From the sequence record PX880099.1: a stretch of DNA of 64,000 nucleotides. One strand, written 5' to 3'. The notes under the pieces are model-generated. The model searched no databases, had not been told where the DNA came from, and saw only the letters and a program-made list of their open reading frames with translations. Below, in pieces: positions 1 through 64,000 of the stretch. The number at the start of each line of letters is the position of its first letter. Within the stretch, counting starts at the first letter, position 1. The stretch is from a phage. The position numbers and the translations under genes were made by a program.

Positions 1-792
1 TGGCTTTCAATGTCTAACATCACCTGTAATATCTTTGATTGTGTTGGTCAACCTGAATCTGGTCCAGGGACATTTTATGATGGATTCTTCCGTAGAGAAA
101 AATCTGTTCTTGAGATGGTTAACGTAAACTGTTACCCAGATGGCAAGACTATGGTTACTGGTCGCCCACAGTGGAGCCGTTGCCGTTACTCTGATATTCA
201 TCGTGTCAACTGTAATGTTGAAGCTAATATGTATACCAATATCGCAGGTGGTATTGGAGCTATTGTAGGGACAACTGGCAAAGTTTATTACTTAGAGCCT
301 AACCCTAGCCGAAACATTGATGGGATGCATTTCCCAACAGGGAAGGAGTTTGACAAAGGGGATATGATAGTCAAAGCGGATAATACGTTCTTCCTTGTAA
401 CAACAAGTGGGGCATACATTCCAGATATCCCAGCTTTCGGTATTCGAGCTACACAAGCAGGAGATACCTTCCTGACACAGAACTTGACTCCTAATGGGAC
501 AGCAACAAACGCTTCTTGGTTGTATCACTATCCTCTGTCAGCAGGAACACGTATCCGTATTCCTGGTGCTGGTGTAGGTGGAGCAGATTTGGACACAGTT
601 ATTACTCGTGCACCTTATCAAGATAATGATACGTGGACTAACCCAGTTAAAATAGACATTGCAGATCCAATTGTAACGCCTACGAGTGCTGGAGTTAGAA
701 TCAAAACCATACCTAACGATTCTAGTAATGTTTCTGTAGGTAATACTGCGGTTATTCGCCCAACGCCAGTGGTAGATGTGCCAACAACCTAA
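1..792 (+). CDS. tail-fibre or structural protein, C-terminal part (5' end probably outside window)
   Basis: Frame open to window start; no SD before ATG at 10; Thr/Asn/Gly-rich; lies in tail-fibre block; followed by G/C hairpin. Confidence 0.4.
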   Translation, partial: WLSMSNITCNIFDCVGQPESGPGTFYDGFFRREKSVLEMVNVNCYPDGKTMVTGRPQWSRCRYSDIHRVNCNVEANMYTNIAGGIGAIVGTTGKVYYLEPNPSRNIDGMHFPTGKEFDKGDMIVKADNTFFLVTTSGAYIPDIPAFGIRATQAGDTFLTQNLTPNGTATNASWLYHYPLSAGTRIRIPGAGVGGADLDTVITRAPYQDNDTWTNPVKIDIADPIVTPTSAGVRIKTIPNDSSNVSVGNTAVIRPTPVVDVPTT

Positions 793-800
793 TGGAAATA

Positions 801-828
801 GAGAGGGGGGAATCCCCCTCTTCTTCCA
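801..828 (+). terminator. stem-loop GAGGGGGG-aat-CCCCCTC with weak T tail
   Basis: Perfect inverted repeat directly after the stop at 792; T tail interrupted, so may be an attenuator. Confidence 0.4.
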
Positions 829-857
829 ATAGAATGGTCTAATAATAGGAGAGATAA

Positions 858-2882
858 ATGAATTTAACAAGACCTAATAGTGCGATAGCCGATCTAGTAG
901 AAGCTACTTATCGAAAACGTCGCAGTTTTGAGGCAGGTTTTACATTACGTAATTCCCGTGAAGTTTTGCTGTTAGCGGCAGAAGGGAATTATTACCAATG
1001 GAAAGGAACTTTTCCTAAAGTAGTTCCAGCAAACTCTACGCCAGCCACCACAGGTGGTATTTCTTCCCTTGCATGGCAAAGTGTTGGGACCGCTGATGAT
1101 ATAGCAATTATCAATGCCAAGTTTACGGCAATGCAGCAACAGATTGATGATCTGTCGGAAACAATACCTGAAGCTGGTAAATCGGCTTATCAGATCGCAC
1201 TTGATAATGGTTTTGTTGGAACAGAAGCACAATGGCTTGCTTCTTTGAAAGGGGATACTGGTGCTCAACTTAATATTAAAGGATCATTAGCAAGCACTAG
1301 TGAACTACCATCTACAGGTAACGTTGCAGGGGATGGTTATATCGTAGGTGATGTGATTTACGCTTGGGATGGTTCTGTTTGGAAACTTATTTCTTCTCTT
1401 GGGCCAGAAGGTAAATCAGCTTATGAGGTATGGTTGGCAGATGGTAATACAGGATCTGTTTATGATTTTCTTACCTCTATAAAAGGTGATAAAGGCGATG
1501 TTGGTCCTACAGGGCCACAGGGAGCACCTGGTGTTAACGCCAACGGTTTTGATTATCGTGGGGATTTGCCTTCTACAAGTAACTTACCACAACCTAACTC
1601 TGAAAACGTAAGCCAAGCTTATTCTATCAATGGTAATCTTTATGTCTCCAATGGGACAGCTTGGGTCAACATGGGTAATATTGTTGGTCCTCAAGGTCCA
1701 CAAGGTGAGGCAGGTAAAGACGGTCTAGATGGAACAGATGGAGATGAAGGGAAATCTGCATATCAAAGTTGGCTGGATGCTGGTAATGAAGGGACAGAAG
1801 TAGATTTTATTGCCTCGCTTAAAGGTCCAAAAGGAGACAAGGGAGAGCAAGGAGAACGAGGACCACAAGGCGAATTAGGTCCACAAGGACCAGTGGGTGC
1901 AACAGGATCAGGTTTAGAGATTATCGGGGTTCTGAACAGCGAAGCTGAACTTCCTCCGACTGGAGAAGTAGGTGATGCATATAAAATTAATAATGATTTG
2001 TATGTTTGGGTTCAAGATGCTACGGAATGGATGAATGTTGGCAGTCTTGGAGGAACATCAATTACAGCTAAAGGTCATGTTCCAAACAGTGAAGCTCTCC
2101 CTGTTTACAATAACTATGGCGATGCCTACTTAACTGAAGACACTAGTAATCTTTACATCTATACCTACGATCAAGACACCAATTCCGCATCTTTTGTTGA
2201 CATGGGAAGTATTAAAGGCGACAAAGGTGAAAAAGGGGATAAAGGAGATAAGGGTGATCCTGGAACAAACGGAACCAACGGTACTGATGGGACCAACGGT
2301 AAGGACGGCGCACAGTGGTTTGTAGCAACAACTAATCCAGTCGCAGGAGACGGTGTTATCAATGATTACGCCTTCAATACTACCACTGGAGCAGTGTTTA
2401 AGAAAACAGATTCTTCTACGTGGACACTTATAGGAACTCTTCCTAGTATACCAGAAGCTCCTCAAGACGGCTTGACGTATGGTCGTTCTGATGGAAACTG
2501 GATCGAAATATCAGGATCAGATCCTACGGAAGCTATAACGCCAACTAGAGTTACAGCAGGTTTCATGGAACTTGAAACAACTACTGCCAACTCTGGAGCA
2601 TCTTGGACTCCTTCTGGAACTTCCAATATGTATGTTGTTACAGTAACTGACGCTCTGACAGTTGGAGCATGGCCTGGTGTCACTGGCTCTACAAAACCTA
2701 AAGCGTTTTCAGCAATGATTTATTTGATTCAAGATACAACGGGACACACGGTTACACTAGATGCGTCTTATGGAGCACTAAATGATACAGAAATAGCAAC
2801 TACTGCTAACGCAGTAACAATTTTGCAATTAACGTATCCTGGTGTGGGTGATATCGTGGACATGGTTGTTGTAACACGATAA
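858..2882 (+). CDS. tail fibre protein with collagen-like Gly-X-Y repeats
   Basis: SD AGGAGA before ATG; several Gly-X-Y runs (e.g. GDKGDVGPTGPQGAPG); thrice-repeated module EGKSAY..WL..G..DF..SLKG. Confidence 0.85.
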   Translation: MNLTRPNSAIADLVEATYRKRRSFEAGFTLRNSREVLLLAAEGNYYQWKGTFPKVVPANSTPATTGGISSLAWQSVGTADDIAIINAKFTAMQQQIDDLSETIPEAGKSAYQIALDNGFVGTEAQWLASLKGDTGAQLNIKGSLASTSELPSTGNVAGDGYIVGDVIYAWDGSVWKLISSLGPEGKSAYEVWLADGNTGSVYDFLTSIKGDKGDVGPTGPQGAPGVNANGFDYRGDLPSTSNLPQPNSENVSQAYSINGNLYVSNGTAWVNMGNIVGPQGPQGEAGKDGLDGTDGDEGKSAYQSWLDAGNEGTEVDFIASLKGPKGDKGEQGERGPQGELGPQGPVGATGSGLEIIGVLNSEAELPPTGEVGDAYKINNDLYVWVQDATEWMNVGSLGGTSITAKGHVPNSEALPVYNNYGDAYLTEDTSNLYIYTYDQDTNSASFVDMGSIKGDKGEKGDKGDKGDPGTNGTNGTDGTNGKDGAQWFVATTNPVAGDGVINDYAFNTTTGAVFKKTDSSTWTLIGTLPSIPEAPQDGLTYGRSDGNWIEISGSDPTEAITPTRVTAGFMELETTTANSGASWTPSGTSNMYVVTVTDALTVGAWPGVTGSTKPKAFSAMIYLIQDTTGHTVTLDASYGALNDTEIATTANAVTILQLTYPGVGDIVDMVVVTR

Positions 2883-2884
2883 CA

Positions 2885-2910
2885 GAAGCCCCGAAAGGGG
2901 CTTTCTTTTT
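2885..2910 (+). terminator. rho-independent terminator
   Basis: AGCCCC-gaaa-GGGGCT hairpin followed by TTTCTTTTT. Confidence 0.65.
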
Positions 2911-2923
2911 ATGGAGGGTTTAA

Positions 2924-5599
2924 ATGTTTCCAATTCCAATATTTACTATTATGACCAGCACTGGTGTCGTTCCTCTGCCAGCAGGTATTGTTAAAAAAGT
3001 AATCACTTTAGATTACCCAGACAATGCTGGTAATTCTAACAGCAGTTTAGCAATTTTGCTTAATGATGGTAGATTGTTTACTCAAGGCGCAAACCTTTTT
3101 GGTGAGATTGCAGATGGAACTCGTAGTGCACGATTCAATAACTTCCACTTAGCTTCTACTGTAGTAGCGGATGTGTTTACCGCAGATCGTTGTTTTGTTA
3201 TTAAAACTAACAGTGGGGGATGGCAATATTCAGGATTGACAGCAGGATTGGTAGGATCTATAGCAGCAGGTGGTACGGACGCATGTGTAACTACTTGGAC
3301 CAGCTTTCCATCTGTAATAACAGGGACTATCTCTTTAGCCAATCTTAAAGAGGTTAAGGGAGGATATAACAACACTCTCTGGTTAATGAATAGTGGTGTT
3401 CTTTATGGATCAGGTCAAAACACAGTAGGTAGTTTAGGTGCAAGTACTACTAACGAAGTTTCTACTCCTCGTCAGATAACAAGTGCAGCAGTTGCTTTTG
3501 ATGCAGGTTACAACCAATGCTCTTATGTCAACAATGTGGGAACCTTGCGTGTTTGTGGAGCTAGTAAAGGTTTAGCAGGTAATAATAACACAACAACAGC
3601 TTTTGTCAATGCCAAGATATCCGCTACTGAAACAGTGTATGTCAAAGATTACATCAATACAGTTTCCCAGACAATAGTTGTAGGAGATACCTCCGGTGGC
3701 ACGGGTACAGTAAACTACTTATATGTTAGATCTAATACAGAAACAACCTACACTAAACTGGATACCTTTGCAGCAGGTTTCTCAACATGGAAGTTTCCAC
3801 CAAGCCGCCACTCTTTTTTCGTTGGGATCAATAATTCCTTGTGGGCTATTGGTAAGAACTACACTGCAAACTTAGGTTTGGGGTATGATTCTGCGAGCGG
3901 AGATCCACTCCAAGTGGGAAAACCAGTTAAACCTGAAGGAGTGGGTTCTTGGGATATAAACAAGCTCACAAGCGTTCATACGCTGAATATGGATGTTACT
4001 AACCAATTAGGTTATCAAGGAACCTTTTTCGTTTATAATGGAGATATGTATTATTCCGGTATTTGGAAAGATGGGAAAGCCTCGTATCTGTTCAATAGTG
4101 GTCTAAACTATAATAAATTCACACCAATAGCAAGCTCCGTGATTACGGGTGATATTCTGGCAACTGGCTTAACTACAGATTCTTTAGGAATTTGTATTGT
4201 AGGCGGAACTAAACAGTTGACACATTCTGTTAGCCCAGAAGGAGGTAAACTTTTCAATATTAAATACACTTCTTCTGCCCCTGCAAACATGACAATATCA
4301 TCTACTGGTTTAATGACTTTCCATGCAGAAGGTGGTTTTGATGCAGGTATGACAGCCTTAAACGCTGAAGGAACAACTTTATCAGATACCTCTGGAGGAT
4401 ATGCTTCAACATTGAGCGTTTACACTCCTAGCTTATCTGCAATGGATGTAGGAACAACACAAACAATGGTAGCAGAAATAACGCCAACAGGGGCAGCAAG
4501 CTTACCTGGTATGGTTGTTGAGTATTTCTCTAATGACCCTACGGTAGCAACAGTTGACCCCGTTACAGGCGTTATTACAGCAGTTGCTGATGGGGATTGT
4601 CGTATCGGTTGTAGAGCAACTTATCAAGGTGTGGTAACTGCCGAAGATAGTTCTTATCTCGCAGTGAATGCTGTGGTGATTGTGATGGACTATGATTTGA
4701 CGCAAGAAACTATTCCGGCGGATGTAAAGGTCAACAGGAGTAACCGTTATGCCAGGGCTTCTGGAGATATCCTTGTACCTACGGAGAGTTCTGCTCCCGT
4801 AGCACCTTTAGAATATGTTGGTACAACTCCACAAGGTAGACGTGTTGTAGCAGCCAACCGTACACATATCTTTATCAACAACAACTTGACAACAGCTTCC
4901 CCGTGGTTGAAGACGAACTTGACAGTCACGGCATCAACAATCAACTCTCCGGTTGGAACTACGGCTAACACTTACAAGTTAACACCTTCTACAACTTCAG
5001 GACAACATATTTTATCAGCAGTGAATACAGCTTCTGATATTACAGCAGGTAAGCACTGGGCGGCATCCGTATTCTTGAAGCCAGACGGGATCACTAAAGT
5101 GAAACTCAAATTGACTTCAGGAGATGAGATTAACGAAGGGACTTATGATCTTGTAGCTGGAACATTTACAGGTGCAGATGCAAACATAATCGATATGGGG
5201 AATGGTTGGTATCGTGTAATTCTACACAAAGTGACAGTTGCCAAACAAGCATCTATAACCTATGAGATTATAGCTTTGAATGCAAGTGGATCAGACACTT
5301 TCGCAGGAGATGGTACGGCAGGTCTTATTGCTTGGGTTCCACAGCTTGAGATGGGTGATATGACAAATCCAGTTTGGGCGGGGACACCATTTGTTTGTTC
5401 TTATGCACGAGACACTACCAGTGCTGTTACCTTCACTATTCCTAAGAATGGACATACTGGCGTGGACATTTACCACACTGATGGTACTGTGCAACGAGAG
5501 GTCTTCACTGGTACAGCTACAACTTGGATGTTGACGTTCACCGCCGCAAGTGCGGATTGGGGATCGAAGTTCATTACAGGTTTGAAATATTACGACTAA
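2924..5599 (+). CDS. large tail fibre or tail spike protein with Ig-like (Big_2-type) domain
   Basis: SD GGAGGG; 891 aa; Gly/Ser/Thr-rich repeats; motif SNDPTVATVDPVTGVITAVADG typical of bacterial Ig-like group 2 domains. Confidence 0.8.
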   Translation: MFPIPIFTIMTSTGVVPLPAGIVKKVITLDYPDNAGNSNSSLAILLNDGRLFTQGANLFGEIADGTRSARFNNFHLASTVVADVFTADRCFVIKTNSGGWQYSGLTAGLVGSIAAGGTDACVTTWTSFPSVITGTISLANLKEVKGGYNNTLWLMNSGVLYGSGQNTVGSLGASTTNEVSTPRQITSAAVAFDAGYNQCSYVNNVGTLRVCGASKGLAGNNNTTTAFVNAKISATETVYVKDYINTVSQTIVVGDTSGGTGTVNYLYVRSNTETTYTKLDTFAAGFSTWKFPPSRHSFFVGINNSLWAIGKNYTANLGLGYDSASGDPLQVGKPVKPEGVGSWDINKLTSVHTLNMDVTNQLGYQGTFFVYNGDMYYSGIWKDGKASYLFNSGLNYNKFTPIASSVITGDILATGLTTDSLGICIVGGTKQLTHSVSPEGGKLFNIKYTSSAPANMTISSTGLMTFHAEGGFDAGMTALNAEGTTLSDTSGGYASTLSVYTPSLSAMDVGTTQTMVAEITPTGAASLPGMVVEYFSNDPTVATVDPVTGVITAVADGDCRIGCRATYQGVVTAEDSSYLAVNAVVIVMDYDLTQETIPADVKVNRSNRYARASGDILVPTESSAPVAPLEYVGTTPQGRRVVAANRTHIFINNNLTTASPWLKTNLTVTASTINSPVGTTANTYKLTPSTTSGQHILSAVNTASDITAGKHWAASVFLKPDGITKVKLKLTSGDEINEGTYDLVAGTFTGADANIIDMGNGWYRVILHKVTVAKQASITYEIIALNASGSDTFAGDGTAGLIAWVPQLEMGDMTNPVWAGTPFVCSYARDTTSAVTFTIPKNGHTGVDIYHTDGTVQREVFTGTATTWMLTFTAASADWGSKFITGLKYYD

Positions 5600-5638
5600 T
5601 AAAAAAGGGAACCCGCAAAGGTTCCCTTTTCTTTTATA
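5598..5638. terminator. bidirectional rho-independent terminator between convergent genes
   Basis: AAGGGAACC-cgcaa-AGGTTCCCTT hairpin flanked by A-run upstream and T-run downstream; sits between + strand stop at 5599 and - strand stop at 5663. Confidence 0.7.
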
Positions 5639-5662
5639 AAAACTCTTTATAAATCAATAAGA

Positions 5663-6544
5663 TCAGAATGGAATATCATCATCGAAGTCCATTGGAGGTT
5701 CTTCTTGATTACTTGGTTCTGGTTGTGGTTCAGGTTTCTTCTCTTCTTTCTTCTCTTCTTTCTTAGGTTGTTCTGCGGAACCACGAATGGCAGCAGCAAC
5801 TTTATCAGACAGAGCCAGAACTTTACGAGCAGAGTCGATCAGATCTTCTACAGATACAGTCTTAATGGTATGGTCTTTACAAGCATTGAGGATAGCGTGA
5901 CCAACAGATGCCCCAAGATCATAATCATTAATATCAACACCACGAGATTCAGCAATTTCCGATTTCAGCGTGACAGTTGCAGATTGAACAACCCCAGCGA
6001 TATCGAAAGCATCGCCTTTAACACCATTACGAATCAGTTCCAGTGCACCATTTACTGCGTGACCAGTTTCCAGACCTACAGTATCACGTTTTTTATAGGA
6101 TTGCTTAGGAGCAGCATCGTTGGAACCCTTATTGCCAGAAGATTTGTTAGACTTCTGAACACCATCGGTAGACAATACTGTAATACGAGATTTTTTAGTA
6201 TTGTAGTAAGTTTTACCGCCTTTATTATCAACGCGATCAATATCAATACTTACTTCTACACCTTTTTCAATAGTGATCCAGTTATCACCTTCTTTGACTT
6301 GCAGGTTTTCATAACCTTCTTTCAGTTCAATGTCACCAAGAGAAATCCAAACACCTTTCTCATCTGGTTTAGCACCTTTCTCTTTCAGAACAAGAGAAGC
6401 TCGGTGAGTTGAAACAATCGTTTTTCCTTCCCAATGAAAAGTTTTAGGTTCAGCGAATTTATCCAGTTTAACGTAGTCTACGATACCAGTTGCATAAGTT
6501 ACGGTTTTGCCTTTACGATCAGTTTCAGTATTAATTACGGACAT
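5663..6544 (-). CDS. putative ssDNA-binding or replication protein with SSB-type C-terminal tip
   Basis: C-terminus EPPMDFDDDIPF matches the E. coli SSB C-terminal tip as I recall it; Lys/Glu/Pro-rich linker precedes it; N-terminal fold not recognised. Confidence 0.65.
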   Translation of the reverse strand: MSVINTETDRKGKTVTYATGIVDYVKLDKFAEPKTFHWEGKTIVSTHRASLVLKEKGAKPDEKGVWISLGDIELKEGYENLQVKEGDNWITIEKGVEVSIDIDRVDNKGGKTYYNTKKSRITVLSTDGVQKSNKSSGNKGSNDAAPKQSYKKRDTVGLETGHAVNGALELIRNGVKGDAFDIAGVVQSATVTLKSEIAESRGVDINDYDLGASVGHAILNACKDHTIKTVSVEDLIDSARKVLALSDKVAAAIRGSAEQPKKEEKKEEKKPEPQPEPSNQEEPPMDFDDDIPF

Positions 6545-6560
6545 TATTATCTCCTCTACA

Positions 6561-6953
6561 TTACATTAATTTTGCACAGAAAGAGCGGAGTCTTTCCATA
6601 TCATCTTGCTCTAACAGGTATTTACCTTTACCTATTCCAACTCCAATTTCACCATTAGGAAAATGAACTATTTGCACTGGGAAACCTCCGAGTTTAATTG
6701 TGGCAGCTTTGCCTTCTTCGTCTATAACGTTTCGGATTGTATCTTGCAGTGAAATGAATTCTTTGTTTGTAACAGTGGTTTCAATTATTTCAGATGTTTC
6801 AACACGAGCAGTTAGCTTCTTGTTTCCACCTTGAATAACCAAAATTTGAAAATAAAAAGAGTTGTCAAGACCTACAACATTTTTCTCAACTAGTGTCAAA
6901 CTGGTATAGTTTCCATAAACAGTTTCAACAGCTATCTTAGAACGTTCAGTCAT
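6561..6953 (-). CDS. hypothetical protein
   Basis: 130 aa ORF in co-oriented replication block; no family recognised. Confidence 0.5.
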   Translation of the reverse strand: MTERSKIAVETVYGNYTSLTLVEKNVVGLDNSFYFQILVIQGGNKKLTARVETSEIIETTVTNKEFISLQDTIRNVIDEEGKAATIKLGGFPVQIVHFPNGEIGVGIGKGKYLLEQDDMERLRSFCAKLM

Positions 6954-6998
6954 TGAATGCTATCCTATCATAAAATGTTTAATATTGTCAAGCTTTAA

Positions 6999-7595
6999 TT
7001 ACCAAGGAATATCATCTTCTTCTTCCGATTTGGTATCTACTTGAGGTGGACGTGGAACCTTAACCTCTTTAACAAAGCGAAGATATGGGAAACGCGTAGC
7101 GATTTTAATAACATGTTTGGCATCTTCTCTAACATCTTTGTGCAAGAAGCAGATCCCTGTTTCCAAAGTTGTTTCAAAATCTTTAGAGTAATAACAATCC
7201 TTTCCATCAAATGCAGCCTGGCAGATGGACAGATCAAACTCATTCAGAAAGGTTGTCATTACATTTGGGTCCATAATCATAAGGTTGCAAAGCTGACCAT
7301 CACGTTCAAATTCAAAAACGTGTTTAAGACCAGTAACACCCTCGTAGTTATCAGAAGCCTCTTTGTTTCCTAGTTTACGAATATTAGTTCCCATCAAAGC
7401 AGATGCAATCAAGTCTTGTATTTGCTCTTCTGATCGATGTGCAGGAAGAGACGTGTAAAAATCCAGATCACGTCCAGCAATATCAAGAATACGCCAATCA
7501 CGAACAGCACCGCCAGCCAAGACAGAATTAGGATCAGCGATCTTTAATACAGTAAGAATTTCTTTGGCAATATTGATTTGTTTTGATTTAGTCAT
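6999..7595 (-). CDS. putative Pol-beta-superfamily nucleotidyltransferase with SSB-tip-like acidic tail
   Basis: GGAVRD..DLDF motif resembles CCA-adding/poly(A) polymerase head domain; C-terminus EEEDDIPW resembles the SSB tip. Confidence 0.5.
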   Translation of the reverse strand: MTKSKQINIAKEILTVLKIADPNSVLAGGAVRDWRILDIAGRDLDFYTSLPAHRSEEQIQDLIASALMGTNIRKLGNKEASDNYEGVTGLKHVFEFERDGQLCNLMIMDPNVMTTFLNEFDLSICQAAFDGKDCYYSKDFETTLETGICFLHKDVREDAKHVIKIATRFPYLRFVKEVKVPRPPQVDTKSEEEDDIPW

Positions 7596-7806
7596 TGATA
7601 CGCTCCACAGTTACTTTAACAATATCGTCCATATTAATCTCATCTCCCAAGACTTCAATAACACCTTCCTCATAAAGTCGAGCACATTCTTCCCATACTT
7701 CTGCTTCCGTCATTCCACCTTCAATCTTATTTGCAAGACCTTTAATAACATCTTCATTTTGTTCATCAATAAGAATTGAAACATTAAAGCTCACTAGTTT
7801 ACGCAT
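7588..7806 (-). CDS. hypothetical small acidic protein
   Basis: 72 aa; SD GGAGAA before ATG; overlaps upstream gene by 8 nt. Confidence 0.5.
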   Translation of the reverse strand: MRKLVSFNVSILIDEQNEDVIKGLANKIEGGMTEAEVWEECARLYEEGVIEVLGDEINMDDIVKVTVERIND

Positions 7807-7816
7807 TGTTTTCTCC

Positions 7817-7984
7817 TTATACCTCTAAACGGAAAGTTTCTTTAGATACAAAATCGTATCCACCTTTTTCAAGCCAGCCATTGTAAACCTCATCGGCTTG
7901 AGACTCTATCATAAAATACCGAGTGGTAACTTCGTCTCCGACAATACGCACAATTTTATAGCAAATCATGATACCATTTCCCAT
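7817..7984 (-). CDS. hypothetical small protein (55 aa, below ORF-track cutoff)
   Basis: ATG overlaps stop of upstream gene (TAATG); fills an otherwise empty gap in a tightly packed operon. Confidence 0.35.
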   Translation of the reverse strand: MGNGIMICYKIVRIVGDEVTTRYFMIESQADEVYNGWLEKGGYDFVSKETFRLEV

Positions 7985-8175
7985 TAATCTTCCTCCAGAT
8001 CAATTTCATTATAACAATGTATGCAGAAACCATCATTGTGCATATGTTGTTCATAAGACATATCTTTACCACAAGACCAACAACGGATATCCCCATCGTC
8101 CCATTCACGTTCTTCTTCACCTTCAAATTCATCTGGTAGGTAAGGCATACCAAGACAATCTAAATCGTAATGCAT
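7984..8175 (-). CDS. small Cys-rich (zinc-ribbon-like) protein
   Basis: 63 aa with CWSCG and CIHC pairs; SD AGGAGG before ATG. Confidence 0.5.
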   Translation of the reverse strand: MHYDLDCLGMPYLPDEFEGEEEREWDDGDIRCWSCGKDMSYEQHMHNDGFCIHCYNEIDLEED

Positions 8176-8188
8176 ATCTCCTCCTATA

Positions 8189-8206
8189 AAGGGGCAGAAG
8201 CCCCTT
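8189..8206 (-). other. intercistronic stem-loop AAGGGGC-agaa-GCCCCTT
   Basis: Perfect hairpin between polymerase stop and next gene's SD; no T-run, so attenuator or processing site rather than full terminator. Confidence 0.4.
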
Positions 8207-8223
8207 ATAAAACAATGAGTTAA

Positions 8224-10815
8224 CTAGTGACAGGACGCCCAGGAGTTACCCACATCATATCCGGCAGTAAGCTGAACGTTAAGATTGTAAAATTCTCCAG
8301 CCTTAGTAACAGCTAAAGCAGCAAGTTCACCTGCCCGACTATAGGCTGTAAACCATCCACCTTTGGGAGATTCATGAATGTTAGCCCAAATTTGCCCTGT
8401 CTCTTTTTCCTTATTATGCTTCCATTCTTCGACTTTAGCAAGGCATTCTTTATCAATTTTCTTTTGTTCTTCAGGATCGTCTACTTTTTTCCAACCTAAT
8501 GATTCGGGTGAAAACCATTTAAATTCTACAAGGTTACGAGAAACTTCAAGCTGGGCTTCATCGTGATATGCAATCATTTGTTGTACGAAGTCTTTATTCT
8601 TCCAGTCATCTTTAAAGAAGTCAACACTTAGTCCTTCTTCTTCGATCATATCATCATAAATAACCATTGCACGTTTAGCACAGATAACCCCACCGCTTTG
8701 GAACAGAGAGTTAAGAATCGCATGAGCAGAACGAGTAGGAACCTTACGACCGTCAATACCCAAAACATATTGTTTACCAGTCTTAACCCAGAAATCGTTT
8801 AAACGTTCTTTAAGACGCGCCAATGGGAATGCAGCTTCCCAGAAAGCATCGAACACCAATTGACCTGTAAACTTATCGCTACCAATTGTTTTAGCAACCT
8901 TGTCGGCTTGTGCACCATAGGTAATACCATACTTAACAGATTTAGCAGGACTACGTTCAAATTTACGTCCAATAGTTTCAGTGATACGTTTTGCCATCAT
9001 TGTGTGAACATCATTAGGTTTCTCTAACAACAGAGCGTTACAATATTCGTGTGGCTCCGGCTCGTATCGCCAACAGTAGTGTGATTCAATTTTTGCTTCC
9101 AAAGAGTCGAAGTCGTAGCCAATCTGGAAGTATTTAGGAACCTCTACACCAAACAAGTTACGCATCTCCCATCCAAACAAAGATGTGACACGAGGAATAT
9201 TAGCTACAGACCTATGCTTCATACGAGAGGTTGCAGCATCACATGTAGCGGCTGGTGTAGGAATACGCCCATCCGCCCTTACTGCGGCTAAGAAACCTTT
9301 ATCATATTCTTGGTCTTCTTCATCTTCTTCCCAATCAGCACCACCACCTAAAATAGAGTTCCTACGATGCTTATACGTTAAGTATTCTACAATCTGTGTA
9401 GCATAAGGGAATTTCTCACCCAAAGCTTGCAGGTTAGGACAGATTTCTTTTTCCTGACCTTTGGTAAAACATGGGTTAGTCAATACTTTAAGACCGCGAC
9501 CTTTTGCTATACGCTCTTGAATCTTCCTTTCCAAGGTTTCCGGTGTGCACTCCAGATGATCACAACGGTCCTGACAAAAATTAGAAGATAAAGTTTGCTC
9601 AACGTAAGCTCGAATACCTTTCTGAAGTTCTTCCTCGCTCTTTTTAATCTTGGTGCCAGATTTAAGAGTCAAATCTTTATCTTTATATTCCGATGGTACC
9701 CAACCTAATCCTACAAGCCAGTTTTTAATATGGGTTGTATCGTTTAATGTTGCAGGGATGTGAGGATCACATAAAGGCTCATCTGCTGCAACTGGCAGTT
9801 TCCACTCTTTCCCCAACATAACTAACCACCAATCTCCATCCCTCTCTTCCAAATGACCATCATGTTTCTTAGCAAAATTGATCATATGGTTAGTTGGTTC
9901 TAAGTTCTTTTTAATTTGCAACTTAGGTGGAATAAAAGCTTTAAGATAACCTTTTGTTGCTGGTTTAGGTGGCAAAATAGGCTCAACGAGTAAACGAAGA
10001 CGCTCCATTTCTGCATCCAAAAAAGCAAGGTTCTCTTCTGCTTGCTTCATGTTAAAAGCAAACCCACGGTGTTCCTGGCGCGTGATAATGTCTGCTACAC
10101 GTTGTTCAAGTTCAAATGGACCTTCCCATTTATCATAATCACCCCATTCTTCCATGAGGTAATTATATACACTTGTGTTGGCTTTGTTATCATAGATACA
10201 GTAATAAAGCATATCCGCAGCAAAAGTCTTAAATCGATCTTCTTCTGGAATCTCTTTACGGAAATCTATTTTTACATCACCGCCTGCTTTTCGAGAAAGT
10301 GCTGCCAAGCTATGTCCTGATTTGCCCTCAATCTTTCGATCTGGGTTTAACACTTTACTCAAAATCAAAGAGTCAATAAGTTTTACCTTATTTTTGCCCC
10401 ACGTGTTATATTTAACACTGTAATCTAATCCATAAAACAGTTTTGTAGCCAACCAGTCATAGTTGATACCGTTGTGTGCCACAGCCATTTCAACCAAATA
10501 TTCAGGCTTGTCTTTAAAATAACCTTCATGATTAATAAAGTCTGGGAAATCTTTTAATTGAAAATGTGTGTAATCTTGCGCCACATATTCTTTAAGAACA
10601 TACGTGTATTTACCATCTGATTCTTCATAAGGACGCCCGTCAAAAATATACTTAGGGCCATCGTGGAAAGCTACTATCTCTCCTGTTTCATGGTTCTCTA
10701 AGACAATACAGTGCATTTGAAATGTGTCTTTGAGACGATAAGGGCTAGCTAAATAATCGATAGTGTCATTATTCAACAATCCGTTTGCTTCAATATCCCA
10801 TGTAAACTTACTCAC
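8224..10815 (-). CDS. DNA polymerase, family A (PolI/T7-like) with 3'-5' exonuclease domain
   Basis: 863 aa; N-terminal WDIEANGL exo-like motif; GYDFDSLEAKI (motif A-like); KSVKYGITYG (motif B); YHDE (motif C). Confidence 0.9.
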   Translation of the reverse strand: MSKFTWDIEANGLLNNDTIDYLASPYRLKDTFQMHCIVLENHETGEIVAFHDGPKYIFDGRPYEESDGKYTYVLKEYVAQDYTHFQLKDFPDFINHEGYFKDKPEYLVEMAVAHNGINYDWLATKLFYGLDYSVKYNTWGKNKVKLIDSLILSKVLNPDRKIEGKSGHSLAALSRKAGGDVKIDFRKEIPEEDRFKTFAADMLYYCIYDNKANTSVYNYLMEEWGDYDKWEGPFELEQRVADIITRQEHRGFAFNMKQAEENLAFLDAEMERLRLLVEPILPPKPATKGYLKAFIPPKLQIKKNLEPTNHMINFAKKHDGHLEERDGDWWLVMLGKEWKLPVAADEPLCDPHIPATLNDTTHIKNWLVGLGWVPSEYKDKDLTLKSGTKIKKSEEELQKGIRAYVEQTLSSNFCQDRCDHLECTPETLERKIQERIAKGRGLKVLTNPCFTKGQEKEICPNLQALGEKFPYATQIVEYLTYKHRRNSILGGGADWEEDEEDQEYDKGFLAAVRADGRIPTPAATCDAATSRMKHRSVANIPRVTSLFGWEMRNLFGVEVPKYFQIGYDFDSLEAKIESHYCWRYEPEPHEYCNALLLEKPNDVHTMMAKRITETIGRKFERSPAKSVKYGITYGAQADKVAKTIGSDKFTGQLVFDAFWEAAFPLARLKERLNDFWVKTGKQYVLGIDGRKVPTRSAHAILNSLFQSGGVICAKRAMVIYDDMIEEEGLSVDFFKDDWKNKDFVQQMIAYHDEAQLEVSRNLVEFKWFSPESLGWKKVDDPEEQKKIDKECLAKVEEWKHNKEKETGQIWANIHESPKGGWFTAYSRAGELAALAVTKAGEFYNLNVQLTAGYDVGNSWASCH

Positions 10816-11609
10816 TATTCCTCCTTTCTAATGTTCTCCAGAACCCACTGAAGTTCTTTTAAACTTAAACTTCTTACTCCCGCAGTTTTACTAGCTTCGG
10901 CTTTAAGTAACGGGTAAGCCTCAATGATACGCGTTTTAAGATCAGAAGTCAAGGCTTTTAAAAAATAGGTAGATGCTTCAGATAAAGAATCTTCTTCTGA
11001 TAACACTTTACCTGCACTTGCTCCCGCTCTCCTAACAGCTATGTCGTAGTCTTTACTGTTGCCTAATACGAATAGTCGATTTTCTCCTAAAACAACGGGA
11101 GAACGCTTCTCGTTGCGTTTAATCCATACCTGGAATACACAAGGAACATCCCAAGGTTCTCCATGAAGAATAAAAGATCCTTTTGGACATTCTTCTTCGT
11201 AAAGAAGATGCATGTGGGGATTTAGTTTGTGTGCAAAAAAGATTTTTTGAAATGTGCGAGGCAAGATAAAACAAATACCACCTTCGTTATCCAACATTTC
11301 AGCACAATGGTTAAAGAATTTAATGGCAAGACTAGCATTTTTTCCAAACGGAGGATTACCGACAAAAGCAGTTACACTGCCAACAGACTCAACAGATTGA
11401 GCTAAAAAATCTGCCTCAATACAATCTTCAAACTTAGGGTCAATATCAAAAGAAGTTATGTTTTTAAAACAAGAAGAGAAAGCTCCTTCTCCCGCAGATG
11501 GTTCTACGTAGTTAGCTTCCTCTCCAAAAATTTCTTTGATCTTATCACATAAGAACCCCGCATAAGCGGGGTTAGTGTAATATTGATCAAGTGTATTCAA
11601 CTTGCTCAA
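10815..11609 (-). CDS. N6-adenine DNA methyltransferase
   Basis: SAM-binding-like VEPSAGEGAF followed by catalytic NPPF; stop overlaps polymerase start by 1 nt. Confidence 0.7.
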   Translation of the reverse strand: MSKLNTLDQYYTNPAYAGFLCDKIKEIFGEEANYVEPSAGEGAFSSCFKNITSFDIDPKFEDCIEADFLAQSVESVGSVTAFVGNPPFGKNASLAIKFFNHCAEMLDNEGGICFILPRTFQKIFFAHKLNPHMHLLYEEECPKGSFILHGEPWDVPCVFQVWIKRNEKRSPVVLGENRLFVLGNSKDYDIAVRRAGASAGKVLSEEDSLSEASTYFLKALTSDLKTRIIEAYPLLKAEASKTAGVRSLSLKELQWVLENIRKEE

Positions 11610-11618
11610 TAGTCCTCC

Positions 11619-12050
11619 TTAGTTGTTAGCGAACTCAATAGTGAGGTCAACTTTACCATCGTCAGAAATAACCATGTTTTTGGTATTTTTAAAGATGATA
11701 TCTACTTTACCTTCACTTACACGACAGAATGCAACACCATCTGCAACTTTATCAATATAATATTTGTAAGAAAGAATACCCACTTTACTACGACCAGCAC
11801 CTTTTGTGAAAGAAGGGCTTACATCGAAACGGAAACCTTTAGAAGAAACAACACGGTAAGAACGTCCAGTTGGGATATGCTCAATAACAGAGACATTGTT
11901 CTCAACAACTTTTACAGCAAACTCTTCAGGATGATCCTCAACAATCATGTGTGGGATGGCAAATGCCAACGCTTGTTTGTGTTTAATAACACCAGCACCC
12001 AGAGCACCAGCAGCTTTAACTTTTGCATTCAGATCGATTGTCATACGCAT
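11619..12050 (-). CDS. hypothetical protein
   Basis: 143 aa ORF in replication operon; no family recognised. Confidence 0.5.
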   Translation of the reverse strand: MRMTIDLNAKVKAAGALGAGVIKHKQALAFAIPHMIVEDHPEEFAVKVVENNVSVIEHIPTGRSYRVVSSKGFRFDVSPSFTKGAGRSKVGILSYKYYIDKVADGVAFCRVSEGKVDIIFKNTKNMVISDDGKVDLTIEFANN

Positions 12051-12111
12051 TTTTACTTCTCCTCTTGTTTGGTTGATGAGACAAGTATAAGTCCCTTCCG
12101 CAAAGTTGTCA

Positions 12112-12146
12112 ACAGGTATTTTTAATAAAAGGGCCGAAGCCCTTAG
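12112..12146 (-). terminator. rho-independent terminator
   Basis: AAGGGC-cgaa-GCCCTT hairpin overlapping the helicase stop, followed on - strand by TTTTATTAAAAA. Confidence 0.55.
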
Positions 12147-13921
12147 TAGTTGCTATCCGTAGGTAAGTTAGCAGGGTTGTTAAAATACTGCTCTTTGTCG
12201 TGAAGAGTTGCAGTTCTAATGTCATAGTAAAACTGCCCTGCTGGACCAGTCTCCGAGAACTCACGGTTTTTTAGGATAAAGCAATGAGTTGTATTACGTT
12301 CTACAGGATCTTCAGCAGCCTTATCTCGTTCCAAAGCCAAGGTAATACCAGCACCTTTAGCCAAGAAACTACTACCCATTGCATCGTCCTCTGTTAAGTG
12401 CTCATTGCCACCGTTAGCTGACTTCTTAACGTGTGAGATGACGATAATAGTTATAGCATACTCTTTCATGATTCGCTTCAACCATGTTGCTAACTCTTCC
12501 TGGGCTTGAACATCCATACCAGAAAGCAAATCAGAATAAGGGTCGATAACAAGAATTGTTACTCCAAAATAGATGATCATCTCCAAAACTTTTTCTTTGA
12601 TAGACTCCACATCTGCTCCACGATCATCACACACGTAAAAACGTGGTGATCCATCTTCTCTTTCGTAAAAATCTAGGATTTTTTCTTTATTCTCTTCCAA
12701 GATTTGAAATTTCTCTTCCGGTGTTTTCCTGTGTAGAGGAATGTGTAGGAAAGAGGATAACAGGTTACGAGAATACTTTTTATAAGTCGCTTCCAAGGAC
12801 AGAATACCTAGGGTATGTTCTGGGTGTGCAACAATAATATGTTTGGTGATCTCGTTCACCATCAAAGTTTTACCGATACTGGTCTTTGCCAGGATGACTG
12901 TAATCTCTTCCTCTACTAAACCACCACCCAACATGTTTGCAGCAACACGCATAAAAGGAGGCAAGGTAATCATCTTGGATTCCAAGCATTCCAATGCAGC
13001 TTCATACAAGACATTAGAAGCATAAACACCTGCGGGAGTGTATAGACGAGCACTCCAAAAAGCTTTTACGAAATCCTTTGCACGACCTTCTTCCAGATAC
13101 TGATTGGCATCCTTAAGATCCATCTGCATACGGTAGACTTTGTTACGAGGTAACACCTTAACAATATTTTCAAATGCCTCATTACCTGCTTTGTCGTTAT
13201 CCATGCAAACAATAATCTTCTTAAATTTTTCAAAGAAAGGATATTGTGCCTGAACTTGTTTATACATACTGGTTTCACCAGTTGTGCCACTTACTACGGC
13301 TGGAAGCTCATATTTACTGTCCAAGTTTTCAGATAGCATTTGATAAGCTGCCAGAGCATCGTGTTCACCACCTGTAATTACAACAGTATGAGAACGATCT
13401 GCAAAACGAATTTGTCCAAAAAGATCTACATCTTTACCTACTTGACCAATAGGTTTACTGAAATCTTTAGGATGAATACGACGCTTAAAACCGACCAATT
13501 CTTTACCGATGGTAGTTGGATATAAACAACTTTCTACTACCATCTGATCCCCTTCCTGACGGTATTCATAACGAACACCATAGAAAGATGAAACTTTTTC
13601 TTTAATGCCTCGATAACCACGTGGGTTGGTTGATGTTTCTTGAACAATTTTACGATGAATCTGTTTATTAAATTCCGAACCCACAATCTCCTCCTCTTCT
13701 TCTAAAACTTCACCATTTTCTCGTAACCATTCTACGCTAGGAATAGTGTATTCACACGCAAAGCACTTAGCACCTTTATGCTCTCCATTAGAATCTAATC
13801 CGTAAACCATCAGGTTATTACGAGAGCGATCCTTGCCATTTTTCATGCAGCGCGGACAACCTGTATGTCCTTCCTTGCTAAGATCAACATCAAATCCATA
13901 TTTAGTTATAATGTGCGACAC
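12143..13921 (-). CDS. bifunctional primase-helicase (T7 gp4-like: zinc finger, TOPRIM, DnaB-type helicase)
   Basis: N-terminal CPRC..CFAC zinc-binding motif; C-terminal Walker A AKTSIGKT and Walker B-like VLVIDPYSD. Confidence 0.85.
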   Translation of the reverse strand: MSHIITKYGFDVDLSKEGHTGCPRCMKNGKDRSRNNLMVYGLDSNGEHKGAKCFACEYTIPSVEWLRENGEVLEEEEEIVGSEFNKQIHRKIVQETSTNPRGYRGIKEKVSSFYGVRYEYRQEGDQMVVESCLYPTTIGKELVGFKRRIHPKDFSKPIGQVGKDVDLFGQIRFADRSHTVVITGGEHDALAAYQMLSENLDSKYELPAVVSGTTGETSMYKQVQAQYPFFEKFKKIIVCMDNDKAGNEAFENIVKVLPRNKVYRMQMDLKDANQYLEEGRAKDFVKAFWSARLYTPAGVYASNVLYEAALECLESKMITLPPFMRVAANMLGGGLVEEEITVILAKTSIGKTLMVNEITKHIIVAHPEHTLGILSLEATYKKYSRNLLSSFLHIPLHRKTPEEKFQILEENKEKILDFYEREDGSPRFYVCDDRGADVESIKEKVLEMIIYFGVTILVIDPYSDLLSGMDVQAQEELATWLKRIMKEYAITIIVISHVKKSANGGNEHLTEDDAMGSSFLAKGAGITLALERDKAAEDPVERNTTHCFILKNREFSETGPAGQFYYDIRTATLHDKEQYFNNPANLPTDSNY

Positions 13922-13933
13922 TTTGTTCTCCTG

Positions 13934-14212
13934 TTAAAATGGTTCGTTAGTCTCCATCATATATTCTGCTTCTAGTTCTTCCATGTGCTTTCTAAATTGG
14001 AAAGCAATTTCTGCTACAGTTACATTTAAATCTTTTTCAAAAACTTCTGTAGATCCTTCATAAAAACGAATACCGTCAATTAAAAGCCCTCCGTGGTAAT
14101 CCCAATCGCTTTCACGAGAAAGTGGATTAGGTTCTTCATAATAGTAATCCACCTCCACGACCAAGGCTTTCCCGTTACGAGTGGTGTATTCAAAATCAAA
14201 AGTGTTAATCAT
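13934..14212 (-). CDS. hypothetical protein
   Basis: 92 aa; ATGA-type overlap with downstream gene. Confidence 0.5.
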   Translation of the reverse strand: MINTFDFEYTTRNGKALVVEVDYYYEEPNPLSRESDWDYHGGLLIDGIRFYEGSTEVFEKDLNVTVAEIAFQFRKHMEELEAEYMMETNEPF

Positions 14213-15156
14213 TATAGCTCCTCAAATAAAAGTCTACGACGCTCATTCAACACATCAATGTGATAATGAGTCCTGACATACTTAGCTAATGCTAATCCTT
14301 TCTCCATGCAAACATCGGGAGCACTTAATAAGTATTCCGTAATATCTTTCCACTCGGAAGGTGTTTCAGCAAAGAATAACAAATCTTTAAACTCTTGTGT
14401 ATGATAATTCTCACGAGGAGAGCAGATTAAAGGTAAACCCTTAGCACCCGCCTCAAGAATTTTAAGATTGCTTTTTGCATTATTAAACACGTTATCGATC
14501 AATGGTGCAAGACTGATTTGATGACCATCGTAAGATTCCATGTAGTTGGCATATGGTCTTACACCTTCATAAACACAAGTTGGTGCTACATTTTCTCTGA
14601 TTAAAGACCATTCACGACTACTTAAAACTTCAGAATCCCTACGAAAACCACATATTGTAAGATCTTTACCAAAATCGGGCAAGATAGCCAAATCTTGTTT
14701 ATGTGTTTCACTTCCAGCCCAGACTAATGGAGTTTTGGAGTAGCGATCACGGGTCAACACAAATTGACCTTCATCGTAAGGAAGTCCATTAGGGATTATG
14801 TGCACATTATCATTGTATTGTGAAAGTTCAACTTGCAAGGCAGGTGTCGTAGTTGTAACAAGATCACTGTGCTCTAAAAACCATTTTAAATGTTCACGAA
14901 TACCTGATTCAAAAATACCTTCTAACATGTGTCCTTTTGGAATAACTAAAGAGTCATCCAAATCCATAACCATTTTAAAGCCTAGGTTTTTAAGGGCTAA
15001 AAAGCCCTCTTTACCTTTTGTTGGCACTCCGTTAAAAACGAAAACGTTGTGTTTAGGTTGTGAAGAGAACTGCCTTGAGTAAGGCAGCACTACCCTATGG
15101 AAATCGCAGACACTATAATTGATTCCGTTACGATTGTCAAGAATTATTTGTCCCAT
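14212..15156 (-). CDS. putative glycosyltransferase, GT-B (family 1-like), paralog A
   Basis: C-terminal ILEAGAKGLPLICS..LLFFAETPSEW resembles GT1 C-terminal domain; paralogous to 15164-16111. Confidence 0.5.
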   Translation of the reverse strand: MGQIILDNRNGINYSVCDFHRVVLPYSRQFSSQPKHNVFVFNGVPTKGKEGFLALKNLGFKMVMDLDDSLVIPKGHMLEGIFESGIREHLKWFLEHSDLVTTTTPALQVELSQYNDNVHIIPNGLPYDEGQFVLTRDRYSKTPLVWAGSETHKQDLAILPDFGKDLTICGFRRDSEVLSSREWSLIRENVAPTCVYEGVRPYANYMESYDGHQISLAPLIDNVFNNAKSNLKILEAGAKGLPLICSPRENYHTQEFKDLLFFAETPSEWKDITEYLLSAPDVCMEKGLALAKYVRTHYHIDVLNERRRLLFEEL

Positions 15157-15163
15157 ACTTCAC

Positions 15164-16111
15164 CTACAAACTTTCAATAACCTGGCGTCGCAATTCGTTT
15201 GCATCTGCCAGATTATAATGTGTTCGAACATGTTCCGCTAAGAACAAGCCGCGATCTTCCCGATAGTTCGGATTACGAAGAAGCTTAACAATTTCGTAAT
15301 GCCATTCTGCTTTATTCTCTGCGTAAGCAACAGCGCGAGCATCTACAGGGTTAAAATAAGGTAATACCTTAGAACAAACAATCGGAATACCTTTTGCCCC
15401 AGCTTCAAGGATTTTGAGATTACTTTTACAATTATTAAAATCATTATCTACCAAAGGAGCTATAGCAATAGCATGACTTTCGTAAACACTCATGTAGTTA
15501 TCTAAATCTTTTACAGCAGCTTTATATTTGGCATTTGGTAAATTTCTACGGATCTTAATCCACTCTTGCCCTGTGATACTCTGCGAAGCTTCATACCCCG
15601 CAATAGTAAGAAGTTCATCATCAAAAGTATTAGAGACTAGTCGTAAATCGGGTTCGTGACTAGCACCGCCAGCCCATACAACAGGGGCACCGGATGAACG
15701 ATCATTTGACAAAGTGAATTGTCCGCTATCAAAAGGAAGTGCATTTCGGATCACAACAACATTCCTATTTAAGTGACGGATCTTATATGCCAAATATTCC
15801 GTAGTCACAATGACCACATCGGCAAGCTTAACCATAGCTACAATAGCATGAGTGTTTGACTCATATAAACTTGCTAAATAATGTTCTGGATTAAGTTGGT
15901 AGAAATCATCTAAATCTACAACAATCTTAACACCTTGACGTTTCAGGGACAGAACATATTCTGCCCCTTTAGAATGAATACGGTTAAACACGACAACATC
16001 TTTCTTAGGCTGAAAATTATTGTTGTTAAATGGTATAACAATACGATGATAATCACAACCACTGTGAGGTTTTGCATCAATTTTCAGTTTAGTCCATTTT
16101 TTATTTGACAT
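15164..16111 (-). CDS. putative glycosyltransferase, GT-B (family 1-like), paralog B
   Basis: Start moved to ATG with SD GAGGAGG (MSNKKW); C-terminus ILEAGAKGIPIVCS..VAYAENKAEW parallels neighbour. Confidence 0.5.
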   Translation of the reverse strand: MSNKKWTKLKIDAKPHSGCDYHRIVIPFNNNNFQPKKDVVVFNRIHSKGAEYVLSLKRQGVKIVVDLDDFYQLNPEHYLASLYESNTHAIVAMVKLADVVIVTTEYLAYKIRHLNRNVVVIRNALPFDSGQFTLSNDRSSGAPVVWAGGASHEPDLRLVSNTFDDELLTIAGYEASQSITGQEWIKIRRNLPNAKYKAAVKDLDNYMSVYESHAIAIAPLVDNDFNNCKSNLKILEAGAKGIPIVCSKVLPYFNPVDARAVAYAENKAEWHYEIVKLLRNPNYREDRGLFLAEHVRTHYNLADANELRRQVIESL

Positions 16112-16784
16112 GTGCCAGTGCCTCCTCATAAGAAATTCGGATTTTCCCATTTTTAATATCTTCTAAAGACGCTTTATATTCTTCCCAGTTAATGCCAATA
16201 GCAGCTTCTTTCTCTTCTTTTGTCAGATTAGCAAAAGGCATAGGATTATTTCCAAAAACATCGTCTGGGTGGATATAAGCCATGATACGAAGTGGACAAG
16301 GTATTGCCTGAATACCCTGATTCAAACCAGCAGCTTTCAAACGGTGTACCCATTCAGCATCTTCAAAACCATAGCCGTGAGTGTAAGGGCGGAAATAACC
16401 CATCTTCTCAACAACGGCACGAGAATACATTGCAAATTGACACATTGCAAGTTCCCAGAGAATAACTTCTCCTTTACTCCCAACAACTTTATCTTTGAAA
16501 TACTCCGGCATACCAAAGAAATCCCATCCTCCAGAGACAGCTTGATCTACAAAATATGTTTCCCATCCCTCCATGATTGGGTAGCAATCGTCGTCAAAAA
16601 TAAACCAATAATCATAACCTTCTTCATAAAACTGGTGCATAAGTTCATTCCTGGCATAAGCTACACCTTTACGATCTGGATCGTTGAATACTCGAAAATC
16701 TGCGTGTGGATCTGTTACAAGGTAGTCTTTAAGTGGACGGACACCTACAGTGATAACACCCACTCCGATTTTAATATTTTCCAT
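16101..16784 (-). CDS. putative glycosyltransferase, GT-A-like (DxD motif)
   Basis: FIFDDDCYP acidic motif after a hydrophobic strand. Confidence 0.45.
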   Translation of the reverse strand: MENIKIGVGVITVGVRPLKDYLVTDPHADFRVFNDPDRKGVAYARNELMHQFYEEGYDYWFIFDDDCYPIMEGWETYFVDQAVSGGWDFFGMPEYFKDKVVGSKGEVILWELAMCQFAMYSRAVVEKMGYFRPYTHGYGFEDAEWVHRLKAAGLNQGIQAIPCPLRIMAYIHPDDVFGNNPMPFANLTKEEKEAAIGINWEEYKASLEDIKNGKIRISYEEALAHVK

Positions 16785-16792
16785 TTTCTCTC

Positions 16793-17356
16793 CTAAATAG
16801 TTTTACTGTGATCGTGACAGTGTAATAAATGATGTATAGACCGTTGAGGATTTGTTTGACCTAATCTGTAAATGTGAAACAGATACATTCCCCGCATCAA
16901 TCCTAACCTCTTTCCTTTTTCATGTAAAGTGCGAGAGAAAATTAAGTCGAATTGGATAGATTTTTCTTCGAAAGGAATTTCATTCCACAATGATTTTCTA
17001 AAAAGCAAAAAGAAACCTGCTAGAGGTGTTCCGAAAGGAACTTCTTCAACACTCACTTTATGATAGTCTCTTGCAACCTTAGCATATTCTATATGGTTTA
17101 GAATATCTGGATCATCGTTAATTTGGTTAGAGAAAAGCTGATAACCACTACCTAACCTGTTACAAGTTGCACCTATTACATCAAAAGGTGGGTTTGACAT
17201 AACAAGCTCTTCAAGCATAGATGGTTGATCAGGCAGGAGGAACATCGTATCGGTATCTCTTAAACACACCCAACTATCATCTGGAAGAACGGCAATAGCT
17301 TCATTGATAGCCTTGCCGATATTTCCTGTCAGATAGGGAGTAATATAATAAATCAT
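16793..17356 (-). CDS. putative glycosyltransferase-like protein
   Basis: VCLRDTDTMF DxD-like motif; adjacent to three other glycosyltransferase candidates. Confidence 0.4.
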   Translation of the reverse strand: MIYYITPYLTGNIGKAINEAIAVLPDDSWVCLRDTDTMFLLPDQPSMLEELVMSNPPFDVIGATCNRLGSGYQLFSNQINDDPDILNHIEYAKVARDYHKVSVEEVPFGTPLAGFFLLFRKSLWNEIPFEEKSIQFDLIFSRTLHEKGKRLGLMRGMYLFHIYRLGQTNPQRSIHHLLHCHDHSKTI

Positions 17357-17372
17357 TCTCCCCTCCGTTATA

Positions 17373-17564
17373 TTAACTGTCAGCTACAATCCCACGTTTA
17401 ATCATTTCTTGTTGGATTTGGATGACACGATCTCGTGCTTCCATATATTCTTTAAAAGATTCTTGGAGATGGTCACGAGCTACATCCCGTAGTTTAATCA
17501 GTTTGTCGTTTGTCACTTCTTGAAGAGAGATCTCGCCAGTTTCATTGGTCCCAAGCGTTTTCAT
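17373..17564 (-). CDS. hypothetical small protein
   Basis: 63 aa, charged, coiled-coil-like. Confidence 0.45.
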   Translation of the reverse strand: MKTLGTNETGEISLQEVTNDKLIKLRDVARDHLQESFKEYMEARDRVIQIQQEMIKRGIVADS

Positions 17565-17772
17565 TTACAACCTCCTTAATAGCTACTGCACAGTTCTTAC
17601 AAATACATTGACCTTTGTTCTTAGAAATTTCAATGTAAGGTTCATTTTCGTTTTCTCCGCGTCGTGAATCGTATATTACAGTATTGAAGCAGACAACGCA
17701 AATGTTTTTAATAACGACATATTTTTGCACTTTTTGTTTAGTGCGAAAATTGACTTCAATAACTTCTCCCAT
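17542..17772 (-). CDS. small zinc-ribbon-like protein
   Basis: Start set at ATG after SD GGGGAG (TGATG overlap); CVVC and CICKNC pairs. Confidence 0.45.
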   Translation of the reverse strand: MGEVIEVNFRTKQKVQKYVVIKNICVVCFNTVIYDSRRGENENEPYIEISKNKGQCICKNCAVAIKEVVNENAWDQ

Positions 17773-18056
17773 CAGTGAATCTCCCCTAAAATGTTGTTTT
17801 GAGACATTACTGCGGAGCATTCTACAGCATCATGAGTCCTTGCAAAACGCTCCCACAACACAGCATCTACTTTAAGAACCATACAAGGATAAATACTGTC
17901 GTTGATCATATCAATACTGTATTTATCTACATCCTTTTCATCTTCCATAAACAAAGTAGCGTATGCTTCCAAATGCTTACGGGTGTAGTATACGTCCTCT
18001 TCGGTAAGACCGACAACCAGGTAACTTGCTACAACAACAGTATTATCTTCTTGCAT
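17772..18056 (-). CDS. hypothetical protein
   Basis: Start set at ATG after SD GGGGAG (MQEDNTVV). Confidence 0.45.
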   Translation of the reverse strand: MQEDNTVVVASYLVVGLTEEDVYYTRKHLEAYATLFMEDEKDVDKYSIDMINDSIYPCMVLKVDAVLWERFARTHDAVECSAVMSQNNILGEIH

Positions 18057-18057
18057 T

Positions 18058-18579
18058 TTAACTCCCCTTTGGTAGATAGAAACCATGCACTTTATCTCGA
18101 TAAACAAGACGCATATCACGCTCCCAGTGTGTCTTTATATTCCGCTTCTTGAAGTATAGAGCACCTTTAGTAACATCTAAAACAGACCGCAATTCAGGAA
18201 AATGTTTCTCTAAATAAAGTAAACGCTCCGCTATTGCTTTTGCTTCCTGCCACTTATCTTTCTCTGTTACGTTAAAAGTTTTCGCATATGAGAATTGCCC
18301 TTTCTGGAACAAGACTCCTCTGACTGTGTTAGGAAAGTAGGCATCATTTCTTCTATTGATTACCACATTCCCAACGGCATTCATTCCTTTTTTACCCAGA
18401 CCGCGACCTTCTGCGTAAATTGCACAAGCTAATAGAATTTTATCATTATATTGCTTTGTACATTTGTGAACTACTTTAGCGGTTTTTACGTTTGCAGCTT
18501 CGGCTTTCGCCACAACAGGTGTAAATGTAAAAGCAGTTAAGGATAGTAACGCAACTGTTACAAAGTTTTTTATCAGCAA
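18058..18579 (-). CDS. secreted cell-wall hydrolase, SleB/CwlJ family (endolysin candidate)
   Basis: TTG start after SD AGGAGG; N-terminal signal peptide; AIYAEGRG..VINR core resembles the SleB hydrolase family. Confidence 0.65.
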   Translation of the reverse strand: MLIKNFVTVALLSLTAFTFTPVVAKAEAANVKTAKVVHKCTKQYNDKILLACAIYAEGRGLGKKGMNAVGNVVINRRNDAYFPNTVRGVLFQKGQFSYAKTFNVTEKDKWQEAKAIAERLLYLEKHFPELRSVLDVTKGALYFKKRNIKTHWERDMRLVYRDKVHGFYLPKGS

Positions 18580-18611
18580 ATTTTGCCTCCTTTTTAAGTT
18601 AACGAACTTCT

Positions 18612-18640
18612 AGTATAACACGATAGAGGCTTTATTGCAA
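18612..18640 (-). promoter_or_regulatory. sigma70-like promoter for the hydrolase operon
   Basis: On - strand TTGCAA-17 bp-TATACT about 30 nt upstream of the SD. Confidence 0.4.
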
Positions 18641-18660
18641 GAGGGGGATTTCTCCCCCTC
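18641..18660 (-). terminator. stem-loop GAGGGGGA-gaaa-TCCCCCTC after the TerD gene
   Basis: Perfect G/C hairpin 19 nt past the TerD-family stop; weak U tail; resembles the hairpin at 801-828. Confidence 0.4.
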
Positions 18661-18678
18661 AAAATCATTTGTTAATTA

Positions 18679-19281
18679 TTATGGACATTCATACCATTCT
18701 TTTTTACCACCGAAGGCCATCACCACATCGCAAATATCCAGACCAGCTTTACCTACACCATATGCTTTCAGTTTCCATTCCCCATCTTCACGAACCAAGG
18801 AAGCCACGTGGCAGATTGTGTTGCCAGCTACTTCAGGAGCCAGGAAGTCAAAATCCAGAATTTCCACATTGCGCTCGGAGTCGAAGATTTTAAGCATACC
18901 TTCAGAAGCATGACCAAAACGTTTCAGACCTGTATCATCATCAATGGTCAGAACAAAGGCAATCTCTTGTGCATCAGGAGAGATTTTAGCCAGAGTAATA
19001 TCAATCTGCTCCATGCTGCCAGTTCCATCACGAACATCGTCACCAGCGAAGGTAGAACGTTCAGGATCAAACTTGTTAGCATAGCAAACTAGATGACGTG
19101 CAGACAGCATTTCAGGATTGCCAGCGGCATTGTGACGACAAACCAGTGCACTTACATCCAGATCCAGTTTAGAATCAGATTTCCAAGAGAATTCCAGGCG
19201 CAGTTCTTTCAGAGCCGGAGCAACTTTCTTCAGGGAAATTTTTTCGCTAGAGCCTTTTTTCAGAGAAATTTTATCAGTCAT
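18679..19281 (-). CDS. TerD-family protein (tellurite-resistance/stress TerD domain)
   Basis: N-terminal KISLKK, LDLDVSALV and GDD..DG motifs typical of TerD; SD GGAGA before ATG. Confidence 0.75.
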   Translation of the reverse strand: MTDKISLKKGSSEKISLKKVAPALKELRLEFSWKSDSKLDLDVSALVCRHNAAGNPEMLSARHLVCYANKFDPERSTFAGDDVRDGTGSMEQIDITLAKISPDAQEIAFVLTIDDDTGLKRFGHASEGMLKIFDSERNVEILDFDFLAPEVAGNTICHVASLVREDGEWKLKAYGVGKAGLDICDVVMAFGGKKEWYECP

Positions 19282-19296
19282 CTTTTGTCTCCTCTA

Positions 19297-19566
19297 TTAT
19301 TTAAGTGTAATACCAGTTACAGTCAATTCTACTTCCAAAAGCTTAGATGTGTTTTGGATTGCTACTAATTGTGCATGATGGTTTAGTTCTACAGCAGAAT
19401 AATCATTTTCCCCATCATCTACTTTTAAATAAACAATAACTTCACTAAGGTCTAAACCATTTTCGTCAAATGCATTTTCATAGACGAAAGTATCTCCTAC
19501 ATCCAAATCTTTAATGGTAAGGCATCGTTTATTTACTTTTTGCTCATCAATTTCGAAGTTTAACAC
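19297..19566 (-). CDS. hypothetical protein, paralog of 20588-20866
   Basis: Shares GDTF..Y..A.DE.GLD and C-terminal E.EL.VT.ITLK with the paralog. Confidence 0.5.
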   Translation of the reverse strand: MLNFEIDEQKVNKRCLTIKDLDVGDTFVYENAFDENGLDLSEVIVYLKVDDGENDYSAVELNHHAQLVAIQNTSKLLEVELTVTGITLK

Positions 19567-19795
19567 TTCTTCCTCCTAATGTTATCTCCGGTTTGTATAT
19601 ACGAAGAATTATAGCATTTTCATTTTCTTTGTCAACCCATTCTTCATAATCGGGCCATACATGAATCTCTACTCTACTTACAATATCTTCCATCCGCACA
19701 GTCCCAATGAAATATTCTTTGAGACTGCGCATAATGAAAGCTTCTCTCTCGCGCCAATAATTTTCTACGACTTGAGAGGCAAGCTCGTCGATCAT
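19547..19795 (-). CDS. hypothetical protein
   Basis: 82 aa ORF in co-oriented block. Confidence 0.45.
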   Translation of the reverse strand: MIDELASQVVENYWREREAFIMRSLKEYFIGTVRMEDIVSRVEIHVWPDYEEWVDKENENAIILRIYKPEITLGGRSVKLRN

Positions 19796-20586
19796 TTTTT
19801 AGCACCTACCTTAACAACCCACTCTCCGAACTCTTCAGATAAGAGTTTGTCATAAAGCTCTGAATCTGTCAAGTCTAAATCTTTAATGCCAATAAAACCA
19901 ACATTGTCATAAGCATTTGCCAGTTCTTTCAGGAAGCTGAACTTCTCATTACCAACGCCAACCATGAACCAATAGATAGGCTTATTCTTATTCTCTTCAA
20001 TAAGACGACGAACAGCACTAGGATCACCATTCTCACCATCTGTCTGGAAGAATACAACACCAGGAGTAACGTCAGCACCTGGTTCAGATACAGCTACAAC
20101 TTTTTCACGCTCTACCGATACTGTTTCAGTTTTACCCAGCAGACGATTAAAGAAGCCTTTCTTTGGAGCCTCCTCTTGTACCACTTGTTTAGTGGTAACA
20201 TATTTGGTAACAGTGCCAAAATACTCATCGTAGATATCTGCCATTACAGGGGCGTAATTTGTTCCACCTCCGATACGAACATTACGCATACATTTACCAA
20301 CATAGTCATCGTAAACGTCTGCTGTTGCTGGAGTAAGCTCTTGAGAACTCGTATTGAAGGCCCACATGTCAATTTGTTCATTATCGTCGAACAGCATACC
20401 AAAAGGAAGCAGTTTGCCTACAAAATCACTCACTACCCCACGAGTATATAGACCATGCATACTACCAGAAATATCTAGAGCACATGCTACACGAAGAACA
20501 ATCTTACCTTCATTCAGGTTCTTATTCTTTTTCAGAGAGAAAGCAAGGTTTTCTTGACGTTTTTTCAGGCTGATTTTCTCGGACAT
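19792..20586 (-). CDS. TerD-like N-terminus plus vWA-domain protein (TerY/TerF-like)
   Basis: N-terminal KISLKK as in TerD; ALDISGSM fits a vWA MIDAS DxSxS motif. Confidence 0.55.
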   Translation of the reverse strand: MSEKISLKKRQENLAFSLKKNKNLNEGKIVLRVACALDISGSMHGLYTRGVVSDFVGKLLPFGMLFDDNEQIDMWAFNTSSQELTPATADVYDDYVGKCMRNVRIGGGTNYAPVMADIYDEYFGTVTKYVTTKQVVQEEAPKKGFFNRLLGKTETVSVEREKVVAVSEPGADVTPGVVFFQTDGENGDPSAVRRLIEENKNKPIYWFMVGVGNEKFSFLKELANAYDNVGFIGIKDLDLTDSELYDKLLSEEFGEWVVKVGAKK

Positions 20587-20587
20587 A

Positions 20588-20866
20588 TTATTTCTCCTTC
20601 TTAAGTGTAATATTGGTAACTTCTAAATCTACTTCCACCATATTTGTATCTGGTGGGATGCAATGAGTATAGCCTCGTTGTGCTAGTGATCCATTAATAC
20701 AGATCGCACTGTTTGTGGAATTTTTAATGAACACCAAGTTACGGTAGGTATCCAACCCTGCGTCTTCATAGGCATCATAATACATGAATGTGTCCCCTAT
20801 GCCAAGGTCTTCGAAAGCAATAGGTAAATCCTGACACTTTTCTTCTTGAATATTGAATCTAAACAC
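20588..20866 (-). CDS. hypothetical protein, paralog of 19297-19566
   Basis: Start set at GTG after SD GAGGAGG, giving MFRFNIQEEK parallel to MLNFEIDEQK of the paralog. Confidence 0.45.
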   Translation of the reverse strand: MFRFNIQEEKCQDLPIAFEDLGIGDTFMYYDAYEDAGLDTYRNLVFIKNSTNSAICINGSLAQRGYTHCIPPDTNMVEVDLEVTNITLKKEK

Positions 20867-21422
20867 GCATACCTCCTCTACCAATTTTGAAGCCCAAATC
20901 GTAAGCTTCCTTAGTGATCTTTTGTAACTCACTTATAGGAAGTGTTACAAGAGGATCATCTTCTTCAATTTCCATCTTGTCATCTTCTGTTTCAATGAGA
21001 GTATTATGCACTTTGTGATAAGGGTTGTCAACACGTTTAAACTTATTCTTTTCTGTGCTGAAAAAACAATCTGGATCTTCTTCACCATCACCCCAACCTT
21101 GGTTAGGATCTCCGTCAGATTGTTCTGTAGGGATTTCACCTGTAAAATACTCTTCCAGCACCATAGCGATACCGTCCCTTGGATTCGAGGAATGCATTAA
21201 ATCACAAACCTTACCCCAATCCATAGCCCATTCGAACCGTTCACGAACGCCATTTTCATTCTCCTTTCCAGAGAAAACACAACCATAACTATCATAGTTG
21301 CCATACATCTCTTCAATAACAACACCATCCTTCAAAAGAAAGAGATAGCAAGGTGATCCGTCGAAAGAAGTAGAAAGGGCAGCTTTGCCCGATTCCTTAC
21401 ACAAAAAGCTAAAACAACCCAT
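20859..21422 (-). CDS. hypothetical acidic protein
   Basis: 187 aa ORF; no family recognised. Confidence 0.5.
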   Translation of the reverse strand: MGCFSFLCKESGKAALSTSFDGSPCYLFLLKDGVVIEEMYGNYDSYGCVFSGKENENGVRERFEWAMDWGKVCDLMHSSNPRDGIAMVLEEYFTGEIPTEQSDGDPNQGWGDGEEDPDCFFSTEKNKFKRVDNPYHKVHNTLIETEDDKMEIEEDDPLVTLPISELQKITKEAYDLGFKIGRGGMRV

Positions 21423-21619
21423 TACAAACCCTCCTTCAGATTATCAAGAGCTACAGTGGTTTCACAAAATTCTCCATATGCTTTATGATGTTCTAGAAAA
21501 GCTTCAGGTCCACCCCAATCATTATCGTGTGTATTCCAACCATCAATAAAAGCATCTTCAATGATTGTGATCAGTTCCTGTCGAGTCAACGTAATGGTAT
21601 CAGGTTTTGGATTATGCAT
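21422..21619 (-). CDS. hypothetical small protein
   Basis: 65 aa; SD GAGGAG before ATG. Confidence 0.5.
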   Translation of the reverse strand: MHNPKPDTITLTRQELITIIEDAFIDGWNTHDNDWGGPEAFLEHHKAYGEFCETTVALDNLKEGL

Positions 21620-21785
21620 CTTCTTTCTCCTCTAAAATATGAAACCCATAGCTACAATAGTCCTGAAAGGTTTCGTGTGCAAGATCTTCTATATCCTCTT
21701 GAGACATATCATCTTCAATTTCGATATCCACAACCTCATTGCATCCACACCAAGCAGTTTCAATATTCACTCGTAAAGTTTTCAT
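21612..21785 (-). CDS. hypothetical small acidic protein (57 aa, below ORF-track cutoff)
   Basis: SD GAGGAAG before ATG; 8-nt overlaps with both neighbours; contains CGC..C. Confidence 0.35.
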   Translation of the reverse strand: MKTLRVNIETAWCGCNEVVDIEIEDDMSQEDIEDLAHETFQDYCSYGFHILEEKEDA

Positions 21786-21988
21786 TCTTCTTCCTCATTA
21801 AATTCCACATCAGAAATAACTTTAAATCTACCAAAGTTACGACAACCTTCATAGATATATCCATCACGACAAGCTGCAAAAATATCTGGAGTTTGTAGCT
21901 GGGTCATTGGGGCAAAGCGTTTCTCTTCGTCATAACGAACACCTATTTCTCCAGCTTGTTCGTCAAGCATGTATACACGGATTCTCAT
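21782..21988 (-). CDS. hypothetical small protein
   Basis: 68 aa; ATGA-type overlaps with neighbours. Confidence 0.45.
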   Translation of the reverse strand: MRIRVYMLDEQAGEIGVRYDEEKRFAPMTQLQTPDIFAACRDGYIYEGCRNFGRFKVISDVEFNEEEE

Positions 21989-23097
21989 TTACCCAACCCC
22001 TTCTTAACAGCGTCAACCATCCCATCTTCGAGAGATTGAACTTCATTGATGTAATCAACACGGGCAGCACGGGCTTCCGTATTGATGCGGTTAGTTTCTT
22101 CCAACATTTTAACCAAGTTTTCCTGATCGTGACGCAGAGTTTCAATATCCAACACTTGACGGTTAGCCAGTGCTGCTGCTTCGATCTGATTCTGTGTGGC
22201 AAGATCGCTACCCAGTTTAATTGCCAGGTTAAATTCATCAAGAACGTTATTCTGTGTCTCTGCGGCTTTCATTTGACGTAAGCTTTCAATATACATTGAG
22301 AAGTTAGCAGAGTAAGCAGGAATAACATTATTTACTATGTTACGCGCAGATCGCATTAAGCTTGCAGAAACTTTTTGCATACCTTGCACACGTGGTCCCA
22401 TTTGGACACACAGTAGGCGCAATGCTTTTAAATCCGCAATACGAATCTCCAGAAGATCCAAGGTATCTCGGATCGCTTGTCGCTGTTCTACCGCATCTTC
22501 TGGAAGAGCAGCCAAAGCTTGTTCTTCTTTTTCATAGGTCGCTGTTAGAAGCTGCATATCTCGGTTCAAACTTGCAGCATATTGTCCAATAGCTTGATGT
22601 AGCTTTTCAAGGTATACCAAAGAATCTTCTTCTTTGCGAATATCCATTTGAAGGTTCTTTACCAACTCTTCAATACGGTTATTAACATTATCAAACTCCC
22701 CAAACAGATCTTCTTTCATACCCATAACTTTTTTAATGAGTTTAGTAATACCTTTGCTTTGTTTAATAGAGTTTGGATCAAGTTGTTTTGCCTGTTTAAT
22801 CAAAGCTGTGAGTCGTTCACTCATCTGATCGCCTTGATTACTACGTTGATGTTTTAATACCTCGGCATTCAAGGAACGCAAGGTTGTTCCTGCCTCTGCC
22901 CCGATCTCTTCGATCTCTTGTCGTGTCATAGAAGGCAAAACTGGGACTTCTTGCGGTGCGGCTGGTGCATAAACAGGACTGGCATCTAACACGCTTGGAG
23001 CAAATACAGATTTACTTGCATCTGTTGTTGCAGTGAATACACTCATTTCAGACTTCTTCTGACCACCAGTAGCTGCTTTTAAAAACGGACTTGTCAT
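21985..23097 (-). CDS. TelA-like toxic-anion-resistance protein
   Basis: 370 aa, long predicted coiled-coil, overall resemblance to TelA/KlaA; sits between TerD-like and TerC genes. Confidence 0.65.
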   Translation of the reverse strand: MTSPFLKAATGGQKKSEMSVFTATTDASKSVFAPSVLDASPVYAPAAPQEVPVLPSMTRQEIEEIGAEAGTTLRSLNAEVLKHQRSNQGDQMSERLTALIKQAKQLDPNSIKQSKGITKLIKKVMGMKEDLFGEFDNVNNRIEELVKNLQMDIRKEEDSLVYLEKLHQAIGQYAASLNRDMQLLTATYEKEEQALAALPEDAVEQRQAIRDTLDLLEIRIADLKALRLLCVQMGPRVQGMQKVSASLMRSARNIVNNVIPAYSANFSMYIESLRQMKAAETQNNVLDEFNLAIKLGSDLATQNQIEAAALANRQVLDIETLRHDQENLVKMLEETNRINTEARAARVDYINEVQSLEDGMVDAVKKGLGK

Positions 23098-23684
23098 TCT
23101 TCATTCTCCTCTTCTGCATCTCTTATGTATGGTGAAACACCGTATTCTTTAGCTACTTTAACCCAATCGTCCCATTTATACAACCATAATTTTCCTTCTG
23201 TTCCTTCTTTATCTGATTTTAACCACATATTAGGTTGCTTACCTGGATACATGCGATTAGGTTTACGATTATAACCTCTAATACATCTTGTCGCAAACCT
23301 ATCTACCAGAACAAGAACATATTTATATTCGTGGTTCAACGGCTCTTTGGAAGTAGCTTTAGGGTTTGCCCCTAATTCTGCTGCCAGTTTTTGCCAATGA
23401 GCACCGTGCCGACTAAACTTACCCATACAACCATCAATAGCATGAGCAATTTCGTGCTTCATTGTATCCACGATCATATCTCTTGTAGAGTTCTTATGCA
23501 AGTGCCAATTTACAACAACAATTTTATCTCGGTAGTTGCACCAACCGAAAGAGTTATTCACTTTGTTTCTAACGCAAGCTTTATATCCTGCTTCACGTAA
23601 CATGTTGTAGTAAACAGGAAAATCTTCTTTTATTTCCTGCATCACTTCCCACCACAAGAGTTGCAAGTCTCTCTCGGTATACAT
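23094..23684 (-). CDS. SprT-like zinc metallopeptidase domain protein
   Basis: HEIAHAID (HExxH) with downstream His/Cys-containing segment. Confidence 0.5.
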   Translation of the reverse strand: MYTERDLQLLWWEVMQEIKEDFPVYYNMLREAGYKACVRNKVNNSFGWCNYRDKIVVVNWHLHKNSTRDMIVDTMKHEIAHAIDGCMGKFSRHGAHWQKLAAELGANPKATSKEPLNHEYKYVLVLVDRFATRCIRGYNRKPNRMYPGKQPNMWLKSDKEGTEGKLWLYKWDDWVKVAKEYGVSPYIRDAEEENEE

Positions 23685-23687
23685 AAC

Positions 23688-24281
23688 TTACACCTTAAAA
23701 GTGAAATGCGTGGTCGTGGCTTCAAAATCAGGGCCAGATAAACGTGCACTGAAATCTGAAATATTTGTAATTAAAAAGCTTTTATGCATACCTAACACAG
23801 CCACGCTTTCAATATCTTCTACTAACATTTCAATCATGTTAGAAACATGGCTGAACGTAGTGTTTTGTTTTTTGATGGTGTAGAAAGAAAGATTCCCACC
23901 TGCTGTATAAGATACTTCTTCAAAATCTTTAATCGTATACTGTGTCCCATCAGTAAAGAAAATGGTAGCTTTATTAGTAGCACGTTTCTTGTTTTTTGGT
24001 CCTTTTTTACGTTTACTGCGAGTAGGAAAACCATTTGGGAATACCGTAGCTACAAATTCTTCAGGAGAAACCTCCTTACCGAAATCATAACCATAAGAAA
24101 CAGCATCTATAAACTCATCGTCCTCATTTTTAAAATAATGAAAATAGGGCCAATTTGACAGATTATCAAGCATCTTATGCTCATCCACAGCAGAGAACGT
24201 ATCCCTCAAAGCACGTGTGATTTGCAAAGCATTAGGCAACCTTTTAACACCTACGATGGAAGTACGAATAGAAATTGTCAT
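23688..24281 (-). CDS. hypothetical protein
   Basis: 197 aa with basic KRKKGPKNKKR patch. Confidence 0.5.
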   Translation of the reverse strand: MTISIRTSIVGVKRLPNALQITRALRDTFSAVDEHKMLDNLSNWPYFHYFKNEDDEFIDAVSYGYDFGKEVSPEEFVATVFPNGFPTRSKRKKGPKNKKRATNKATIFFTDGTQYTIKDFEEVSYTAGGNLSFYTIKKQNTTFSHVSNMIEMLVEDIESVAVLGMHKSFLITNISDFSARLSGPDFEATTTHFTFKV

Positions 24282-24295
24282 TATTTTTCTCCTTA

Positions 24296-24733
24296 TTAAC
24301 GTCGCTTGCTACGAGATGAACTCTTTTTACTTAAAGGGCTATTGTAAGATTTACGAGTTGTATAGCTGCTATTTGTTTTAAAAGTTTGTCTCGGCTTTTC
24401 ATAAGTTTTTATCTCTTGTTTAGGCTTACCATAAAAATTAGTTTTCGGTTTAGGTGTGTTATAATGTTTATTAATAATCGTTCTGTTATCGTTATAATCC
24501 CCGCCGCTACGATTACTGCCACCGCTCATCATATGTCCTAACAACATACCTGTAGCAAACTCACCAACACCGCTACTACTAGAACCGCCACCATTGTTGA
24601 TAATAGTTGTATCTCCGTCAGATCCTTGTTGAGCGTATTGTTGAGGAGGTTGTTGATATTGTGTAGGATTTGTTTCATCCTCGCAAGCTGTTAAAAAGAT
24701 ACAACCAATTAAAATCAGGGCTAGTTTTTTCAT
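24296..24733 (-). CDS. putative lipoprotein, Gly/Ser/Gln-rich with basic C-terminal tail
   Basis: Start set at ATG after SD GAGGAAAG; signal peptide ending in lipobox LTAC. Confidence 0.55.
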   Translation of the reverse strand: MKKLALILIGCIFLTACEDETNPTQYQQPPQQYAQQGSDGDTTIINNGGGSSSSGVGEFATGMLLGHMMSGGSNRSGGDYNDNRTIINKHYNTPKPKTNFYGKPKQEIKTYEKPRQTFKTNSSYTTRKSYNSPLSKKSSSRSKRR

Positions 24734-24920
24734 ATTTGCTTTCCTCGTTTTGACTATTAATACATCTGTGTTTGAAATCTCCAGAGAAGCAATAAAGCTG
24801 CTCTCCATCTCGGTATAAACTCACTTTACTGCCGTTGATTACGCTTGTCAATACAAAAATTACAACAAACAACCCTATTGCAAAACAAATATTTTCAAAC
24901 ACAACCAACAAGTATTTCAT
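24675..24920 (-). CDS. small membrane protein overlapping the lipoprotein gene start
   Basis: One predicted N-terminal TM helix; ATGA overlap with upstream gene; 59-nt out-of-frame overlap with lipoprotein gene. Confidence 0.4.
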   Translation of the reverse strand: MKYLLVVFENICFAIGLFVVIFVLTSVINGSKVSLYRDGEQLYCFSGDFKHRCINSQNEESKYEKTSPDFNWLYLFNSLRG

Positions 24921-25267
24921 TTTAAAAATACCTCATCATCAGTTTCATTATCCCAGAAGAACAAATCCCAACCATTAGGATCATTCCACTTGGCGGCTGG
25001 AGAAGTCCAGATTTGTTCGATATCAATATTCAAAACTTCGCCGTTTCGTTTTGAAACAGCCTTGGTTAATTCCCAACGAGATACAGGTTCTACCTCTCCT
25101 GAACCACTTCCACAACAAACTACTACGTTAGGAGGAAGGTTAATTGGATCTTTGGTCACAATCATAACGCTTACCCCAGGGTAAACTTTTGAAAGATAAT
25201 CTGAAACGTAATCAACATCACCAGGTAAATCCCAAACAAGTTTTTGAATTTCATCAAAATTGCTCAT
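24917..25267 (-). CDS. hypothetical protein
   Basis: 116 aa; first gene after the TerC terminator. Confidence 0.5.
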   Translation of the reverse strand: MSNFDEIQKLVWDLPGDVDYVSDYLSKVYPGVSVMIVTKDPINLPPNVVVCCGSGSGEVEPVSRWELTKAVSKRNGEVLNIDIEQIWTSPAAKWNDPNGWDLFFWDNETDDEVFLK

Positions 25268-25269
25268 AA

Positions 25270-25296
25270 GTCTCTCCTATAAAATAGCCTCCCGAA
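25270..25296 (-). terminator. rho-independent terminator after TerC gene
   Basis: AGCCTCC-cgaa-GGAGGCT hairpin followed on - strand by ATTTTAT. Confidence 0.55.
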
Positions 25297-25309
25297 GGAG
25301 GCTCATCTA

Positions 25310-26284
25310 TTAAACAGCAGCTTCTTCTTTTTCAGGGAAGATAAAGCTTGCAATAACGCCAAGAGCTAATGTGCCTAGAACAATCATCAGACTTACGTTA
25401 GGGGAAATATCATGCGGGAGGAATGACCACTTGGCATGAAGTGTTTCACCGAACGGGTGATACATAAGTTTAGCACCAACAAACACCAGAACCACAGCAA
25501 CAGCTTTCTCTAAGTGAACCAAATATTTCACAGCTACACTTAACACAAAGAAAAGTGCACGTAAACCAAGAACAGCCATCAGCATTGCAGAATAAACTAG
25601 CAGAGGTTCTTGTGTCACACCGATCACAGCCGGAACTGAATCAAAAGAGAAGACAATATCTGTAAGCTCAATAACAAACACACAAAGAAGAGCAGGAGTT
25701 GCATATTTAATACCATTCTTAATGGTAATGAACTTTTCACCATCCAGTGCATTGTGCACAGGCAGGATTTTACCTACTAAACGAACAGCCCAATGTTTAG
25801 AGTAATCGATATCCTCTTCTTCATCACCACCTTTGATGATAGCCACGGCAGACCAAGCTACAATCAAACCGAACAACACTTGGACCGACCAATGAAGGTT
25901 AAACAGAGCGGTGCCTGCTGCAACAAAAATACCTCGGAAGACAATGGCTCCTGCAATCCCCCAAAGTAAAATCTTATGTTGGAGATGTGTGCTCTTAATT
26001 CCAAAGCTTGCAAAAATTGCCATGAACACCATTAGGTTATCTACAGAAAGACTCTTTTCCAACACATAGCCACTTAGGAAAAGCGCGGCAAACTCTTTAC
26101 CATGTTCTACCCAAATGAATGCGTAATATCCTAAAGCTAAAGCAATCCAAAAAACAGACCAAAGCAAAGCAGATTTAATTCCAATTTCTTTATTCTCTTT
26201 ATGACCAAAGAAATCGATACCAATAGACAATGCTAAAATACCAACTAAAACAACTACATCAATGATTGGGAAACCAAGTTGCAT
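25310..26284 (-). CDS. TerC-family integral membrane protein
   Basis: Multiple TM helices; signature LSVDNLMVF; SD AAGGAG before ATG. Confidence 0.8.
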   Translation of the reverse strand: MQLGFPIIDVVVLVGILALSIGIDFFGHKENKEIGIKSALLWSVFWIALALGYYAFIWVEHGKEFAALFLSGYVLEKSLSVDNLMVFMAIFASFGIKSTHLQHKILLWGIAGAIVFRGIFVAAGTALFNLHWSVQVLFGLIVAWSAVAIIKGGDEEEDIDYSKHWAVRLVGKILPVHNALDGEKFITIKNGIKYATPALLCVFVIELTDIVFSFDSVPAVIGVTQEPLLVYSAMLMAVLGLRALFFVLSVAVKYLVHLEKAVAVVLVFVGAKLMYHPFGETLHAKWSFLPHDISPNVSLMIVLGTLALGVIASFIFPEKEEAAV

Positions 26285-26303
26285 TATTTTCTCCTTTCTC
26301 TTT

Positions 26304-26362
26304 GCGGGGAACCACTCCCCGCCTCATGTGATACATCTTACTCTTTTTTAAAACCTTGTCAA
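26304..26362 (-). promoter_or_regulatory. promoter plus 5' stem-loop cassette (same type as the 48-59 kb array) driving TerC
   Basis: On - strand TTGACA-16 bp-TAAGAT-GTATCAC then GGCGGGGA-gtgg-TTCCCCGC hairpin, then SD and ATG. Confidence 0.6.
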
Positions 26363-26365
26363 CAC

Positions 26366-26587
26366 TTATTTTGAAGAACTGGAGGAAAAGATTCCACGCA
26401 GCACTGCCATAATGAACGCTACGCACACCACGGTCCAGAATGTAACAGGAACAGTGATATCTGTGTGACCCATCATTTCAACAACGTAGTTGTAAGCCAG
26501 CAGCAGAAGCCACGCTGGAATCATACTGATCAGGAAAGCCAGAACAAACACGATAACTACTGCCAGAACACCTGCAACAACACCCAT
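26366..26587 (-). CDS. small membrane protein (two TM helices)
   Basis: 73 aa, strongly hydrophobic. Confidence 0.5.
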   Translation of the reverse strand: MGVVAGVLAVVIVFVLAFLISMIPAWLLLLAYNYVVEMMGHTDITVPVTFWTVVCVAFIMAVLRGIFSSSSSK

Positions 26588-26600
26588 ATTATTTCTCCTC

Positions 26601-27083
26601 TTAAAGTTTATAAATAGTCACATCGTGACCTGCTTTTACTAAAGTTTCTTCAATCATCACTTCAATGATAGCCCAATTACCTCCTGCCAACCCTGCTCCA
26701 ATCATAGGTAAACCAATCTTATGTTCGGCAGATGTGTTCACCCATTTGTGGAGATCCTTTGCCATAGCCTCAAGAGCATCATACAGGGCATCATAGTCCA
26801 ACTGACGACCTTTACCGTTATACCCGTAACGGTACTGTCCGTATAGGTTATAAACCAGTGGGTCAGACACCTCCTCCGGCACCCCTAAACTAAAAGAACC
26901 CAGCTTACTTTGATCACCTGCGGCTGTGTCCAAGTCGGCTGCATATGCATAAGGAAATGCTCGTTTAATTTGCGGAGCAATCCCTGCACCCATATTACAC
27001 ATACAGTTACAACAGTGGGCTATAACGTTCACTTCCCCGTTCTTCGCTGCATCGATCAGATTCCCAGTAACAACCTTCAACAT
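26601..27083 (-). CDS. macro-domain protein (ADP-ribose binding/processing)
   Basis: GNLIDA..VNVIAHCCNC..GAGIA resembles the macro-domain N-terminal core. Confidence 0.65.
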   Translation of the reverse strand: MLKVVTGNLIDAAKNGEVNVIAHCCNCMCNMGAGIAPQIKRAFPYAYAADLDTAAGDQSKLGSFSLGVPEEVSDPLVYNLYGQYRYGYNGKGRQLDYDALYDALEAMAKDLHKWVNTSAEHKIGLPMIGAGLAGGNWAIIEVMIEETLVKAGHDVTIYKL

Positions 27084-27092
27084 TTTTCCTCC

Positions 27093-27920
27093 TTACAGAA
27101 TATGTTGTTTTGTGTAACGATCCAAGAACTCAAAGTTTTCAGTATACTTTGCAATTCGATTGTAGCCTTCAGCTAAACAGCCGAAGAAAAGTTGTTCCAC
27201 ATAGTAGTGTGGCAATTGGCTAAGAATGATTTTGAAGTCTTCATGATTTTGGCCCATAAGGTACTTAATAGGACGAACAAGACACTGTGCATCACGTTCT
27301 TCATTAATCATTTTAACAAACGCTTCTGGTGTATTAATATAGTTAAAATTCAGCTTAGCTTCGGTATCTGCTTGATTACCTTCATATTTTGCAAAATACA
27401 AGAAGTAAACATCATTTTTAACTTGATTTTCATCAAGAATCTCAATCAGTTTGTCTTCATGAGTTCCAGTGATATTTACATCATCAATGAACACAAGCTT
27501 CTTATCACCCCAGAATTCTTTGTTGCAGTAGAATGTATCCCCATCAATAAGTTTCTTACGACTAGCTTTATCTAAGAAACCATAATCGTTGATATAGCTA
27601 ACTTTACGATGAATAATATCCAGTTCTGCTGAACGACCTTGATCATATTGTGCTTGCAACATATTAAAGTAATTAATAAAATGATCTGTCATCATTGTTG
27701 CAGCATTATGCACATGGTTATAAGGAGAAGGAATGATAACAAATTGTTCCCCAATATGTTTCATTGCCACTTGAGCAAAAAACTGAAGTGCCAATTCTTT
27801 ACCCATACGACGCGCAGCTTGGTTACTGCCAAATTTCAATTTTGAATAATCTTTGATATCAAAAGTAGCAGTTTCCAGGTCATCAAATTTATTTGCAAAA
27901 ATTTGAGTTTGATTACGCAT
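27093..27920 (-). CDS. phosphoribosyltransferase (PRTase)-like protein
   Basis: KLVFIDDVNITGTHE fits the PRTase PRPP-binding motif (hydrophobic-DD-x-x-TG-x-T). Confidence 0.55.
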   Translation of the reverse strand: MRNQTQIFANKFDDLETATFDIKDYSKLKFGSNQAARRMGKELALQFFAQVAMKHIGEQFVIIPSPYNHVHNAATMMTDHFINYFNMLQAQYDQGRSAELDIIHRKVSYINDYGFLDKASRKKLIDGDTFYCNKEFWGDKKLVFIDDVNITGTHEDKLIEILDENQVKNDVYFLYFAKYEGNQADTEAKLNFNYINTPEAFVKMINEERDAQCLVRPIKYLMGQNHEDFKIILSQLPHYYVEQLFFGCLAEGYNRIAKYTENFEFLDRYTKQHIL

Positions 27921-28569
27921 TTACAATTTCTCCTCTTTTAAGTTTCTCTAGTAAGTCGTTAGGGTTCTTAATATGACAGAAGTTAATCCCTATGTCAACA
28001 CATTTTCCATCAAATTCTTCGCTGTCCCCAACATGTAAAATCTCTTCAGCCTTCAAAGGAATGCTTGAATATGTGGCGGTCCTAACAAAGAATCTAGGAT
28101 CTGGTTTACACAACAGATGTTCGTCTGAAAAATGCATAAATTCAAAACAATTCCAACTGTCAAACATACAAGCACGACGCAAAATATCCCCAGATATGAA
28201 ATTAGTATTGCTTTTAATACTAAGATCATATTTACCAGACAAGTATAGCAAACAAACTGGCAAATCTAAAGCAATATGTGGAGGAAATTTAAGAAACCAT
28301 TGTTCACACTCAAAACGCATTTGTGCAGATTCTACAGGGGTTAAACCTATCTTTCTTCCCAACATGTTCCATGCATATGCTACGCCTTCTGCACACCCAT
28401 TTAGTGCAGCATTATCCATAATTTCTTTGGCATCTTTATATGCTTCTTTTGCCGCACGTTCAGACATTCTACCATATGTAGCAATAGTGTGCGTACGTGC
28501 ATCTGCATAGTTTTGATTGGCAGAAATAAGAGTATTCCATACATCAAAAGAAATATGTTTTATTGTCAT
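27913..28569 (-). CDS. HAD-superfamily hydrolase-like protein
   Basis: ISFDVWNTL (motif I-like), LCKPDPRFF and HVGDSEEFD (motifs III/IV-like); start set at MTIKH. Confidence 0.5.
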   Translation of the reverse strand: MTIKHISFDVWNTLISANQNYADARTHTIATYGRMSERAAKEAYKDAKEIMDNAALNGCAEGVAYAWNMLGRKIGLTPVESAQMRFECEQWFLKFPPHIALDLPVCLLYLSGKYDLSIKSNTNFISGDILRRACMFDSWNCFEFMHFSDEHLLCKPDPRFFVRTATYSSIPLKAEEILHVGDSEEFDGKCVDIGINFCHIKNPNDLLEKLKRGEIVNA

Positions 28570-28570
28570 A

Positions 28571-29176
28571 CTAGGCCCACCACGCATCAAGATTTAAGTT
28601 ACTGTCTACCACAACTTGTTCTATGTGGTAGCCTTTTATCTGTATCCCACTGTTCAAGAGCATATCATATGCTTCATTGAAACGCAACTTATCTTCTGCG
28701 GAATATAAGCGAGCATTGTAAAATCGGTAATCAAGTTCTTCAGCATTAGAAGAAATACGGAAGAAGTTTGTTTCTACTTCAGGATCACTTGCTGAAGTTT
28801 TAATGTGAACTTCTCCGTAATTTTCTTTGCTTAGATCCATGAAAAGAACACAGGCAACATGTTTAAACATTCGTTCCAGTTTGTAACGAACAACATTGAA
28901 ACCTGCGTTCTCAAGTTTTTCTACACATTGCAACATTAACGTAGTGTCGAGATCGCTTTGATACTTTGTTAACATACGATCACGTTGAGACTTTGTATCC
29001 CGATGTAAATCAATTGTTGTGCATTTGGCACCAATGATCTTAGCTGCTTTCATCAACTCTTCAGAACTAACGTTAGATAAAGTAAGATGAAAATGGGCTT
29101 TCCACACTTTTTTAGCAGGGACACCAAAAGATTTATCCCCACTATTCGGCATGTTGACTACTACACTATGTTGCAT
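28571..29176 (-). CDS. hypothetical protein
   Basis: 201 aa; HFHLTL resembles one H-x-T-x motif of 2H phosphoesterases but the second motif is unclear. Confidence 0.45.
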   Translation of the reverse strand: MQHSVVVNMPNSGDKSFGVPAKKVWKAHFHLTLSNVSSEELMKAAKIIGAKCTTIDLHRDTKSQRDRMLTKYQSDLDTTLMLQCVEKLENAGFNVVRYKLERMFKHVACVLFMDLSKENYGEVHIKTSASDPEVETNFFRISSNAEELDYRFYNARLYSAEDKLRFNEAYDMLLNSGIQIKGYHIEQVVVDSNLNLDAWWA

Positions 29177-29191
29177 TACTTATCTCCTCAC

Positions 29192-29416
29192 TTAAAATGG
29201 AAGTCTTTGAAGTTCATCTCCTCCGATATCAAGTAATTTAGCAACATCTCGATCAGAAAGCAACTCTTTTCTTTGTAAAATATCCACAAGGGTTGCAAGA
29301 ATGTCCTTAACGTCCCGATCACTGTTCTTCAAAAGTTCTCCTGCCGTCCCTACCCTATCTCCTACAGCAAAATATGTAACCATAAAACCTCCTACGCTAA
29401 TCTGATTGCCAACCAC
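29192..29416 (-). CDS. hypothetical small protein
   Basis: 74 aa ORF overlapping nrdG start region. Confidence 0.4.
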   Translation of the reverse strand: MVGNQISVGGFMVTYFAVGDRVGTAGELLKNSDRDVKDILATLVDILQRKELLSDRDVAKLLDIGGDELQRLPF

Positions 29417-29867
29417 TCGCCGTTTTGGTCCATAATCTTTGATTATCTGACCCTCTGAAAGGTTTTGTGGTTGGATTGTTTATTTCATACTTTCCGTCTA
29501 CAATAATGTCAACAAGATTTTTAATATACAAAGGCACTTCCTCAAAAGTATATCCTGTATACACCATTATATCTTTGCTTGACCCATAAACGTCTCTAAC
29601 CTTTTCTATAAGGTTTTTAACATTGTAAATATTCTGCGGATCTAATGGTTCTCCTCCTAAAATTGTTAAACCTTTTACAAACGGTCTTGACAAATCTTTT
29701 AAAACTTGCTCTACATTTTCGTTAGTGAACGGTTTCCCATAAGAATAAGACCAGGCTTTCTGGTTAAAACAGCCACGACAACCGTGGCTACAACCACTAA
29801 CCCAGAGGGAGCACCTAACTCCCTCACCATTAATAAGATCTACAGGTTCATATCCTGCAAAATTCAA
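29397..29867 (-). CDS. nrdG: anaerobic ribonucleotide reductase activating protein (radical SAM)
   Basis: CSHGCRGC radical-SAM-type cysteine motif; immediately downstream of nrdD with 4-nt overlap. Confidence 0.85.
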   Translation of the reverse strand: MNFAGYEPVDLINGEGVRCSLWVSGCSHGCRGCFNQKAWSYSYGKPFTNENVEQVLKDLSRPFVKGLTILGGEPLDPQNIYNVKNLIEKVRDVYGSSKDIMVYTGYTFEEVPLYIKNLVDIIVDGKYEINNPTTKPFRGSDNQRLWTKTASGWQSD

Positions 29868-31678
29868 AGATGTTTCTCCCTTTGCAAAACTTCCTGCATT
29901 TTACCTTTGTTATAAGGCCGTGAATTAGGGGCAGAAAGATACCCTGATACACGTCTAACTACAGAAATAGTTTCTTCTTCATGGTTGCCACAATTAGGAC
30001 ACTCAAACCCTTTAGCCGTTGCCTTAAATTCTCCATGAAAACCACACTTAAAGCATTGATCCACGGGCTGATTAATACCAAAATAGTGAATATGTTCATA
30101 AGCGTAGTCTACTAAAGTCTCCAAAGCTTCTAAGTTATTCTTTAAGTTTGGTGTTTCGACATAACTTATGTTACCACCATTGCTAATCTGTGCAAAACCT
30201 GCTTCATAATCCCATTTTTCAAAAGGATTTGTTACCAACCATACAGGTTGATGAAAAGAATTAGTAAGATAGTCTCTTTCTACCAGACCTGGATATTTTT
30301 CATTTAAAGCTGTTGCAAATTTATAGCACAAGGATTCTGCTGGAGTTCCATAAAGACTAAATGCCAACTTAGATCGTTCTTTAAACACAGCACACACATC
30401 TTTCATATGTTGCAGAATGTTTTTACCTAGTTCCTTTTTATCTTTTTCCTCTGGATAAAGGATTTCCAAAGCTTCGGCAAGACCTACATAACCAATACTA
30501 ATAGAAGCATAACCACCTTCAAACAAAGCACCAATTTCATCGTTGGCATTTAAACGCGCTAAAGCCCCTTCCATGAAAAGAATAGGGTTTTCAGATGCTT
30601 TGGTATGTCTGATACGGTTTACACGTAGCATGTGAGCATCGTAGGCTATCTCCATATGTTTATTAAGAAGATCGGTGAAAGATTCTCCTTTACTTCTCGC
30701 TTCCGCAGCAATCAGAGGCAAGTTGATAGAAACTACTCCAAGGTTGAATCGTCCATCATATTTTTCTCCTTGTTCGGTGGCATAGTACGACAAAAAGGAA
30801 CGACAACCCATACTCGTAACGGTACCATCTGCTGATCCCGTAACTTCTTTGTTCAAAGGAACAGAAATAAAATCTGGATAAATACGATCAGCACAACATG
30901 CCAAAGCTTGTTGCTTAAGGTCGTAGTTAGGATCACTAGGTTTCATGTTAACACCTTCTTGTAAAAAGAAAATAACTTTAGGGAATACAGGCGTTACATG
31001 ATCTTTACCTAGACCGTTACTATGCACTTTAAGATAGTTAGCTGTGATCATTCTGCCAAAAACAGAGGTATCCAGACCCATACTGATTGTAATAAAAGGA
31101 GATTGTCCATTAACACTCATTAAAGTGTTAACCTGATACAAAAGAGTTTGCATAGCGTCATATACATCTTGTTCGGTCATTTCTAGGGCTTCTTTCCTTG
31201 CATAACAACCGTAGCGACGTTTGGTTATCTCCATGTTTTTAAGGAAACTGGCTTCAACATAAGGACTAAGACCTTTATCAATGTGCGCACACGTCTGACC
31301 TCCATACTGACTGGAGGCAACAGCTTGGATGATTTGAGTTAGCACTGTAGTAGCTACTCCAATAGATTTTGGTTTTTCTATCTGTGCAGCACCGATCTTA
31401 AAACCATTCTCTAACATATCTTGATAATTAACAAGACAACAGTTTGTAAGAGGAGAGAGCAGATAATCCAAGTCGTGAATATGTCCAAAACCTTCTGTAT
31501 GCCATTCTGACAAGTTTTTTGGCAGTATCTGTGTCATTGCCATATGTTTGCTTAAAATCCCCGCCAAGAGATCCCTGTGCGTGTTAACAAGGTGGGAAGG
31601 TTTGTTTGCATTCTCTCTAGTGTATGTTTCTGAAGTGCGATCTAAAAAAGAAAAAACATCTTGGTACAAATCTTTCAT
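29864..31678 (-). CDS. nrdD: anaerobic ribonucleoside-triphosphate reductase
   Basis: 604 aa; C-terminal CFKCG..CPNCG zinc ribbon and glycyl-radical motif RRVSGYL. Confidence 0.9.
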   Translation of the reverse strand: MKDLYQDVFSFLDRTSETYTRENANKPSHLVNTHRDLLAGILSKHMAMTQILPKNLSEWHTEGFGHIHDLDYLLSPLTNCCLVNYQDMLENGFKIGAAQIEKPKSIGVATTVLTQIIQAVASSQYGGQTCAHIDKGLSPYVEASFLKNMEITKRRYGCYARKEALEMTEQDVYDAMQTLLYQVNTLMSVNGQSPFITISMGLDTSVFGRMITANYLKVHSNGLGKDHVTPVFPKVIFFLQEGVNMKPSDPNYDLKQQALACCADRIYPDFISVPLNKEVTGSADGTVTSMGCRSFLSYYATEQGEKYDGRFNLGVVSINLPLIAAEARSKGESFTDLLNKHMEIAYDAHMLRVNRIRHTKASENPILFMEGALARLNANDEIGALFEGGYASISIGYVGLAEALEILYPEEKDKKELGKNILQHMKDVCAVFKERSKLAFSLYGTPAESLCYKFATALNEKYPGLVERDYLTNSFHQPVWLVTNPFEKWDYEAGFAQISNGGNISYVETPNLKNNLEALETLVDYAYEHIHYFGINQPVDQCFKCGFHGEFKATAKGFECPNCGNHEEETISVVRRVSGYLSAPNSRPYNKGKMQEVLQREKHL

Positions 31679-31740
31679 TATTAATCCTTATTTTGTGAGT
31701 AGAACTATTATTCTACCTCTTTCAACCGAAAAAAGCTTTG

Positions 31741-31774
31741 AGGGAAATCAAAAAAGGCGCAAAGTGCGCCTTTA
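31741..31774 (-). terminator. rho-independent terminator
   Basis: AAAGGCGCA-aag-TGCGCCTTT hairpin followed on - strand by TTTTTT. Confidence 0.6.
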
Positions 31775-31781
31775 AGTTTTA

Positions 31782-33167
31782 TCATTTGGAGAGGAATTGT
31801 CTTCCCATGATCTTACCGTTCTTCACAGCGGTCCCATCGTGTCCATTGTAATCCCAGGTTCCATCGATATTACGCAAGAAGCTATCACGAACAGTATAGG
31901 CTTTACCGTTCTCTACTTTACTTTCTTCCACAATGATTGCCATAACAAGCTTATTTTCAATTTCGGTAGTAACCGATTCTTTGATACCCTCTGTAACTTC
32001 ACGATCATATTGGATATAAACTCGCTCCTCGGTTACTTGCACGTCTACCACATTTTTAAATGTGTAGGTCTGTTGCGTAGTGTAGAGGACACGAACGACA
32101 CTCTTCTTACCTACCGGAGGCTTCTTACGAGGCTTACGGTAACGTGGTTTAGGGTTGTTAGTTGGAAGCCAACCAACAATATCCCGATCATATCCAACAT
32201 GACCCCAAGTGAAATGCGTAGCCGATCCACTATCCGTAGTTCCGTCACGAAAGAGAACTTCTACGTGACCACCACAAGGGCGGTGTCCACCATTATTATA
32301 GTTGTATTTTGCCGTGCGCGGGAGAATGAAGTATTCTTTAATCGCCCACTCTTCCAGATTGTCGATATTCCAAGTGAATACTGTTCCCTTAGCAACATCT
32401 GTTTGACCATTGTTGAAGCGAACCTGCACGAAATCTTCCGAAGGCATAACACCTGTGTTCGGCAGATATTCAAATGCAGTATCTTCCGCTACAAACTGTT
32501 CTTCCTCTTGCTCCTCAATACTTGGCACAGGCGCAGCTTCATCGTATTTCGCAGCAAACATATTTTTAAATTCTTGAGCCGTGACTTCTACAAGGCCGCG
32601 ATCACCAGTAGCAGCAGAGTGTGGGCGTGGTAAATCCCCAACTTCAATATGCATTGCATCTAAGCCTGCTTGACGATCAAAGAAGATAACCTTGCGGAAT
32701 TGTTTATCTTTATATTGTGGCAGTTCATACATACTTGGATCGATTGTCTTCAAACGTTCAGCATCTTCTGGCTTCCAGAAGCTTTTACCTGTTGCAAATC
32801 TAAAGTCTACCAGTAGTTTAACAACATCTCCTAATGATAAACTATCTGCATCTACGAAAACGTCTTCGATTCCCAATAACCCTGATTTCTTAAGAATCAA
32901 ATCTAACATGTAACCTCCTGTGGTTTGTTCTGCGTCTGGATAACGATCAACACTGGTGCTGGTTACACCGTTTATTTCACCAGTGGAGGCATTGTAGGAA
33001 ATATATGGGAAGGTCATATCGTTCATTGCAAAATCACCTGAACAGGTTGGATCATCTTCTCCCTCCCAGCCATACACCTTCACAATACCTTCACACAATT
33101 TGTCATACACACCAGCGCGACGTGCTGCTTCAGCAACTTCCTGTTTACGGGCAAATTTATTAATCAT
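31782..33167 (-). CDS. hypothetical protein with basic KPRYRKPRKKPP segment
   Basis: Start set at ATG after SD AGGAGG (MINKFARK); about 461 aa; no family recognised. Confidence 0.5.
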   Translation of the reverse strand: MINKFARKQEVAEAARRAGVYDKLCEGIVKVYGWEGEDDPTCSGDFAMNDMTFPYISYNASTGEINGVTSTSVDRYPDAEQTTGGYMLDLILKKSGLLGIEDVFVDADSLSLGDVVKLLVDFRFATGKSFWKPEDAERLKTIDPSMYELPQYKDKQFRKVIFFDRQAGLDAMHIEVGDLPRPHSAATGDRGLVEVTAQEFKNMFAAKYDEAAPVPSIEEQEEEQFVAEDTAFEYLPNTGVMPSEDFVQVRFNNGQTDVAKGTVFTWNIDNLEEWAIKEYFILPRTAKYNYNNGGHRPCGGHVEVLFRDGTTDSGSATHFTWGHVGYDRDIVGWLPTNNPKPRYRKPRKKPPVGKKSVVRVLYTTQQTYTFKNVVDVQVTEERVYIQYDREVTEGIKESVTTEIENKLVMAIIVEESKVENGKAYTVRDSFLRNIDGTWDYNGHDGTAVKNGKIMGRQFLSK

Positions 33168-33717
33168 GATTCCTCCTGTTAATTGCCATAGATGCACGAG
33201 GTTCGGCTATGGCTGTTGCATAAATATATGGATGACCTTGTGGGGACAATCTTGTTCCGAATGACCCTAATTCTAAACCATTCATGTCTTCCACGTCAAG
33301 CCCTATTTCTGTTTCTACAATTCTTGTTTGGACTTTGTAGTAGGTCCAGAAGAAGTATCGCATTTCTTCGGCATACTCTTTCACTTCACCAAAGCTGGGA
33401 TAGAACTCAATCAACTCCAGCTTCAAGAAGATGTTGAAGTGAGAATCATCCAACACTTCCTCTGTGCGGTAACATGGTGTCAGGGCCATGTAGGGATGAC
33501 CAGCGATAAACTCGTAGCCATCCTTTTCCATTTGCAAGAATGATTGCTCGGCACTGGCAACATAAAACTTCCCATTAGGATGCCCCAAAGGAGCATCTTC
33601 TTTGCCAGGTGGCAGTGTGAATGCCAAAATATCTGCATCCACTAAATAAGGAACATCTAACATTTCAGCAAAGCGTCCATAACTCTGGATGGCTTCGGCA
33701 ATCACACCTGTGTTCAT
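33160..33717 (-). CDS. hypothetical protein
   Basis: 185 aa; 8-nt overlap with downstream gene. Confidence 0.5.
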   Translation of the reverse strand: MNTGVIAEAIQSYGRFAEMLDVPYLVDADILAFTLPPGKEDAPLGHPNGKFYVASAEQSFLQMEKDGYEFIAGHPYMALTPCYRTEEVLDDSHFNIFLKLELIEFYPSFGEVKEYAEEMRYFFWTYYKVQTRIVETEIGLDVEDMNGLELGSFGTRLSPQGHPYIYATAIAEPRASMAINRRNHD

Positions 33718-33965
33718 GACCTTCCTCCTGTGCGGAAAGCGCGTTTAGTAATGTTGGACATAATGATTAAATCTTGTAAAGTCATATCTGGGAACTGTTG
33801 TTCTAAAACTCCCTCGACAGCCCCTATAATATCTGACAATTCAACAAGTTGCATTATTTTGCAATCCTGCTCAACAGCATCAAAAAGTTCTTCTACTTCC
33901 TCTTTAATCTTTTCTATGCTGCCATAAGGTTGTTTCTTAATGTCTGTTATGTGATACCCTGCCAT
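33714..33965 (-). CDS. putative MazG-like nucleotide pyrophosphohydrolase (small)
   Basis: EEVEELFDAVEQ..LVELSDIIGAVEGV resembles the MazG/HisE helical motif; weak. Confidence 0.35.
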   Translation of the reverse strand: MAGYHITDIKKQPYGSIEKIKEEVEELFDAVEQDCKIMQLVELSDIIGAVEGVLEQQFPDMTLQDLIIMSNITKRAFRTGGRS

Positions 33966-35558
33966 TTAACGATCCTCTCTGATTTGATTAATCTTACGAG
34001 CAAGGGCAGCTATAAGCTTATCTTCTTCAGATACAGGAGCCGTGCTCTTACCTAAACGATGCATGTCTAAAATCTCTTGAACAGTTCGGTTCCATTGCAG
34101 ACATTTAATACAACGTGTATGTGCAACATACAGAAGATTTCGTTCTGATTCTTCAAGACCTACCCACTCACCCTTCTTATCGTAATTAGAAGGGAAGTCA
34201 TTTGCAACAATAACCTGATCCCATTCCAAACCTTTTGATTTGTGGGCTGTAGTTAAAGTAACTTTAGCCGTTGGAGAGTTACGGTGCATACGTAAAGTGT
34301 ATGCAATATTATTAGCTTTACCAGAAACAACAATGTTTAAAAGTCGTTTTGCATCAGGATCTGATTCTGCACACTCTACAAATTCTTCCCAAGAAGTGTA
34401 AGGTAGAACTGTCTCATGCTTAACTTTGTCCAAATCACCTCTACGTAAAGCATTAACACTATCAACCATAGAAATGAAATCTTTGGTATCTACGTTAATA
34501 ATAATCTCTTCTCCGTTAGCGATTCGGTCCATAGCTTCGAGCAACAGGGTCAAATTCTTACGGAAAATAATGGTGTAAGGTTTACTATAATCTACCACAT
34601 CAGAATGAAAACTTCCAGTGACAGTATCATAACCTTTCCCTACCAGCGGATGCTTCAGAGGTGAGCGATCAGAAAGGATCGCATTAGCAATGTCCGCAAC
34701 TTTAGGACCAAAGCGAAAACAAGCTGTCAGAGGCAACTCAACCCCATATGTAGCCGTTTGCTTCATCATGTTCTGGCTTCCACGGAACTGATAAATACTC
34801 TGAAACTCATCACCCACAACAACAATACGTTTAGCCGATTTAGCATTGCGAAGGATAGACAGGAATGCAGGGTTAACATCCTGGAATTCATCTCCAAAAA
34901 TAATATCGTATCCTAAATCTTCTTTACTCAATTCAAAGAGTTTCACATAGGTGTCATGAGTCATAATGGTTTCTGATTTAGGATCAATACGCTCACGCCA
35001 AAGTTGCTTCGCATATTTAACAACTTCGTTAATAAGTTTTTGTTCGTTGATGTTCTTACGTTTAAGATCTGACATATGCACTTTAGGAAAATGTTTATGT
35101 CCAATATGTTCATCGTCAGAAAACTCGTATTTAGCTAAAGTTTGTTTTACCATTAACCCGATCATTGCACGAGTCAGTAGCACTTTACCATTCTTATCAA
35201 TCAAGTTCTGAATCTTGAATTTTTTGGCAATCTCACTACCAGTTCCAGCTACGTTAACATATTGACCTTCTGGACGAGACAATTTGTGTCGAAGGTTTTG
35301 TGGAAGACGCTGGTAACAGATTGAATGTAGCGTTCGGCACATAACATTAGGCGGCATTTTACGTCGAGCTTCCTCTGCCATACTTTTGTTAAACGCCAAG
35401 TATAGAATACTATCATTTGTGCCATTAGCCAACATATACAGCGTTGACGTTTTACCTGATCCAGATTTAGCTTGAATTGTAACGAAACGATTTTCTTGAT
35501 ACCCACTTTCAATAGCGTATTGTTCGTCGGTAGGTGTAAAACTCAATTGTGTAGACAC
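33966..35558 (-). CDS. UvrD/PcrA-like superfamily 1 DNA helicase
   Basis: Walker A AKSGSGKTS; DEFQD; VVVGDEFQSIYQFRGS; TAHKSKGLEWDQV. Confidence 0.85.
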   Translation of the reverse strand: MSTQLSFTPTDEQYAIESGYQENRFVTIQAKSGSGKTSTLYMLANGTNDSILYLAFNKSMAEEARRKMPPNVMCRTLHSICYQRLPQNLRHKLSRPEGQYVNVAGTGSEIAKKFKIQNLIDKNGKVLLTRAMIGLMVKQTLAKYEFSDDEHIGHKHFPKVHMSDLKRKNINEQKLINEVVKYAKQLWRERIDPKSETIMTHDTYVKLFELSKEDLGYDIIFGDEFQDVNPAFLSILRNAKSAKRIVVVGDEFQSIYQFRGSQNMMKQTATYGVELPLTACFRFGPKVADIANAILSDRSPLKHPLVGKGYDTVTGSFHSDVVDYSKPYTIIFRKNLTLLLEAMDRIANGEEIIINVDTKDFISMVDSVNALRRGDLDKVKHETVLPYTSWEEFVECAESDPDAKRLLNIVVSGKANNIAYTLRMHRNSPTAKVTLTTAHKSKGLEWDQVIVANDFPSNYDKKGEWVGLEESERNLLYVAHTRCIKCLQWNRTVQEILDMHRLGKSTAPVSEEDKLIAALARKINQIREDR

Positions 35559-35572
35559 GTATTTCTCCTCTC

Positions 35573-36082
35573 TTAATAAAAACTCTTGACAATCCTCATC
35601 ATTTCCTTAGCTCTGCTGGCATAAGGTTCTTTTAGATTAGGTGGCAAATGTGCATTAATGTATCCCATTTGTTTTTCCCATGTCCACTTATCTTTAAATC
35701 TTGGCATGGTATCTCCTGCTAAACTGTTTTCTTTTCGTGTTTGAATAATCCAATTACATGGAAAATGCACACCACCTTTACGGAAGGGAATATAATGTCC
35801 CAATGTGAATGCCTTATTGTTCTTTAAACGTCCAGCTAAATTAAGATTAACAATAAGACTACGAAACACATAGTATTGATAAAGATTGTCAACAGTATAT
35901 ACAGAGTAGTATGCTCTAAGTGCATTATCTCTACTAAGATTACCAACATCCAAACTGCACCAGTTTAAATTACTTGGATCATAGTTGTGATTATCAATCC
36001 ATTCTTCTCTTTCCTCAAATTCTGCATTAACAGCAGATTGCCCTGCTGTAGATACAAAAAGAGAATTTGCATCAAAGAACAT
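35573..36082 (-). CDS. hypothetical protein, possible HNH-like nuclease
   Basis: GHYIPFRKGG..NWIIQTRKEN loosely resembles the HNH motif; weak. Confidence 0.4.
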   Translation of the reverse strand: MFFDANSLFVSTAGQSAVNAEFEEREEWIDNHNYDPSNLNWCSLDVGNLSRDNALRAYYSVYTVDNLYQYYVFRSLIVNLNLAGRLKNNKAFTLGHYIPFRKGGVHFPCNWIIQTRKENSLAGDTMPRFKDKWTWEKQMGYINAHLPPNLKEPYASRAKEMMRIVKSFY

Positions 36083-36092
36083 ACTCCCTCCT

Positions 36093-36446
36093 TTAGTTTA
36101 CATCGTTTAGAGCATTACCAATCTTTAAGATAATAACATCGTTAAGGGCTTCTTCTCCATTAAGGCCAGAGAAAGCAGGAGTAACGAAAGTTACCATATA
36201 ATAATGGTCTTCTTGTAGGATTGCGATAACGCCGTCTAGTTTAACATCTCCTGTGAAACGAAAAACTTTCAACTTTTGTTCTAAAGGAAGATCTCCTTCA
36301 ACATTTAAAACCATATCTCCAACACCAAACTTTTCTGCCCCGATGTAGATGTAAGCTTGGTCCTCTTTTTTATGATAATACAGTGTTGCTTGTTTGTCTT
36401 GTAGTGTTGTGATACCAAACACATCTACATCAATAATATTTTTCAA
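36093..36446 (-). CDS. hypothetical protein
   Basis: Start probably TTG after SD GGAGGAG; longer ORF-track version overlaps upstream gene by 61 nt. Confidence 0.4.
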   Translation of the reverse strand: MKNIIDVDVFGITTLQDKQATLYYHKKEDQAYIYIGAEKFGVGDMVLNVEGDLPLEQKLKVFRFTGDVKLDGVIAILQEDHYYMVTFVTPAFSGLNGEEALNDVIILKIGNALNDVN

Positions 36447-36811
36447 AAATTCTCCTCCCAAATCCAATAATTGTCTACATAAGTAGGATGCCTTTTGTCC
36501 CACTCTTTTCTAGCCCAAGCCACGGCTGCTATCAATACATCTCCATGACAAGGTTGAGGGGAGCAGAAGCAAACTAAATCTTTCCCTTCTAGCTCTAATA
36601 AATCTTCAAGAGTGATCTTACCACAACGAATTTGCTCCCACAACCACTCTTTATACCTTTGTATAGTTGATCCTCGTGGTTCATCATCTTTTAACTTAAA
36701 AGGGTTTGCAAACTTGGAGGCTTTTAGTCCCATATGTGGCATTGCTCTACCAATATAAACAGCACCTTCTGGGATTGTTTTGCCTAAATGGTAAAAGTTT
36801 AATACCTTCAT
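36443..36811 (-). CDS. hypothetical protein with NPF..C.C.P..CHGD motif
   Basis: 122 aa; conserved-looking Cys/His cluster CFCSPQPCHGD; family assignment from memory, unverified. Confidence 0.45.
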   Translation of the reverse strand: MKVLNFYHLGKTIPEGAVYIGRAMPHMGLKASKFANPFKLKDDEPRGSTIQRYKEWLWEQIRCGKITLEDLLELEGKDLVCFCSPQPCHGDVLIAAVAWARKEWDKRHPTYVDNYWIWEENF

Positions 36812-36812
36812 A

Positions 36813-37175
36813 TTAACCTAAACACATACGTGCGATCAGACCTTGAATTAGTTTATCTGCTTCTTCTCGATCATAGTCGGTATCTTCTATACCACCATCT
36901 TCGTCACGATAAACTTTACCTTCCAGGTACCCAGCATCGATCAAACCAATAATCAAATCGAACTGCCAACAAGAATTACCGAAAGGACGTTTTCCACTGA
37001 AACTGTCTTCTTCTTCCCAAAGTGTAGAGAGCAGTCGTCTGAAATATTCACGCACAGTAACAGTGCCAAGATCATCGTCTTCAAAAACAACATCTAAAGC
37101 ATCTGGTTCAGCTTTATCTACAACAGGCACATAACGTTGACCATTAATAACAACATCTACAATCGTTTCTCTCAT
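36813..37175 (-). CDS. hypothetical acidic protein
   Basis: 120 aa. Confidence 0.5.
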   Translation of the reverse strand: MRETIVDVVINGQRYVPVVDKAEPDALDVVFEDDDLGTVTVREYFRRLLSTLWEEEDSFSGKRPFGNSCWQFDLIIGLIDAGYLEGKVYRDEDGGIEDTDYDREEADKLIQGLIARMCLG

Positions 37176-37534
37176 TTTTCCTCCTTCTTGTATTCTAAGA
37201 ACATGTCAACTTCATAAGCTGCCCGTTCATTAAATTTACTAGGATCTACTAAAATAAAAAGTTGTTTATTTATATCTTGAAACTCTTTTACTACAATGTA
37301 AAGGTGTTTCTTACAAGAGAAGCCTGTTGCTTGATAAGCATCGCCCCAATCATCCACACCTTTTAATGTTTCTACATACTTACATTTTATTTTATCTTTA
37401 CCGTCTTGGTAAAGTGCTTCACCTCCGAACCATGTGAAGAATTTAGTGCGATCTGCCCCAACCTTAAAGCCGTCACGAGCAAAAACACCAGTAGAGGCTA
37501 ATAACAGCAAGGCAAACAGCACTTTTCTCATCAC
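37172..37534 (-). CDS. secreted protein (signal peptide)
   Basis: N-terminal MMRKVLFALLLLASTGVFA signal peptide. Confidence 0.5.
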   Translation of the reverse strand: MMRKVLFALLLLASTGVFARDGFKVGADRTKFFTWFGGEALYQDGKDKIKCKYVETLKGVDDWGDAYQATGFSCKKHLYIVVKEFQDINKQLFILVDPSKFNERAAYEVDMFLEYKKEEK

Positions 37535-37842
37535 ATCTCCTCGTCGGACTTCAAGGCTTTAGAGAATACTACATTAAACATTTCACCGCAACCATTATTA
37601 ACATAATACATGATGTAATTATCATCTTCGTCTACAGGCGCACGATACTCCAATTCATAACTATACAGATTAGAATTACTTGTGCAACCTTGTGGATACC
37701 AAAAGTAAAGTTCACCACAAGATTCTACCCATTTAAGACCAGTCCGATCTTCAAACACCAATGTAGAAGGGTTTTCTGAATCTTTCACAGCTTCTTCATA
37801 CTGTTGATGTACCATAACTGCTAATGATAATGTACTCATCAC
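37531..37842 (-). CDS. hypothetical protein
   Basis: 103 aa; ATGA-type overlap. Confidence 0.45.
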   Translation of the reverse strand: MMSTLSLAVMVHQQYEEAVKDSENPSTLVFEDRTGLKWVESCGELYFWYPQGCTSNSNLYSYELEYRAPVDEDDNYIMYYVNNGCGEMFNVVFSKALKSDEEM

Positions 37843-38055
37843 GCCTCCAAATAGTGTTTACAAATGACAAAACGCCATGTTTGTTTATAATAGTCTCTTT
37901 TTTCAAGAGCCTCTTTGTAAGAGGGTATACGTTGCGACAGAAGCATCCATTCACAATCTGCACCCATTCTTCCATAAAGCGCGTAACGGATGTTACTTTG
38001 TTTATCTCCCATAAATGCCTCCTTAATCTTGTTTACAAGTATACCCTCTAATTAG

Positions 38056-38253
38056 TTACACTTTTTCCCAAGTACCAAAAGCACAGGAAGGGTAGATTCC
38101 AACTTGAGGGTTTCCGTTATCATCTTTGAAAGTAAAACTGTTGTTGTCTTTATCAAGAACTGTAGAATAAATCTTACCAACAGTAACGCAGTTGGAAGCT
38201 TGACCCAGTTCAGTAAGAGTAAGACATTTCATTTTCTGTTTCTTTGTAGCCAT
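38056..38253 (-). CDS. hypothetical small protein
   Basis: 65 aa; SD GGAGA before ATG. Confidence 0.45.
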   Translation of the reverse strand: MATKKQKMKCLTLTELGQASNCVTVGKIYSTVLDKDNNSFTFKDDNGNPQVGIYPSCAFGTWEKV

Positions 38254-38335
38254 TTATAAAGTCTCCTTAGTAAGTGAATCTTTATTCTCCACAAAGAGCT
38301 TTGCACATGTCAAGTAACTCTTTGTGAGATTAATC

Positions 38336-38605
38336 TTAATGATTGATGATGTTGATGACGATCTTAGTTTCAACCTTAGCCCAACAGGAATCTGCTTCAT
38401 TAAAACGACTATTTGCAATGTATTCTCCTGCACGAGAACCTGTTAAGCAAACTGCACCTGTATCTGTAGCTAAGTAGTAGTCCCGTTCTTGTTCATTTAC
38501 TTCTGAGTTGTAGTAATAGAAAACAGACATAGGTTCAATTTCAGATAAACGGTATAACTTTGGAACAGGGGATTTCTCGATAAACTCAACAGAAGTTTTA
38601 CTCAT
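38336..38605 (-). CDS. hypothetical protein
   Basis: 89 aa; SD AGGAGA before ATG. Confidence 0.45.
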   Translation of the reverse strand: MSKTSVEFIEKSPVPKLYRLSEIEPMSVFYYYNSEVNEQERDYYLATDTGAVCLTGSRAGEYIANSRFNEADSCWAKVETKIVINIINH

Positions 38606-38838
38606 TTGTTTTCTCCTAGATCTAAACTAATTAAGAAGTCACGAAGGATGATCATTTGTTCTGTAGACAATGATAATACACCTTCTCCATAAATATCACC
38701 AGACCATTCAGCAGTTAGATCTAGTGTACCAGTACCAGGAAACCAATCAATAGTGATCTGATTACCATTAGAGTCAGGTAGTATTTCACTGACTAACATA
38801 ACACACTCTCCTATTATTGTTCTTGATCTTACGATCAT
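38602..38838 (-). CDS. hypothetical protein
   Basis: 78 aa; SD AGGAGAG before ATG. Confidence 0.45.
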   Translation of the reverse strand: MIVRSRTIIGECVMLVSEILPDSNGNQITIDWFPGTGTLDLTAEWSGDIYGEGVLSLSTEQMIILRDFLISLDLGENK

Positions 38839-38968
38839 CTACCGATAAGAACAAGTACTTAAATCTCTGTTCTTCGAACATCTAACGATAGAGATTAATC
38901 TATTACATAATCTATACTCGCTATCGCTCGACCCTTCGGGGTTAGGGTAGCATATTTTTTGAAAAAAG

Positions 38969-39292
38969 TCAACACTTATTTTTGGTAAGTAGATAAATCA
39001 ATTGTTCACCTGCTTCTGGTGCATATAGTGCTTTAGTATCGAAGTCAAAGAAGTGAGTGACTCCTGTTACTTTGGATGCCTGAATAGATAATCGTGCAAG
39101 CTTAAGCAGATTATCCATTTCTGCAATCTTTGCACGAAACACTGCACGTGTAGCGTCAAAAGCTGCATGTGGCATGTATTTACGATTTAGACTACTACGT
39201 TTAAATTTACGATAATCTGCAATGATCTTGTTACGTTCTTTGTTCAAGTGCTTTACCAGTGCAGTGTATACATGTGGTTCTTTGTTAGCCAT
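38969..39292 (-). CDS. hypothetical protein
   Basis: Start set at ATG after SD GAGGAG (MANKEPH). Confidence 0.45.
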   Translation of the reverse strand: MANKEPHVYTALVKHLNKERNKIIADYRKFKRSSLNRKYMPHAAFDATRAVFRAKIAEMDNLLKLARLSIQASKVTGVTHFFDFDTKALYAPEAGEQLIYLLTKNKC

Positions 39293-39497
39293 TGTTAATC
39301 TCCTCTTCATATGTTGGTAGTGCATGGTATGCGATCACAGGTGCCAAGTCAAAATAAAAATGACCATTGATAACAGCTATCGTGCCATTGCGTGTTTTGT
39401 TAACTTCACAAAATCCCTTCTTGCCGTTTGCCATGATTACAAGCCACTCTCCGATAGGAACATCCTCGGTACCAGATACTTTAATCCATCCACTCAC
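39285..39497 (-). CDS. hypothetical small protein
   Basis: 70 aa. Confidence 0.45.
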   Translation of the reverse strand: MSGWIKVSGTEDVPIGEWLVIMANGKKGFCEVNKTRNGTIAVINGHFYFDLAPVIAYHALPTYEEEINNG

Positions 39498-39751
39498 TTT
39501 ACTTCCCCTTTGTAATCGGACACTATACCAGGTCTTACTTTTGCCTTAAGATGTTTCAACTCTACCATAGGAGTTGCCACTTGTATAGGGCTAACTTCAA
39601 CCTTGTAGATAGTATATTCATAAGTCGCATATTTACCGATGGAATGCAAATACTTAATTGCGTGTTCAGGGGAATCTGCTTCAACATACCCTAAATCTTT
39701 CGTAGTACGACCTTCGGTATCGCCTTCAGTGGTTACGTGATAAAGTGTCAT
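39494..39751 (-). CDS. hypothetical protein
   Basis: 85 aa; ATGA-type overlap. Confidence 0.45.
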   Translation of the reverse strand: MTLYHVTTEGDTEGRTTKDLGYVEADSPEHAIKYLHSIGKYATYEYTIYKVEVSPIQVATPMVELKHLKAKVRPGIVSDYKGEVK

Positions 39752-40071
39752 AAAACCTCCTTCTGGTTGGCTGCTTCAATCATAACGTTAAGAGTCTCCA
39801 TACCGCTTTCAACTGCTTGAGCAATCTCTTGGAACACTGTTTTCTTAAAGATGTATAAAGATCCTGCCTGTAAGCGTTGCACACAGCATAAGAGGGTTTG
39901 GTGATCCATAACAAAGTCTCCATAAGCACAATCAATTTTCCCTGTGATTGGGTTGTCTCGTGAGCGAGGATCGTATTCTAATGTGATATGCGTTACACCA
40001 GGTAAAGTAACAAACTGACAACGGATGTTGACACGTGGTGCAATTGACACGCTAAACAAACTGTTTGACAT
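39748..40071 (-). CDS. hypothetical protein
   Basis: 107 aa. Confidence 0.45.
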   Translation of the reverse strand: MSNSLFSVSIAPRVNIRCQFVTLPGVTHITLEYDPRSRDNPITGKIDCAYGDFVMDHQTLLCCVQRLQAGSLYIFKKTVFQEIAQAVESGMETLNVMIEAANQKEVL

Positions 40072-40214
40072 TTAAACCTCCTCGTAGTAAGGCAAAGTTT
40101 TGATCAGCTGTTCTGAAGTGCCATTCTCTGTCCATGTAACCCCGTTGTCAAGAGAAACATACCCTTTCTTATCGATAAATTTACGGAGACAACCAGTGAA
40201 CTTGTTTTTGTAGA

Positions 40215-40649
40215 TCATTTCTTCTTTCCTTTCTTTAATTTGTTGTGACCTTTACCCTTATAAAGCTTGTGATTACGAGCAGATGGGTTATTTTGGTTCT
40301 CCAGTCGGCTAACAGGTGTATTCCAAAGATTTCCTGCTACAAAAGATGCTGCCACAAGTTCTTCCAGGTATACAAAATCCAAAGCAGGTATCTTTGTTTC
40401 CCTCATCTTGCGTTCTACATTAGACAACACGCCTTCTTCCTTACTGTCTTCTTTTTCAATTACAGACCAACCCTCTTCCTGCCAAGCTTCCCCTCTGAAC
40501 CAAGTTTCCATGTTATAACCTTGTTCGTCGAGAATAACACCATCTCGCATCTCAAACCATTCACCACCGCAAAAATAACTGTGCTCAACACGTCTACCTT
40601 CCTTCATTGCTTCTTTAGCTTCGGTCCAAGTCAGTTTGATGTTTTGCAT
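40215..40649 (-). CDS. hypothetical protein with basic C-terminus; first gene of the - strand block
   Basis: 144 aa; ends KGKGHNKLKKGKKK; upstream region holds divergent promoters. Confidence 0.5.
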   Translation of the reverse strand: MQNIKLTWTEAKEAMKEGRRVEHSYFCGGEWFEMRDGVILDEQGYNMETWFRGEAWQEEGWSVIEKEDSKEEGVLSNVERKMRETKIPALDFVYLEELVAASFVAGNLWNTPVSRLENQNNPSARNHKLYKGKGHNKLKKGKKK

Positions 40650-40710
40650 TTGTTTTCTCCTCTTGTTTTGTATGAGTTGATCTTAACAGGACTAAAAAGC
40701 ATGTCAATAC

Positions 40711-40738
40711 TTGATCTGAAATTATTTTCAGGTATCAT
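40711..40738 (+). promoter_or_regulatory. sigma70-like promoter for the + strand block
   Basis: TTGATC-16 bp-TATCAT about 25 nt before the first + strand start in the divergent intergenic region. Confidence 0.35.
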
Positions 40739-40766
40739 ATATGAACATTAACAAGAGAGGTAGATG

Positions 40767-41057
40767 ATGAACATTACTTTAGCAACTAAGAATATTTCTG
40801 AGACAATTAACGGTTTTGGTGTCATTGTAGCCTTACACGGTAACAACGAGAAATGGTTGGCTTCTTTTGAAGAGGATCGTCAGCACAACATTATTTTAGA
40901 TGCTCCTATAAAAGTTATGCATATCGTTGGTGAAAGCAAAGTGCTCACTTCCTCCCGTTCAAAAGAACAAATTACAAATGAATTAGTAAAACTGCTTGAC
41001 AATGTTCTTAACATGTTTGATAATGCACCCATCGATACAAAACGTGTCTTAATGTGA
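40767..41057 (+). CDS. hypothetical protein
   Basis: SD GAGAGG before second ATG. Confidence 0.45.
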   Translation: MNITLATKNISETINGFGVIVALHGNNEKWLASFEEDRQHNIILDAPIKVMHIVGESKVLTSSRSKEQITNELVKLLDNVLNMFDNAPIDTKRVLM

Positions 41058-41069
41058 GAGGAGAACCAA

Positions 41070-41357
41070 ATGTATTATTCACAAAATGAAGTAGCAAACA
41101 TTAAACTGGCAGTTGGCGATCTTATTGTGTCACCTAACTACCATTGGGATAACACAGACTTGGTTGAAGTAGTAACTCATGTTGGGTTTGAGGGTGTTGT
41201 GCTCTACACCCTGGGTGGAGGTGTTGTTGGGGAAATGGAACGTTATACAACGACCAAGAAACTGGTAAGTTCTTATCGTATGTTCTTGCATCAAGGCTCA
41301 GAAGAGTATGCAACCTTCTTGTTGAAATTGGACGCAGATCGGGAGAAGGCACGATGA
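41070..41357 (+). CDS. hypothetical protein
   Basis: SD GAGGAGAA before ATG. Confidence 0.5.
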   Translation: MYYSQNEVANIKLAVGDLIVSPNYHWDNTDLVEVVTHVGFEGVVLYTLGGGVVGEMERYTTTKKLVSSYRMFLHQGSEEYATFLLKLDADREKAR

Positions 41358-41710
41358 AAATTGTACACGATGAAATTCAAATAGAAGAAAGTGACCTGAT
41401 GGATTTGGATGCAGCTTTGGGGAAGGTAATCTATGCAGGAATTAAAGCCTTCCGTGAGAAGGCAAACAATAGCACGTTTGTCATGATCCCCACTAAACTG
41501 ATGCGTGTTTTGTATCCAAATAGAAGTGCGCCGTATACAGATGAAGAAGAGGAGACAGGTAGAAGAGAGTGGTTAAATATTTTAGAAAAGATGGAGAATG
41601 CTTTTATTGATAGTGGTAATCCAGAAATCGTGTATACTGAAGATCAAAGGAAGGCACGGTTAGAGGGCCGTCTTTTATTCGCTAGTTATTTTGATAATCT
41701 TTGGAGCTAA
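41354..41710 (+). CDS. hypothetical protein
   Basis: 118 aa; ATGA overlap. Confidence 0.5.
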   Translation: MKIVHDEIQIEESDLMDLDAALGKVIYAGIKAFREKANNSTFVMIPTKLMRVLYPNRSAPYTDEEEETGRREWLNILEKMENAFIDSGNPEIVYTEDQRKARLEGRLLFASYFDNLWS

Positions 41711-41712
41711 AT

Positions 41713-41889
41713 ATGTCTGAATTCTTCACAATGGCTTTCTTAGGGATCTATCTGATTATTAGTGCTGTTGGCTTAATCATGTCTCTAATAGAGGAAATGG
41801 GAATTAAGTGGAATTGTGCATTCGGTATAGCTCTTATGCTCACTCCGGTTTGGATCTACATCTGCAAAGCAGTTGAACTCATTGGTTAA
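41713..41889 (+). CDS. small membrane protein
   Basis: Start set at ATG after GGAG; two hydrophobic segments. Confidence 0.45.
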   Translation: MSEFFTMAFLGIYLIISAVGLIMSLIEEMGIKWNCAFGIALMLTPVWIYICKAVELIG

Positions 41890-41899
41890 TGGAGGTAAT

Positions 41900-42238
41900 A
41901 TGTTTAGTAAAGAAATGAGAGAGGTGATCGCTACTCTGGTAGTAGATCATGGTGTTGAAGTTGAGCGTCACGTTTGGAAAGATGAGCCTCCTTTCTTTGA
42001 TTTGGCATCACGGGCTAAAAGTCACATGTATCTCCTTGAAGATGATAAGGATTTTATTCTGCGTATGCGTTATGATCGAGAGTTTAGAATTCCTCTTGAC
42101 ACAGATCCTGATGATGTAGTATTGTGGTTGGCAGAGCATTTCGCATTTAACGCTCTACATGGAAGAAGTTTTGGTAATGAACGTTGGGATACCATTTGTC
42201 GTAAACATAATATTGAACCAGAATACGGGAGTATGTAA
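41900..42238 (+). CDS. hypothetical protein
   Basis: Start set at ATG after SD GGAGGT. Confidence 0.5.
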   Translation: MFSKEMREVIATLVVDHGVEVERHVWKDEPPFFDLASRAKSHMYLLEDDKDFILRMRYDREFRIPLDTDPDDVVLWLAEHFAFNALHGRSFGNERWDTICRKHNIEPEYGSM

Positions 42239-42489
42239 TGTTAAGTATCAAACCTAAAATGATTACTGAAGATCAAAAAGATTACATTTATAAATGTGGT
42301 CGGGTGTGGAAAGAATACACTAAAGGTAATGAAGTTATTGTAGTTACGGAACATGCTATTTCTTTATCAGATCTTTTTGGTGATTATTTGCAAGTCATTA
42401 AAATTGGTATTGACAGAGGTTTGGTGCAGGTGTTAACATTATCCCAAGTTGAAGCAGAACACTTAGACAAAATCATTGTCGAGTTCTAA
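42238..42489 (+). CDS. hypothetical protein
   Basis: 83 aa; overlapping start/stop with neighbour. Confidence 0.5.
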   Translation: MLSIKPKMITEDQKDYIYKCGRVWKEYTKGNEVIVVTEHAISLSDLFGDYLQVIKIGIDRGLVQVLTLSQVEAEHLDKIIVEF

Positions 42490-42502
42490 GAGGAGAAAGA
42501 AT

Positions 42503-42667
42503 ATGATCTCTTTAGAATCAATAGCTTTTAAGAAGGGGTATACCGCAGGGTTCAAGTTTGGTATGTTTAATAAAGTAAATCCATATTGTCCAATGACACA
42601 CAAAAAGGAATTCGAAGAATGGGAAGATGGATTTTCTAAAGGCTATCAGGCAAAAGGTTGGTTGTAA
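42503..42667 (+). CDS. hypothetical small protein
   Basis: Start set at ATG after SD AAGAGGAGAAAG. Confidence 0.45.
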   Translation: MISLESIAFKKGYTAGFKFGMFNKVNPYCPMTHKKEFEEWEDGFSKGYQAKGWL

Positions 42668-42676
42668 GGAGAGAAT

Positions 42677-42841
42677 ATGATTTTAAACTTCATCATCAAC
42701 TTGTGTTTGACATTGGGGTTACTCTGTGCAATAGTATCCCCTTTGGTTGGTGAATATTGTTCTGAACTGGCGATGTTTATAGTTCTTGGTGCGGCTATTG
42801 CTAATATGTTTGTCGCTGCGATTTGTATGTTGTGGGAATAG
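42677..42841 (+). CDS. small membrane protein (54 aa, below ORF-track cutoff)
   Basis: SD AAGGAGAG before ATG; two hydrophobic segments. Confidence 0.35.
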   Translation: MILNFIINLCLTLGLLCAIVSPLVGEYCSELAMFIVLGAAIANMFVAAICMLWE

Positions 42842-42852
42842 GAGGGAAGTTT

Positions 42853-43209
42853 ATGAAAAAACTAATCTTAGCCACATTGCTGGCTACCGTAAGCTTCACC
42901 ACTTACGCTCAAAAATTTGTAGCAGTTAAAACAGATATTGGTAAAGATGTTGTGATCACAGGCAACAAGTTTTACTATACACCTGGGAATGGTGTTCTAG
43001 AAGAGTGTAAAGATGTTGAGGCATATACGGGAAAAGAAGATAACACGGAACGTCCTTTTTATTCGATTATAGCTACTTGCAAAAATGAAATAGTAGCTAT
43101 TAAACAATACAAAGATGCCCCTGGAGGAGAATACTTATTAGTCAAGAATATTAAGAGTGAAAAAACTGCAAAGTTTACAGTAATTATTTTAAAAGGAGAA
43201 ACGTTCTAA
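42853..43209 (+). CDS. secreted protein (signal peptide)
   Basis: Start set at ATG after SD GGAGGGAAG; MKKLILATLLATVSFTTYA signal peptide. Confidence 0.5.
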   Translation: MKKLILATLLATVSFTTYAQKFVAVKTDIGKDVVITGNKFYYTPGNGVLEECKDVEAYTGKEDNTERPFYSIIATCKNEIVAIKQYKDAPGGEYLLVKNIKSEKTAKFTVIILKGETF

Positions 43210-44348
43210 TGAAATACACTATTTTTGGAGATGTAGCTGTTGTAAATAAGGAATATGGCGTTGAAGCTAATAAACTTCCTGCTGGAGTTTGGGTTGTCAA
43301 CTGCGATCCGCACGGTAACTACTCTTTAGTGCGTGGTGAAAGTTTCTCTCTTCCGAACACTCTTTATGGGGAAACTAAAGATCGCGCCGCACATGTTATT
43401 AAAACATTTGCTCGTCGTAGTAAAGAAGGTAAAAATACTGGGGTGTTACTGACAGGGACAAAAGGCAGTGGTAAGACGATGTTAGCTAAACTTATTAGCA
43501 TGTCTCTAATGTCCACAGAAGGTTTAGGTATTCCAACCATTTTGGTTACACAGCCTTACACAGATGCTGGCTTCTTAGAATTTATGAGTAAAATTACAGA
43601 TCGTGCTGTTGTTTTATTTGACGAATTTGATAAAGTGTACGCTAAGAAAGAAGATCAGGAAGCACTGTTGACCTTGTTGGATGGAACAGGAAGTGGGAAT
43701 AAACTTTACATCCTCACTAAAAATAGTGGTTATATCTCGGAATATTTTGTAAACCGTCCTAGTCGTATCTACTACAGTTTCAATTACGATAAACTGTCTA
43801 GTGAAACTATGTTAGATTACTTGGATAAGAACTTGGTAAATAAAAAGCACGTAGATAACTTCCAACGTTTATGGGATGTTAGCACAGAGTTGTCTTTCGA
43901 TGTTATTCAAGGCATTGTAGAAGAATTGAATTTCTATCCAAAAATGACTTTTAAAGAATGTCTTGAAATGATGGGTATTTCTTTAGGGAACGATGCTAAA
44001 TGGAATGTGGCTTCTATCGTAGCTAATGGCAAAACCTTGAAGGTGAATTGGATCAATAACTGGCACGACTTCACCCCTACTAAGTTTTTGTCGGGCGCTT
44101 GTTCCCTGAACATCTATCTACAAAGTTTGAAAGATGATGAAGTGGAAGCAATGGAAACCAACAGTTATGTTATCCTGGATGAAGATGGTGATCCACATAT
44201 TGATCTATGTGCAACGGCTGATGGTCTAACTTGTGATCTGATTGAAGGTGGTAAGATTCTGGTTATGAGCACTACACCAGGAAACACTTTGCGAGTGGTG
44301 CTGGAGCCTGTAACACAACGTTCCACTACACTTGGTAGCGTGTTCTAA
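43209..44348 (+). CDS. AAA+ family ATPase
   Basis: Walker A LLTGTKGSGKT; Walker B VVLFDEFDK. Confidence 0.65.
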   Translation: MKYTIFGDVAVVNKEYGVEANKLPAGVWVVNCDPHGNYSLVRGESFSLPNTLYGETKDRAAHVIKTFARRSKEGKNTGVLLTGTKGSGKTMLAKLISMSLMSTEGLGIPTILVTQPYTDAGFLEFMSKITDRAVVLFDEFDKVYAKKEDQEALLTLLDGTGSGNKLYILTKNSGYISEYFVNRPSRIYYSFNYDKLSSETMLDYLDKNLVNKKHVDNFQRLWDVSTELSFDVIQGIVEELNFYPKMTFKECLEMMGISLGNDAKWNVASIVANGKTLKVNWINNWHDFTPTKFLSGACSLNIYLQSLKDDEVEAMETNSYVILDEDGDPHIDLCATADGLTCDLIEGGKILVMSTTPGNTLRVVLEPVTQRSTTLGSVF

Positions 44349-44353
44349 TAAAG

Positions 44354-44380
44354 ATGCCCCGCAAGGGGCATTTGTTATGG
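44354..44380 (+). terminator. rho-independent terminator
   Basis: ATGCCCC-gcaa-GGGGCAT hairpin followed by TTGTTAT. Confidence 0.5.
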
Positions 44381-44438
44381 AGGGATTTTAGTTATTCTTT
44401 TGTTGTAGGCTCGCACTAATAGCTAAAGGGGGGGAGGT

Positions 44439-45899
44439 GTGCCAAAAATAGTCACTTGGGAACAATATAAAACAGATATAAAACAAGCTTATCAAGGTAA
44501 GTCTTGGACTGTTGTAGATTATATTGAGCCGTGGAACGGCAATAAAACTAAACTTAGATGCATCTGTGCTCTGCATGGAGAATGGAAAACAACAAGCATA
44601 AATACCGCTAAACTAGGGAGGGGTTGTCCAGAATGCGGTAGGGAGATTATAAGTAAAGCAGTATCTATAAACAAATCAAAAACCTGGGAGCAATATAAAG
44701 AAGAAGTGCAAACCACTTACAATCAGGCAGGTAAGTTTTGGACTGTTACAGGATGGCACGGAGAATGGAAAGGATGGAATACTAAACTGGTTTGTTGTTG
44801 TGCTTTACATGGGGAGTGGAGGTCTACTTCTATATCTTCTGCGAAAAACGGGAGTGGATGCAGGAAGTGTATGGGAGAAGCAAACAGAGAAAGAACATCG
44901 ATTGCATGGGAGCAATATAAAGAAGAAGTAGAAGAAGCTTATAAAGAAAAACCCTGGATTGTTAGAGGCTATGTGGAACCGTGGAACGGTTCCCGCACTA
45001 AGTTGATTTGTGAGTGTAAGGTTCATGGTCAATGGTGCACTACCACTGTAAACAGTGCTAAACAAGGGACTGGATGCTACAGTTGTCAAAGAGAAATGAC
45101 GAAACAAAGGAATACAATGGAGGATAAACAACATGTTGAAGATTTTATAAAAGCTTGTCCTGATAATGTAGAGCGTAAATATTATCGTAGCGATAGAGTA
45201 GATAGATTAGGTCGTCAGGTTTACTGGATTGTAGAATGTCCTATATGTGCAGAGGATGATTATTGTAAAGAAGGCTTATGCGATAATAAATTTGAGATGA
45301 AGATGAGTCATTTGAAAAGGGGTGGCCTTCCTTGCCGTTGTTCTAAATATTATCATTACACTCCTGAACAATGGGCCTACCGTATGACCAAAGCTTGCCA
45401 GGAACGAGGGGATCAATTTATAGGATTCATTGATAAGGTAAGCAATAACAGCAAGTTTAAATATCTATGTAGGGAGCATGGAGAGCAAACGATCACACCT
45501 ACCGATTATCTCAATGGGAAAGGTTGTCCAGGCTGTAAGAACAGAAATATGCAAGAATTTTACATCAATATTATTCTTGATGAGTACGGAGAAGACACGG
45601 GAGCTTACAAGTTGGGGATTGCAAAGGACAGTGATATCAGGATCAAAGGGCAGAATGCAAACAACAATTACTCTATGCGCCGTATAGCATTGTTCGATCT
45701 GCCGTCCTACCAAGCTTGCAGGGCGTTAGAGAGTAAGCTAAAGTCTAAGACTGATCAGATTCTACCGTCTATTGGCTGTGTAGAACGCTTGCACATGAAA
45801 GATGGTCATAGTGAAACCTTCCTGCGCGAGGATTTGGCTATCGTCTTAAGTGCTATCAACCAAGCAGGTGGAATAATGAGAGAGGAGGAAACATGTTAG
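44439..45899 (+). CDS. Cys-rich protein with three tandem zinc-ribbon-like repeats
   Basis: GTG start after G-rich SD; module W.G..TKL.C.C..HGEW.T.S......G.GC..C repeated three times, then a Cys/His-rich C-terminal domain. Confidence 0.55.
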   Translation: MPKIVTWEQYKTDIKQAYQGKSWTVVDYIEPWNGNKTKLRCICALHGEWKTTSINTAKLGRGCPECGREIISKAVSINKSKTWEQYKEEVQTTYNQAGKFWTVTGWHGEWKGWNTKLVCCCALHGEWRSTSISSAKNGSGCRKCMGEANRERTSIAWEQYKEEVEEAYKEKPWIVRGYVEPWNGSRTKLICECKVHGQWCTTTVNSAKQGTGCYSCQREMTKQRNTMEDKQHVEDFIKACPDNVERKYYRSDRVDRLGRQVYWIVECPICAEDDYCKEGLCDNKFEMKMSHLKRGGLPCRCSKYYHYTPEQWAYRMTKACQERGDQFIGFIDKVSNNSKFKYLCREHGEQTITPTDYLNGKGCPGCKNRNMQEFYINIILDEYGEDTGAYKLGIAKDSDIRIKGQNANNNYSMRRIALFDLPSYQACRALESKLKSKTDQILPSIGCVERLHMKDGHSETFLREDLAIVLSAINQAGGIMREEETC

Positions 45900-46258
45900 T
45901 TGACGTTCAAATTATGCGCAACGAAAGAATGGACTTCTTTGAAGCAGTAGAGAAACATCTGATCAGATGGGACTATGAATTTGTTCCTGCTGGATGTGGA
46001 CCAGTAGAGCATTTAGCGGAAGACGACGATGTATACATGATCATTCGTCAAGTGTACCAGACAGACCAGTGTGAAGAAACTCCCGAACTGATTTTGTTTG
46101 AGTGTAAAGATCTTGCAAAATATTTTGACTATGGCGGAAAAGAGGGTCATAATCTCTCCAGATACAATAAACGTCTACTTATCTTAGACTACATGCGGAA
46201 CAACAAACACAAACTCATCGACGCAGACGCAGTTTATGGCTACTGGTGGATGGACTAA
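45893..46258 (+). CDS. hypothetical protein
   Basis: 121 aa; SD GAGGAGGAAA before ATG. Confidence 0.5.
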   Translation: MLVDVQIMRNERMDFFEAVEKHLIRWDYEFVPAGCGPVEHLAEDDDVYMIIRQVYQTDQCEETPELILFECKDLAKYFDYGGKEGHNLSRYNKRLLILDYMRNNKHKLIDADAVYGYWWMD

Positions 46259-46271
46259 CAAAGGAGAAACT

Positions 46272-46451
46272 ATGGCACGTTTAGCAGATCATGAAATCTT
46301 TAAACCTATTCTGAACCACTATGATGAACTTAAAGCAGTGTTGGATTGTTATAGAGAGGATGAAGAACGTTTGGAAGTCAATCTTAAGATAGTTCTGATG
46401 AAAGCTTTTCAAGACGGGCAAGCTAAAGTTTTAGAAGGCATGAAAAAATGA
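46272..46451 (+). CDS. hypothetical small protein
   Basis: Start set at ATG after SD AAAGGAGA. Confidence 0.45.
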   Translation: MARLADHEIFKPILNHYDELKAVLDCYREDEERLEVNLKIVLMKAFQDGQAKVLEGMKK

Positions 46452-46990
46452 GAATAACTGATGAATATGTATTCTTCTTTTCACATAAAGATGTGTTTAG
46501 TAATTGGTATATTGCACCCTTTACAGAAACTGAACCAGGTTACAATGAGACTTTCTGTTGTGTTGAGCAATATATGATGTGGCGTAAGGCTTTGCTGTTC
46601 AAGGATCATGCGATTGCAGCAGCTATCCTTGATCACTCAACTATACGTGACAACGAGAGGAAACAAGCATACTACAAACGTATGGGTCGAGCGGTATCTG
46701 GTTTTAATAATGATATGTGGGAAGAGAACCGTGAGCGTATTGTTATGCGAGGCTTATGCTTGAAATATGTACAGAATCCAGATTTGTATGCAGACTTACA
46801 CCTTTACCAATACAAAACGTTTGTTGAAGCAAATCCTTACGATAAGGTTTACGGTATTGGAATGGGAATGTATGAACCAGGGGTGCTAAACCCTGCTACC
46901 TGGAAAGGGCAGAATCTTTTAGGCAAATATCATAATAAACTGATCGAAATACTTTTCCCAGACAAAATACCGCAAAGACGATATTTGTGA
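46448..46990 (+). CDS. NADAR-family (YbiA-like, DUF1768) protein
   Basis: FFFSHKDVFSNWY..FCCVEQYMMWRKA..RKQAYYKRMGR..YGIGMG resembles the NADAR/YbiA domain. Confidence 0.6.
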   Translation: MRITDEYVFFFSHKDVFSNWYIAPFTETEPGYNETFCCVEQYMMWRKALLFKDHAIAAAILDHSTIRDNERKQAYYKRMGRAVSGFNNDMWEENRERIVMRGLCLKYVQNPDLYADLHLYQYKTFVEANPYDKVYGIGMGMYEPGVLNPATWKGQNLLGKYHNKLIEILFPDKIPQRRYL

Positions 46991-47042
46991 TATTTTAACT
47001 TTTTTCATTTTTAGAACAAAGGTGTCACTTTGTAGCACAGAA

Positions 47043-47078
47043 ATAAGGCTCCTACAGCACCGTAGAGAGCCTGTTATT
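47043..47078 (+). terminator. rho-independent terminator
   Basis: GGCTCCTAC-agcacc-GTAGAGAGCC hairpin followed by TGTTATTTTG. Confidence 0.55.
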
Positions 47079-47234
47079 TTGTCCTATACAAACCCTTGTC
47101 TTTTTCAGTTTGCATCACTAGGATTCGATCTGAGTGGGTTCCTGAAGGTTTACCAATAAGATTAAAGGTTATATCAAATTCCCACTATCTTTTATCTCAA
47201 AAATCCCTCAAATTATTTAAACTTTTTAAGAATT

Positions 47235-47420
47235 TACAAAAGTGAAAGTTGAAAACCAAAATTTAAAGTTTAGGAAAATTATCTTAAAATGTTAGATACA
47301 AAACAAAACTCAAAAGTCAAGGAAAATTTTAAAAATTTTGCGCGCCCACAGTATTTAAAGTTTTTTTGCTTTTACAAAAATGAAAGTACAAAAGCAAAAT
47401 TTAAAGTTTACAAAAATTTT
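47235..47420. repeat. two copies of a ~46-bp AT-rich direct repeat
   Basis: TACAAAAgtGAAAGTtgaAAAccAAAATTTAAAGTTTAggAAAATT at 47235-47280 repeated with few changes at 47374-47420. Confidence 0.6.
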
Positions 47421-47461
47421 TATGCAGGTGAAAATGAGAAGAGTTCTCATATGGAAATGCA

Positions 47462-47480
47462 AATGATAATGATTCGCATT
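47462..47480. promoter_or_regulatory. Fur-box-like palindrome
   Basis: TGATAATgATTcgCA versus 7-1-7 consensus TGATAATnATTATCA; flanked by palindromic AAATGC..GCATTT. Confidence 0.3.
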
Positions 47481-47519
47481 TAAGTTTATAAATGAGATTG
47501 ATTCTTATTTAATAAGGTA

Positions 47520-47538
47520 AATGACAATCATTCTCATT
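47520..47538. promoter_or_regulatory. Fur-box-like palindrome
   Basis: TGAcAATcATTcTCA, two mismatches to 7-1-7 consensus. Confidence 0.3.
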
Positions 47539-47798
47539 TAGAGAATGACGCGCAGGGGCGGTGTTTGTCTCGCGCTCCCGTGTCCACTCGCCATGTAATA
47601 AGAATAACAGATCCAGCCAGGAAAGCAAGCGATTATTTTATCTTTACATTTCTTTACAAATATATAGCACCCAGCCTACCGGCGATCAACCTTCCAACCA
47701 GTGCCCCCTGGTATGTTAGCCCCGCCTTTACGCCGTGGGGTGGCGCTTCCTCTTCTGTATGTAAAACAGTATAAGCCCGATCCCTGGGCTTGTCAAGA

Positions 47799-48065
47799 TT
47801 ATTTTTTGTTTTCTTGCCAGGATAGGACACCTAACCAAAAATACATATCGCCCCGCGCCCCTGGTGGTATCTTGCTTTCCCCGCCGCCACTGCAAGCCCA
47901 TAGATAACCATTTGCGAACGTATCAAAATGATCTATCTCTTCCACCTTATGATCGCCCAGGTTGAGAACGGTTTCAACCTTTAAGCCCGTTGCGCTTGCT
48001 ACCTGGTGCACCGTGCCGCCTTGCCAGCCCAATGAGTGCATAAGGTGTAATGTAGTATTTGTCAT
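47799..48065 (-). CDS. hypothetical protein on opposite strand in GC-richer island
   Basis: 88 aa ORF; only - strand gene between two + strand blocks; real C-terminus may be shorter. Confidence 0.4.
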   Translation of the reverse strand: MTNTTLHLMHSLGWQGGTVHQVASATGLKVETVLNLGDHKVEEIDHFDTFANGYLWACSGGGESKIPPGARGDMYFWLGVLSWQENKK

Positions 48066-48173
48066 GATATCGCCCTTTCTTTGTTGTGCGCCCTGGTTGG
48101 CGCGGTAGAAAGATAATAGCCCTTTTCTTTATATATAGCAAGCAAAAAGAAAATAAAAAAGATTGAAAAATGG

Positions 48174-48231
48174 TTGACGTTAACCAGGCGGCGGCGTAGT
48201 ATTCATCTTGTAGGGCGGCAATGGTGCCGCT
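48174..48231 (+). promoter_or_regulatory. promoter plus 5' stem-loop cassette 1
   Basis: TTGACG-17 bp-TAGTAT, then GGCGGCA-atgg-TGCCGCT hairpin at predicted transcript 5' end. Confidence 0.6.
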
Positions 48232-48251
48232 CACTATTTGGAGTTAAGATC

Positions 48252-48449
48252 ATGGCAACATTGCACATTGTGGCGAAAGCTGGACAAATCAACGTAGTGG
48301 TAAACGGTTTTACTGAGTTCAGTCACCCCCAGGATGATCATGAAACGGTTTTATCTTTCATTGATTCCCTGTTAGAAATGGGAGTCATTACAGAAGACCA
48401 GCACGCTACAAAATGCAAGCGCGTTAATCAAATTGTAGGAATAGAATAA
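48252..48449 (+). CDS. hypothetical small protein (cassette gene)
   Basis: Start set at ATG after GGAG; 65 aa. Confidence 0.5.
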   Translation: MATLHIVAKAGQINVVVNGFTEFSHPQDDHETVLSFIDSLLEMGVITEDQHATKCKRVNQIVGIE

Positions 48450-48456
48450 AAAGTAT

Positions 48457-48516
48457 TGACAACAAACAACAACCTGATAAGATGTATCACATAGGGCGGC
48501 GGAATGGTCCACCGCT
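48457..48516 (+). promoter_or_regulatory. promoter plus 5' stem-loop cassette 2
   Basis: TTGACA, -10-like TAAGAT/ATAGAT, GTATCAC, then GGCGGCGGA-atgg-TCCACCGCT hairpin. Confidence 0.6.
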
Positions 48517-48540
48517 CACAACAGAAGAGAGATTATCATC

Positions 48541-48813
48541 ATGGCATCATATAGCGCAACAATGATCGTAGCTGGCACCACTGGTAAACCTATGCGCGGT
48601 GGCGGATCTTTCGCTAATATCAATATTGACGGGCGTTTATCCCTGGACGCAGCGATCACCGTGGCGCGGGAAACATTTAAGAAAGAATGTAAATTCAATA
48701 AACAAGATTATCTCGGTTTTGCTATTGAAAAAACCGCGCGCTTTGTTGATTATAAAAGCCCGAAAATGGTTGACACTACATTAAAAGCGCAAGATGTAGC
48801 GTTTTTGCTTTAA
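48541..48813 (+). CDS. hypothetical small protein (cassette gene)
   Basis: 90 aa; purine-rich SD before ATG. Confidence 0.55.
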   Translation: MASYSATMIVAGTTGKPMRGGGSFANINIDGRLSLDAAITVARETFKKECKFNKQDYLGFAIEKTARFVDYKSPKMVDTTLKAQDVAFLL

Positions 48814-48816
48814 GGC

Positions 48817-48872
48817 TTGACATTAACGAATAATTTGTTAATATGTTACATAAAGCGGGAATAGTTCCCGCT
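48817..48872 (+). promoter_or_regulatory. promoter plus 5' stem-loop cassette 3
   Basis: TTGACA-16 bp-TAATAT then AGCGGGAA-tag-TTCCCGCT hairpin. Confidence 0.55.
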
Positions 48873-48889
48873 ATTTGTAAGGTGGTAGA

Positions 48890-49147
48890 ATGTTTTACAT
48901 CAAATTAAAAGGTCACGTGATCGCGTTCAAAGATAACGCTTTTTACAGATTAGCAAAATATGCGTTAATACATCCCCACTATGTTTATATAAGGGGGCGT
49001 GATGAAATAAATATCTTTGATCAAACAACATGCGAGAACATCGAGATCCGCAAGGTTGGCGTACGTGATTATCGTACATCTTTCTACCCTTGCAAGGATT
49101 CAGCAAGTCTTTTTAAAGTATGCCAATTGTTGAAAAAAGGTGGTTAA
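48890..49147 (+). CDS. hypothetical small protein (cassette gene)
   Basis: 85 aa; SD AAGGTGG before ATG. Confidence 0.55.
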   Translation: MFYIKLKGHVIAFKDNAFYRLAKYALIHPHYVYIRGRDEINIFDQTTCENIEIRKVGVRDYRTSFYPCKDSASLFKVCQLLKKGG

Positions 49148-49148
49148 T

Positions 49149-49706
49149 ATGGGCCGCGAATATGTGATCCAGTCTTGGGTAAAACATGAAGCAGATGATC
49201 CGCGCATCATTCCCGATCATCTTATCGATGAATCCACGGGATATAGTGGTGAGCAAATAGGTAACAGATTAGCACGTAGTAACGGCAACGTAAAAGCGCG
49301 TTATGTGCGCCCTGGCTGGCTGGCAAATGGTAACGCTGATTTATCCAGTGCGGAAGATGCGAGCGACGGCGCGAAAGATAATCCTTTGTACAAAGTTGAT
49401 CCAGCTTTTCGTGTCCTGGATGAATACCCCAGCAAGATAGCGGCGCTCGATCAGGCCCTGGAAAGTAAGCGCATCACCTGGACCGCTTACAACATGGCAA
49501 AAAACGTACTTGATGGTAAATTGATTCAAGCTGAAAGAAAATTAGCCAAAATTGCAGCCATAGCCCAGGAGGAAGACGAGGAGACAACGGAAGAGGAAGA
49601 GTACGAAGAGATCCCGCCGTTGTTGTGTGTTGATGCTTTTCCTGATTATCAGCCGACAGAGGAAGAAAAAAGGATCGCACTAGAAAACTTTGAAAATAGT
49701 CTTTGA
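49149..49706 (+). CDS. hypothetical protein with acidic C-terminal region (second gene of cassette 3 operon)
   Basis: Start set at ATG after SD AAAGGTGG; no promoter between it and the upstream gene. Confidence 0.55.
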   Translation: MGREYVIQSWVKHEADDPRIIPDHLIDESTGYSGEQIGNRLARSNGNVKARYVRPGWLANGNADLSSAEDASDGAKDNPLYKVDPAFRVLDEYPSKIAALDQALESKRITWTAYNMAKNVLDGKLIQAERKLAKIAAIAQEEDEETTEEEEYEEIPPLLCVDAFPDYQPTEEEKRIALENFENSL

Positions 49707-49761
49707 CATATCGCCGCCACTGGCATAATATTTACCACGTAGGGCGGCAATGGTGCCGCTC
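49703..49761 (+). promoter_or_regulatory. promoter plus 5' stem-loop cassette 4
   Basis: TTGACA-17 bp-TAATAT-TTACCAC then GGCGGCA-atgg-TGCCGCT hairpin. Confidence 0.6.
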
Positions 49762-49788
49762 ATAGTGAAATTATGCAAGAGGCTTACA

Positions 49789-49884
49789 ATGATTAATAAA
49801 GAAAATAGCTTGACGGTTGGAACGATTAACGCTATCATTCTAGCCGTTCCATTTTGGGTTGTAGTAGCGGCTATTATTTTCTAA
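49789..49884 (+). CDS. possible 31-aa hydrophobic peptide
   Basis: ATG after AAGAGG; single predicted TM segment; only ORF between cassettes 4 and 5. Confidence 0.3.
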   Translation: MINKENSLTVGTINAIILAVPFWVVVAAIIF

Positions 49885-49892
49885 AAATATTC

Positions 49893-49952
49893 TTGACAAC
49901 GTTTTTTAATCTGATAAGATGTATCACGTAGGGCGGCGGAATACTTCCCCGC
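49893..49952 (+). promoter_or_regulatory. promoter plus 5' stem-loop cassette 5
   Basis: TTGACA-16 bp-TAAGAT-GTATCAC then GGCGGCGGAA-tac-TTCCCCGCC hairpin with one bulge. Confidence 0.6.
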
Positions 49953-49974
49953 CAAAACAAAAAAGGGTAACACA

Positions 49975-50337
49975 ATGAGCAAGCAAATCAATACTATCAT
50001 GTTTAATCTGGTATCTTTCCGCGATGATATGAAAAATTTACCACGTGAAACGGTTGATATTCATGTTTCAGCTTATCGCGCCCTTATTGACATGTTACCG
50101 CTAAAACGTGATCAACATGCCGCTAATATGATGCTTAATGCTATGCTTAAAAAGATGATTCAAACGGATCTTACTCTGGCGTATGAGTATCAAGGGCGCT
50201 TATATGCGACTTACAACAAAGCGGTACCTGGTCTGGGAAGTACCGAAGAGTTGCACGGCTTAAACCTGGATCAAAACACTTGGGATAGTATGCGCCGCGT
50301 TATGGTATGGGCCGAAAGCGGTAAAATTTACGAATAA
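49975..50337 (+). CDS. hypothetical protein (cassette gene)
   Basis: 120 aa; SD AAAGGG before ATG. Confidence 0.55.
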   Translation: MSKQINTIMFNLVSFRDDMKNLPRETVDIHVSAYRALIDMLPLKRDQHAANMMLNAMLKKMIQTDLTLAYEYQGRLYATYNKAVPGLGSTEELHGLNLDQNTWDSMRRVMVWAESGKIYE

Positions 50338-50343
50338 AAACGG

Positions 50344-50401
50344 TTGACACTGTTTAAACTTCTGGTATAGTTTATCACGTAGGGCGGCAATGGTGCCGCC
50401 A
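50344..50401 (+). promoter_or_regulatory. promoter plus 5' stem-loop cassette 6
   Basis: TTGACA-16 bp-TATAGT-TTATCAC then GGCGGCA-atgg-TGCCGCC perfect hairpin. Confidence 0.65.
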
Positions 50402-50420
50402 ACAATAAAAGGTTAACATC

Positions 50421-50600
50421 ATGGCTATCATTGCAAAAACTGAGATTATAGGTTTAGATTCGATCCTCCTGGCTTATGAGGAAACTTTAAAAATGTATGT
50501 AGTGACCTATGGTGATTATGTGCGTGAATACGAATACATTGATCTTGCTTTCGAATGTTACATTCGCCAGGTCAATAAAGCCTATAATGATTATCGTTAA
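50421..50600 (+). CDS. hypothetical small protein (59 aa, below ORF-track cutoff)
   Basis: ATG after AAAAGG; only ORF between cassettes 6 and 7. Confidence 0.45.
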   Translation: MAIIAKTEIIGLDSILLAYEETLKMYVVTYGDYVREYEYIDLAFECYIRQVNKAYNDYR

Positions 50601-50619
50601 AAGTTTTAGTCTTATACTA

Positions 50620-50670
50620 TTGACAATGAGTGATAGTATAAGCATAATAACTTTTATCGGGAATACTTCC
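50620..50670 (+). promoter_or_regulatory. promoter plus short 5' stem-loop cassette 7
   Basis: TTGACA-17 bp-CATAAT then GGGAA-tac-TTCCC hairpin. Confidence 0.5.
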
Positions 50671-50697
50671 CACTAACCAAAAAGAGAGAGTGACACC

Positions 50698-51063
50698 ATG
50701 GCTATTAATATCAATGTTTCCGCTTATGCTACCCTGGCTAACACGGCTAAAATTGAATTATCCAGCATTGAGGCGGTGCATATTAGCGCCCGTCGCTGGT
50801 TTCAACAGTCCTACGGTAACACATATTTTTCTTTAATGGTTGACGTTGAGATCGGCGGTAAACTGATCGAGGTGGTTAACGTTCCGTTTCAATATGGCTA
50901 TGGTGATCATTTTGATACCGTCGCCCTGGAAGAATTTAGCAAGGTTATCAACCTTGAGGGCAAGGAATTTTCACGCGGCGCGTATCTTTCCCGTTTTTGC
51001 CGTGACAATGGGATCACTGTATACAGTCATGCAAGCGATGTAAAACGTAAAAAAGATTTATAA
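50698..51063 (+). CDS. hypothetical protein (cassette gene)
   Basis: 121 aa; SD GAGAGAG before ATG. Confidence 0.55.
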   Translation: MAININVSAYATLANTAKIELSSIEAVHISARRWFQQSYGNTYFSLMVDVEIGGKLIEVVNVPFQYGYGDHFDTVALEEFSKVINLEGKEFSRGAYLSRFCRDNGITVYSHASDVKRKKDL

Positions 51064-51069
51064 AAAGCA

Positions 51070-51129
51070 TTGACAGCACGAATAAAAAGAGTAAACTGTA
51101 TTACATAGAGAGCGGGAATAGTTCCCGCC
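51070..51129 (+). promoter_or_regulatory. promoter plus 5' stem-loop cassette 8
   Basis: TTGACA-16 bp-TAAACT-GTATTAC then GCGGGAA-tag-TTCCCGC hairpin. Confidence 0.6.
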
Positions 51130-51152
51130 TCATTCAAAGAGAGATTATCATC

Positions 51153-51392
51153 ATGGCTATTACTAAAACTTACAACGGTCACAAAAACAAAACTCACTGG
51201 AATGTAAGCCTTTGGATTAATAACGACGAATCATTATATCGGTTGGCGAAAGAATTTATCGCCGCTAATACTAATCGTAATGATGCTGCCCGTGATATGA
51301 TGTTATTCCTGGAACAAACTGGACAAGATAAAACTCCAGACGGTTTCAAGTATAGCACTACAGCGATCCGCGCCGCGATGGTTGGAATGTAA
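51153..51392 (+). CDS. hypothetical small protein (cassette gene)
   Basis: 79 aa; SD AGAGAG before ATG. Confidence 0.55.
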   Translation: MAITKTYNGHKNKTHWNVSLWINNDESLYRLAKEFIAANTNRNDAARDMMLFLEQTGQDKTPDGFKYSTTAIRAAMVGM

Positions 51393-51401
51393 TAAAAACA
51401 G

Positions 51402-51461
51402 TTGACAACGTTTAAAATTAGTGTAAGATGTATCACATAGGGCGGGAAGTGGTTTCCCGCC
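51402..51461 (+). promoter_or_regulatory. promoter plus 5' stem-loop cassette 9
   Basis: TTGACA-16 bp-TAAGAT-GTATCAC then GGCGGGAA-gtggt-TTCCCGCC hairpin. Confidence 0.6.
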
Positions 51462-51483
51462 AACAACAGAGAGATTAAAGATT

Positions 51484-51711
51484 ATGGCTATCAATATTGT
51501 TCGCGTATCCGGCACCGTTGGCACTTCCCAGGTTATTGCAGTTGTAACAAACAAAAAGATTAATGATGTATGTGAGATCTTGAATAAGTGGGCTATTGCT
51601 AATTTTGGGGAATATGCAAGCGTCGAGTACATCGAATCCTACCAGGTGCCAACCATCAGCCTGACCGATCTCAACGTTGATCGCCTGTTATGCCTGGATG
51701 AATTAATCTGA
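51484..51711 (+). CDS. hypothetical small protein (cassette gene)
   Basis: 75 aa; SD GAGAG before ATG. Confidence 0.55.
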   Translation: MAINIVRVSGTVGTSQVIAVVTNKKINDVCEILNKWAIANFGEYASVEYIESYQVPTISLTDLNVDRLLCLDELI

Positions 51712-51720
51712 AAAAGATTG

Positions 51721-51777
51721 TTGACACGGGAAAGAAAAAGAGTAAACTGTATTACGTAGGGCGGCAATAGTGCCGCT
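51721..51777 (+). promoter_or_regulatory. promoter plus 5' stem-loop cassette 10
   Basis: TTGACA-16 bp-TAAACT-GTATTAC then GGCGGCA-atag-TGCCGCT hairpin. Confidence 0.6.
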
Positions 51778-51801
51778 CACAACAGAAGAGAGATTATCAC
51801 G

Positions 51802-52014
51802 ATGGCTAATATCCGCACACTGTTAAAAAATGCAAGTCAAGTTTTATTTTCTGATCACGATCATTTTAATAAAGATATTACAGGCGTGAAGAATATCAAA
51901 GATGTAAAAAGTGTTATGGGTATATATTGCAATGTTAAACGTGTTGGAACGTTCGGTGATAAAGTATTGTACCAATCAGGTGATTACAATTTTACTTTGA
52001 CGATTATTTCATAA
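51802..52014 (+). CDS. hypothetical small protein (cassette gene)
   Basis: 70 aa; SD AGAGAG before ATG. Confidence 0.55.
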   Translation: MANIRTLLKNASQVLFSDHDHFNKDITGVKNIKDVKSVMGIYCNVKRVGTFGDKVLYQSGDYNFTLTIIS

Positions 52015-52019
52015 AACGC

Positions 52020-52081
52020 TTGCAATACTGCAAAAATAAAGTAAACTGTATTACATCAAGGCGGCGGAATGGTCCACCGCC
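52020..52081 (+). promoter_or_regulatory. promoter plus 5' stem-loop cassette 11
   Basis: TTGCAA-16 bp-TAAACT-GTATTAC then GGCGGCGGA-atgg-TCCACCGCC hairpin. Confidence 0.55.
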
Positions 52082-52105
52082 TAACAAAGAGAAGAGGAAA
52101 ATATT

Positions 52106-52273
52106 ATGATCACTTTCGCTACCCGTGAAGCCGCTCGCAACGTTGCACGTAAAGTTAACGCCGCCAACCTGGGCGCTACGCTTAAAGCCCCTGTAAAAGA
52201 TGAATCAGGAAAATGGATCTTCCCTGGTCTACGTCATGCTGACAAGTTAGGTACTTTAAGCCTTAAAAAATAA
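52106..52273 (+). CDS. hypothetical small basic protein (55 aa, below ORF-track cutoff)
   Basis: ATG after SD GAAGAGGAAA; N-terminus MITFA shared with 52526-52747. Confidence 0.45.
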   Translation: MITFATREAARNVARKVNAANLGATLKAPVKDESGKWIFPGLRHADKLGTLSLKK

Positions 52274-52276
52274 TCG

Positions 52277-52314
52277 TTGACTTTTCGTTATAGCGCCTTA
52301 TAATGGGCGCTATA
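52277..52314 (+). promoter_or_regulatory. promoter with palindrome straddling the -10 (variant cassette 12)
   Basis: TTGACT-16 bp-TATAAT with inverted repeat TATAGCGCC..GGCGCTATA enclosing the -10 hexamer. Confidence 0.5.
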
Positions 52315-52350
52315 GAGAAGAGAAACCAGTCACAACAGAGAGAAAATATC

Positions 52351-52512
52351 ATGACCAATAAAGAAAAAGCCATCATTAAAGCACATTATCCACATCTAAC
52401 ATTACGTTTTAAAGCCGATGGATCTGTTATGGCCTCCAGTGGGCGCGGGTATGCTTACGGTTTACTTTACACCGCACAACAAGCGCAAGATCATTTAAAC
52501 GCAGTAAAATAA
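52351..52512 (+). CDS. hypothetical small protein (cassette gene)
   Basis: Start set at ATG after AGAGAGAA (MTNKEK); 53 aa. Confidence 0.45.
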   Translation: MTNKEKAIIKAHYPHLTLRFKADGSVMASSGRGYAYGLLYTAQQAQDHLNAVK

Positions 52513-52525
52513 CAAGGAAACCATT

Positions 52526-52747
52526 ATGATCACTTTCGCTATTGTCGCCGTTGTTGCTGGTCAAGTTTACGTAAATGAGACATTTACTACAGAAGACAAG
52601 GCAGCAGGAGATATAACCGCCGTTTACAATGAGTGCAAGGCAGTAGAAAGGATGTTAGCGCCTTGTATGCTAATGAGTGAACGCCAGGACGGAATAACAG
52701 TATTTACTAACATTGGAACAGGGTACCAAATGGTAGTAACAAAATAA
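52526..52747 (+). CDS. hypothetical small protein (second gene of cassette 12 operon)
   Basis: 73 aa; SD AAGGAAA before ATG; hydrophobic N-terminus. Confidence 0.5.
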   Translation: MITFAIVAVVAGQVYVNETFTTEDKAAGDITAVYNECKAVERMLAPCMLMSERQDGITVFTNIGTGYQMVVTK

Positions 52748-52750
52748 AGC

Positions 52751-52808
52751 TTGACACCGATTTAATTTTTAGTAAACTGTTACAGGTAGGGCGGGAATAG
52801 TTCCCGCT
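52751..52808 (+). promoter_or_regulatory. promoter plus 5' stem-loop cassette 13
   Basis: TTGACA-16 bp-TAAACT then GCGGGAA-tag-TTCCCGC hairpin. Confidence 0.6.
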
Positions 52809-52826
52809 CAAAAAGAGAGAAAGACC

Positions 52827-53180
52827 ATGAAAGCACAAAATGCAATTAAAGAGTACATCCTTGCCGCTATCGATTTTAATGATTACGGTATTACAACCGA
52901 AAAAGAGAAGATCGCGGAATTGATGCGCCGTTTTAATTCCGAGTACTGGTACCCTGATAACCAATCACGTTTTAATTATAGTATTGTTAAAGCACTTGCA
53001 TCATGGTTACAAGGTTTGCCATCAGATATCAATATCGCTTTCGAATATTGGGAAATTGATCGCTTGTTAACATCCTGGGGATACATTAAAGAGAATAGCA
53101 GCGATGATAAAATCCAACGAGAAAGGGAAAATTATTGGCTTTATATTGCAGGCGTGATCCTTGCTTGCTCTTATGAATGA
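52827..53180 (+). CDS. hypothetical protein (cassette gene)
   Basis: 117 aa; SD AGAGAGAAAG before ATG. Confidence 0.55.
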   Translation: MKAQNAIKEYILAAIDFNDYGITTEKEKIAELMRRFNSEYWYPDNQSRFNYSIVKALASWLQGLPSDINIAFEYWEIDRLLTSWGYIKENSSDDKIQRERENYWLYIAGVILACSYE

Positions 53181-53186
53181 TAAACC

Positions 53187-53240
53187 TTGACAATTTTACA
53201 AAACAGTTTAAATTAACAATATAGCGGCAATGGTGCCGCT
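53187..53240 (+). promoter_or_regulatory. promoter plus 5' stem-loop cassette 14
   Basis: TTGACA, weak -10, then AGCGGCA-atgg-TGCCGCT hairpin. Confidence 0.5.
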
Positions 53241-53259
53241 CATATGAAGAGGAAACAAA

Positions 53260-53406
53260 ATGAATACATCTAATCGCGCAGAAAAAATTCAATCTTCCAA
53301 GATCCGCAAAGCCTGGAACGAGGAAGTGATCCGCAAAGGCGACAAGCGTAATAAAACAAAGCGCGGGAAGAGTGACAAATATAATTGGATGGATTTAGAG
53401 GATTAA
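53260..53406 (+). CDS. hypothetical small basic protein (48 aa, below ORF-track cutoff)
   Basis: ATG after SD GAAGAGGAAA; Lys/Arg-rich. Confidence 0.4.
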   Translation: MNTSNRAEKIQSSKIRKAWNEEVIRKGDKRNKTKRGKSDKYNWMDLED

Positions 53407-53413
53407 CATAACA

Positions 53414-53441
53414 AGGGCGCATCAAGCGCCCTTTCTTTTTA
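53414..53441 (+). terminator. rho-independent terminator (module AAGGGCGCAYCAAGCGCCCTTT)
   Basis: AGGGCGC-atcaa-GCGCCCT hairpin followed by TTCTTTTT. Confidence 0.7.
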
Positions 53442-53461
53442 CATGTAGAGGATAAACAAAA

Positions 53462-53647
53462 ATGACTTTAAACGAGCTTAAAACAGCCTACAACGCAACA
53501 TTAAAAATAGCCGTGCGTTACCGTGATGCGTATGGTTTTATCGCGCAGGGCGTGATCCTGGGCTTTTCTGACGATGGTTTGATCTATGTTGATGCACATC
53601 ACAACAAGGTTAAACCTGAAAACGTCATTAGCATAAAATATCTTTAA
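53462..53647 (+). CDS. hypothetical small protein
   Basis: 61 aa; SD GAGGA before ATG; no cassette promoter directly upstream. Confidence 0.5.
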   Translation: MTLNELKTAYNATLKIAVRYRDAYGFIAQGVILGFSDDGLIYVDAHHNKVKPENVISIKYL

Positions 53648-53653
53648 AAACGG

Positions 53654-53710
53654 TTGACAGCATAACCAAGTATGATAAGATGTATCACATAGGGCGGGAA
53701 TAGTTCCCGA
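53654..53710 (+). promoter_or_regulatory. promoter plus 5' stem-loop cassette 15
   Basis: TTGACA-16 bp-TAAGAT-GTATCAC then GGGCGGGAA-tag-TTCCCGACC hairpin. Confidence 0.6.
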
Positions 53711-53732
53711 CCACATAAAAGAGAAAAACATT

Positions 53733-53945
53733 ATGACCACTATCACAACAAAACAAGAAAAAATTATTACAGACATTGCCGCAGTAGCCGCTATTGCTAT
53801 TATTGGTACCTACTATGACACCGCGCGACCTTCCTCCTTACATGAGATCGCCGCCGTTGCATCAGTTGGCGTACTGTTTTACGTTGGTAAACGCTATTTA
53901 TCACCAATGATTAACAAGCTGACACCGTGGAAAAATAAAGGTTGA
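53733..53945 (+). CDS. small membrane protein (cassette gene)
   Basis: 70 aa with two hydrophobic segments; SD AGAGAAAAA before ATG. Confidence 0.5.
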   Translation: MTTITTKQEKIITDIAAVAAIAIIGTYYDTARPSSLHEIAAVASVGVLFYVGKRYLSPMINKLTPWKNKG

Positions 53946-53997
53946 TCCTGTTTTATATTGTGTTATAGTTATCGTGTAGGGCGGCAATGGTGCCGCG
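53942..53997 (+). promoter_or_regulatory. promoter plus 5' stem-loop cassette 16
   Basis: TTGATC-16 bp-TATAGT then GGCGGCA-atgg-TGCCGCG hairpin. Confidence 0.55.
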
Positions 53998-54016
53998 CCC
54001 CTTTGAGGATGCAATC

Positions 54017-54301
54017 ATGCGTAAAGCTAACACCGTGCTAATGTTTTCCCTGATTAATAATGCCGCTTACTTGTCCAACATGACGCAGGAGGGTAACACA
54101 TTAACGGCAACATTCACCAATAAGCTTGACCGAGTGATCATAATCTCACTGAAAACAGTTAGTAAAGGCTTTTACTCGTTAGCTTATCATTGTATCACTG
54201 ACACCGACGAGACAAGCCAGGACTATAGCGCCCCTTTCCCTGAATCAATGGCACGGGAGATCATCGCCGCCGTTGTAAATGATGGTTTGTTTACTGCATA
54301 A
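54017..54301 (+). CDS. hypothetical protein (cassette gene)
   Basis: Start set at ATG after SD GAGGA (MRKANTVL); 94 aa. Confidence 0.5.
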   Translation: MRKANTVLMFSLINNAAYLSNMTQEGNTLTATFTNKLDRVIIISLKTVSKGFYSLAYHCITDTDETSQDYSAPFPESMAREIIAAVVNDGLFTA

Positions 54302-54318
54302 AATAATTCAGAAAAGGC

Positions 54319-54378
54319 TTGCAATAATTTTCAGACCGTGTATATTTAATTCATAGGGCGGCGGGAATAGTTTCCTAA
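54319..54378 (+). promoter_or_regulatory. promoter plus degenerate 5' stem-loop cassette 17
   Basis: TTGCAA-16 bp-TATATT then partially decayed GGCGGGAATAGTTTCC element. Confidence 0.4.
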
Positions 54379-54398
54379 GCAAACGAGAGGATTACACG

Positions 54399-54518
54399 AT
54401 GAGCAAGTATACAGTAGAATACACGGTAGAAAATCCGGCAGTATCCGAAGGTAAAAAGATGACATTTGCCATCAGTATAATCGCTTTCGTTATCACTATC
54501 TTATCAATCATCTTATAA
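54399..54518 (+). CDS. possible 39-aa membrane peptide
   Basis: ATG after GAGAGG; hydrophobic C-terminal half. Confidence 0.3.
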   Translation: MSKYTVEYTVENPAVSEGKKMTFAISIIAFVITILSIIL

Positions 54519-54528
54519 GGTGCGTACT

Positions 54529-54690
54529 ATGAAAACAACAGACATTATCAAAGAGATCGCCCTTGCCGCTGACGTTGAGATCGAGGAAGTGATCGCGCTC
54601 AACCTTACAGAAAACGATCTGCGCAACTATGAAGCGGAAAGCGTGAAAGCAAGCGGCGCGGTCCTGGCATATAATCCGGCTAACAAGTAA
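54529..54690 (+). CDS. hypothetical small acidic protein (53 aa, below ORF-track cutoff)
   Basis: ATG after SD AAGGTG. Confidence 0.4.
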   Translation: MKTTDIIKEIALAADVEIEEVIALNLTENDLRNYEAESVKASGAVLAYNPANK

Positions 54691-54699
54691 GGGGATAAC

Positions 54700-54810
54700 A
54701 TGAATCCAAAAGATATGCAAGCATGGAAAGGGTACGACGATCTAAGCGCCTTGCGCAATAAGTCAAGCCGTAACCTTAGACGGTTGGAAGCAAAGAAAAA
54801 GAAAAAATAG
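54700..54810 (+). CDS. possible 36-aa basic peptide
   Basis: ATG after AAGGGG; ends in a Lys run. Confidence 0.3.
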   Translation: MNPKDMQAWKGYDDLSALRNKSSRNLRRLEAKKKKK

Positions 54811-54811
54811 T

Positions 54812-54868
54812 TTGACAAGTCCGCCTAGTCTGATAATATGTATCTTGTAGGGCGGCAATGGTGCCGCT
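54812..54868 (+). promoter_or_regulatory. promoter plus 5' stem-loop cassette 18
   Basis: TTGACA-16 bp-TAATAT then GGCGGCA-atgg-TGCCGCT hairpin. Confidence 0.6.
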
Positions 54869-54888
54869 CACAAGAAGAGAGAAAAATC

Positions 54889-55173
54889 ATGAAAATCACA
54901 AAAAGCCTAACTAATTATGCAGCACGTCGCGGATTATGTTTAACCGTTGAAAACTTAGGGAAAGAAGACTTTTTGTGTTTTTGGGAGCTTGAAAATGATT
55001 GCGAGTGGATGTTTTCTTATTCTATCTGCGAAGATCAAAACGGTTGTTTGTTAACCTGGCGCGGTAATATCTATTTACCGGAAGAAATTAAAGAAGAGTT
55101 ACCAGGTACGATCATGACAGAGAGACAGCTTAAGGAAGTGATCAATTTTGTAGGGCAAAACATTAAAAAATAA
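54889..55173 (+). CDS. hypothetical protein (cassette gene)
   Basis: Start set at ATG after AGAGAGAAAAA (MKITKSL); 94 aa. Confidence 0.5.
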   Translation: MKITKSLTNYAARRGLCLTVENLGKEDFLCFWELENDCEWMFSYSICEDQNGCLLTWRGNIYLPEEIKEELPGTIMTERQLKEVINFVGQNIKK

Positions 55174-55174
55174 T

Positions 55175-55236
55175 TTGACAGTAGGCAAACAACGTAGTAA
55201 AGTTTATTACATAGAGCGGCGGAATGGTCCACCGCT
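55175..55236 (+). promoter_or_regulatory. promoter plus 5' stem-loop cassette 19
   Basis: TTGACA-17 bp-TAAAGT-TTATTAC then AGCGGCGGA-atgg-TCCACCGCT hairpin. Confidence 0.6.
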
Positions 55237-55258
55237 CACAACAGAAGAGAAACAAATC

Positions 55259-55429
55259 ATGATCCCGACTATGTTTTATGTATCGCGCAAAGGTCACAAT
55301 ATTTTTTGGTCTGAAGATTTAAATGAAGCTATGACGTTTGCCCGTGATCGTGTTGCTATCGGTGGCGTTAATATCACCGTGACCGATGAAAACGGCATTG
55401 AATACTATAACGGCGATGATGAAGAGTAA
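55259..55429 (+). CDS. hypothetical small protein (cassette gene)
   Basis: Start set at ATG after AGAGAAACAA (MIPTMFYV); 56 aa. Confidence 0.45.
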   Translation: MIPTMFYVSRKGHNIFWSEDLNEAMTFARDRVAIGGVNITVTDENGIEYYNGDDEE

Positions 55430-55436
55430 TCAACAA

Positions 55437-55455
55437 GGCGGGATTAATTCCGCCT
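55437..55455 (+). other. promoter-less intercistronic stem-loop GGCGGGA-ttaa-TTCCGCC
   Basis: Hairpin right after the stop at 55429 with no -35/-10 upstream and no T-run. Confidence 0.4.
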
Positions 55456-55473
55456 ATATTAAAGGGTAATACA

Positions 55474-55611
55474 ATGAAAACTTTCAACGCAACAGCCTCG
55501 ACAATTGGTTATATTATTACAGTGCAAGCCGTGGATCTGGTAGCAGCAGCAAACAAGATTAAAAAGATGATCCCGCCAGGTAGTGAATTTTCCGTTTGGG
55601 AAGTAAAATAA
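55474..55611 (+). CDS. hypothetical small protein (45 aa, below ORF-track cutoff)
   Basis: ATG after AAAGGG. Confidence 0.35.
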   Translation: MKTFNATASTIGYIITVQAVDLVAAANKIKKMIPPGSEFSVWEVK

Positions 55612-55614
55612 ACC

Positions 55615-55676
55615 TTGACAATAATTTGTTATCTGGTAAAGTGTATTACGTAGGGCGGGGCAATGGTGCAACGCCC
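55615..55676 (+). promoter_or_regulatory. promoter plus 5' stem-loop cassette 20
   Basis: TTGACA-16 bp-TAAAGT-GTATTAC then GGGCGGGGCA-atgg-TGCAACGCCC hairpin with internal mismatch. Confidence 0.55.
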
Positions 55677-55694
55677 ATTAATGAGGGTAGAATC

Positions 55695-55799
55695 ATGTTA
55701 GAGAAAATTTTCACGGTTGTAATAGTGGGCCTGGCGTTATCGGTTGGAGTGGTTGCAACTATGGCTAACATGATCCTATCTTCCCACGGTATCGGTTAA
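55695..55799 (+). CDS. possible 34-aa membrane peptide
   Basis: ATG after SD GAGGGTAG; single hydrophobic helix. Confidence 0.3.
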   Translation: MLEKIFTVVIVGLALSVGVVATMANMILSSHGIG

Positions 55800-55809
55800 G
55801 GTGAAACAA

Positions 55810-55971
55810 ATGATCACGAACAAAACAGGCAAAACGGAATTTTTACGCGGCTTACAAGTTGGTAAGCCTGAGATCTGGCATTGCACGAAGTCCGCGCATA
55901 ATGAAATGAAAGATTTCACCGCTACTTTACAACGTGTTAAAATATCTATTACGCAGAAAAAGCCTTATTAG
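55810..55971 (+). CDS. hypothetical small basic protein (53 aa, below ORF-track cutoff)
   Basis: ATG after AAGGTGAAACAA. Confidence 0.4.
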   Translation: MITNKTGKTEFLRGLQVGKPEIWHCTKSAHNEMKDFTATLQRVKISITQKKPY

Positions 55972-56020
55972 TAGTAGAAAACGAGATCCCGCAAACCATT
56001 ATTATTGTCGAGCGTACAGC

Positions 56021-56407
56021 ATGAAAACAGAAATCATTAACGAAATCATCAACGGCTATAAAGAAGCCTTTATTTTTGCTGAATCAGCAAGGGATCATGA
56101 AGGTAATTTTATAGATGACATGACTGATTATGATTTTTCAGATCAAGCCCATCAACGGATCGCCCAGGATGTAACAGCCTTTATTAATGCTAATCTTGCC
56201 GCTATCTCTGAGGCAATGAGCGACGGCGCAACAGCCAACCAGATCGGGAATGATTTACATTTTACCCGTAACGGTCACGGCGTAGGATTTTGGGATCGCC
56301 CTGAAATATACACCACTAACACGGCGAACCGCCTAACAAATGCAGCTAAGTTTATGCCGAACGTGTCGGCTTACATTGGTGAAGATAATTTGATTTATAT
56401 TGAATAA
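56021..56407 (+). CDS. hypothetical protein
   Basis: Start set at MKTEIINEI; weak SD, possibly translationally coupled; 128 aa. Confidence 0.45.
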   Translation: MKTEIINEIINGYKEAFIFAESARDHEGNFIDDMTDYDFSDQAHQRIAQDVTAFINANLAAISEAMSDGATANQIGNDLHFTRNGHGVGFWDRPEIYTTNTANRLTNAAKFMPNVSAYIGEDNLIYIE

Positions 56408-56413
56408 AAAGTA

Positions 56414-56470
56414 TTGACACAGATCGCCAGTGTGCTAATATTTACCACGTAGGGCGGCAATGGTGCCGCC
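56414..56470 (+). promoter_or_regulatory. promoter plus 5' stem-loop cassette 21
   Basis: TTGACA-16 bp-TAATAT-TTACCAC then GGCGGCA-atgg-TGCCGCC perfect hairpin. Confidence 0.65.
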
Positions 56471-56488
56471 GATAATGAGGAAAATAAA

Positions 56489-56788
56489 ATGGAAACTATC
56501 GCTATTGTTACCGTAGAAAAACTGGTTGTTGGTGATGTGTTCGCGTTAATGGTGCCTAACAGCAGCAAACTGGGCGCTTATGAAGTGATGGACCATAAAA
56601 ATGAATCATTTGGCGACGGTTGCACAATGGCGGTAAAATCCTTAAAGGATGGAATCATCCGCCAGGCTAACTGGCACAAAGGGAATCAAGTCGGTTTAAT
56701 ATCAGCTAATTTCTTGCCAGAAGAGCAAACGTTAGACCAACTATCAGGCGGTAAGACGTTAGCCGAACTACTGGAAACAGCGATCTAA
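56489..56788 (+). CDS. hypothetical protein (cassette gene)
   Basis: 99 aa; SD GAGGAAAATAAA before ATG. Confidence 0.55.
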   Translation: METIAIVTVEKLVVGDVFALMVPNSSKLGAYEVMDHKNESFGDGCTMAVKSLKDGIIRQANWHKGNQVGLISANFLPEEQTLDQLSGGKTLAELLETAI

Positions 56789-56802
56789 TCAACAAAGGGG
56801 CG
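56787..56802 (+). other. promoter-less stem-loop GGGGCG-gcaa-CGCCCC
   Basis: Perfect hairpin overlapping the stop at 56788; near-identical copy at 57079-57094. Confidence 0.45.
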
Positions 56803-56832
56803 GCAACGCCCCACATCAGAAAGGAAAAGATT

Positions 56833-57069
56833 ATGAGTATTGCAACAGTATTAAACGCCGTTAAAACCGCTGAATCATCCGGCTTGCATGTTGAGCTTAT
56901 AGATCAACCAGGTGGCGATCTCCTTGTCCAGGTTTACCCGCCGAAAGTAGGGGATGATTATTATTGGGCTTATTCTGATACGTTCGAACAAGTAGACACG
57001 AAAGCGATCACGGCTTTTATTTTAAAAGCTATTGAAGAAAATAACTTTCATCATAACATCAATCAATAA
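56833..57069 (+). CDS. hypothetical small acidic protein
   Basis: 78 aa; SD AAAGGAAAAGA before ATG. Confidence 0.55.
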   Translation: MSIATVLNAVKTAESSGLHVELIDQPGGDLLVQVYPPKVGDDYYWAYSDTFEQVDTKAITAFILKAIEENNFHHNINQ

Positions 57070-57078
57070 ACCATAAGC

Positions 57079-57094
57079 GGGGCGGTAACGCCCC
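57079..57094 (+). other. promoter-less stem-loop GGGGCG-gtaa-CGCCCC
   Basis: Second copy of the 56787 hairpin, immediately after the stop at 57069. Confidence 0.45.
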
Positions 57095-57123
57095 ATTAAA
57101 CGCAATAGGAAGAGGATAGACGC

Positions 57124-57414
57124 ATGAAAAACATGATCGCAGTAGTTGCCCTAGTTGTTGGTATTAACGCGCCTGTACTGGCTAATGAGTTGTCAGAATC
57201 CATCACGCTAACCGATATCAACGCAATAAACCGGATCGGCGTTAATTATCGCCTATGCCTTGCCGCTAAAACTTTCCAGGACGGCACGACAGAATACCAC
57301 GGATTCGAGGGTATCCGCTGCGGTGAGCTTGCACGCGACCTTAAAGAAGATCCAGACCTTGAGGCCATACCGATGACCGTAAACGGTAAAGCTTACGTAA
57401 ACCGCCAACAATGA
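57124..57414 (+). CDS. secreted small protein (signal peptide)
   Basis: MKNMIAVVALVVGINAPVLA signal peptide; SD AGGAAGAGGA before ATG. Confidence 0.55.
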   Translation: MKNMIAVVALVVGINAPVLANELSESITLTDINAINRIGVNYRLCLAAKTFQDGTTEYHGFEGIRCGELARDLKEDPDLEAIPMTVNGKAYVNRQQ

Positions 57415-57545
57415 GAAAGGTAATCATCACAATGGGGATCGTAGTAGCAACGCTGGCGCTTATCCCCTTCATGGTTGAACATGTGCTGATCAGTGTTGTC
57501 CTTGTAGTCAGTGACCTATTGGAAACGGTTGGCACCTGGTTTTAA
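57411..57545 (+). CDS. possible 44-aa membrane peptide
   Basis: ATGA overlap with upstream stop; two hydrophobic stretches. Confidence 0.3.
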   Translation: MRKVIITMGIVVATLALIPFMVEHVLISVVLVVSDLLETVGTWF

Positions 57546-57550
57546 GATAA

Positions 57551-57580
57551 TAAATAGGGCTTGCAATAGTCCTATTTTTT
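57551..57580 (+). terminator. terminator-like hairpin with T6 run
   Basis: TAGGGC-ttgcaata-GTCCTA imperfect stem followed by TTTTTTG. Confidence 0.4.
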
Positions 57581-57620
57581 GTTATACTTATTGAACGGGC
57601 GGCACCTGGGAGCAGGTGAA
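57561..57620 (+). promoter_or_regulatory. promoter followed by CACCTG-ggag-CAGGTG palindrome (variant element)
   Basis: TTGCAA-16 bp-TATACT; then GGGCGG and a perfect CACCTG/CAGGTG inverted repeat; about 100 nt ORF-free leader follows. Confidence 0.4.
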
Positions 57621-57719
57621 GATAATCACCGGAAGATCCCGCTATATATCGATAGCTAATACCTATCAAACAACAAAACATCAAAGAGATAAACTATCAA
57701 ATCTTTACAATCCTACCTA

Positions 57720-57778
57720 TTGACACCGGATCACGCTTACATTATTATTTATCACGTAGGGCGGGAATGTTTCCCGCC
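57720..57778 (+). promoter_or_regulatory. promoter plus 5' stem-loop cassette 22
   Basis: TTGACA, AT-rich -10 region, TTATCAC, then GGCGGGAA-tgt-TTCCCGCC perfect hairpin. Confidence 0.6.
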
Positions 57779-57796
57779 TGATTTAGGAGTCATATC

Positions 57797-58030
57797 ATGA
57801 TCGAACAAATTAAAAGCACTAAACCAAATGTTAACGGTAATGTTTCTCACTTTATCGGGGATAATGAAAGAGGTACACCGTACGCCGCCGTAACCGTTCA
57901 ACCGAACGGGGATTATTGGTTTACCGTGTACGGATCTTACTCTTTTGGACGTTCGGCACATGATAAGATCTTGCAAGTGGTTAAGCCTACTGGGAAGAAT
58001 ATCACAGCAGAAAAATTTTATAAAAAATAG
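57797..58030 (+). CDS. hypothetical small protein (cassette gene)
   Basis: 77 aa; SD AGGAG before ATG. Confidence 0.55.
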   Translation: MIEQIKSTKPNVNGNVSHFIGDNERGTPYAAVTVQPNGDYWFTVYGSYSFGRSAHDKILQVVKPTGKNITAEKFYKK

Positions 58031-58032
58031 CT

Positions 58033-58091
58033 TGCTTTATATACCCTGTTAACTTATAGTTATTGCGTAGGGCGAGCAATACAGCAAGCCC
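58033..58091 (+). promoter_or_regulatory. promoter plus degenerate 5' stem-loop cassette 23
   Basis: TTGCTT-16 bp-TTATAG/TATAGT then GGGCGAGCAATACAGCAAGCCC imperfect inverted repeat. Confidence 0.45.
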
Positions 58092-58108
58092 ACAAAGAGG
58101 AAAATAAA

Positions 58109-58477
58109 ATGAGCAAATCAGCAATTAAAGCACTTGAAAAAGCACAAGAAGTGATCGCAACGTCAACCACTGGCGCAAAGGTTAATCTCGTTTGTTATCT
58201 GACAGATGAAACTATCCGTAAAAATTGGCGTAATGCTGATTTACTGGCTTGCTTATTGATTAATAGTGTCGCTAATGCTTTCCAGTGTGAAACAGCCGAG
58301 AGCCTGGAGGAAAACTTGTTTGATAATATGGATCAAGCCATTGAAACCTATATACAATCAAACCTGGATAGCTGGAACAGTAAAACATGGCCCGACAATT
58401 TACGCGATACAACTGATCAACTGATCCGCCTTGCCCTGATGGTTGAACGCGATAACGTTTACAACAGCACAAAGTAA
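58109..58477 (+). CDS. hypothetical protein (cassette gene)
   Basis: 122 aa; SD AAGAGGAAAA before ATG. Confidence 0.55.
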   Translation: MSKSAIKALEKAQEVIATSTTGAKVNLVCYLTDETIRKNWRNADLLACLLINSVANAFQCETAESLEENLFDNMDQAIETYIQSNLDSWNSKTWPDNLRDTTDQLIRLALMVERDNVYNSTK

Positions 58478-58486
58478 GATTATACA

Positions 58487-58510
58487 AGGGCGCACTAAGC
58501 GCCCTTTAAC
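58487..58510 (+). terminator. terminator-like hairpin (same module as 53414 and 59050)
   Basis: AGGGCGC-actaa-GCGCCCT followed by TTTAAC, weak T tail. Confidence 0.45.
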
Positions 58511-58536
58511 GTAAAGAAATGTAAATAATGCGCTAT

Positions 58537-58571
58537 CCCCTATTGACAGGGGATCGGCGTTATATTATATT
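58537..58571 (+). promoter_or_regulatory. promoter with palindrome around the -35 (variant cassette 24, no 5' hairpin)
   Basis: TCCCCT-aTTGACA-GGGGA inverted repeat enclosing -35 TTGACA; 17 bp; TATATT. Confidence 0.5.
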
Positions 58572-58616
58572 TAACTTACTGGCAGCAAACAACGAAACGA
58601 AACAAAGGACAACATC

Positions 58617-59036
58617 ATGAACATTAAATCAAATAATCCAGCTTACTCCTTCGATAACGCTTTTTGTCACGGTAGCGCCGCCAAAGGCTTCGAAATCGAT
58701 GGTAAATTGGTTATCGTGAACGTTGACGGGGAAGAGGTTGCAGTGTATCCGGTAAACGATGTTAAAAGCCGTTTACAATGCCGCATGGATGTTACCGCAT
58801 ATCAGCTTGATCCGGTCCGTGTAGTTGCCTTGGTGTTAGAGGAAGAGATCAAAGCAATGCATCACAGTAATAAGTTTATTGGTGACGCGCAGGATAATAT
58901 GAACGTTTGCCGCCATAAAGTTAATGAAGCATTGAAAGAATGCGGTTTTAAGGATCTGATGATTAAACGTGATGAAAAATTCCGCTTTCGTAATGACCTG
59001 GCAAACCGGATCTACTCAATCTATGAAGCGTTATAA
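58617..59036 (+). CDS. hypothetical protein (last gene of array)
   Basis: 139 aa; SD AAAGGA before ATG; followed by strong terminator. Confidence 0.55.
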   Translation: MNIKSNNPAYSFDNAFCHGSAAKGFEIDGKLVIVNVDGEEVAVYPVNDVKSRLQCRMDVTAYQLDPVRVVALVLEEEIKAMHHSNKFIGDAQDNMNVCRHKVNEALKECGFKDLMIKRDEKFRFRNDLANRIYSIYEAL

Positions 59037-59049
59037 TTGACAACAAAAC

Positions 59050-59078
59050 AAGGGCGCACCAAGCGCCCTTTCTTTTTG
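59050..59078 (+). terminator. rho-independent terminator (module AAGGGCGCAYCAAGCGCCCTTT)
   Basis: AGGGCGC-accaa-GCGCCCT hairpin followed by TTCTTTTT. Confidence 0.75.
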
Positions 59079-60039
59079 CCCGAACAATATTGATAGCTTT
59101 CGCCTATGAAAAACCGACACAGAACAAAACTGAATAAATCGCGGTATCGAGCTAATCAACCAGCAAACGAATAACCATACCTCCCAGGGTTACAGGCTGT
59201 TAGAGAGCCATTTAGAGCGGTTAAAATCGATCAACAACCAACAACAAACCATCAAAAACACCCTTTTACCTCCTTTCTAGTGCAATGATAACCATTATCA
59301 TCTACCCATGATTATCTATGCAATATAAGCGCATAATTATAATGTTGATAATAGTTCGCAACAACTAACCAACAAACAACATAAAACAATAAGCAAACTA
59401 ATCATAATCAAAGGAATAATAGCAAGATGATTGATAACGACAAACAATCAAACCATGATGAATACTAAGCAAGATAACGATAACACGACAAAACAACCAA
59501 CTAACGAACAATAACAAACGAAACCATTAAAATAATAACTATTAGCAAAATAGTGCATGAATGAAATCATTACAAAACGAATCATTCATAGAGTCATCAT
59601 TAGCACGCTATGCCGGACACATAGCGAGCTAATAATAAGCCAACTACACCCCAACAATCATAACCATCGGTGATGGTTATTTCTTGTTACTGCGTAGCTT
59701 GCAATAATTGCAAGCGTAATGACGCTTACACTTATTGCGCTGGCTTATTATTAGCATTATATGTAATTACCAAGATCATAACATTAGCGCAATAACAATA
59801 ATCATTGTGGTAATTACGTAAGGAAACAATTAGCATGGCAATAATTATGGGGGCAATGGGAGGATGATTATCATCATTCCGATACATTGCACACTATGCA
59901 CATAATAGAATAAAAAGCAATAATTTTGGGGGCGAAATGTTACCGCCACAGGCGGGAATGTTGAGCAAGTTCTCTTAAACGTAAATAAAATCAGAATAAT
60001 CTTGATTTATTTTAGTTTTTATGTTAATAAACGTTTAAA

Positions 60040-60054
60040 TAATAATCATTCTCA
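60040..60054. promoter_or_regulatory. Fur-box-like palindrome
   Basis: TaATAATcATTcTCA, two mismatches to 7-1-7 consensus TGATAATnATTATCA. Confidence 0.3.
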
Positions 60055-60215
60055 TATAAATAATAGTCTGCTTGTCATGAGCGGGATTAGTTGACAATGT
60101 TCCGTCATATGATGAGGTTGCCAAGCCATTGATAAATAAGTGTTTGTGTGATTTATAATCAGGTGGCCCACCTTGTCGCTATGTTGGCATGAGCCTTGCA
60201 TAAGTCATTGAATAC

Positions 60216-60236
60216 GAATGATAATTATTCTCATTC
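60216..60236. promoter_or_regulatory. Fur-box-like palindrome (best match in window)
   Basis: TGATAATtATTcTCA, one mismatch to consensus; embedded in larger palindrome CGAATGA..TCATTCG. Confidence 0.35.
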
Positions 60237-60576
60237 GCATGATATTTGGGAATTGTCGCTGCGTGGACCTGACGGCCCGAAAATTCGCGTTAAGCACTTC
60301 TTACGTATGCACCATGATTTTTGCCATATCATATTGATTCTATTAGATATTCTTGCCATGATTGCCATGAAACAGGGTGTCCCGAAATAATCTCTCCCCG
60401 TAGATATTTTGGGTTACTTTTTATACAAGAGTGGGGTGTCAAAAATAATCGGTATATATGGGATAATTGATAGGAATCCCCTATGATAATTCGATTGTAA
60501 TTCCCTAAGATTGATCGTATGATGTTGGTGATTAATGATTGCCATGAAAGATGGCTAACGATGAGAGGAGATTATC

Positions 60577-60951
60577 ATGCAAGAGAGTAAAAATGTTCCG
60601 TTGAGCAGTGCAACATTGCTTCGCTTCTATAAAGCATGGATTGCCAACTATCCTGCAATGAATCGCACAACGAGTGGCTTATGTGGTTGTCTGGTAGATT
60701 ATGTAGATGATTTTGTTGGTGAGACAACTAGAGAAGAAGATAGAAGATGGCGTGATCATTTGTTGGACCGTTTGAAATATGAAATGAGGAAACAATTTAC
60801 ATGTGCAGGGTTGGACTACAATCTTCCGTTCAATGCAGATTGCATGGATTACCTTTCAGAGTGTATAAACTTGGCGTGTCATACCAACACGTTACGTCTT
60901 CAATGGGTGAAAGACAGAATTGAAGATGCAAATAATGCTTGCATTGAATAA
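60577..60951 (+). CDS. hypothetical protein
   Basis: 124 aa; SD GAGAGGAGA before ATG; first gene after the ORF-free region. Confidence 0.55.
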   Translation: MQESKNVPLSSATLLRFYKAWIANYPAMNRTTSGLCGCLVDYVDDFVGETTREEDRRWRDHLLDRLKYEMRKQFTCAGLDYNLPFNADCMDYLSECINLACHTNTLRLQWVKDRIEDANNACIE

Positions 60952-61000
60952 AGATGTTTGTATAATGGATGACATAACAGATAGCCAATGAGGAGATGAA

Positions 61001-61210
61001 ATGAAGAATTTGAAAACTGTCACAATGTTCTTGACTAATCCTACACGTGTGCAAGCACTGGCTAAAGCCAGCCGTGTAGCTGTAGAATTCCAAAACTTTA
61101 AGCCGTCCGTTGTGACAGGCAGTGAAACGTGTGTTATCGATTTCATTAACGAATACTTCCGAGGGAATCCGGTTGGTCGTTACTTTATTAAGGGTCTGAA
61201 GGATGCATAG
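61001..61210 (+). CDS. hypothetical small protein
   Basis: 69 aa; SD GAGGAGA before ATG. Confidence 0.5.
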   Translation: MKNLKTVTMFLTNPTRVQALAKASRVAVEFQNFKPSVVTGSETCVIDFINEYFRGNPVGRYFIKGLKDA

Positions 61211-61433
61211 CATGAAACGCATGAAAATTCGTATTGAGAATGATGGTGGTTATAAAGGACTTACCCGTGCAAAATTCCCACTTGTGTTGGAAGCTACGGT
61301 GGAATACAGTGGGCTTGCTCATGTGCGATTCTCGAAGATGATGGAAGTGCAGGAATGGTTTTGGGACGAGATAGATGCACGAGAAGGGGAAGATTATGTT
61401 TTCTTTCCTCACGAATATGAAATTGTTTATTAA
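61203..61433 (+). CDS. hypothetical small protein
   Basis: 76 aa; 8-nt overlap with upstream gene. Confidence 0.5.
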   Translation: MHSMKRMKIRIENDGGYKGLTRAKFPLVLEATVEYSGLAHVRFSKMMEVQEWFWDEIDAREGEDYVFFPHEYEIVY

Positions 61434-61436
61434 AGG

Positions 61437-61685
61437 TTGTATGCAATGATCACACCACAACAAAATGAAGCAGCAATGGATCTTCTTGATAGTTTGTATT
61501 TCGATAATTGGTACTCTGAATGTGAATGGATGAATATGCAAACTCTGAAAGAGAAGACAAAAGCGTTGATTACAGTAGATCAATTTCTTGCAGAGACGGA
61601 AAGAATGAATTATGATATGGCATCTCGCGCACGACGCGTTTCCATTTTCAATAAAATGTTAGCATTATGGGGAGGTAGAAAATGA
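61437..61685 (+). CDS. hypothetical small protein
   Basis: 82 aa; start may instead be the internal ATG (MITPQQ). Confidence 0.45.
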   Translation: MYAMITPQQNEAAMDLLDSLYFDNWYSECEWMNMQTLKEKTKALITVDQFLAETERMNYDMASRARRVSIFNKMLALWGGRK

Positions 61686-62143
61686 GACAATTCACTATAC
61701 TGGCAGCTTATGTGCAATGTGTTCACGATTATGTTAGTGCTCATACAGGTTTGCTGGAAGTTACCAGTAAAATTGAAGGTAATATGGGTACTGTCTGTGT
61801 GCAACATACTTTATCCAATGTGCCGTTTAAAGTGTTCACTGTTGTAGCTGCCGATTACAATCGTGTAGATGTGCGTTTCTTGGATCATAATTTTCGTAAC
61901 GCACTAGATAATATCGAAGATTATCTTCCCGTGAAACCTTTGTCATTTCCACCAAGTCGTGCAAATAATGTAGTGACAAATCTTAATGAAAGAAATGTGG
62001 CTATGCACAAAAAAGTCCGTCAACTGAAAATGCTGATGGAAATGCAAGAAGAGATTGAAAAAGAACTGAAAGAAGATTTTGGTATGCTTCCAAAAGACGC
62101 TTTGAAATGGTATGATGAACTAGGAGGAGAAAGTTATGAATAA
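61682..62143 (+). CDS. hypothetical protein
   Basis: 153 aa; ATGA overlap; SD GGAGG before ATG. Confidence 0.5.
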   Translation: MRQFTILAAYVQCVHDYVSAHTGLLEVTSKIEGNMGTVCVQHTLSNVPFKVFTVVAADYNRVDVRFLDHNFRNALDNIEDYLPVKPLSFPPSRANNVVTNLNERNVAMHKKVRQLKMLMEMQEEIEKELKEDFGMLPKDALKWYDELGGESYE

Positions 62144-62330
62144 AGGAACTACTGTATATTTAGTGACTAAGAACACCCCAGGTTGGAATCAGTGCACAAC
62201 GACTCCATATAAGATTTGTGCAACACTGGAACTAGCACAACGTGCAGAAGCGGAAGTTGATGCTATGCGATACAGCTACGGGGAGATCATTCCTTTCACT
62301 CTGGAACAAGAAGGAGCACATAGTGTTTAA
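62136..62330 (+). CDS. hypothetical small protein
   Basis: 64 aa; SD GGAGGAGAAAG before ATG. Confidence 0.5.
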   Translation: MNKGTTVYLVTKNTPGWNQCTTTPYKICATLELAQRAEAEVDAMRYSYGEIIPFTLEQEGAHSV

Positions 62331-62778
62331 GGTAGGGTTTACTTATAAATTCAAAAGCGTTGCTGACCAAGGAGATATGGCAACACATGACAAAGCAAAT
62401 ATTGCTGTTTGCCAAGCGATTGGAAACGAAGTTTTCAAAGTTATGAATACAGATGATAAGTATGGTCATGTTCTTGAGTTTTATATCAATGGTACCCTCT
62501 ATACAGCAGGTGTTACCCCAGGGTTTAATTCGTATACTTATTTGATTGATAACGAAGAATTTAAATATTTTGAAGAAGTAAAGGAGGAAACAATGGGTAA
62601 AGCAGAACCACAATGGCATGTTGTGATCGTAGGATCAGAGTGTGTAGATGTTTGTTCTAGTTTTGAAAAAGCTTCTGAAGTCGCTACAAAAGCTAAGAAG
62701 GACTATCCGTCGAAGACGGTTGAGATTTACGCTCGTGTTGCAGTAGCAAACGCCACAATCACTATTGATAAGGAGTAA
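62323..62778 (+). CDS. hypothetical protein, paralog family member 1
   Basis: Start set at GTG after SD AAGGAG, giving FKVGFTYKFKS parallel to paralogs; shared C-terminal ..YP.KTVEIY.. Confidence 0.5.
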   Translation: MFKVGFTYKFKSVADQGDMATHDKANIAVCQAIGNEVFKVMNTDDKYGHVLEFYINGTLYTAGVTPGFNSYTYLIDNEEFKYFEEVKEETMGKAEPQWHVVIVGSECVDVCSSFEKASEVATKAKKDYPSKTVEIYARVAVANATITIDKE

Positions 62779-62783
62779 AGCCA

Positions 62784-63242
62784 ATGTTCAAAGAAGGTCA
62801 TGTCTACCGTTTCCAGGATGAGGATTATATGCGACTATATTCTACCTTTGATAACAGTATTGCGGCTATCATTGGAGAGAATTTTTTCGAGGTGTTGAGC
62901 ACTGATGCAAATGGTAATATCTTGTCAATGGTTGTAATAGGTATGAGAGATGGTATTATCACTGCTGGTGATGGGGATCGTTACATAATCAATTCTGCTC
63001 ATATAGATTATTTTGTTGACGGTGGTGTTCGTGGTGGTCGTGGAAAACCCCAAGAAGAACCTGTTGATACGACAAAAGAAGAGTGGTATGTTGTAATGAC
63101 TGATGACACCTGTATTTCTGGATTTGAAAGTTATGAAGAAGCTTTGAAAGAAGCAGCAGAGCATAAAATGGCTAATCCTACAGAAGAGGTTGAAGTTTAT
63201 AAACGTCTGGTTGTTGCTACCATCGGCGTATCTTTTGTTTAA
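62784..63242 (+). CDS. hypothetical protein, paralog family member 2
   Basis: N-terminal MFKEGHVYRF and C-terminal PTEEVEVYKRLV parallel the neighbours; SD AAGGAG. Confidence 0.55.
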   Translation: MFKEGHVYRFQDEDYMRLYSTFDNSIAAIIGENFFEVLSTDANGNILSMVVIGMRDGIITAGDGDRYIINSAHIDYFVDGGVRGGRGKPQEEPVDTTKEEWYVVMTDDTCISGFESYEEALKEAAEHKMANPTEEVEVYKRLVVATIGVSFV

Positions 63243-63254
63243 AAGGGGAATGTT

Positions 63255-64000
63255 ATGTTTAAAGTAGGTTTTGTTTATAATTTCAAATCGGAAGATACCA
63301 AAAAGAATTTTGGTAAAGCTAGTATTCGTAACGCTTTCTTTGTAGGTTGCATTCAAGATAGCAAGTTTAAAGTTTTAGATGTTGATTTTCTAGGTTCTGT
63401 GTCAAAGGTGAAGGTATTAGACACAAATAAGATCATCGAAGGTAGTTCTGGGCTTTTTCCTGAAGGCTATAAGCTTGTAAGTTGTATAGATTATAGTCGT
63501 TTTGAAGAACATCCTCCTGAAGATTATGAGGATTCTCCTACAGGAGGTTGTGTCTTTGTAGAAGGTGGTGTCTATAAGTTTGCAAGTGAACAAGATCGTA
63601 AGCTTTTCGCCAATTATATTGACGGCGGACAAACGACAAACAATGTAAACCGAAAAATTTCCGATCTTATTGGAGATGATCCTTTCGTGATCACAAAGAT
63701 GGTTGGACAAGATGTAACAGCAATCCGTAGGCTTGTATGTAATACAAATCATGTAGCAGGTGAAGGTTGGTTCAAAGAAGCTTGTGCACTGCTAATCAAA
63801 AGCGATAACCCTTACTTTAAAAATATTAAAAATGCTGTTGAGCCTAAACAAGAGGAACCCGCAGCGAATTTTAAACACTATGCTATTGTTAAAGGTATGA
63901 ATGTCCAACTGGTGTCACATTCTTACGAAGAGATCGCCACAGAAGCAAAAAAGATGAAGGAAGAATACCCAATTTCTACTGTTGAGATCTATGAGCGTAT
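63255..64000 (+). CDS. hypothetical protein, paralog family member 3 (3' end outside window)
   Basis: ATG after SD AAAGGGGAA; N-terminal MFKVGFVYNFKS matches paralogs; frame open to window end. Confidence 0.5.
   Translation, partial: MFKVGFVYNFKSEDTKKNFGKASIRNAFFVGCIQDSKFKVLDVDFLGSVSKVKVLDTNKIIEGSSGLFPEGYKLVSCIDYSRFEEHPPEDYEDSPTGGCVFVEGGVYKFASEQDRKLFANYIDGGQTTNNVNRKISDLIGDDPFVITKMVGQDVTAIRRLVCNTNHVAGEGWFKEACALLIKSDNPYFKNIKNAVEPKQEEPAANFKHYAIVKGMNVQLVSHSYEEIATEAKKMKEEYPISTVEIYER

Follow-up and report, generated by a model that had tools for sequence, protein, structure and literature searches.

A collagen-like tail fibre and a modular adhesin of a phAPEC8-like phage as candidate parts of one branched lateral fibre

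Several described phage appendages offer points of comparison for the locus analysed here. In Ackermannviridae, TSP1 and TSP3 attach through their N-terminal TD1 domains to the gp10-like XD3 domains of TSP2/TSP4 (PMC11414711). Collagen runs in phage fibres have a precedent in EPclA, where they are trimeric and have trimerisation domains on their flanks (PMC3368898). For the phiTE long tail fibre, residues 14-129 of PDB chain 9cuy_g are the modelled baseplate-bound part (PMC11972413); this phiTE/CB7 fibre has been confirmed by cryo-EM and MS/MS, and both CB7_36 (the fibre) and CB7_37 (the next gene) are flagged "MS/MS confirmed" in GenBank. The head-spike fibre Rcc01080 is anchored through its N-terminal residues 2-10 and binds much more strongly to cells with a capsule than to those lacking one (PMC10218006). 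A literature search found no mass spectrometry data on phAPEC8-type particles.

The window, a 64,000-nucleotide stretch of phage DNA (PX880099.1), is assigned to a Phapecoctavirus, a phAPEC8-like E. coli phage, on the 98.5% DNA identity of its nucleotides 1-8000 to Phapecoctavirus Schickermooser. Two open reading frames lie where the original prediction placed them, at 858-2882 (674 aa, here P1) and 2924-5599 (891 aa, here P2), both on the plus strand, as are all features given with coordinates below. They are phAPEC8_00179 and phAPEC8_00180, the last two tail-appendage genes of a phAPEC8-like myovirus, which a 2025 paper names TfpM2 and TfpM1, respectively. Judged by their sequences, both proteins are known already, from GenBank entries at 98–99.9% identity, with P1 99.9% identical to UP17 and P2 99.9% identical to TSP7_1.

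P1, whose start codon is preceded by a Shine-Dalgarno sequence (AGGAG) 8 nt upstream, is a collagen-like tail fibre as first proposed: it is covered end to end by PHROG 15437 "tail fiber", has 60% identity over its full length to phi92 gp151, of which it is the orthologue, and shares its C-terminal domain with the phiTE/CB7 long tail fibre. Two of its elements, a Tail_spike_N domain and a T4-foldon-like motif, were absent from the original prediction. The former (Pfam PF18668, TSP1/Gp66-type; 70.5 bits, cutoff 25) spans aa 12-77 (891..1088) and is the presumed docking domain; it is modelled by AF2 at pLDDT 84-90, and its PDB sequence matches are CBA120 TSP1, TSP3 and TSP4 and G7C gp63.1, the same structures that Foldseek finds. 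It is followed by a short helical, coiled-coil-like neck at aa 80-104 (1095..1169; AF2 helix 81-102), and phi92 gp151 is likewise annotated "coiled-coil". The foldon-like motif IPEAPQDGLTYGRSDGNWIEIS at aa 530-551 (2445..2510) aligns with the T4 fibritin foldon at z 16, is matched by phmmer to the fibritin-foldon chimeras 1v1h, 8wtj and 8wro, and has precomputed Fibritin_C (PF07921) matches in several P1 homologues. The C-terminal tip domain, aa 558-674 (2529..2879), is common to rV5-type long tail fibres and present in 392 phage records; AF2 predicts a beta-sandwich. Over aa 570-674, local identity is 51% to the rV5 fibre C-terminus, 58% to PVP-SE1 gp41, and 37% to CB7_36, and the tip matches the phiTE fibre chain 9cuy_g at E 4.2e-8.

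A trimer with coiled coil and foldon might instead be a fibritin-like neck whisker or a capsid spike of the Pa223 type. The foldon-like motif and the neck would suit such a role, in the phi92 annotation the N-terminal domain appears as a "potential capsid binding domain", and Foldseek matches P1 to 9ny6_C, the Pa223 capsid spike (E 4.6e-4), although this match is weak, with TM scores of 0.14 (query-normalised) and 0.28 (target-normalised). In solved cases, however, Tail_spike_N links tailspikes to tail adaptors (PMC11414711), and in the Schickermooser annotation the P1 gene comes last in the block of baseplate and fibre genes. The tip, moreover, is a domain of the phiTE long tail fibre, the N-terminus of which is seen on the baseplate wedge (PMC11972413). 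We regard a whisker or capsid spike as very improbable.

Between neck and foldon-like motif, P1 is built of collagen runs and two kinds of repeat. The Gly-X-Y runs reported previously are present as four uninterrupted stretches (Pfam Collagen, 46.6 bits, cutoff 27.2): 6 triplets at aa 210-227 (1485..1538), 8 at aa 277-300 (1686..1757), 10 at aa 323-352 (1824..1913), and 11 at aa 454-486 (2217..2315). With 6-11 triplets each and few prolines, these runs may form triple helices of no more than marginal stability. The triplicated GKSAY module of about 30 aa is also borne out, as pairwise local alignments give z 12-17 and none of 500 shuffles reaches the observed score; its copies lie at aa 104-133 (1167..1256; z 12-14 versus the others), aa 182-211 (1401..1490), and aa 295-324 (1740..1829), and AF2 folds copy 1 as a helix-turn-helix. 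Each copy had been said to precede a collagen run, which is so for copies 2 and 3 directly, but copy 1 is followed only by GDTGAQ, or two triplets. A second repeat of about 48 aa (LP..GDaY..lYvW..W..G), missed earlier, has four clear copies (z 5-13), at aa 137-184 (1266..1409), aa 228-278 (1539..1691), and aa 353-402 plus 403-454 (1914..2219), and a weak fifth at aa 487-530 (2316..2447; z 6.8 versus copy 1 only); copy 1 is predicted by AF2 as a four-strand beta unit with pLDDT about 83.

The shaft would resemble beads on a string, made up of helix-turn-helix GKSAY modules, short collagen triple helices of 6-11 triplets, and beta modules of about 48 aa. For collagen runs this short, which would not fold unaided, trimerisation and register are probably nucleated by the other modules and the foldon. 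Shaft length could be changed by triplets or by whole modules: run 4 has 9, 10, 11, or 13 triplets among relatives, and the phage EP57 fibre has a 162-aa in-frame deletion. The idea of modular elongation by internal duplication therefore stands as to duplicated modules and a length that varies by module, but not as to a recent event. As there is no DNA-level repeat between the P1 module copies, the duplication is ancient, older than the Phapecoctavirus/Justusliebigvirus split.

P2 differs from the "Ig-domain fibre" of the original prediction, and nothing suggests that it is a trimeric fibre. PHROG 11922 covers the protein over its full length, and its layout is that of a modular adhesin. The N-terminal arm (M-x-P-I-P..G..P...G; aa 1-21, 2924..2986) has M1, P3, P5, G14, P17, and G21 invariant among 31 homologues, yet is predicted to be disordered (AF2 pLDDT only 40-57); its first five residues are common to rV5, PVP-SE1 gp40, phi92 gp152, and PHB05, whatever domain comes next. 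What had been read as Gly/Ser-rich repeats proves to be the blades of an RCC1-like seven-blade beta-propeller at aa ~22-400 (2987..4123; Pfam RCC1 and WD40_RLD), with AF2 pLDDT about 90 and Foldseek matches to UVR8 and RCC1 (E 1e-15, target TM 0.71). Two Ig-like domains follow at aa 410-582 (4151..4669; Pfam, AF2), the second being the expected Big_2 (aa 505-561, E 4.4e-10). The lectin-like C-terminal beta-sandwich, aa 644-814 (4853..5365), matches the GTA head-spike-fibre family NF048003 (NCBIfam; 73.7 bits, cutoff 36) and Rcc01080 itself (PDB 6tb9, E 4.5e-14; AF2 pLDDT 80-90); it is a homologue of the RcGTA head-spike fibre, which binds capsule. P2 combines a conserved arm and a propeller with two Ig domains as spacers, a flexible linker, and, at the C-terminus, an exchangeable domain whose predicted ligands are glycans. 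In phi92, by contrast, the P2 counterpart gp152 has only the Ig pair of these domains (62% identity to that of P2).

Upstream of P1 lies the C-terminal 260 aa of a colanic-acid-degrading tailspike of phAPEC8_00178 type (10..792), which matches PHROG 6117 "colanic acid degradation" (E 5.9e-89) and is so assigned in the Schickermooser and phAPEC8 annotations; the full-length colanidase has 1017 aa, its gene starting upstream of the window. In the full-length L001 protein, aa 10-114 share 41-49% identity with the fibre N-termini of rV5, PVP-SE1, CB7, and K54 and match 9cuy_g residues 14-129 of the phiTE long tail fibre (E 1.5e-18), and a Tail_spike_N domain is found at aa 302-361. As seen from these comparisons, the rV5, PVP-SE1, CB7, and K54 fibres resemble the colanidase at their N-termini and the P1 tip at their C-termini (37-58%). 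We infer a branched lateral fibre that evolved when an rV5-type long tail fibre was split, in which P1 is a side fibre docked by Tail_spike_N, P2 sits on the P1 tip, and both form one structure with the colanidase; we put this reading at roughly 60%. The colanidase would carry the baseplate anchor of the rV5/phiTE-type fibre. P1, presumably a homotrimer running from Tail_spike_N through coiled coil, modular shaft, and foldon-like hairpin to a tip of about 110 aa, would dock on another tail protein, most likely this colanidase, and P2 would most likely attach to the P1 tip by its arm. The colanidase would clear colanic acid, while the distal lectin or LRR module may give strain-specific reversible binding.

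Alternatively, P1 and P2 may be independent appendages, P1 a separate side fibre on the baseplate or another adaptor (e.g., a 958-aa gp141-type protein) with a conserved tip for a conserved receptor, and P2 a monomeric Hoc-like decoration or adhesin held by its arm or Ig domains on the tail, baseplate periphery, or capsid. The P1 tip evidently needs no P2, since in Klebsiella phage K54_rec6, and in the "long tail fiber proximal subunit" of jumbo phages, it is found with no P2-type gene alongside. All Stephanstirmvirinae P2 homologues share the arm and the Ig pair and nothing else, phi92 gp152 having just 202 aa; domains of the Ig-like and GTA head-spike kinds are typical of proteins that decorate surfaces, and Rcc01080 is located on capsid vertices (PMC10218006). 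However, the phi92 capsid model comprises the major capsid protein and a cement protein, with no fibres or extra proteins modelled (PMC13450770), and BASEL calls the Justusliebigvirus homologue a lateral tail fiber protein. Further, a P2-family gene lies directly 3' of a tip-bearing fibre gene, across a conserved hairpin/Shine-Dalgarno spacer, in six lineages. This adjacency is not independent evidence of contact, because descent alone would preserve it, and CB7_37 has no match to the P2 family HMM, only weak N-terminal similarity (z 6.3). In the 2026 cryo-EM study of phi92, neither gp150 nor gp151 could be fitted individually as an AlphaFold3 model into the fibre II density, and fibre II is still without a protein assignment (PMC13450770); no Tail_spike_N match to P1 is detectable in phi92 gp150. 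We consider independent appendages possible, though doubtful.

The spacer between P1 and P2 holds a hairpin (2885-2904), a T-tract, and the P2 Shine-Dalgarno GGAGG (2913-2917), together 2885..2917, a layout kept also in phi92, PHB05, rV5, PVP-SE1, and CB7. With a second hairpin and T-tract at 5603-5630, this agrees with the earlier statement that each gene has its own terminator. The latter (5603..5640, 11-bp stem) ends the late structural operon, and genes past it are on the minus strand. Another terminator-like hairpin, with a 9-bp G+C stem, separates the colanidase and P1 genes (800..830, hairpin about 801-822; -23 kcal/mol for its spacer). A scan for hairpins with T-tracts gave 8 sites versus 2.9 +/- 1.7 expected, and the hairpins agree with the ARNold terminator annotations of the phAPEC8 and Schickermooser records. 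A sequence scan of the P1-P2 spacer found no promoter-like site. P2 would be translated only where transcription continues past the hairpin 3' of P1, a putative attenuation, and its yield is therefore probably lower than that of P1.

A role for the gene pair in host range, as originally proposed, is plausible on homology and one confounded correlation. Of the predicted recombination hot spots, only the last ~307 aa of P2 qualify, with sharp boundaries; the collagen fibre does not, being conserved at at least 99% protein identity in 40 deposited phage genomes. DNA identity to ESCO5 is 97.5% up to nucleotide 4674, disappears over 4675-5627, and returns at 97.7% from 5628 on. The exchanged cassette (4675..5627) covers aa 585-891 of P2 together with its stop codon and the greater part of the terminator. 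In sister phages the P2 C-terminal domain is a BspA-type leucine-rich repeat (LRR), as encoded by the ESCO5 counterpart of the cassette. The version found in this window recurs in phiWec179 at 98.4%, and cassette alleles are spread across genera as well.

Nucleotides 1-8000 of the window share 98.5% DNA identity with Escherichia phage vB_EcoM_Schickermooser and 98.0% with phAPEC8, and 67 phage records match at least 80% of that stretch; on this sequence basis the window is assigned to Phapecoctavirus (Stephanstirmvirinae). An ORF scan bore out the two adjacent plus-strand genes of the original prediction, one encoding a 674-aa collagen-like tail fibre (P1, 858-2882) and the other an 891-aa adhesin (P2, 2924-5599). 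P1 is phAPEC8_00179, deposited as "putative phage tail fiber protein," and P2 is phAPEC8_00180, deposited as "hypothetical protein" or "tail protein." Gene order is as in phAPEC8: the pair forms the final two genes of a plus-strand baseplate/fibre block in the Schickermooser and phAPEC8 records, and the C terminus of a colanidase, a colanic-acid-degrading tailspike, lies at 10-792 (+; last 260 codons of 1017 aa), directly 5' of P1 in the relatives' records. End-to-end matches were obtained to PHROG 15437 for P1 (1337 bits) and PHROG 11922 for P2 (1634 bits), and the closest proteins are those of UP17 and TSP7_1, respectively (99.9% identity each). Minus-strand ORFs overlapping P1 and P2, all of 111 aa or less, were unsupported and were rejected as genes. 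Scans of the whole window for tRNAs and Rfam families returned zero matches.

The pair itself is an ordinary finding, as dozens of deposited coliphage genomes carry both genes, labelled tail fibre, tail spike, or tail protein. The same genes have been described in Phapecoctavirus and the proposed genus "Wecvirus" as TfpM2 (P1; 681 aa in the isolates of that study) and TfpM1 (P2; 890/891 aa), names based on size only, in a paper that gives no domains, repeats, cassette boundaries, or assembly (Arch Virol 2025, PMC12695924). Both are thus already known as genes, through phi92 gp151 since 2012, TfpM1/TfpM2 in 2025, and many GenBank annotations. Schwarzer et al. (2012) reportedly carried out virion proteomics on phi92; a "proteomics" paper on an O177 phage contains no virion mass spectrometry. 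The original observation stands, and its reading is correct in part; what is added here is a domain map, the exact boundary of an exchangeable cassette, a repeat module and a foldon-like motif that had been missed, and a split-fibre hypothesis. A residue-level map is useful for these therapeutically popular phages, relatives of phAPEC8 and phi92.

The Gly-X-Y runs originally proposed for P1 were recovered as four uninterrupted runs of 6, 8, 10, and 11 triplets (aa 210-227, 277-300, 323-352, and 454-486). Pfam Collagen (PF01391) scores 46.6 bits over four stretches against a cutoff of 27.2, which makes P1 a predicted collagen triple-helix repeat protein. In an AF2 monomer all four runs have pLDDT below 50, unstructured as a single chain would be. 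The threefold GKSAY module of about 30 aa (A module) was recovered by local alignment at aa 104-133, 182-211, and 295-324, with pairwise z scores of 12 to 17 against shuffles. The claim that a collagen run follows every copy stands for copies 2 and 3, where it follows directly, but not for copy 1. Overlooked in the original prediction was a second repeat, a B module of about 48 aa (consensus LP..GDaY..lYvW..W..G), with copies at aa 137-184, 228-278, 353-402, and 403-454 (z 5 to 13) and a weak fifth at 487-530. In the AF2 model the A modules take a helix-turn-helix form and each B module is a beta unit of four strands (pLDDT 76 to 89). When a B-module profile was searched against PDB sequences, nothing significant was found, the best match being 8y6v_I (gp184; E 0.06) with a convincing-looking motif. 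Residues 66-106 of that chain, ALTTTKDLPTDPEPGDTYHVNGVDWIYQEDGGWVTMQGIYG, are the sole solved segment resembling the B module, at this non-significant E value, and gp184 could serve as a structural template.

Internal duplication had been suggested as the route to the elongated shaft. The repeated modules are evident at the protein level, but a DNA-level repeat search over 858-5599 gave nothing beyond short chance matches, which rules out recent duplication. The duplication is instead old, since DNA repeats are absent and phi92 gp151, a Justusliebigvirus "potential tail fiber" that is 60% identical over the whole of P1, keeps the same three A modules along with the collagen runs and tip. Natural variation nonetheless affects shaft length. 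Relatives 77 to 85% identical to P1 differ in their last collagen run, which counts 9, 10, 11, or 13 triplets; in distant homologues the A-like motifs number as many as 17 and the collagen runs as many as 13. In Escherichia phage vB_EcoM_EP57 the homologue shares 99% identity with P1 and lacks 162 aa (aa 319-480; window 1812-2297) through a clean in-frame deletion. The third and fourth copies of both the collagen run and the B module are lost, which suggests that the shaft tolerates losing about a quarter of its length. The P1 shaft is modular in nature.

At the N terminus, aa 12-77 match Tail_spike_N (PF18668; 70.5 bits against a cutoff of 25). By sequence and fold, the relatives of this domain are CBA120 TSP1, TSP3, and TSP4, G7C gp63.1, and Shigella phage B2 Gp48, with Foldseek matches to 4qnl, 6nw9, and 4oj5; a helix modelled by AF2 follows at aa 81-102. 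Beyond the N-domain, Foldseek of the P1 monomer gave only a weak match to the Pa223 spike; matches to collagen XV/XVIII trimerisation domains were non-significant (E 2 to 3) and were discarded. After the last shaft module and before the tip, at aa 530-551 (window 2445-2510), lies IPEAPQDGLTYGRSDGNWIEIS, which resembles the T4 fibritin foldon in local alignment (z 16). Foldon chimeras were matched by phmmer at E 0.003 to 0.007, and Fibritin_C (PF07921) gave no match at E up to 10; a Pfam rescan at that threshold for this and newer fibre families returned Tail_spike_N and Collagen only. Whereas the T4 foldon is C-terminal, the motif in P1 is internal, with a tip of about 110 aa after it. The foldon serves as a trimerisation tag in engineered collagens; P1 is a natural collagen-like fibre with a foldon-like motif. 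The tip (aa 558-674) is a beta-sandwich in the AF2 model. Within aa 570-674 it has local matches to the C terminus of the rV5 581-aa fibre (51% identity), PVP-SE1 gp41 (58%), and CB7_36/phiTE (37%), and the domain occurs in 392 phage records, among them jumbo-phage "long tail fiber proximal subunit" proteins.

P1 has an experimental precedent in the EHEC prophage tail fibres EPclA and EPclB, which are trimeric, have trimerisation modules flanking or interrupting their Gly-X-Y runs, and appear as beads on a string in EM (PMC3368898). In P1, a predicted trimer, the runs are likewise flanked and interrupted by non-collagen modules, and Stx-phage homologues show 47% identity to P1 aa 275-351. However, the EHEC fibres have one or two long collagen domains (111 to 157 aa) rather than four short ones, their end domains (PfN and PfC) differ from those of P1, and they lack the Tail_spike_N domain, the A and B modules, and the foldon-like motif.

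For P2, an AF2 model built with 31 homologues (mean pLDDT 78.9) opens with a propeller spanning about aa 8-400 (pLDDT ~90), after which come two Ig sandwiches (410-582). A disordered linker (584-648) then leads to a beta-sandwich (650-812), and a small beta domain (835-890) comes last. An RCC1 repeat was detected by Pfam (24.0 bits against a cutoff of 21.7), WD40_RLD scored 42.5 bits, under its cutoff of 150, and Foldseek matched the propeller to UVR8, HERC2, and RCC1 (E 1e-15 to 1e-10; TM normalised to target, 0.6 to 0.71). P2 is thus predicted to carry an RCC1-like seven-blade beta-propeller. The Big_2 domain of the original prediction was confirmed at aa 505-561 (PF02368; 39.8 bits against 22.8). 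NCBIfam NF048003, the "phage head spike fiber domain," is recognised at residues 644-814 with 73.7 bits (cutoff 36); siphophage "minor tail proteins," RcapMu, and virion proteins of cyanophages carry it too. The stretch aa 580-831, which takes in the C-terminal sandwich, is homologous to Rcc01080 of the gene transfer agent RcGTA (PDB 6TB9; E 4.5e-14). Binding of Rcc01080 to cells is far better when they bear a capsule than when they do not, and the protein is anchored by a short N-terminal arm, residues 2-10; capsid-vertex location and capsule binding are known for this domain in RcGTA alone (PMC10218006). Rcc01080 is a 325-aa protein on capsid vertices; its counterpart in P2 instead forms the C-terminal module of a protein of 891 aa, whose gene lies among those for tail fibres. 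At the other end of P2, M1, P3, P5, G14, P17, and G21 are invariant among homologues and coincide with low AF2 confidence, a combination typical of a docking peptide.

Both proteins had been proposed as probable recombination hot spots. P1 is at least 99% identical across 40 phage records and is therefore not one; the claim does hold for the C-terminal part of P2. DNA identity to ESCO5 is 97.5% up to nt 4674, absent over 4675-5627, and 97.7% from 5628, which sharply delimits a cassette (aa 585 onward); its 3' boundary falls inside the terminator. In its place ESCO5 encodes a BspA-type leucine-rich repeat (LRR), and each allele is present in about half of the close relatives. More distant P2 homologues stop right after the Ig pair or bear other C termini. 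Because the cassette of phiWec179 is 98.4% identical to that of the window while the rest of its P2 is only ~85 to 88% identical, and because some Justusliebigvirus phages have the window's allele at 92% identity, sequence comparison indicates that the cassette moves between genera. TfpM1 divides phages into two groups, with differences concentrated at the C terminus: the phiWec179 group, with the window's allele, appears to use flagella, and the phiWec188/190 group, with the LRR allele (phiWec190 has an LRR-type cassette), needs YhaH (PMC12695924). As these groups also differ in TfpL, the relation between allele and receptor use is a confounded correlation only.

Each gene has its own terminator, as first proposed, with a hairpin and T-tract at 2885-2904 after P1 and at 5603-5630 after P2; a further one lies upstream of P1 at ~801-822. 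The sites agree with ARNold annotations in the genomes of deposited relatives, and the hairpins are predicted Rho-independent terminators, their position kept in six lineages. The P1-P2 spacer (window 2880-2926) always has the same layout, a G+C hairpin, a U-tract, and then a Shine-Dalgarno sequence. Its position is conserved across two subfamilies; the stem sequences differ, and the loops are GAAA, TTCG, and TGAC. No promoter-like site was found by scanning the spacer, so translation of P2 must depend on read-through transcripts and probably has a lower yield than that of P1.

The relation of this locus to the long tail fibres of Vequintavirinae (rV5 581-aa fibre, PVP-SE1 gp41, and phiTE/CB7_36; PDB 9CUY chain g) points to a split fibre. 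In a record with the full-length colanidase gene (L001, 12739-15792), the N-terminal ~115 aa are homologous to the baseplate-anchoring end of the rV5, PVP-SE1, and phiTE fibres. Residues 10-114 are 41 to 49% identical to the N termini of the rV5, PVP-SE1, CB7, and K54 fibres, and the N terminus also matches phiTE fibre residues 14-129, the part modelled on the baseplate wedge (PMC11972413). The colanidase N terminus and the P1 tip match opposite ends of the same fibres, so that the two ends of one Vequintavirinae polypeptide are found here on two consecutive proteins, with a collagen-like shaft. At the sequence level, this implies that an ancestral fibre gene was split or interrupted.

In the Vequintavirinae, too, a hairpin and a P2-type gene follow the fibre gene. 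A P2-type gene comes after the tip-bearing gene in rV5 (1878 aa), PVP-SE1 (gp40), CR9, CB7, and phi92, and the rV5, PVP-SE1, phi92, and PHB05 proteins start M-x-P-I-P regardless of the next domain. In phi92, gp151 has the position of P1, after the colanidase gp150, and gp152, which starts M-Y-P-I-P, shares 62% identity with the P2 Ig pair. Unlike P2, it is without the RCC1 propeller, as are P2-type proteins of Justusliebigvirus, and the downstream part is separate (gp153), with a 939-aa fused version in PHB05. CB7_37 starts MIPFA, and weak N-terminal similarity is the one feature hinting at homology to P2; Pfam gave zero matches to it, and the P2 family HMM matched none of CB7_37, BF_0224, and BF_0223. 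The annotation of both CB7_36 and CB7_37 as structural proteins carries the mark "MS/MS confirmed."

A route for attaching P1 is suggested by the branched complexes of CBA120 and G7C. TSP1, TSP3, and gp66 have a Tail_spike_N/TD-type domain at the N terminus, as does P1, and dock on a partner tailspike (PMC11414711). In TSP2/TSP4, G7C gp63.1, and the colanidase, extra N-terminal domains precede their own TD domains; those of the colanidase lie at about aa 226-361 and match the TD domains of CBA120 and G7C. Pfam and sequence searches of the colanidase found no gp10-like XD domain, the nearest being a weak adaptor-like stretch (7y22_e; E 1e-3). Distally, P1 is built as a collagen fibre rather than a beta-helix enzyme, and a branched complex is a prediction for it.

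Colanidase, P1, and P2, we infer, are most likely the parts of a single branched lateral appendage. In the full scenario, the baseplate anchor of an rV5/phiTE-type fibre would now head the colanidase in Stephanstirmvirinae and its tip would end P1; P1 would re-attach through its Tail_spike_N domain, and the conserved M-x-P-I-P arm of P2 would plug into the tip of P1. The resulting three-tier structure would be phi92 "fibre II," in which the plug-in lectin or LRR cassette at the P2 C terminus would set strain specificity and the conserved leaky terminator the number of P2 copies. We give this joint reading roughly one chance in three. In phi92 cryo-EM, gp150 or gp151 singly would not fit fibre II (PMC13450770), which counts against the branched appendage, as do the occurrence of the tip without a P2 gene in K54_rec6 and jumbo phages, P1-P2 adjacency kept by descent, and the failure of the P2 HMM to find CB7_37. 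The split-fibre hypothesis is testable and bears on fibre II; with the cassette boundary and the EP57 deletion, the relation to rV5/phiTE could guide host-range engineering and low-resolution cryo-EM fitting.

Among the deposited records are near-identical genomes (~97 to 98% identity, DNA or protein) labelled "Acinetobacter phage vB_AbaM_ABPW7" and, in several cases, "Campylobacter phage," and an 80%-identical P1 is in the record "Pseudomonas phage PsgM04F"; for a coliphage genus, these host labels look doubtful, or worth checking. Downstream of P2, a minus-strand gene (5663-6544) encodes a protein of 293 aa; its C-terminal tail is acidic and ends in DDDIPF. SSB-type PHROGs match it only at this tail, and some relatives annotate it as SSB. 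The adjoining 198-aa nucleotidyltransferase (6999-7595) has a similar tail, EEDDIPW.

Follow-up and report, generated by a model that had tools for sequence, protein, structure and literature searches.

An SSB-like protein and a nucleotidyltransferase-like protein of a Phapecoctavirus-type coliphage end in SSB-type C-terminal tips

We found that two proteins of one phage replication operon, a 293-aa SSB-like protein and a 198-aa nucleotidyltransferase-like protein (NTase), end in the same kind of docking peptide, as the original prediction had proposed, and we consider it rather probable that they are a replicative phage SSB and an NTase tethered by the same kind of tip. The window analysed here is the whole 64,000-nt stretch of phage DNA (PX880099.1). 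The C-terminal tip of SSB is a hub that guides more than 12 bacterial proteins of replication, repair and recombination to ssDNA. The ORF at 5663..6544 (minus strand) encodes 293 aa with the C-terminus ...PEPSNQEEPPMDFDDDIPF, and its last 12 residues, EPPMDFDDDIPF (5666..5701, minus strand), are indeed identical to the E. coli SSB tip (1eqq sequence) and also, 12/12, to that of K. pneumoniae SSB (7f2n). When E. coli SSB was compared with the phage genome by local tblastn, the sole match was at nt 5701-5666 (12/12 residues, E=1e-4). The stop codon TGA (5663-5665) directly follows the tip, and thus its alpha-carboxylate is free. The second ORF (6999..7595, minus strand; 198 aa) ends ...DTKSEEEDDIPW, and its free C-terminus, EEEDDIPW (7002..7025, minus strand), is the close variant that had been claimed, with Trp replacing the canonical Phe of the SSB tip D-D-D-I-P-F. 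The two genes had also been called adjacent; both proteins carry tips, but a 130-aa ORF (6561..6953, minus strand) separates their genes.

Such ends are rare. The window contains 656 stop-to-stop ORFs with a length of 40 aa or more, and among these only the 293-aa and 198-aa proteins had at least four acidic residues in the last nine together with a terminal aromatic (2/656). In Schickermooser, a near-identical phage, the other ~90 kb (loci L003 and L004) added no further tip-type end. From the amino-acid composition of the window, ends with [DE] at two of three positions followed by I-P-[FW] are expected 0.0018 times per 280 proteins. Both tails are conserved among homologues and predicted to be disordered (pLDDT <50), and both show the features of a docking tip, that is, a place at the extreme C-terminus, a penultimate Pro, a terminal aromatic, an acidic run and predicted flexibility. 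Because the exact docking peptide of the host SSB is found on one protein and the near-copy DDIPW on the other, the SSB and the NTase probably dock on the same partner proteins.

The gene of the 293-aa protein is the last of the leftward replication operon. The protein belongs to PHROG 4477 (E=5e-97), has no Pfam domain (a Pfam search gave no PF00436 match) and has 103 homologues, some of which are annotated as 'SSB' in GenBank records. Its N-terminal all-beta domain (residues 1-130; 6155..6544, minus strand), presumably the ssDNA-binding module, is OB-fold-like in a predicted model. A four-helix domain with two GHA-x-N-x-A-like motifs (residues 156-253; 5786..6079, minus strand) and a disordered K/E/P-rich linker (residues 254-281; 5702..5785, minus strand; pLDDT <50) follow. 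The linker is hypervariable in length and sequence among homologues (alignment A1), and pLDDT stays below 50 over residues 260-288. About 100 homologues, with identities as low as 28%, retain the tip; in an alignment of 44 family members, D288, D290, P292 and F293 reach a conservation of at least 90%, and some relatives match E. coli SSB at 15/15 residues over PSNEPPMDFDDDIPF. In addition, a second small beta-barrel, a typical trait of multi-OB SSBs, is inserted in some family members.

Outside the tail, the searches did not connect the protein to known SSBs. The NCBIfam and PHROG SSB models cover residues 245-293 only, which is the tail; a profile of the N-terminal domain retrieved no SSB from the PDB; hhalign of this domain against E. 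coli SSB gave a probability of 0.2%; and a BFVD fold search returned uncharacterised phage proteins only. No canonical SSB was found elsewhere in the genome by tblastn with E. coli SSB. A recent transfer of the tail from E. coli ssb was considered and is not supported by the DNA, which matches plasmid ssb genes at only 81% over 52 nt (E=0.1); by our own rough estimate, two sequences that encode one peptide with independently chosen codons would be about as similar. A literature search found nothing on a Phapecoctavirus SSB. Because of the OB-like domain, the conserved place at the operon end, the lack of another SSB and the family-wide tip, the 293-aa protein is best taken for an SSB of the phage itself, and 'mimic', the word first used for it, is wrong. 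On this reading, the family is a phage-specific, non-canonical and so far uncharacterised SSB family.

The 198-aa protein consists of a class II nucleotidyltransferase head that stands alone (PHROG 10174/1614). It contains motif A of class II CCA/poly(A) nucleotidyltransferases (GG-x-VRD ... D-x-D) as GGAVRDW (residues 28-34) and DLDF (residues 43-46), a catalytic signature located at 7458..7514 (minus strand), and G28, G29, A30, V31, R32, D33, W34, D43, L44, D45 and F46 are invariant in 13 homologues (alignment A2). The match to PF01743 (PolyA_pol head) is sub-threshold (residues 26-71, 15.2 bits against a cut-off of 23), and the best family member reaches 21.3 bits. The predicted model has the class II head-domain fold, and the neck, body and tail domains for tRNA/RNA are missing from it, so that the 198 aa hold the head and a short helical part only. 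GenBank annotates the protein as 'tRNA nucleotidyl transferase / poly(A) polymerase'.

The tip on this enzyme is the unusual part of the finding and is both conserved and recurrent. D-D-I-P-W is present in 9 of 10 homologues with at least 58% identity, the remaining one (P0106) having D-S-F-P-W, and the 15 residues preceding the tip vary among these homologues. Furthermore, the tip recurs in P0119 and P0222, which have 33% and 26% identity, respectively, and another NTase cluster has the form DDGIPF. About 90% of the family representatives carry no tip at all, and close relatives have other acidic ends (LDEAWDECF, LDNAWDDL and SEEFKI), which shows that the tip is inessential to the NTase family. 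That the NTase ends in Trp and not in Phe also counts against the shared-docking reading. A literature search found nothing on SSB-Ct mimics borne by phage enzymes, and no precedent was found for a nucleotidyltransferase as second tip carrier.

The window matches Phapecoctavirus (phAPEC8-like coliphages) at 97-99% nucleotide identity; the suggestion that the tail is a host clue was right, but redundant given this identity. The 293-aa-type SSB family is carried by many ~150-kb myoviruses, and the position of the SSB gene at the end of the primase/helicase-PolA operon is conserved across relatives. The gene order, primase/helicase-PolA-...-NTase-130aa-SSB-terminator, is the same in distant relatives. 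A hairpin like an intrinsic terminator (GGGAACC...GGTTCCC plus a T run; 5601..5630, minus strand), read from the sequence, lies between the SSB gene and a convergent tail-fibre-like gene (2924..5599, plus strand; 891 aa), and the corresponding terminator is annotated in Schickermooser and phAPEC8. The 130-aa protein (PHROG 16560) had zero matches in PDB, Pfam and NCBIfam; homologues occupy the same position between NTase and SSB in L005, L006, L013 and L014 and in every examined relative with the NTase gene.

E. coli SSB and phage SSBs suggest, by analogy, that the OB-like domain would coat ssDNA at the phage fork and that the flexible tail would offer the tip (acidic run, Pro, terminal aromatic and free carboxylate) to proteins with an SSB-tip pocket. 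Since its last 12 residues (15/15 in some relatives) equal those of the host, the phage SSB should be able to link phage ssDNA to the host SSB interactome, and its tip may also engage phage replisome proteins. The minimal NTase head, which has the DDIPW tip instead of the body and tail domains that hold nucleic acid, would be tethered by this tip to the receptor or receptors that read the SSB tip. The tethered enzyme would be placed at replication or repair sites, or would compete with SSB there. The tips may serve, as first suggested, to recruit the SSB partners of the host or to hijack them competitively; a phage-encoded receptor, as gp5 is for T7 gp2.5 and gp4, fits the data equally well.

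That both tips are read by a phage receptor, with the tails organising the phage replisome rather than recruiting host proteins, is a real possibility to which we give distinctly less credence than to the shared-tip reading above. The Pol A polymerase (8224-10815), the primase/helicase (12143-13921) and the conserved 130-aa protein are candidate receptors. T7 sets the example, as the tails of its SSB (gp2.5) and helicase-primase (gp4) both dock on the polymerase; here, the replication operon holds all tip-bearing genes, and the phage encodes its own polymerase, primase-helicase, ligase and exonucleases. Related phages also bear tip-like ends on replication proteins, namely on a primase-helicase (EEYDEEPIF, L007) and on an initiator-like 159-aa protein (EDESDLPF, L009) beside an SSB ending DDEMLPF; a 357-aa protein of L063 ends DDFDDF. 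However, a phage-internal contact would be free to drift, and yet 12-15 residues equal those of the host, including PSN/EPP outside the minimal DDDIPF. Such internal wiring is also compatible with an SSB and an NTase that share a tip. The 293-aa protein might, on the other hand, be a decoy, which is not an SSB and titrates host SSB partners with its tip. Similarity to known SSB families was found only in the tail, and the OB fold is seen solely in a predicted model, which would suit a decoy; the genome without another SSB candidate, the place of the gene in the replication operon of distant phages and the second beta-barrel of some family members, a multi-OB SSB trait, all argue against it, and we regard it as very improbable, the most doubtful of the readings weighed here.

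Other readings concern the NTase. It is unlikely, though worth weighing, that the enzyme serves anti-defence as a Gad2-like protein whose tip blocks SSB-docking host nucleases and helicases, or brings the enzyme to them for modification or neutralisation. Gad2, a phage protein for which a nucleotidyltransferase domain is predicted, cancels Gabija defence (10.1101/2023.05.01.538930). Precomputed Pfam PF26128 'Gad2' matches are found on NTase homologues (unmarked for L010; weak or faint for L005, L012, L062, L063 and L064; listed for P0112), and the tip is distributed patchily and recurrently, as arms-race features typically are. Against this, the PF26128 match was not reproduced with the local Pfam copy, which lacks or fails to match that model, and tblastn of P0183 (a 400-aa family member) and of the window NTase against 50,697 phage records gave no Bacillus/SPbeta-type phage among the matches listed. 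The NTase gene also lies within the replication operon and not in an anti-defence island, and to our knowledge no link between Gabija and the SSB tip has been described. A wider version, which we hold to be somewhat more doubtful again, treats the tip as a portable address label by which a Gad2-like NTase would find SSB-docking host proteins and neutralise them. The targets would be defence and repair helicases and nucleases (ExoI, RecQ and Gabija-type complexes), neutralised enzymatically. On other phage SSBs, the widespread APIGLQY… cap would then act as a further layer by which the tip is re-addressed or switched off. Finally, the NTase might mend tRNA CCA ends or polyadenylate RNA, with DDIPW being incidental and without a docking role. 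The class II CCA/poly(A) fold and motif, the GenBank label and the 10 tRNA genes, RNA ligase and PseT-like kinase of this phage are consistent with RNA repair. On the other side stand the missing tRNA-binding body and tail domains (198 vs about 400 aa) and a chance expectation of such tips of about 0.002 per genome; moreover, a near-invariant D-D-I-P-W beside a variable segment, recurring at 26-33% identity, argues for selection on the tip itself. We consider RNA repair with an incidental tip to be improbable.

SSB-type tips are already known from SSBs of phages and plasmids. The phage protein resembles E. coli and other bacterial SSBs (PF00436) in its putative OB domain, disordered linker, acidic -IPF tip and free carboxylate, whereas its DNA-binding domain has no detectable sequence homology to theirs, its linker is K/E/P-rich and not G/Q/P-rich, and a four-helix domain is added. 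A similar case is HK620, where the last six residues of the SSB (NDYPPF, similar to DDDIPF) are needed to recruit the phage protein Sak4, the product of a neighbouring gene (PMC5928155); however, the HK620 SSB has a canonical OB fold, and its neighbour reads the tip, whereas here the neighbour carries one. In T7, the gp2.5 tail docks on a basic patch of gp5, and the gp4 tail peptide DTDF has been seen bound to gp5 (PMC12339929). Two replication proteins of one phage thus have similar acidic tails with a terminal aromatic and a common receptor, but that receptor is the phage polymerase and the tails are unlike the host SSB tip, in contrast to the host-identical tail and the NTase carrier described here. 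Compared with class II nucleotidyltransferases (the CCA-adding enzyme, bacterial poly(A) polymerase and the stand-alone heads of PDB 2la3), the window NTase has about 198 aa, no RNA-binding body or tail and an SSB-type tip in addition. Gad2 likewise represents a phage family with a predicted nucleotidyltransferase domain, linked to homologues of the window protein by the precomputed matches; Gad2 of SPbetaL7 differs in its length (400 aa) and in belonging to Bacillus phages (10.1101/2023.05.01.538930), and its homology to the window NTase was not reproduced here.

That a phage SSB from an unrelated fold family keeps the exact host tip shows how strongly the SSB hub constrains phage evolution, and the recurrence of the tip, in several lineages, on an enzyme that is no SSB suggests its use by phages as a transferable localisation signal. 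The work defines an uncharacterised SSB family, and several of the myoviruses that carry it are used in phage therapy against E. coli and Klebsiella. It also offers testable handles on the substrate of a widespread phage NTase family, possibly related to anti-Gabija Gad2, and on a possible dependence of large lytic phages on host SSB partners.

The SSB of Justusliebigvirus carries a 15-aa extension that caps its tip, and the NTase of this genus lacks a tip; therefore, a free tip is dispensable in at least one related genus. Separately, many phage SSBs have a conserved APIGLQY… extension that caps the tip, sometimes with an HNH endonuclease gene downstream. We rejected the view of this extension as a mere footprint of HNH homing, as most extended SSBs have no HNH gene downstream, and as the sole explanation it also fails because the APIGLQY peptide is conserved through synonymous changes. 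A megablast of the 3' end of one extended Vibrio-type SSB against E. coli genomes gave no match, and a literature search on 'APIGLQY' found nothing. Just upstream of the primase/helicase gene in the window, a 92-aa ORF (13934..14212, minus strand) has a weak third tip-like end, ...EAEYMMETNEPF, and its L005 homologue ends ...ELEYVIEGNDYF.

The 293-aa protein encoded at 5663..6544 (minus strand) ends in ...PEPSNQEEPPMDFDDDIPF, and its alignment to bacterial SSB C-termini showed that the 12 terminal residues are identical to those of the SSBs of E. coli (1eqq) and K. pneumoniae (7f2n), in agreement with the original prediction. A close variant of this SSB-type docking peptide (tip) was also correctly noticed on the 198-aa nucleotidyltransferase-like protein (NTase; 6999..7595, minus strand), which ends in ...SEEEDDIPW. 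The two genes are near neighbours rather than adjacent as described, since a 130-aa ORF (6561-6953, minus strand) intervenes. The window has 656 ORFs of 40 aa or more, and no others among them have a C-terminus that is acidic and closes with an aromatic residue; the remaining ~90 kb of the genome, represented by the ORF ends of the near-identical phage Schickermooser, added none. From amino-acid composition, 0.0018 tip-type ends are expected by chance per 280 proteins. In addition, E. coli SSB matched only the tip 12-mer in the whole phage genome by tblastn. The 2.1 kb surrounding both genes shares 97-99% identity with over 60 Escherichia phages, all from the genus Phapecoctavirus (Stephanstirmvirinae), ~150-kb myoviruses that include phAPEC8, ESCO13 and Schickermooser. 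The window therefore belongs to Phapecoctavirus and its host is settled without recourse to the tail; as a host clue, the enterobacterial-type tail was correct but redundant.

No Pfam domain was found in the 293-aa protein, a member of PHROG 4477 ('unknown function'), and the SSB models of PHROGs and NCBIfam aligned only to its final ~45 residues. From 5.8 billion proteins, a search recovered 103 cluster representatives of this family with identities down to 28%, nearly all from phage contigs of ~85-155 kb. The end D-F-D-D-D-[IVL]-P-F is present in nearly all of them, while the linker ahead of it varies freely in length and sequence; several lineages carry PSNEPPMDFDDDIPF, a 15/15 match to E. 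coli SSB. An AlphaFold2 model with the family alignment as input (mean pLDDT 80) has four parts: an all-beta domain (residues 1-130), a disordered stretch (132-150), a four-helix domain (156-253; window 5786-6079, minus strand) and a disordered tail (254-293). No informative structural match was found for the four-helix domain; two of its motifs, GHAVNGA and (G)ASVGHAILNA, are near-invariant and resemble each other, which suggests an internal duplication.

The replication operon, which is convergent with the tail-fibre genes, runs primase/helicase, Pol A, small genes, (NTase), ~130-aa gene, SSB gene and terminator, and the SSB gene closes it both here and in relatives with as little as about 30% identity. 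This genomic context supports an SSB role. Because the tip is family-wide, the place in the operon is kept, tblastn with E. coli SSB found no other SSB candidate in the genome and some GenBank records already label the gene 'SSB', we conclude from sequence that the protein is most probably the phage's own SSB, of a non-canonical family and with a genuine SSB-type tip. The earlier sequence observation is confirmed and its interpretation is supported in part: the two tails look like one kind of docking peptide, but 'mimic' does not suit the 293-aa protein. Host-type tips on phage SSBs are already known; the one described here sits on an uncharacterised fold family.

The intervening 130-aa protein (PHROG 16560), with no match in Pfam, NCBIfam or PDB, is a candidate partner of both tip-bearing proteins; wherever an examined relative has the NTase gene, the gene for this protein is retained between it and the SSB gene. 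In relatives, the Pol A gene is longer (1189 or 1099 aa vs 863 aa in the window) or split, being in two pieces in KP2025, and an extra ~198-aa gene (an 'AP2 domain-containing protein' in the KP2025 annotation) that may encode a homing endonuclease lies between Pol A and NTase (L001:1-1740, 1768-2364; L062:2285-5584; L014:1-2858; L013:2869-3465). The window lacks these mobile insertions.

Searched with a profile, 1.84 billion representatives yielded about 1,000 NTase relatives, mostly phage proteins of 175-230 aa. Several results argue that the DDIPW end is meaningful. D-D-I-P-W is kept in 9/10 homologues at ≥58% identity (D-S-F-P-W in the remaining one), and the ~15 residues ahead of it vary within this clade. 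The same end occurs on P0119 (33% identity, same synteny) and on P0222 (26% identity, different genomic context), and two further clusters of the family end in DDGIPF and KPIPF. About 90% of the family representatives have no tip-like end, and the relatives from Klebsiella phages and Justusliebigvirus end in LDNAWDDL, LDEAWDECF or SEEFKI. Near-invariant and recurrent, yet missing in most relatives, the tip would thus be a selected but optional add-on. Several homologues carry the precomputed Pfam annotation PF26128 'Gad2'. Gad2 counters Gabija defence by an unknown mechanism and is predicted to contain a nucleotidyltransferase domain (10.1101/2023.05.01.538930); the relation to it is only a lead, because our own Pfam search did not reproduce it and tblastn of phage records did not extend it among the matches listed.

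A scan of ORF ends in loci carrying the SSB family showed tip-like ends on further replication proteins: a primase-helicase ending EEYDEEPIF (L007:4637-6412; L007 SSB ends DFDSDCPF), a 159-aa protein that weakly resembles replication initiators and ends in EDESDLPF (L009:999-1478, minus strand; L009 SSB ends DDEMLPF) and a 357-aa protein ending DDFDDF (L063:413-1486) that adjoins an NTase ending SNDIPW. Immediately upstream of its primase/helicase gene, the window has a 92-aa ORF (13934-14212, minus strand) that ends in ...EAEYMMETNEPF (ETNEPF), and the L005 homologue of this ORF ends in ...ELEYVIEGNDYF (EGNDYF), possibly a third, weaker docking tail. In T7, both gp2.5 and gp4 have acidic tails with a terminal Phe, and these dock on the polymerase (PMC12339929). 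Likewise, acidic aromatic-ended tails are found here on several replication proteins, across the SSB-family phages. The two T7 tails reportedly use the same polymerase patches, according to work from the Richardson laboratory.

We propose that the phage SSB would coat ssDNA via its predicted OB-like domain, that its flexible tail would present the host-identical tip, and that the NTase would present a near-copy; since the one is host-identical and the other its near-copy, both would address the same receptor pocket(s). The 12-15-residue identity to the host argues for receptors that include host SSB partners, and the T7-like spread of tips over replisome proteins favours, by analogy, a phage receptor; the two readings are compatible, not exclusive. 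Possible roles of the docked NTase are extension or repair of 3' ends, action on RNA/tRNA, or a Gad2-like counter-defence. A conserved, recurrent SSB-type tip on a nucleotidyltransferase appears to be a new form that the known 'acidic docking tail' principle can take, and it merits experimental work.

Of the 103 SSB-family representatives, about 15 run 14-17 residues past ...IPF (e.g. APIGLQYGRNFLHCF), with the pattern ...DDDIPF-A-P-[IV]-G-L-Q-Y-x3-[LIF]-x2-[MICF]; the window's own SSB gene is uncapped. Such capped ends lie at L001:4880-4933, L010:3900-3948, L011:4117-4161 and L012:3925-3975, in loci L015-L061 and among proteins P0264-P0383. With the cap in place, the tip Phe has no free carboxylate. 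The cap is found on many phage, prophage and plasmid SSBs, both of the window's family and of canonical PF00436 type, especially from Vibrio and Photobacterium. A degenerate DNA pattern for PFAP[IV]GLQY matched 47 IMG/VR loci, most of them encoding canonical OB-fold SSBs on ~40-56-kb contigs and ending ...EPPMDFDDDIPF-APIGLQYPALLNCM; at least 43 of the 120 relatives nearest to one of these SSBs, from Vibrio/Photobacterium prophages, plasmids and phages, are also capped. Codon differences in the motif are mainly third-position and mostly synonymous, and therefore the cap peptide itself is under selection. A literature search found no paper on the APIGLQY motif.

A gene for an HNH endonuclease whose N-terminus has a zinc finger (CxxC...CxxC) directly follows the capped SSB gene in three of the four loci read (L001:4905-5399, L011:4171-4713, L012:3968-4396), and only its first codons are left in the fourth (L010). 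It lies downstream in only some of the 47 IMG/VR loci, including L046, L055, L056 and L058. One HNH family is found directly behind capped genes from two SSB families unrelated to each other, and its insertion site is empty in the window. This arrangement suggests a homing element with the conserved tip-coding DNA as target or homology arm. In Justusliebigvirus (Escherichia phage EmilieFrey, Bas61; L013:3453-4067, 4526-5473), the SSB carries the cap (…DDDIPFAPIGLQYGRNFLHCF), and the NTase homologue, ending in …NSEEFKI, lacks IPW; free tips are therefore missing from both proteins together.

Follow-up and report, generated by a model that had tools for sequence, protein, structure and literature searches.

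Four putative glycosyltransferase (GT) genes lie in a row beside the replication genes of a Phapecoctavirus genome (a phAPEC8-like E. coli myovirus), and their presence raises the question of what these enzymes glycosylate. The window analysed here is a stretch of 64,000 nucleotides from this genome (sequence record PX880099.1). Phapecoctavirus and Justusliebigvirus are among the broad-host-range coliphages that are isolated most frequently, and they are common candidates for therapy.

Organization of the gene row

Positions 14212-17356 are filled by four co-directional open reading frames on the minus strand. The original prediction of four putative glycosyltransferases in a row is borne out, and was already known to the extent that RefSeq annotates all four as such; the position that it gave them, between a primase-helicase and a wall hydrolase, is also correct. 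The features of the row and its borders are as follows.

12143-13921, primase-helicase gene, bordering the row on one side
13934-14212, minus strand, 92-aa open reading frame abutting the GT-B1 stop
14212-15156, minus strand, GT-B1, 314 aa, the second and more diverged GT-B paralog
15164-16111, minus strand, GT-B2, 315 aa, GT4-like GT-B glycosyltransferase
16101-16784, minus strand, GT227, 227 aa, predicted GT-A-like glycosyltransferase with DDD64-66 and YGxED138-142
16793-17356, minus strand, GT187, 187 aa, leading gene of the row, a small GT-A enzyme carrying DxD (D34 and D36)
18058-18579, SleB-like hydrolase gene, bordering the row on the other side

The genes are tightly packed, with gaps of 7-8 nt or, where the start of GT-B2 lies over the end of GT227, an overlap of 11 nt. 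The GT187 ATG is preceded by GGAGG, and for GT-B2 the start at 16111 is preferred over that of the longest open reading frame (15164-16150) because a GAGGAGG Shine-Dalgarno sequence lies 9 nt before its ATG, none is present before 16150, and the RefSeq start is identical. The 92-aa reading frame has no Pfam match and is possibly a member of the GT operon; a reading frame of comparable size is present at the matching position in Justusliebigvirus (L005, 9177-9446).

Immediately upstream of the row, and on its strand, is a TerD/vWA/TelA/TerC/Macro/PRTase/HAD cluster; the row also shares this strand with the DNA polymerase and N6-adenine methyltransferase genes, with which it had been proposed to be co-transcribed. 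Strand and spacing are as proposed, and given this packing and the lack of any minus-strand terminator-like site in 7000-20000, co-transcription of the row with its neighbours is plausible. A sigma-70-type early promoter is possibly located upstream of the cassette in the Stephanstirmvirinae, where the GT genes are situated among replication genes and away from the structural genes. The DNA polymerase in the window is truncated in appearance only; the reference phage carries an insertion, and there is no defect here.

An rmlBACD operon is located outside the window among nrd and thyX genes (NC_052661.1 69571-72849 in the reference genome). It is co-inherited with the GT cassette in the Stephanstirmvirinae, with RmlC and the GT genes both present across Phapecoctavirus and Justusliebigvirus, and the literature already speculates that the GTs act with the phage's own dTDP-rhamnose operon.

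Predicted enzymes and the question of a DNA target

All four genes code for predicted sugar-transferring enzymes. GT187 has the features of a GT-A enzyme, with a single Rossmann-like domain and a DxD metal/nucleotide-sugar site. In GT227 the DDD and YGxED motifs are invariant across a 16-sequence alignment and the protein matches phrog_2456 (a glycosyltransferase family) with an E value of 3e-79, while its Pfam matches (TAGT, Glyco_transf_7C and GT2) are all under threshold. Of the two GT-A-like genes with DxD motifs that had been predicted, GT187 is thus substantiated by its fold together with D34 and D36, whereas for GT227 the motifs and the PHROG match point the same way with Pfam scores below cutoff. 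No relationship between GT187 and GT227 is detected by BLASTP, and hhalign of the two families gives nothing significant.

The GT-B genes are paralogous, as the shared C-terminal motif had suggested, with 41% identity over 303 aa (E 1e-76) and the common motif KSNLKILEAGAKG(L/I)P. An AF2 model of GT-B1 (pLDDT 93.6) is built of two Rossmann-like domains separated by a cleft, and Foldseek matches it to GT4-type enzymes at an E value of about 2e-9 and TM of about 0.6, including PglA, MshA, BshA, GlgM, GtfC/Gtf3 and SdgB; among 206 PDB matches at E<=1e-3, the best 50 are almost all GT-B glycosyltransferases, GT4-type first. Both proteins match phrog_7162 (E 3e-145 for GT-B1 and 2e-148 for GT-B2) and both keep all invariant residues of the family. 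Pfam Glyco_trans_1_2 scores 25.2 bits with GT-B1 against a cutoff of 25, and the Glycos_transf_1-clan scores of GT-B2 (20.6 and 22.6) are under their cutoffs. The GT4 E-x7-E motif is incomplete, the nearly invariant E235 being present and the residue 8 positions later being Leu or Ile within LEAGAKG(L/I)P(L/I). The homologs that other phages carry in single copy are closer to GT-B2 than to GT-B1 (45% and 41% identity to GT-B2 for the L095 and L094 proteins respectively, as against 40% and 36% to GT-B1).

None of the four GT proteins matches NCBIfam, searching PDB chains with the sequences and profiles of the three GT families gives nothing meaningful, and no transmembrane segments are predicted (maximum KD19 1.65 or less). 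The fold matches are generic to GT-A and GT4 enzymes and are uninformative about the acceptor. The four enzymes probably act in sequence, adding one sugar after another.

The target preferred in the original prediction was DNA, with the GTs rhamnosylating or glycosylating hydroxymethylated phage bases as an anti-restriction measure, an idea also raised as speculation by Olsen et al. 2020. It is consistent with the position of the Stephanstirmvirinae cassette between the primase-helicase and other replication genes, with the presence of rml among nrd and thyX, and with weak profile matches of GT227 to TAGT (PF20691; E 1.3e-3, and 1.4e-5 for the Paraburkholderia homolog) and to phrog_842 'beta-glucosyl-HMC-alpha-glucosyltransferase' (E 5e-6). 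These matches, however, span only 40-60 residues up to the DxD motif, and that to TAGT is under the Pfam cutoff (19.2 bits against 27.5) with positions 54-90 of the 205 in the profile aligned. The search for a hydroxymethylase did not favour the idea either: the reference annotation contains only the FAD-dependent ThyX and no ThyA-like hydroxymethylase, and neither TET/JBP proteins nor hydroxymethylases are found in the RefSeq reference annotation or in Pfam scans of 10 candidate hypotheticals, a subset of the reading frames drawn from around the annotated methyltransferases and including the 'Dcm' ORF. According to the literature, HincII cuts the DNA of Phapecoctavirus ESCO5, ESCO13 and ESCO25; ESCO5 and ESCO25 (99.2% identical in the GT region) were typed by HincII RFLP, and only three Tevenvirinae resisted. 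The phi92-like phages carry the orthologous four-gene row, and those in the BASEL collection are described as 'exceptionally susceptible' to RM systems 'despite a putative dTDP glycosylation machinery'. With no hydroxymethylase or TET gene in the reference annotation or the 10 hypotheticals, cleavage by HincII and the restriction-sensitive relatives, hypermodification of DNA has fared poorly, and we regard it as very improbable.

The cassette in other phages and prophages

GT187, GT227 and a GT-B gene co-occur in either gene order and in unrelated contexts, and constitute a mobile cassette common to unrelated small phages and prophages, which has not been described previously. The loci with all three genes include the following.

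Serratia HK97-like prophage (L004), cassette 41/37/39% identical, between lysis and terminase genes
Paraburkholderia prophage (L008), cassette
Devosia (L009), cassette
IMG/VR contigs (L028, L029, L035-37 and L054), cassette

Pairs of GT227 and GT-B are also present in lambdoid and P22/Sf6-like phages. The lambdoid pairs are 37-45% identical to those of the window and belong to phages whose replication relies on lambda O/P and whose sequenced stretch from replication to portal genes contains no hydroxymethylase; this argues further against a DNA target. In two of these phages (L095 and L096) the pair lies at the classical moron site, with the Q antiterminator gene on one side and the holin gene on the other, beside HicAB.

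This moron location, and that of the Serratia cassette between lysis and terminase genes, would suit remodelling of host envelope glycans, in which soluble GTs at the inner membrane face would act on lipid-linked intermediates, with Und-PP-linked ECA or O-antigen units, LPS core or colanic acid as targets. The altered cell surface could prevent superinfection or the sticking of progeny to debris, or bring about lysogenic conversion in the temperate relatives. Phages of the window type use ECA and LPS core as receptors according to the literature, and the GT4 relatives PglA and PimA act on lipid-linked acceptors. Against this, the loci examined show no flippase, polymerase, Gtr-type membrane protein or polyprenyl-phosphate priming transferase within the cassette or next to it, and most homologs lie inside head-gene blocks rather than at att or immunity-proximal conversion sites. 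The Stephanstirmvirinae are moreover strictly lytic, and in the view of the BASEL authors there is probably no point in altering abundant surface glycans in the course of a lytic infection. We consider envelope remodelling less likely than not, but a serious rival to the reading preferred below.

The association with head genes was quantified in 29 loci outside the Stephanstirmvirinae, each at least 9 kb long. In 23 of the 29 no more than 4 kb separates GT187 from a gene for portal, MuF, protease, MCP or TerL, and in 14 no more than 1 kb, numbers that are to be read against an assumed background and with the loci phylogenetically non-independent. GT187 lies between the portal/MuF and protease/MCP genes in six loci (e.g. 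Cellulophaga phi17:1 and L010), directly after the MCP gene in eight, and between the MCP and portal genes in three. A Pfam census of 111 neighbouring proteins (24 loci, ±4.5 kb), which matched 58 families with 25 listed, includes capsid 10 (+1), portal 8, S78 protease 5, MuF 5 and connector 4, together with sugar-related genes coding for extra GTs, four FkbM methyltransferases, one sugar C-methyltransferase and NDP-sugar epimerases/dehydratases; DNA-modification families are absent from the 25 listed of the 58 matched. The neighbours of the cassette elsewhere are thus sugar methyltransferase and capsid genes and not genes of nucleotide metabolism, again to the disadvantage of a DNA target. 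DNA methyltransferases too adjoin terminase genes in phages (e.g. L032), so a head-module location is by itself compatible with a DNA target, and the association is a property of the homologs, not of the window, in which the neighbours are replication genes.

Candidate acceptors and comparison with known systems

The embedding of cassette homologs in head-morphogenesis modules, together with the phage's own rmlBACD, makes glycosylation of virion proteins with a rhamnose-containing glycan of three to four sugars the best reading, held tentatively and at somewhat less than even confidence. GT187, GT227, GT-B2 and GT-B1 would act as soluble cytoplasmic enzymes, one sugar after another, to build an oligosaccharide of up to four residues, with the phage-encoded rmlBACD probably supplying the L-rhamnose donor for at least one of them. 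The chain would most likely be carried by at least one virion protein of the phage itself, for example a capsid, decoration or fibre protein, and the mature particle would end up glycan-coated, a state demonstrated in some mycobacteriophages and in giant viruses. Acceptor, sugars and order of action are all matters that we infer. A particle-borne product also suits a strictly lytic phage better than lysogenic conversion would. Against this reading, the Stephanstirmvirinae cassette is set among replication genes, possibly behind the early promoter. No striking Ser/Thr-rich tail of an acceptor-like kind was seen in the structural proteins of Phapecoctavirus, and a literature search returned no report of glycosylated phi92 or phAPEC8 virions, of experiments on these GTs, or of LC-MS of the phage DNA. 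The 2026 cryo-EM study of phi92 (head at 3.9 A, baseplate at 3.2 A) mentions no glycan, and the three fibre sets of the particle are unresolved in it.

Collagen was considered as a specific acceptor. The idea arose from Foldseek top matches to the collagen GTs LH3 and COLGALT1, and from collagen-repeat proteins encoded near the cassette in the window, L006, L008 and L032/33/44/47. In the portal lineage of L008 and L032, 21 of 45 loci have a collagen-like gene after that for the portal, and the association with GTs has a Fisher p = 0.04 over loci that are non-independent; only 4 of the 21 collagen-bearing loci carry GTs, all in one sublineage, and collagen was demoted to a speculative candidate.

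The acceptor could alternatively be another cytoplasmic molecule, either a host or phage non-structural protein, RNA/tRNA or a small molecule (possibly the product of the adjacent Ter/PRTase module), modified for host takeover or counter-defence. The enzymes are soluble, their folds give no acceptor, and the cassette is directly downstream of the Ter-type cluster on the same strand, all of which this explanation accommodates. The small phages, however, have the cassette without any Ter genes, three to four sequential GTs with a dedicated deoxysugar pathway are more typical of glycoconjugate assembly, and the head-module embedding is left unexplained, such that we find a cytoplasmic acceptor of this kind improbable.

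Virion-protein glycosylation can also be put more broadly, in a form that is possible but on balance doubtful. The cassette would then be a widespread, unrecognised virion-glycosylation system of phages infecting Gram-negative hosts (Enterobacteriaceae, Burkholderiales and Bacteroidota), typically within the head-morphogenesis operon, and in the phAPEC8- and phi92-like phages it would have grown to four enzymes with a private dTDP-rhamnose pathway, placing a rhamnose-containing tetrasaccharide on particle proteins. The coated proteins might be flexible fibres invisible to cryo-EM, possibly the collagen-repeat fibre encoded at 858-2879 of the window, and the glycan would affect stability, receptor interactions or antibody recognition.

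If particles do carry a phage-made rhamnose glycan, their immunogenicity, clearance, stability and receptor engagement would be affected, and virion glycosylation would extend from the mycobacteriophages to enterobacterial phages. A recurring assumption is also corrected, in that a GT cluster and an rml operon near replication genes do not necessarily signify DNA hypermodification, and a small portable three-enzyme cassette is defined that is open to direct testing.

Several known systems offer comparisons. The T-even DNA glucosyltransferases and TAGT are likewise phage GTs near replication genes, but the T4 alpha- and beta-GTs act alone on hmC, in contrast to a cassette of three to four enzymes with a deoxysugar pathway, and T-even DNA is refractory to most restriction enzymes whereas that of Phapecoctavirus and phi92-like phages is restriction-sensitive in the literature. 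The prophage systems TarP and GtrABC glycosylate the cell wall or O-antigen; the phage cassette is without Gtr-type membrane components, its homologs are in head modules and not conversion loci, and the window phage is strictly lytic. The retaining GT4 enzymes (PglA, MshA, BshA, PimA, Gtf3/GtfC and SdgB) have the same two-Rossmann-domain fold as the phage GT-B proteins and a C-terminal nucleotide-sugar-binding motif corresponding to the phage ...LEAGAxG.P, although identity is 12-15% at a TM of about 0.6, the phage proteins are shorter (about 315 aa), and they lack the second Glu of the E-x7-E signature. Chloroviruses and Mimivirus have GT clusters with virus-encoded rhamnose synthesis, and the archaeal virus STIV has A197; the likeness of these machineries to the phage GTs is one of generic GT-A similarity (7-16% identity), and hosts and virion types differ. 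The mycobacteriophages (Che8, Rita and others) similarly encode several soluble GTs, and experiments have shown glycans covalently linked to their major capsid protein (Freeman et al. 2023, cited through PMC11256854). Their hosts are Actinobacteria and their glycosylation is demonstrated, whereas here it is proposed, but they provide the working model for a GT cassette acting on the particle of a lytic phage.

The glycosyltransferase row and its surroundings

The region 14212-17356 is filled by four minus-strand open reading frames, each of whose products matches PHROG glycosyltransferase profiles (E 3e-79 to 2e-148), bearing out the row of four glycosyltransferases in the original prediction. 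All four carry the RefSeq product name 'glycosyltransferase', and their status as such was therefore already known.

Genes of the glycosyltransferase row
14212-15156, minus strand: GT-B1
15164-16111, minus strand: GT-B2
16101-16784, minus strand: GT227
16793-17356, minus strand: GT187

The two 3'-proximal genes, GT-B1 and GT-B2, are indeed paralogs with a common motif, as had been proposed (41% identity, E 1e-76, with KSNLKILEAGAKG in both). The longest GT-B2 reading frame begins at 16150, but a strong GAGGAGG Shine-Dalgarno sequence ahead of the ATG at 16111, the start also used in RefSeq, places the gene at 15164-16111. Its start overlaps the GT227 stop by 11 nt, the remaining junctions within the row are 7-8 nt, and no terminator-like sites are found on the minus strand between 7000 and 20000. 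A perfect sigma-70 consensus promoter (TTGACA-16-TGnTATAAT, 12/12; 19635-19608, minus strand) lies upstream of a long series of minus-strand genes to which the row belongs, and a single operon with the replication genes that neighbor the cassette in the window is plausible.

Pfam matches are weak, with GT-B1 alone barely making a cutoff, and NCBIfam gives no match for any of the four proteins. The AF2 model of GT-B1 is confident (pLDDT 93.6) and resembles GT4-type GT-B enzymes (PglA, MshA, BshA, GlgM, Gtf3/GtfC and SdgB; E ~2e-9, TM ~0.6, 12-15% identity). The DDD and YGxED motifs of GT227 are invariant, its Pfam matches to TAGT, Glyco_transf_7C and GT2 are sub-threshold, and comparison detects no relationship between GT187 and GT227. 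None of the four proteins has a membrane segment. Matches to predicted folds are generic, and neither acceptor nor donor can be read from them.

The row is preceded, immediately upstream and also on the minus strand, by a complete Ter-type cluster (18679-28590). This cluster resembles the Ter-linked module of Anantharaman and colleagues from 2012, which was reportedly predicted to produce a nucleoside-like metabolite.

Genes of the Ter-type cluster
18679-19281, minus strand: TerD
19792-20586, minus strand: vWA-TerF-like
21985-23097, minus strand: TelA
23094-23684, minus strand: SprT-like
25310-26284, minus strand: TerC
26601-27083, minus strand: Macro domain
27093-27920, minus strand: ComF-like PRTase_3
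27913-28590, minus strand: HAD hydrolase

Distribution of the cassette and its association with head modules

Compared with Escherichia phage ukendt (NC_052661.1), the segment 13900-17600 shows 99.3% identity; it matches 71 records, nearly all of them Phapecoctavirus (phAPEC8-like myoviruses, Stephanstirmvirinae). Records titled Campylobacter phage B15/A150, Acinetobacter phage ABPW7 and Klebsiella phage ZCKP1 (MG065650.1, OP562383.1 and MH252123.1 among them) are 98-99% identical to Phapecoctavirus coliphages, and may carry wrong host labels or be contaminants. The DNA polymerase is 863 aa in the window (8224-10815) versus 1189 aa in ukendt (13347-16916 of stretch L001), the excess being an in-frame insertion of ~325 aa that the window lacks; the inserted part contains 'WMADGHKR...' and is intein or homing-endonuclease-like.

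Justusliebigvirus (phi92-like) has the same row of four genes adjoining its primase/helicase. Orthologs of the two GT-B copies in these two genera share 76% and 70% identity, versus 41% between paralogs, and the duplication is therefore older than the genus split. Genes for dTDP-L-rhamnose synthesis (rmlB-A-C-D) lie outside the window, at 69571-72849 of the ukendt genome, among nrd, glutaredoxin and thyX genes, and GT187, GT-B1 and RmlC span the same two genera. The Stephanstirmvirinae cassette appears, from homology and context, to have acquired a second GT-B and its own rhamnose supply. Some relatives (L016-L019) lack GT227 or have a single GT-B, variation that is expected for a diversifying glycan.

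Elsewhere the triad of GT187, GT227 and GT-B behaves as a mobile cassette that is often integrated into head modules. Among bacterial genomes, the nearest homolog of GT-B1 belongs to a Serratia HK97-like prophage, where genes of 180, 209 and 306 aa correspond in order to GT187, GT227 and GT-B (41%, 37% and 39% identity), with a lysis cassette on one side and terminase genes on the other. With its genes in either order, the triad lies between head-completion and tail genes in a Paraburkholderia prophage and recurs in Devosia and several IMG/VR contigs. Cellulophaga phage phi17:1 and a Chitinophaga prophage encode a TOD1_MUCI70-GT187 fusion protein, with portal/MuF on one side of it and protease/capsid genes on the other; locus L032 has the order protease-capsid fusion, glycosyltransferases, portal, and L028 includes an RmlB-like dehydratase gene within the cassette.

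Head genes were mapped with iterative HMMs from Pfam-verified seeds in 29 loci of at least 9 kb outside Stephanstirmvirinae, comprising representatives at <70% GT187 identity and five individually examined loci. A head-morphogenesis gene lies within 4 kb of GT187 in 23 of the 29 and within 1 kb in 14, with many GT187 genes inside the portal-to-capsid block. If the backgrounds are taken, by assumption, as 0.375 and 0.2, the binomial tail is 5e-6 for the first count and 6e-4 for the second, for loci that are non-independent. A Pfam census of 111 neighboring proteins from 24 loci matched 58 families, including capsid (10, +1), portal (8), S78 protease (5), MuF (5) and connector (4), together with extra glycosyltransferases, FkbM methyltransferases (4), one sugar C-methyltransferase and NDP-sugar epimerases/dehydratases. 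Of these 58 families, the 25 listed include none for nucleotide modification.

Several other arrangements and names were recorded. In Bacteroidota phages (L006, 19317-20540; L010, 9347-10534) the GT187 domain is C-terminal to a TOD1/MUCI70-like glycosyltransferase domain in a protein of ~400 aa, encoded between MuF and prohead protease; in phi17:1 the fusion gene follows a Methyltransf_24 gene annotated as 'DNA methyltransferase'. Two RefSeq names are doubtful: Pfam assigns a 'DNA methyltransferase' after the portal gene (L097, 2012-2491) to the XkdF-like serine proteases, and the 'DNA methyltransferase / Dcm' ORF of ukendt (L003, 8550-9233) has no Pfam match. In lambdoid contigs (L095, 8551-9291) the GT227/GT-B pair has a HicAB toxin-antitoxin pair as its neighbor, with the Q antiterminator on one side and the holin on the other, and a P22/Sf6-like contig (L094, 10927-11385) has an unannotated gene of 152 aa between GT-B and GT227.

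DNA, envelope and virion proteins as possible acceptors

Olsen et al. (2020) speculated that rhamnose might be placed on hydroxymethylated nucleotides, and action on phage DNA bases was one option of the original prediction; this now seems unlikely. Hydroxymethylase genes elsewhere in the genome, suggested as a check, did not emerge: the reference annotation includes ThyX and no ThyA-like hydroxymethylase, and Pfam scans of ten hypotheticals, the 'Dcm'-labelled ORF included, detect no TET/JBP or hydroxymethylase. Relatives have restriction-sensitive DNA: Phapecoctavirus ESCO5, ESCO13 and ESCO25 were typed by HincII RFLP, with only three Tevenvirinae resisting digestion, and ESCO5 and ESCO25 are 99.2% identical to the window's glycosyltransferase region. 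The BASEL study describes phi92-like phages as 'exceptionally susceptible' to RM systems 'despite a putative dTDP glycosylation machinery'. Lambdoid phages with lambda O/P replication also carry paired GT227 and GT-B homologs (37-45% identity), with no genes making a hydroxymethyl acceptor in their replication-to-portal region. GT227 matches to TAGT and phrog_842 are weak and limited to the stretch running up to the DxD motif.

Remodelling of envelope glycans is a serious rival, to which two observations point: two temperate phages carry the cassette at moron-like positions, and TarP and RmlT are among the fold matches. Against it stand the lytic lifestyle of Stephanstirmvirinae and the absence of membrane partners from the loci examined.

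Glycosylation of virion proteins has the best support of the mechanisms considered, and from homology and context we regard it as a possibility at somewhat under even odds. The cassette would build a short glycan, possibly methylated or with a deoxy-sugar, for which a virion protein would be the simplest acceptor. In most lineages the cassette has head genes alongside it, and is therefore probably expressed together with them; in the window itself its neighbors are replication genes. A recent phi92 cryo-EM paper does not report glycans, though it leaves the three fiber sets of the particle unresolved.

The top Foldseek matches of GT187 are collagen glycosyltransferases, and several loci have collagen-repeat virion proteins near the cassette, that of the window being:

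858-2879, plus strand: tail fiber of 674 aa with a Tail_spike_N domain and 102 residues of collagen G-X-Y repeats

This fiber is kept at full length in Phapecoctavirus and Justusliebigvirus, and Vequintavirus shares only its last 105 aa. As an acceptor it is a speculative candidate; the association test is weak, with 17 of 21 collagen-positive phages in the relevant portal lineage lacking the glycosyltransferases. More broadly, virion-protein glycosylation has precedents in chloroviruses and Mimivirus. Among phages, glycosylated virion proteins have a precedent in the mycobacteriophages, as described in PMC11256854.
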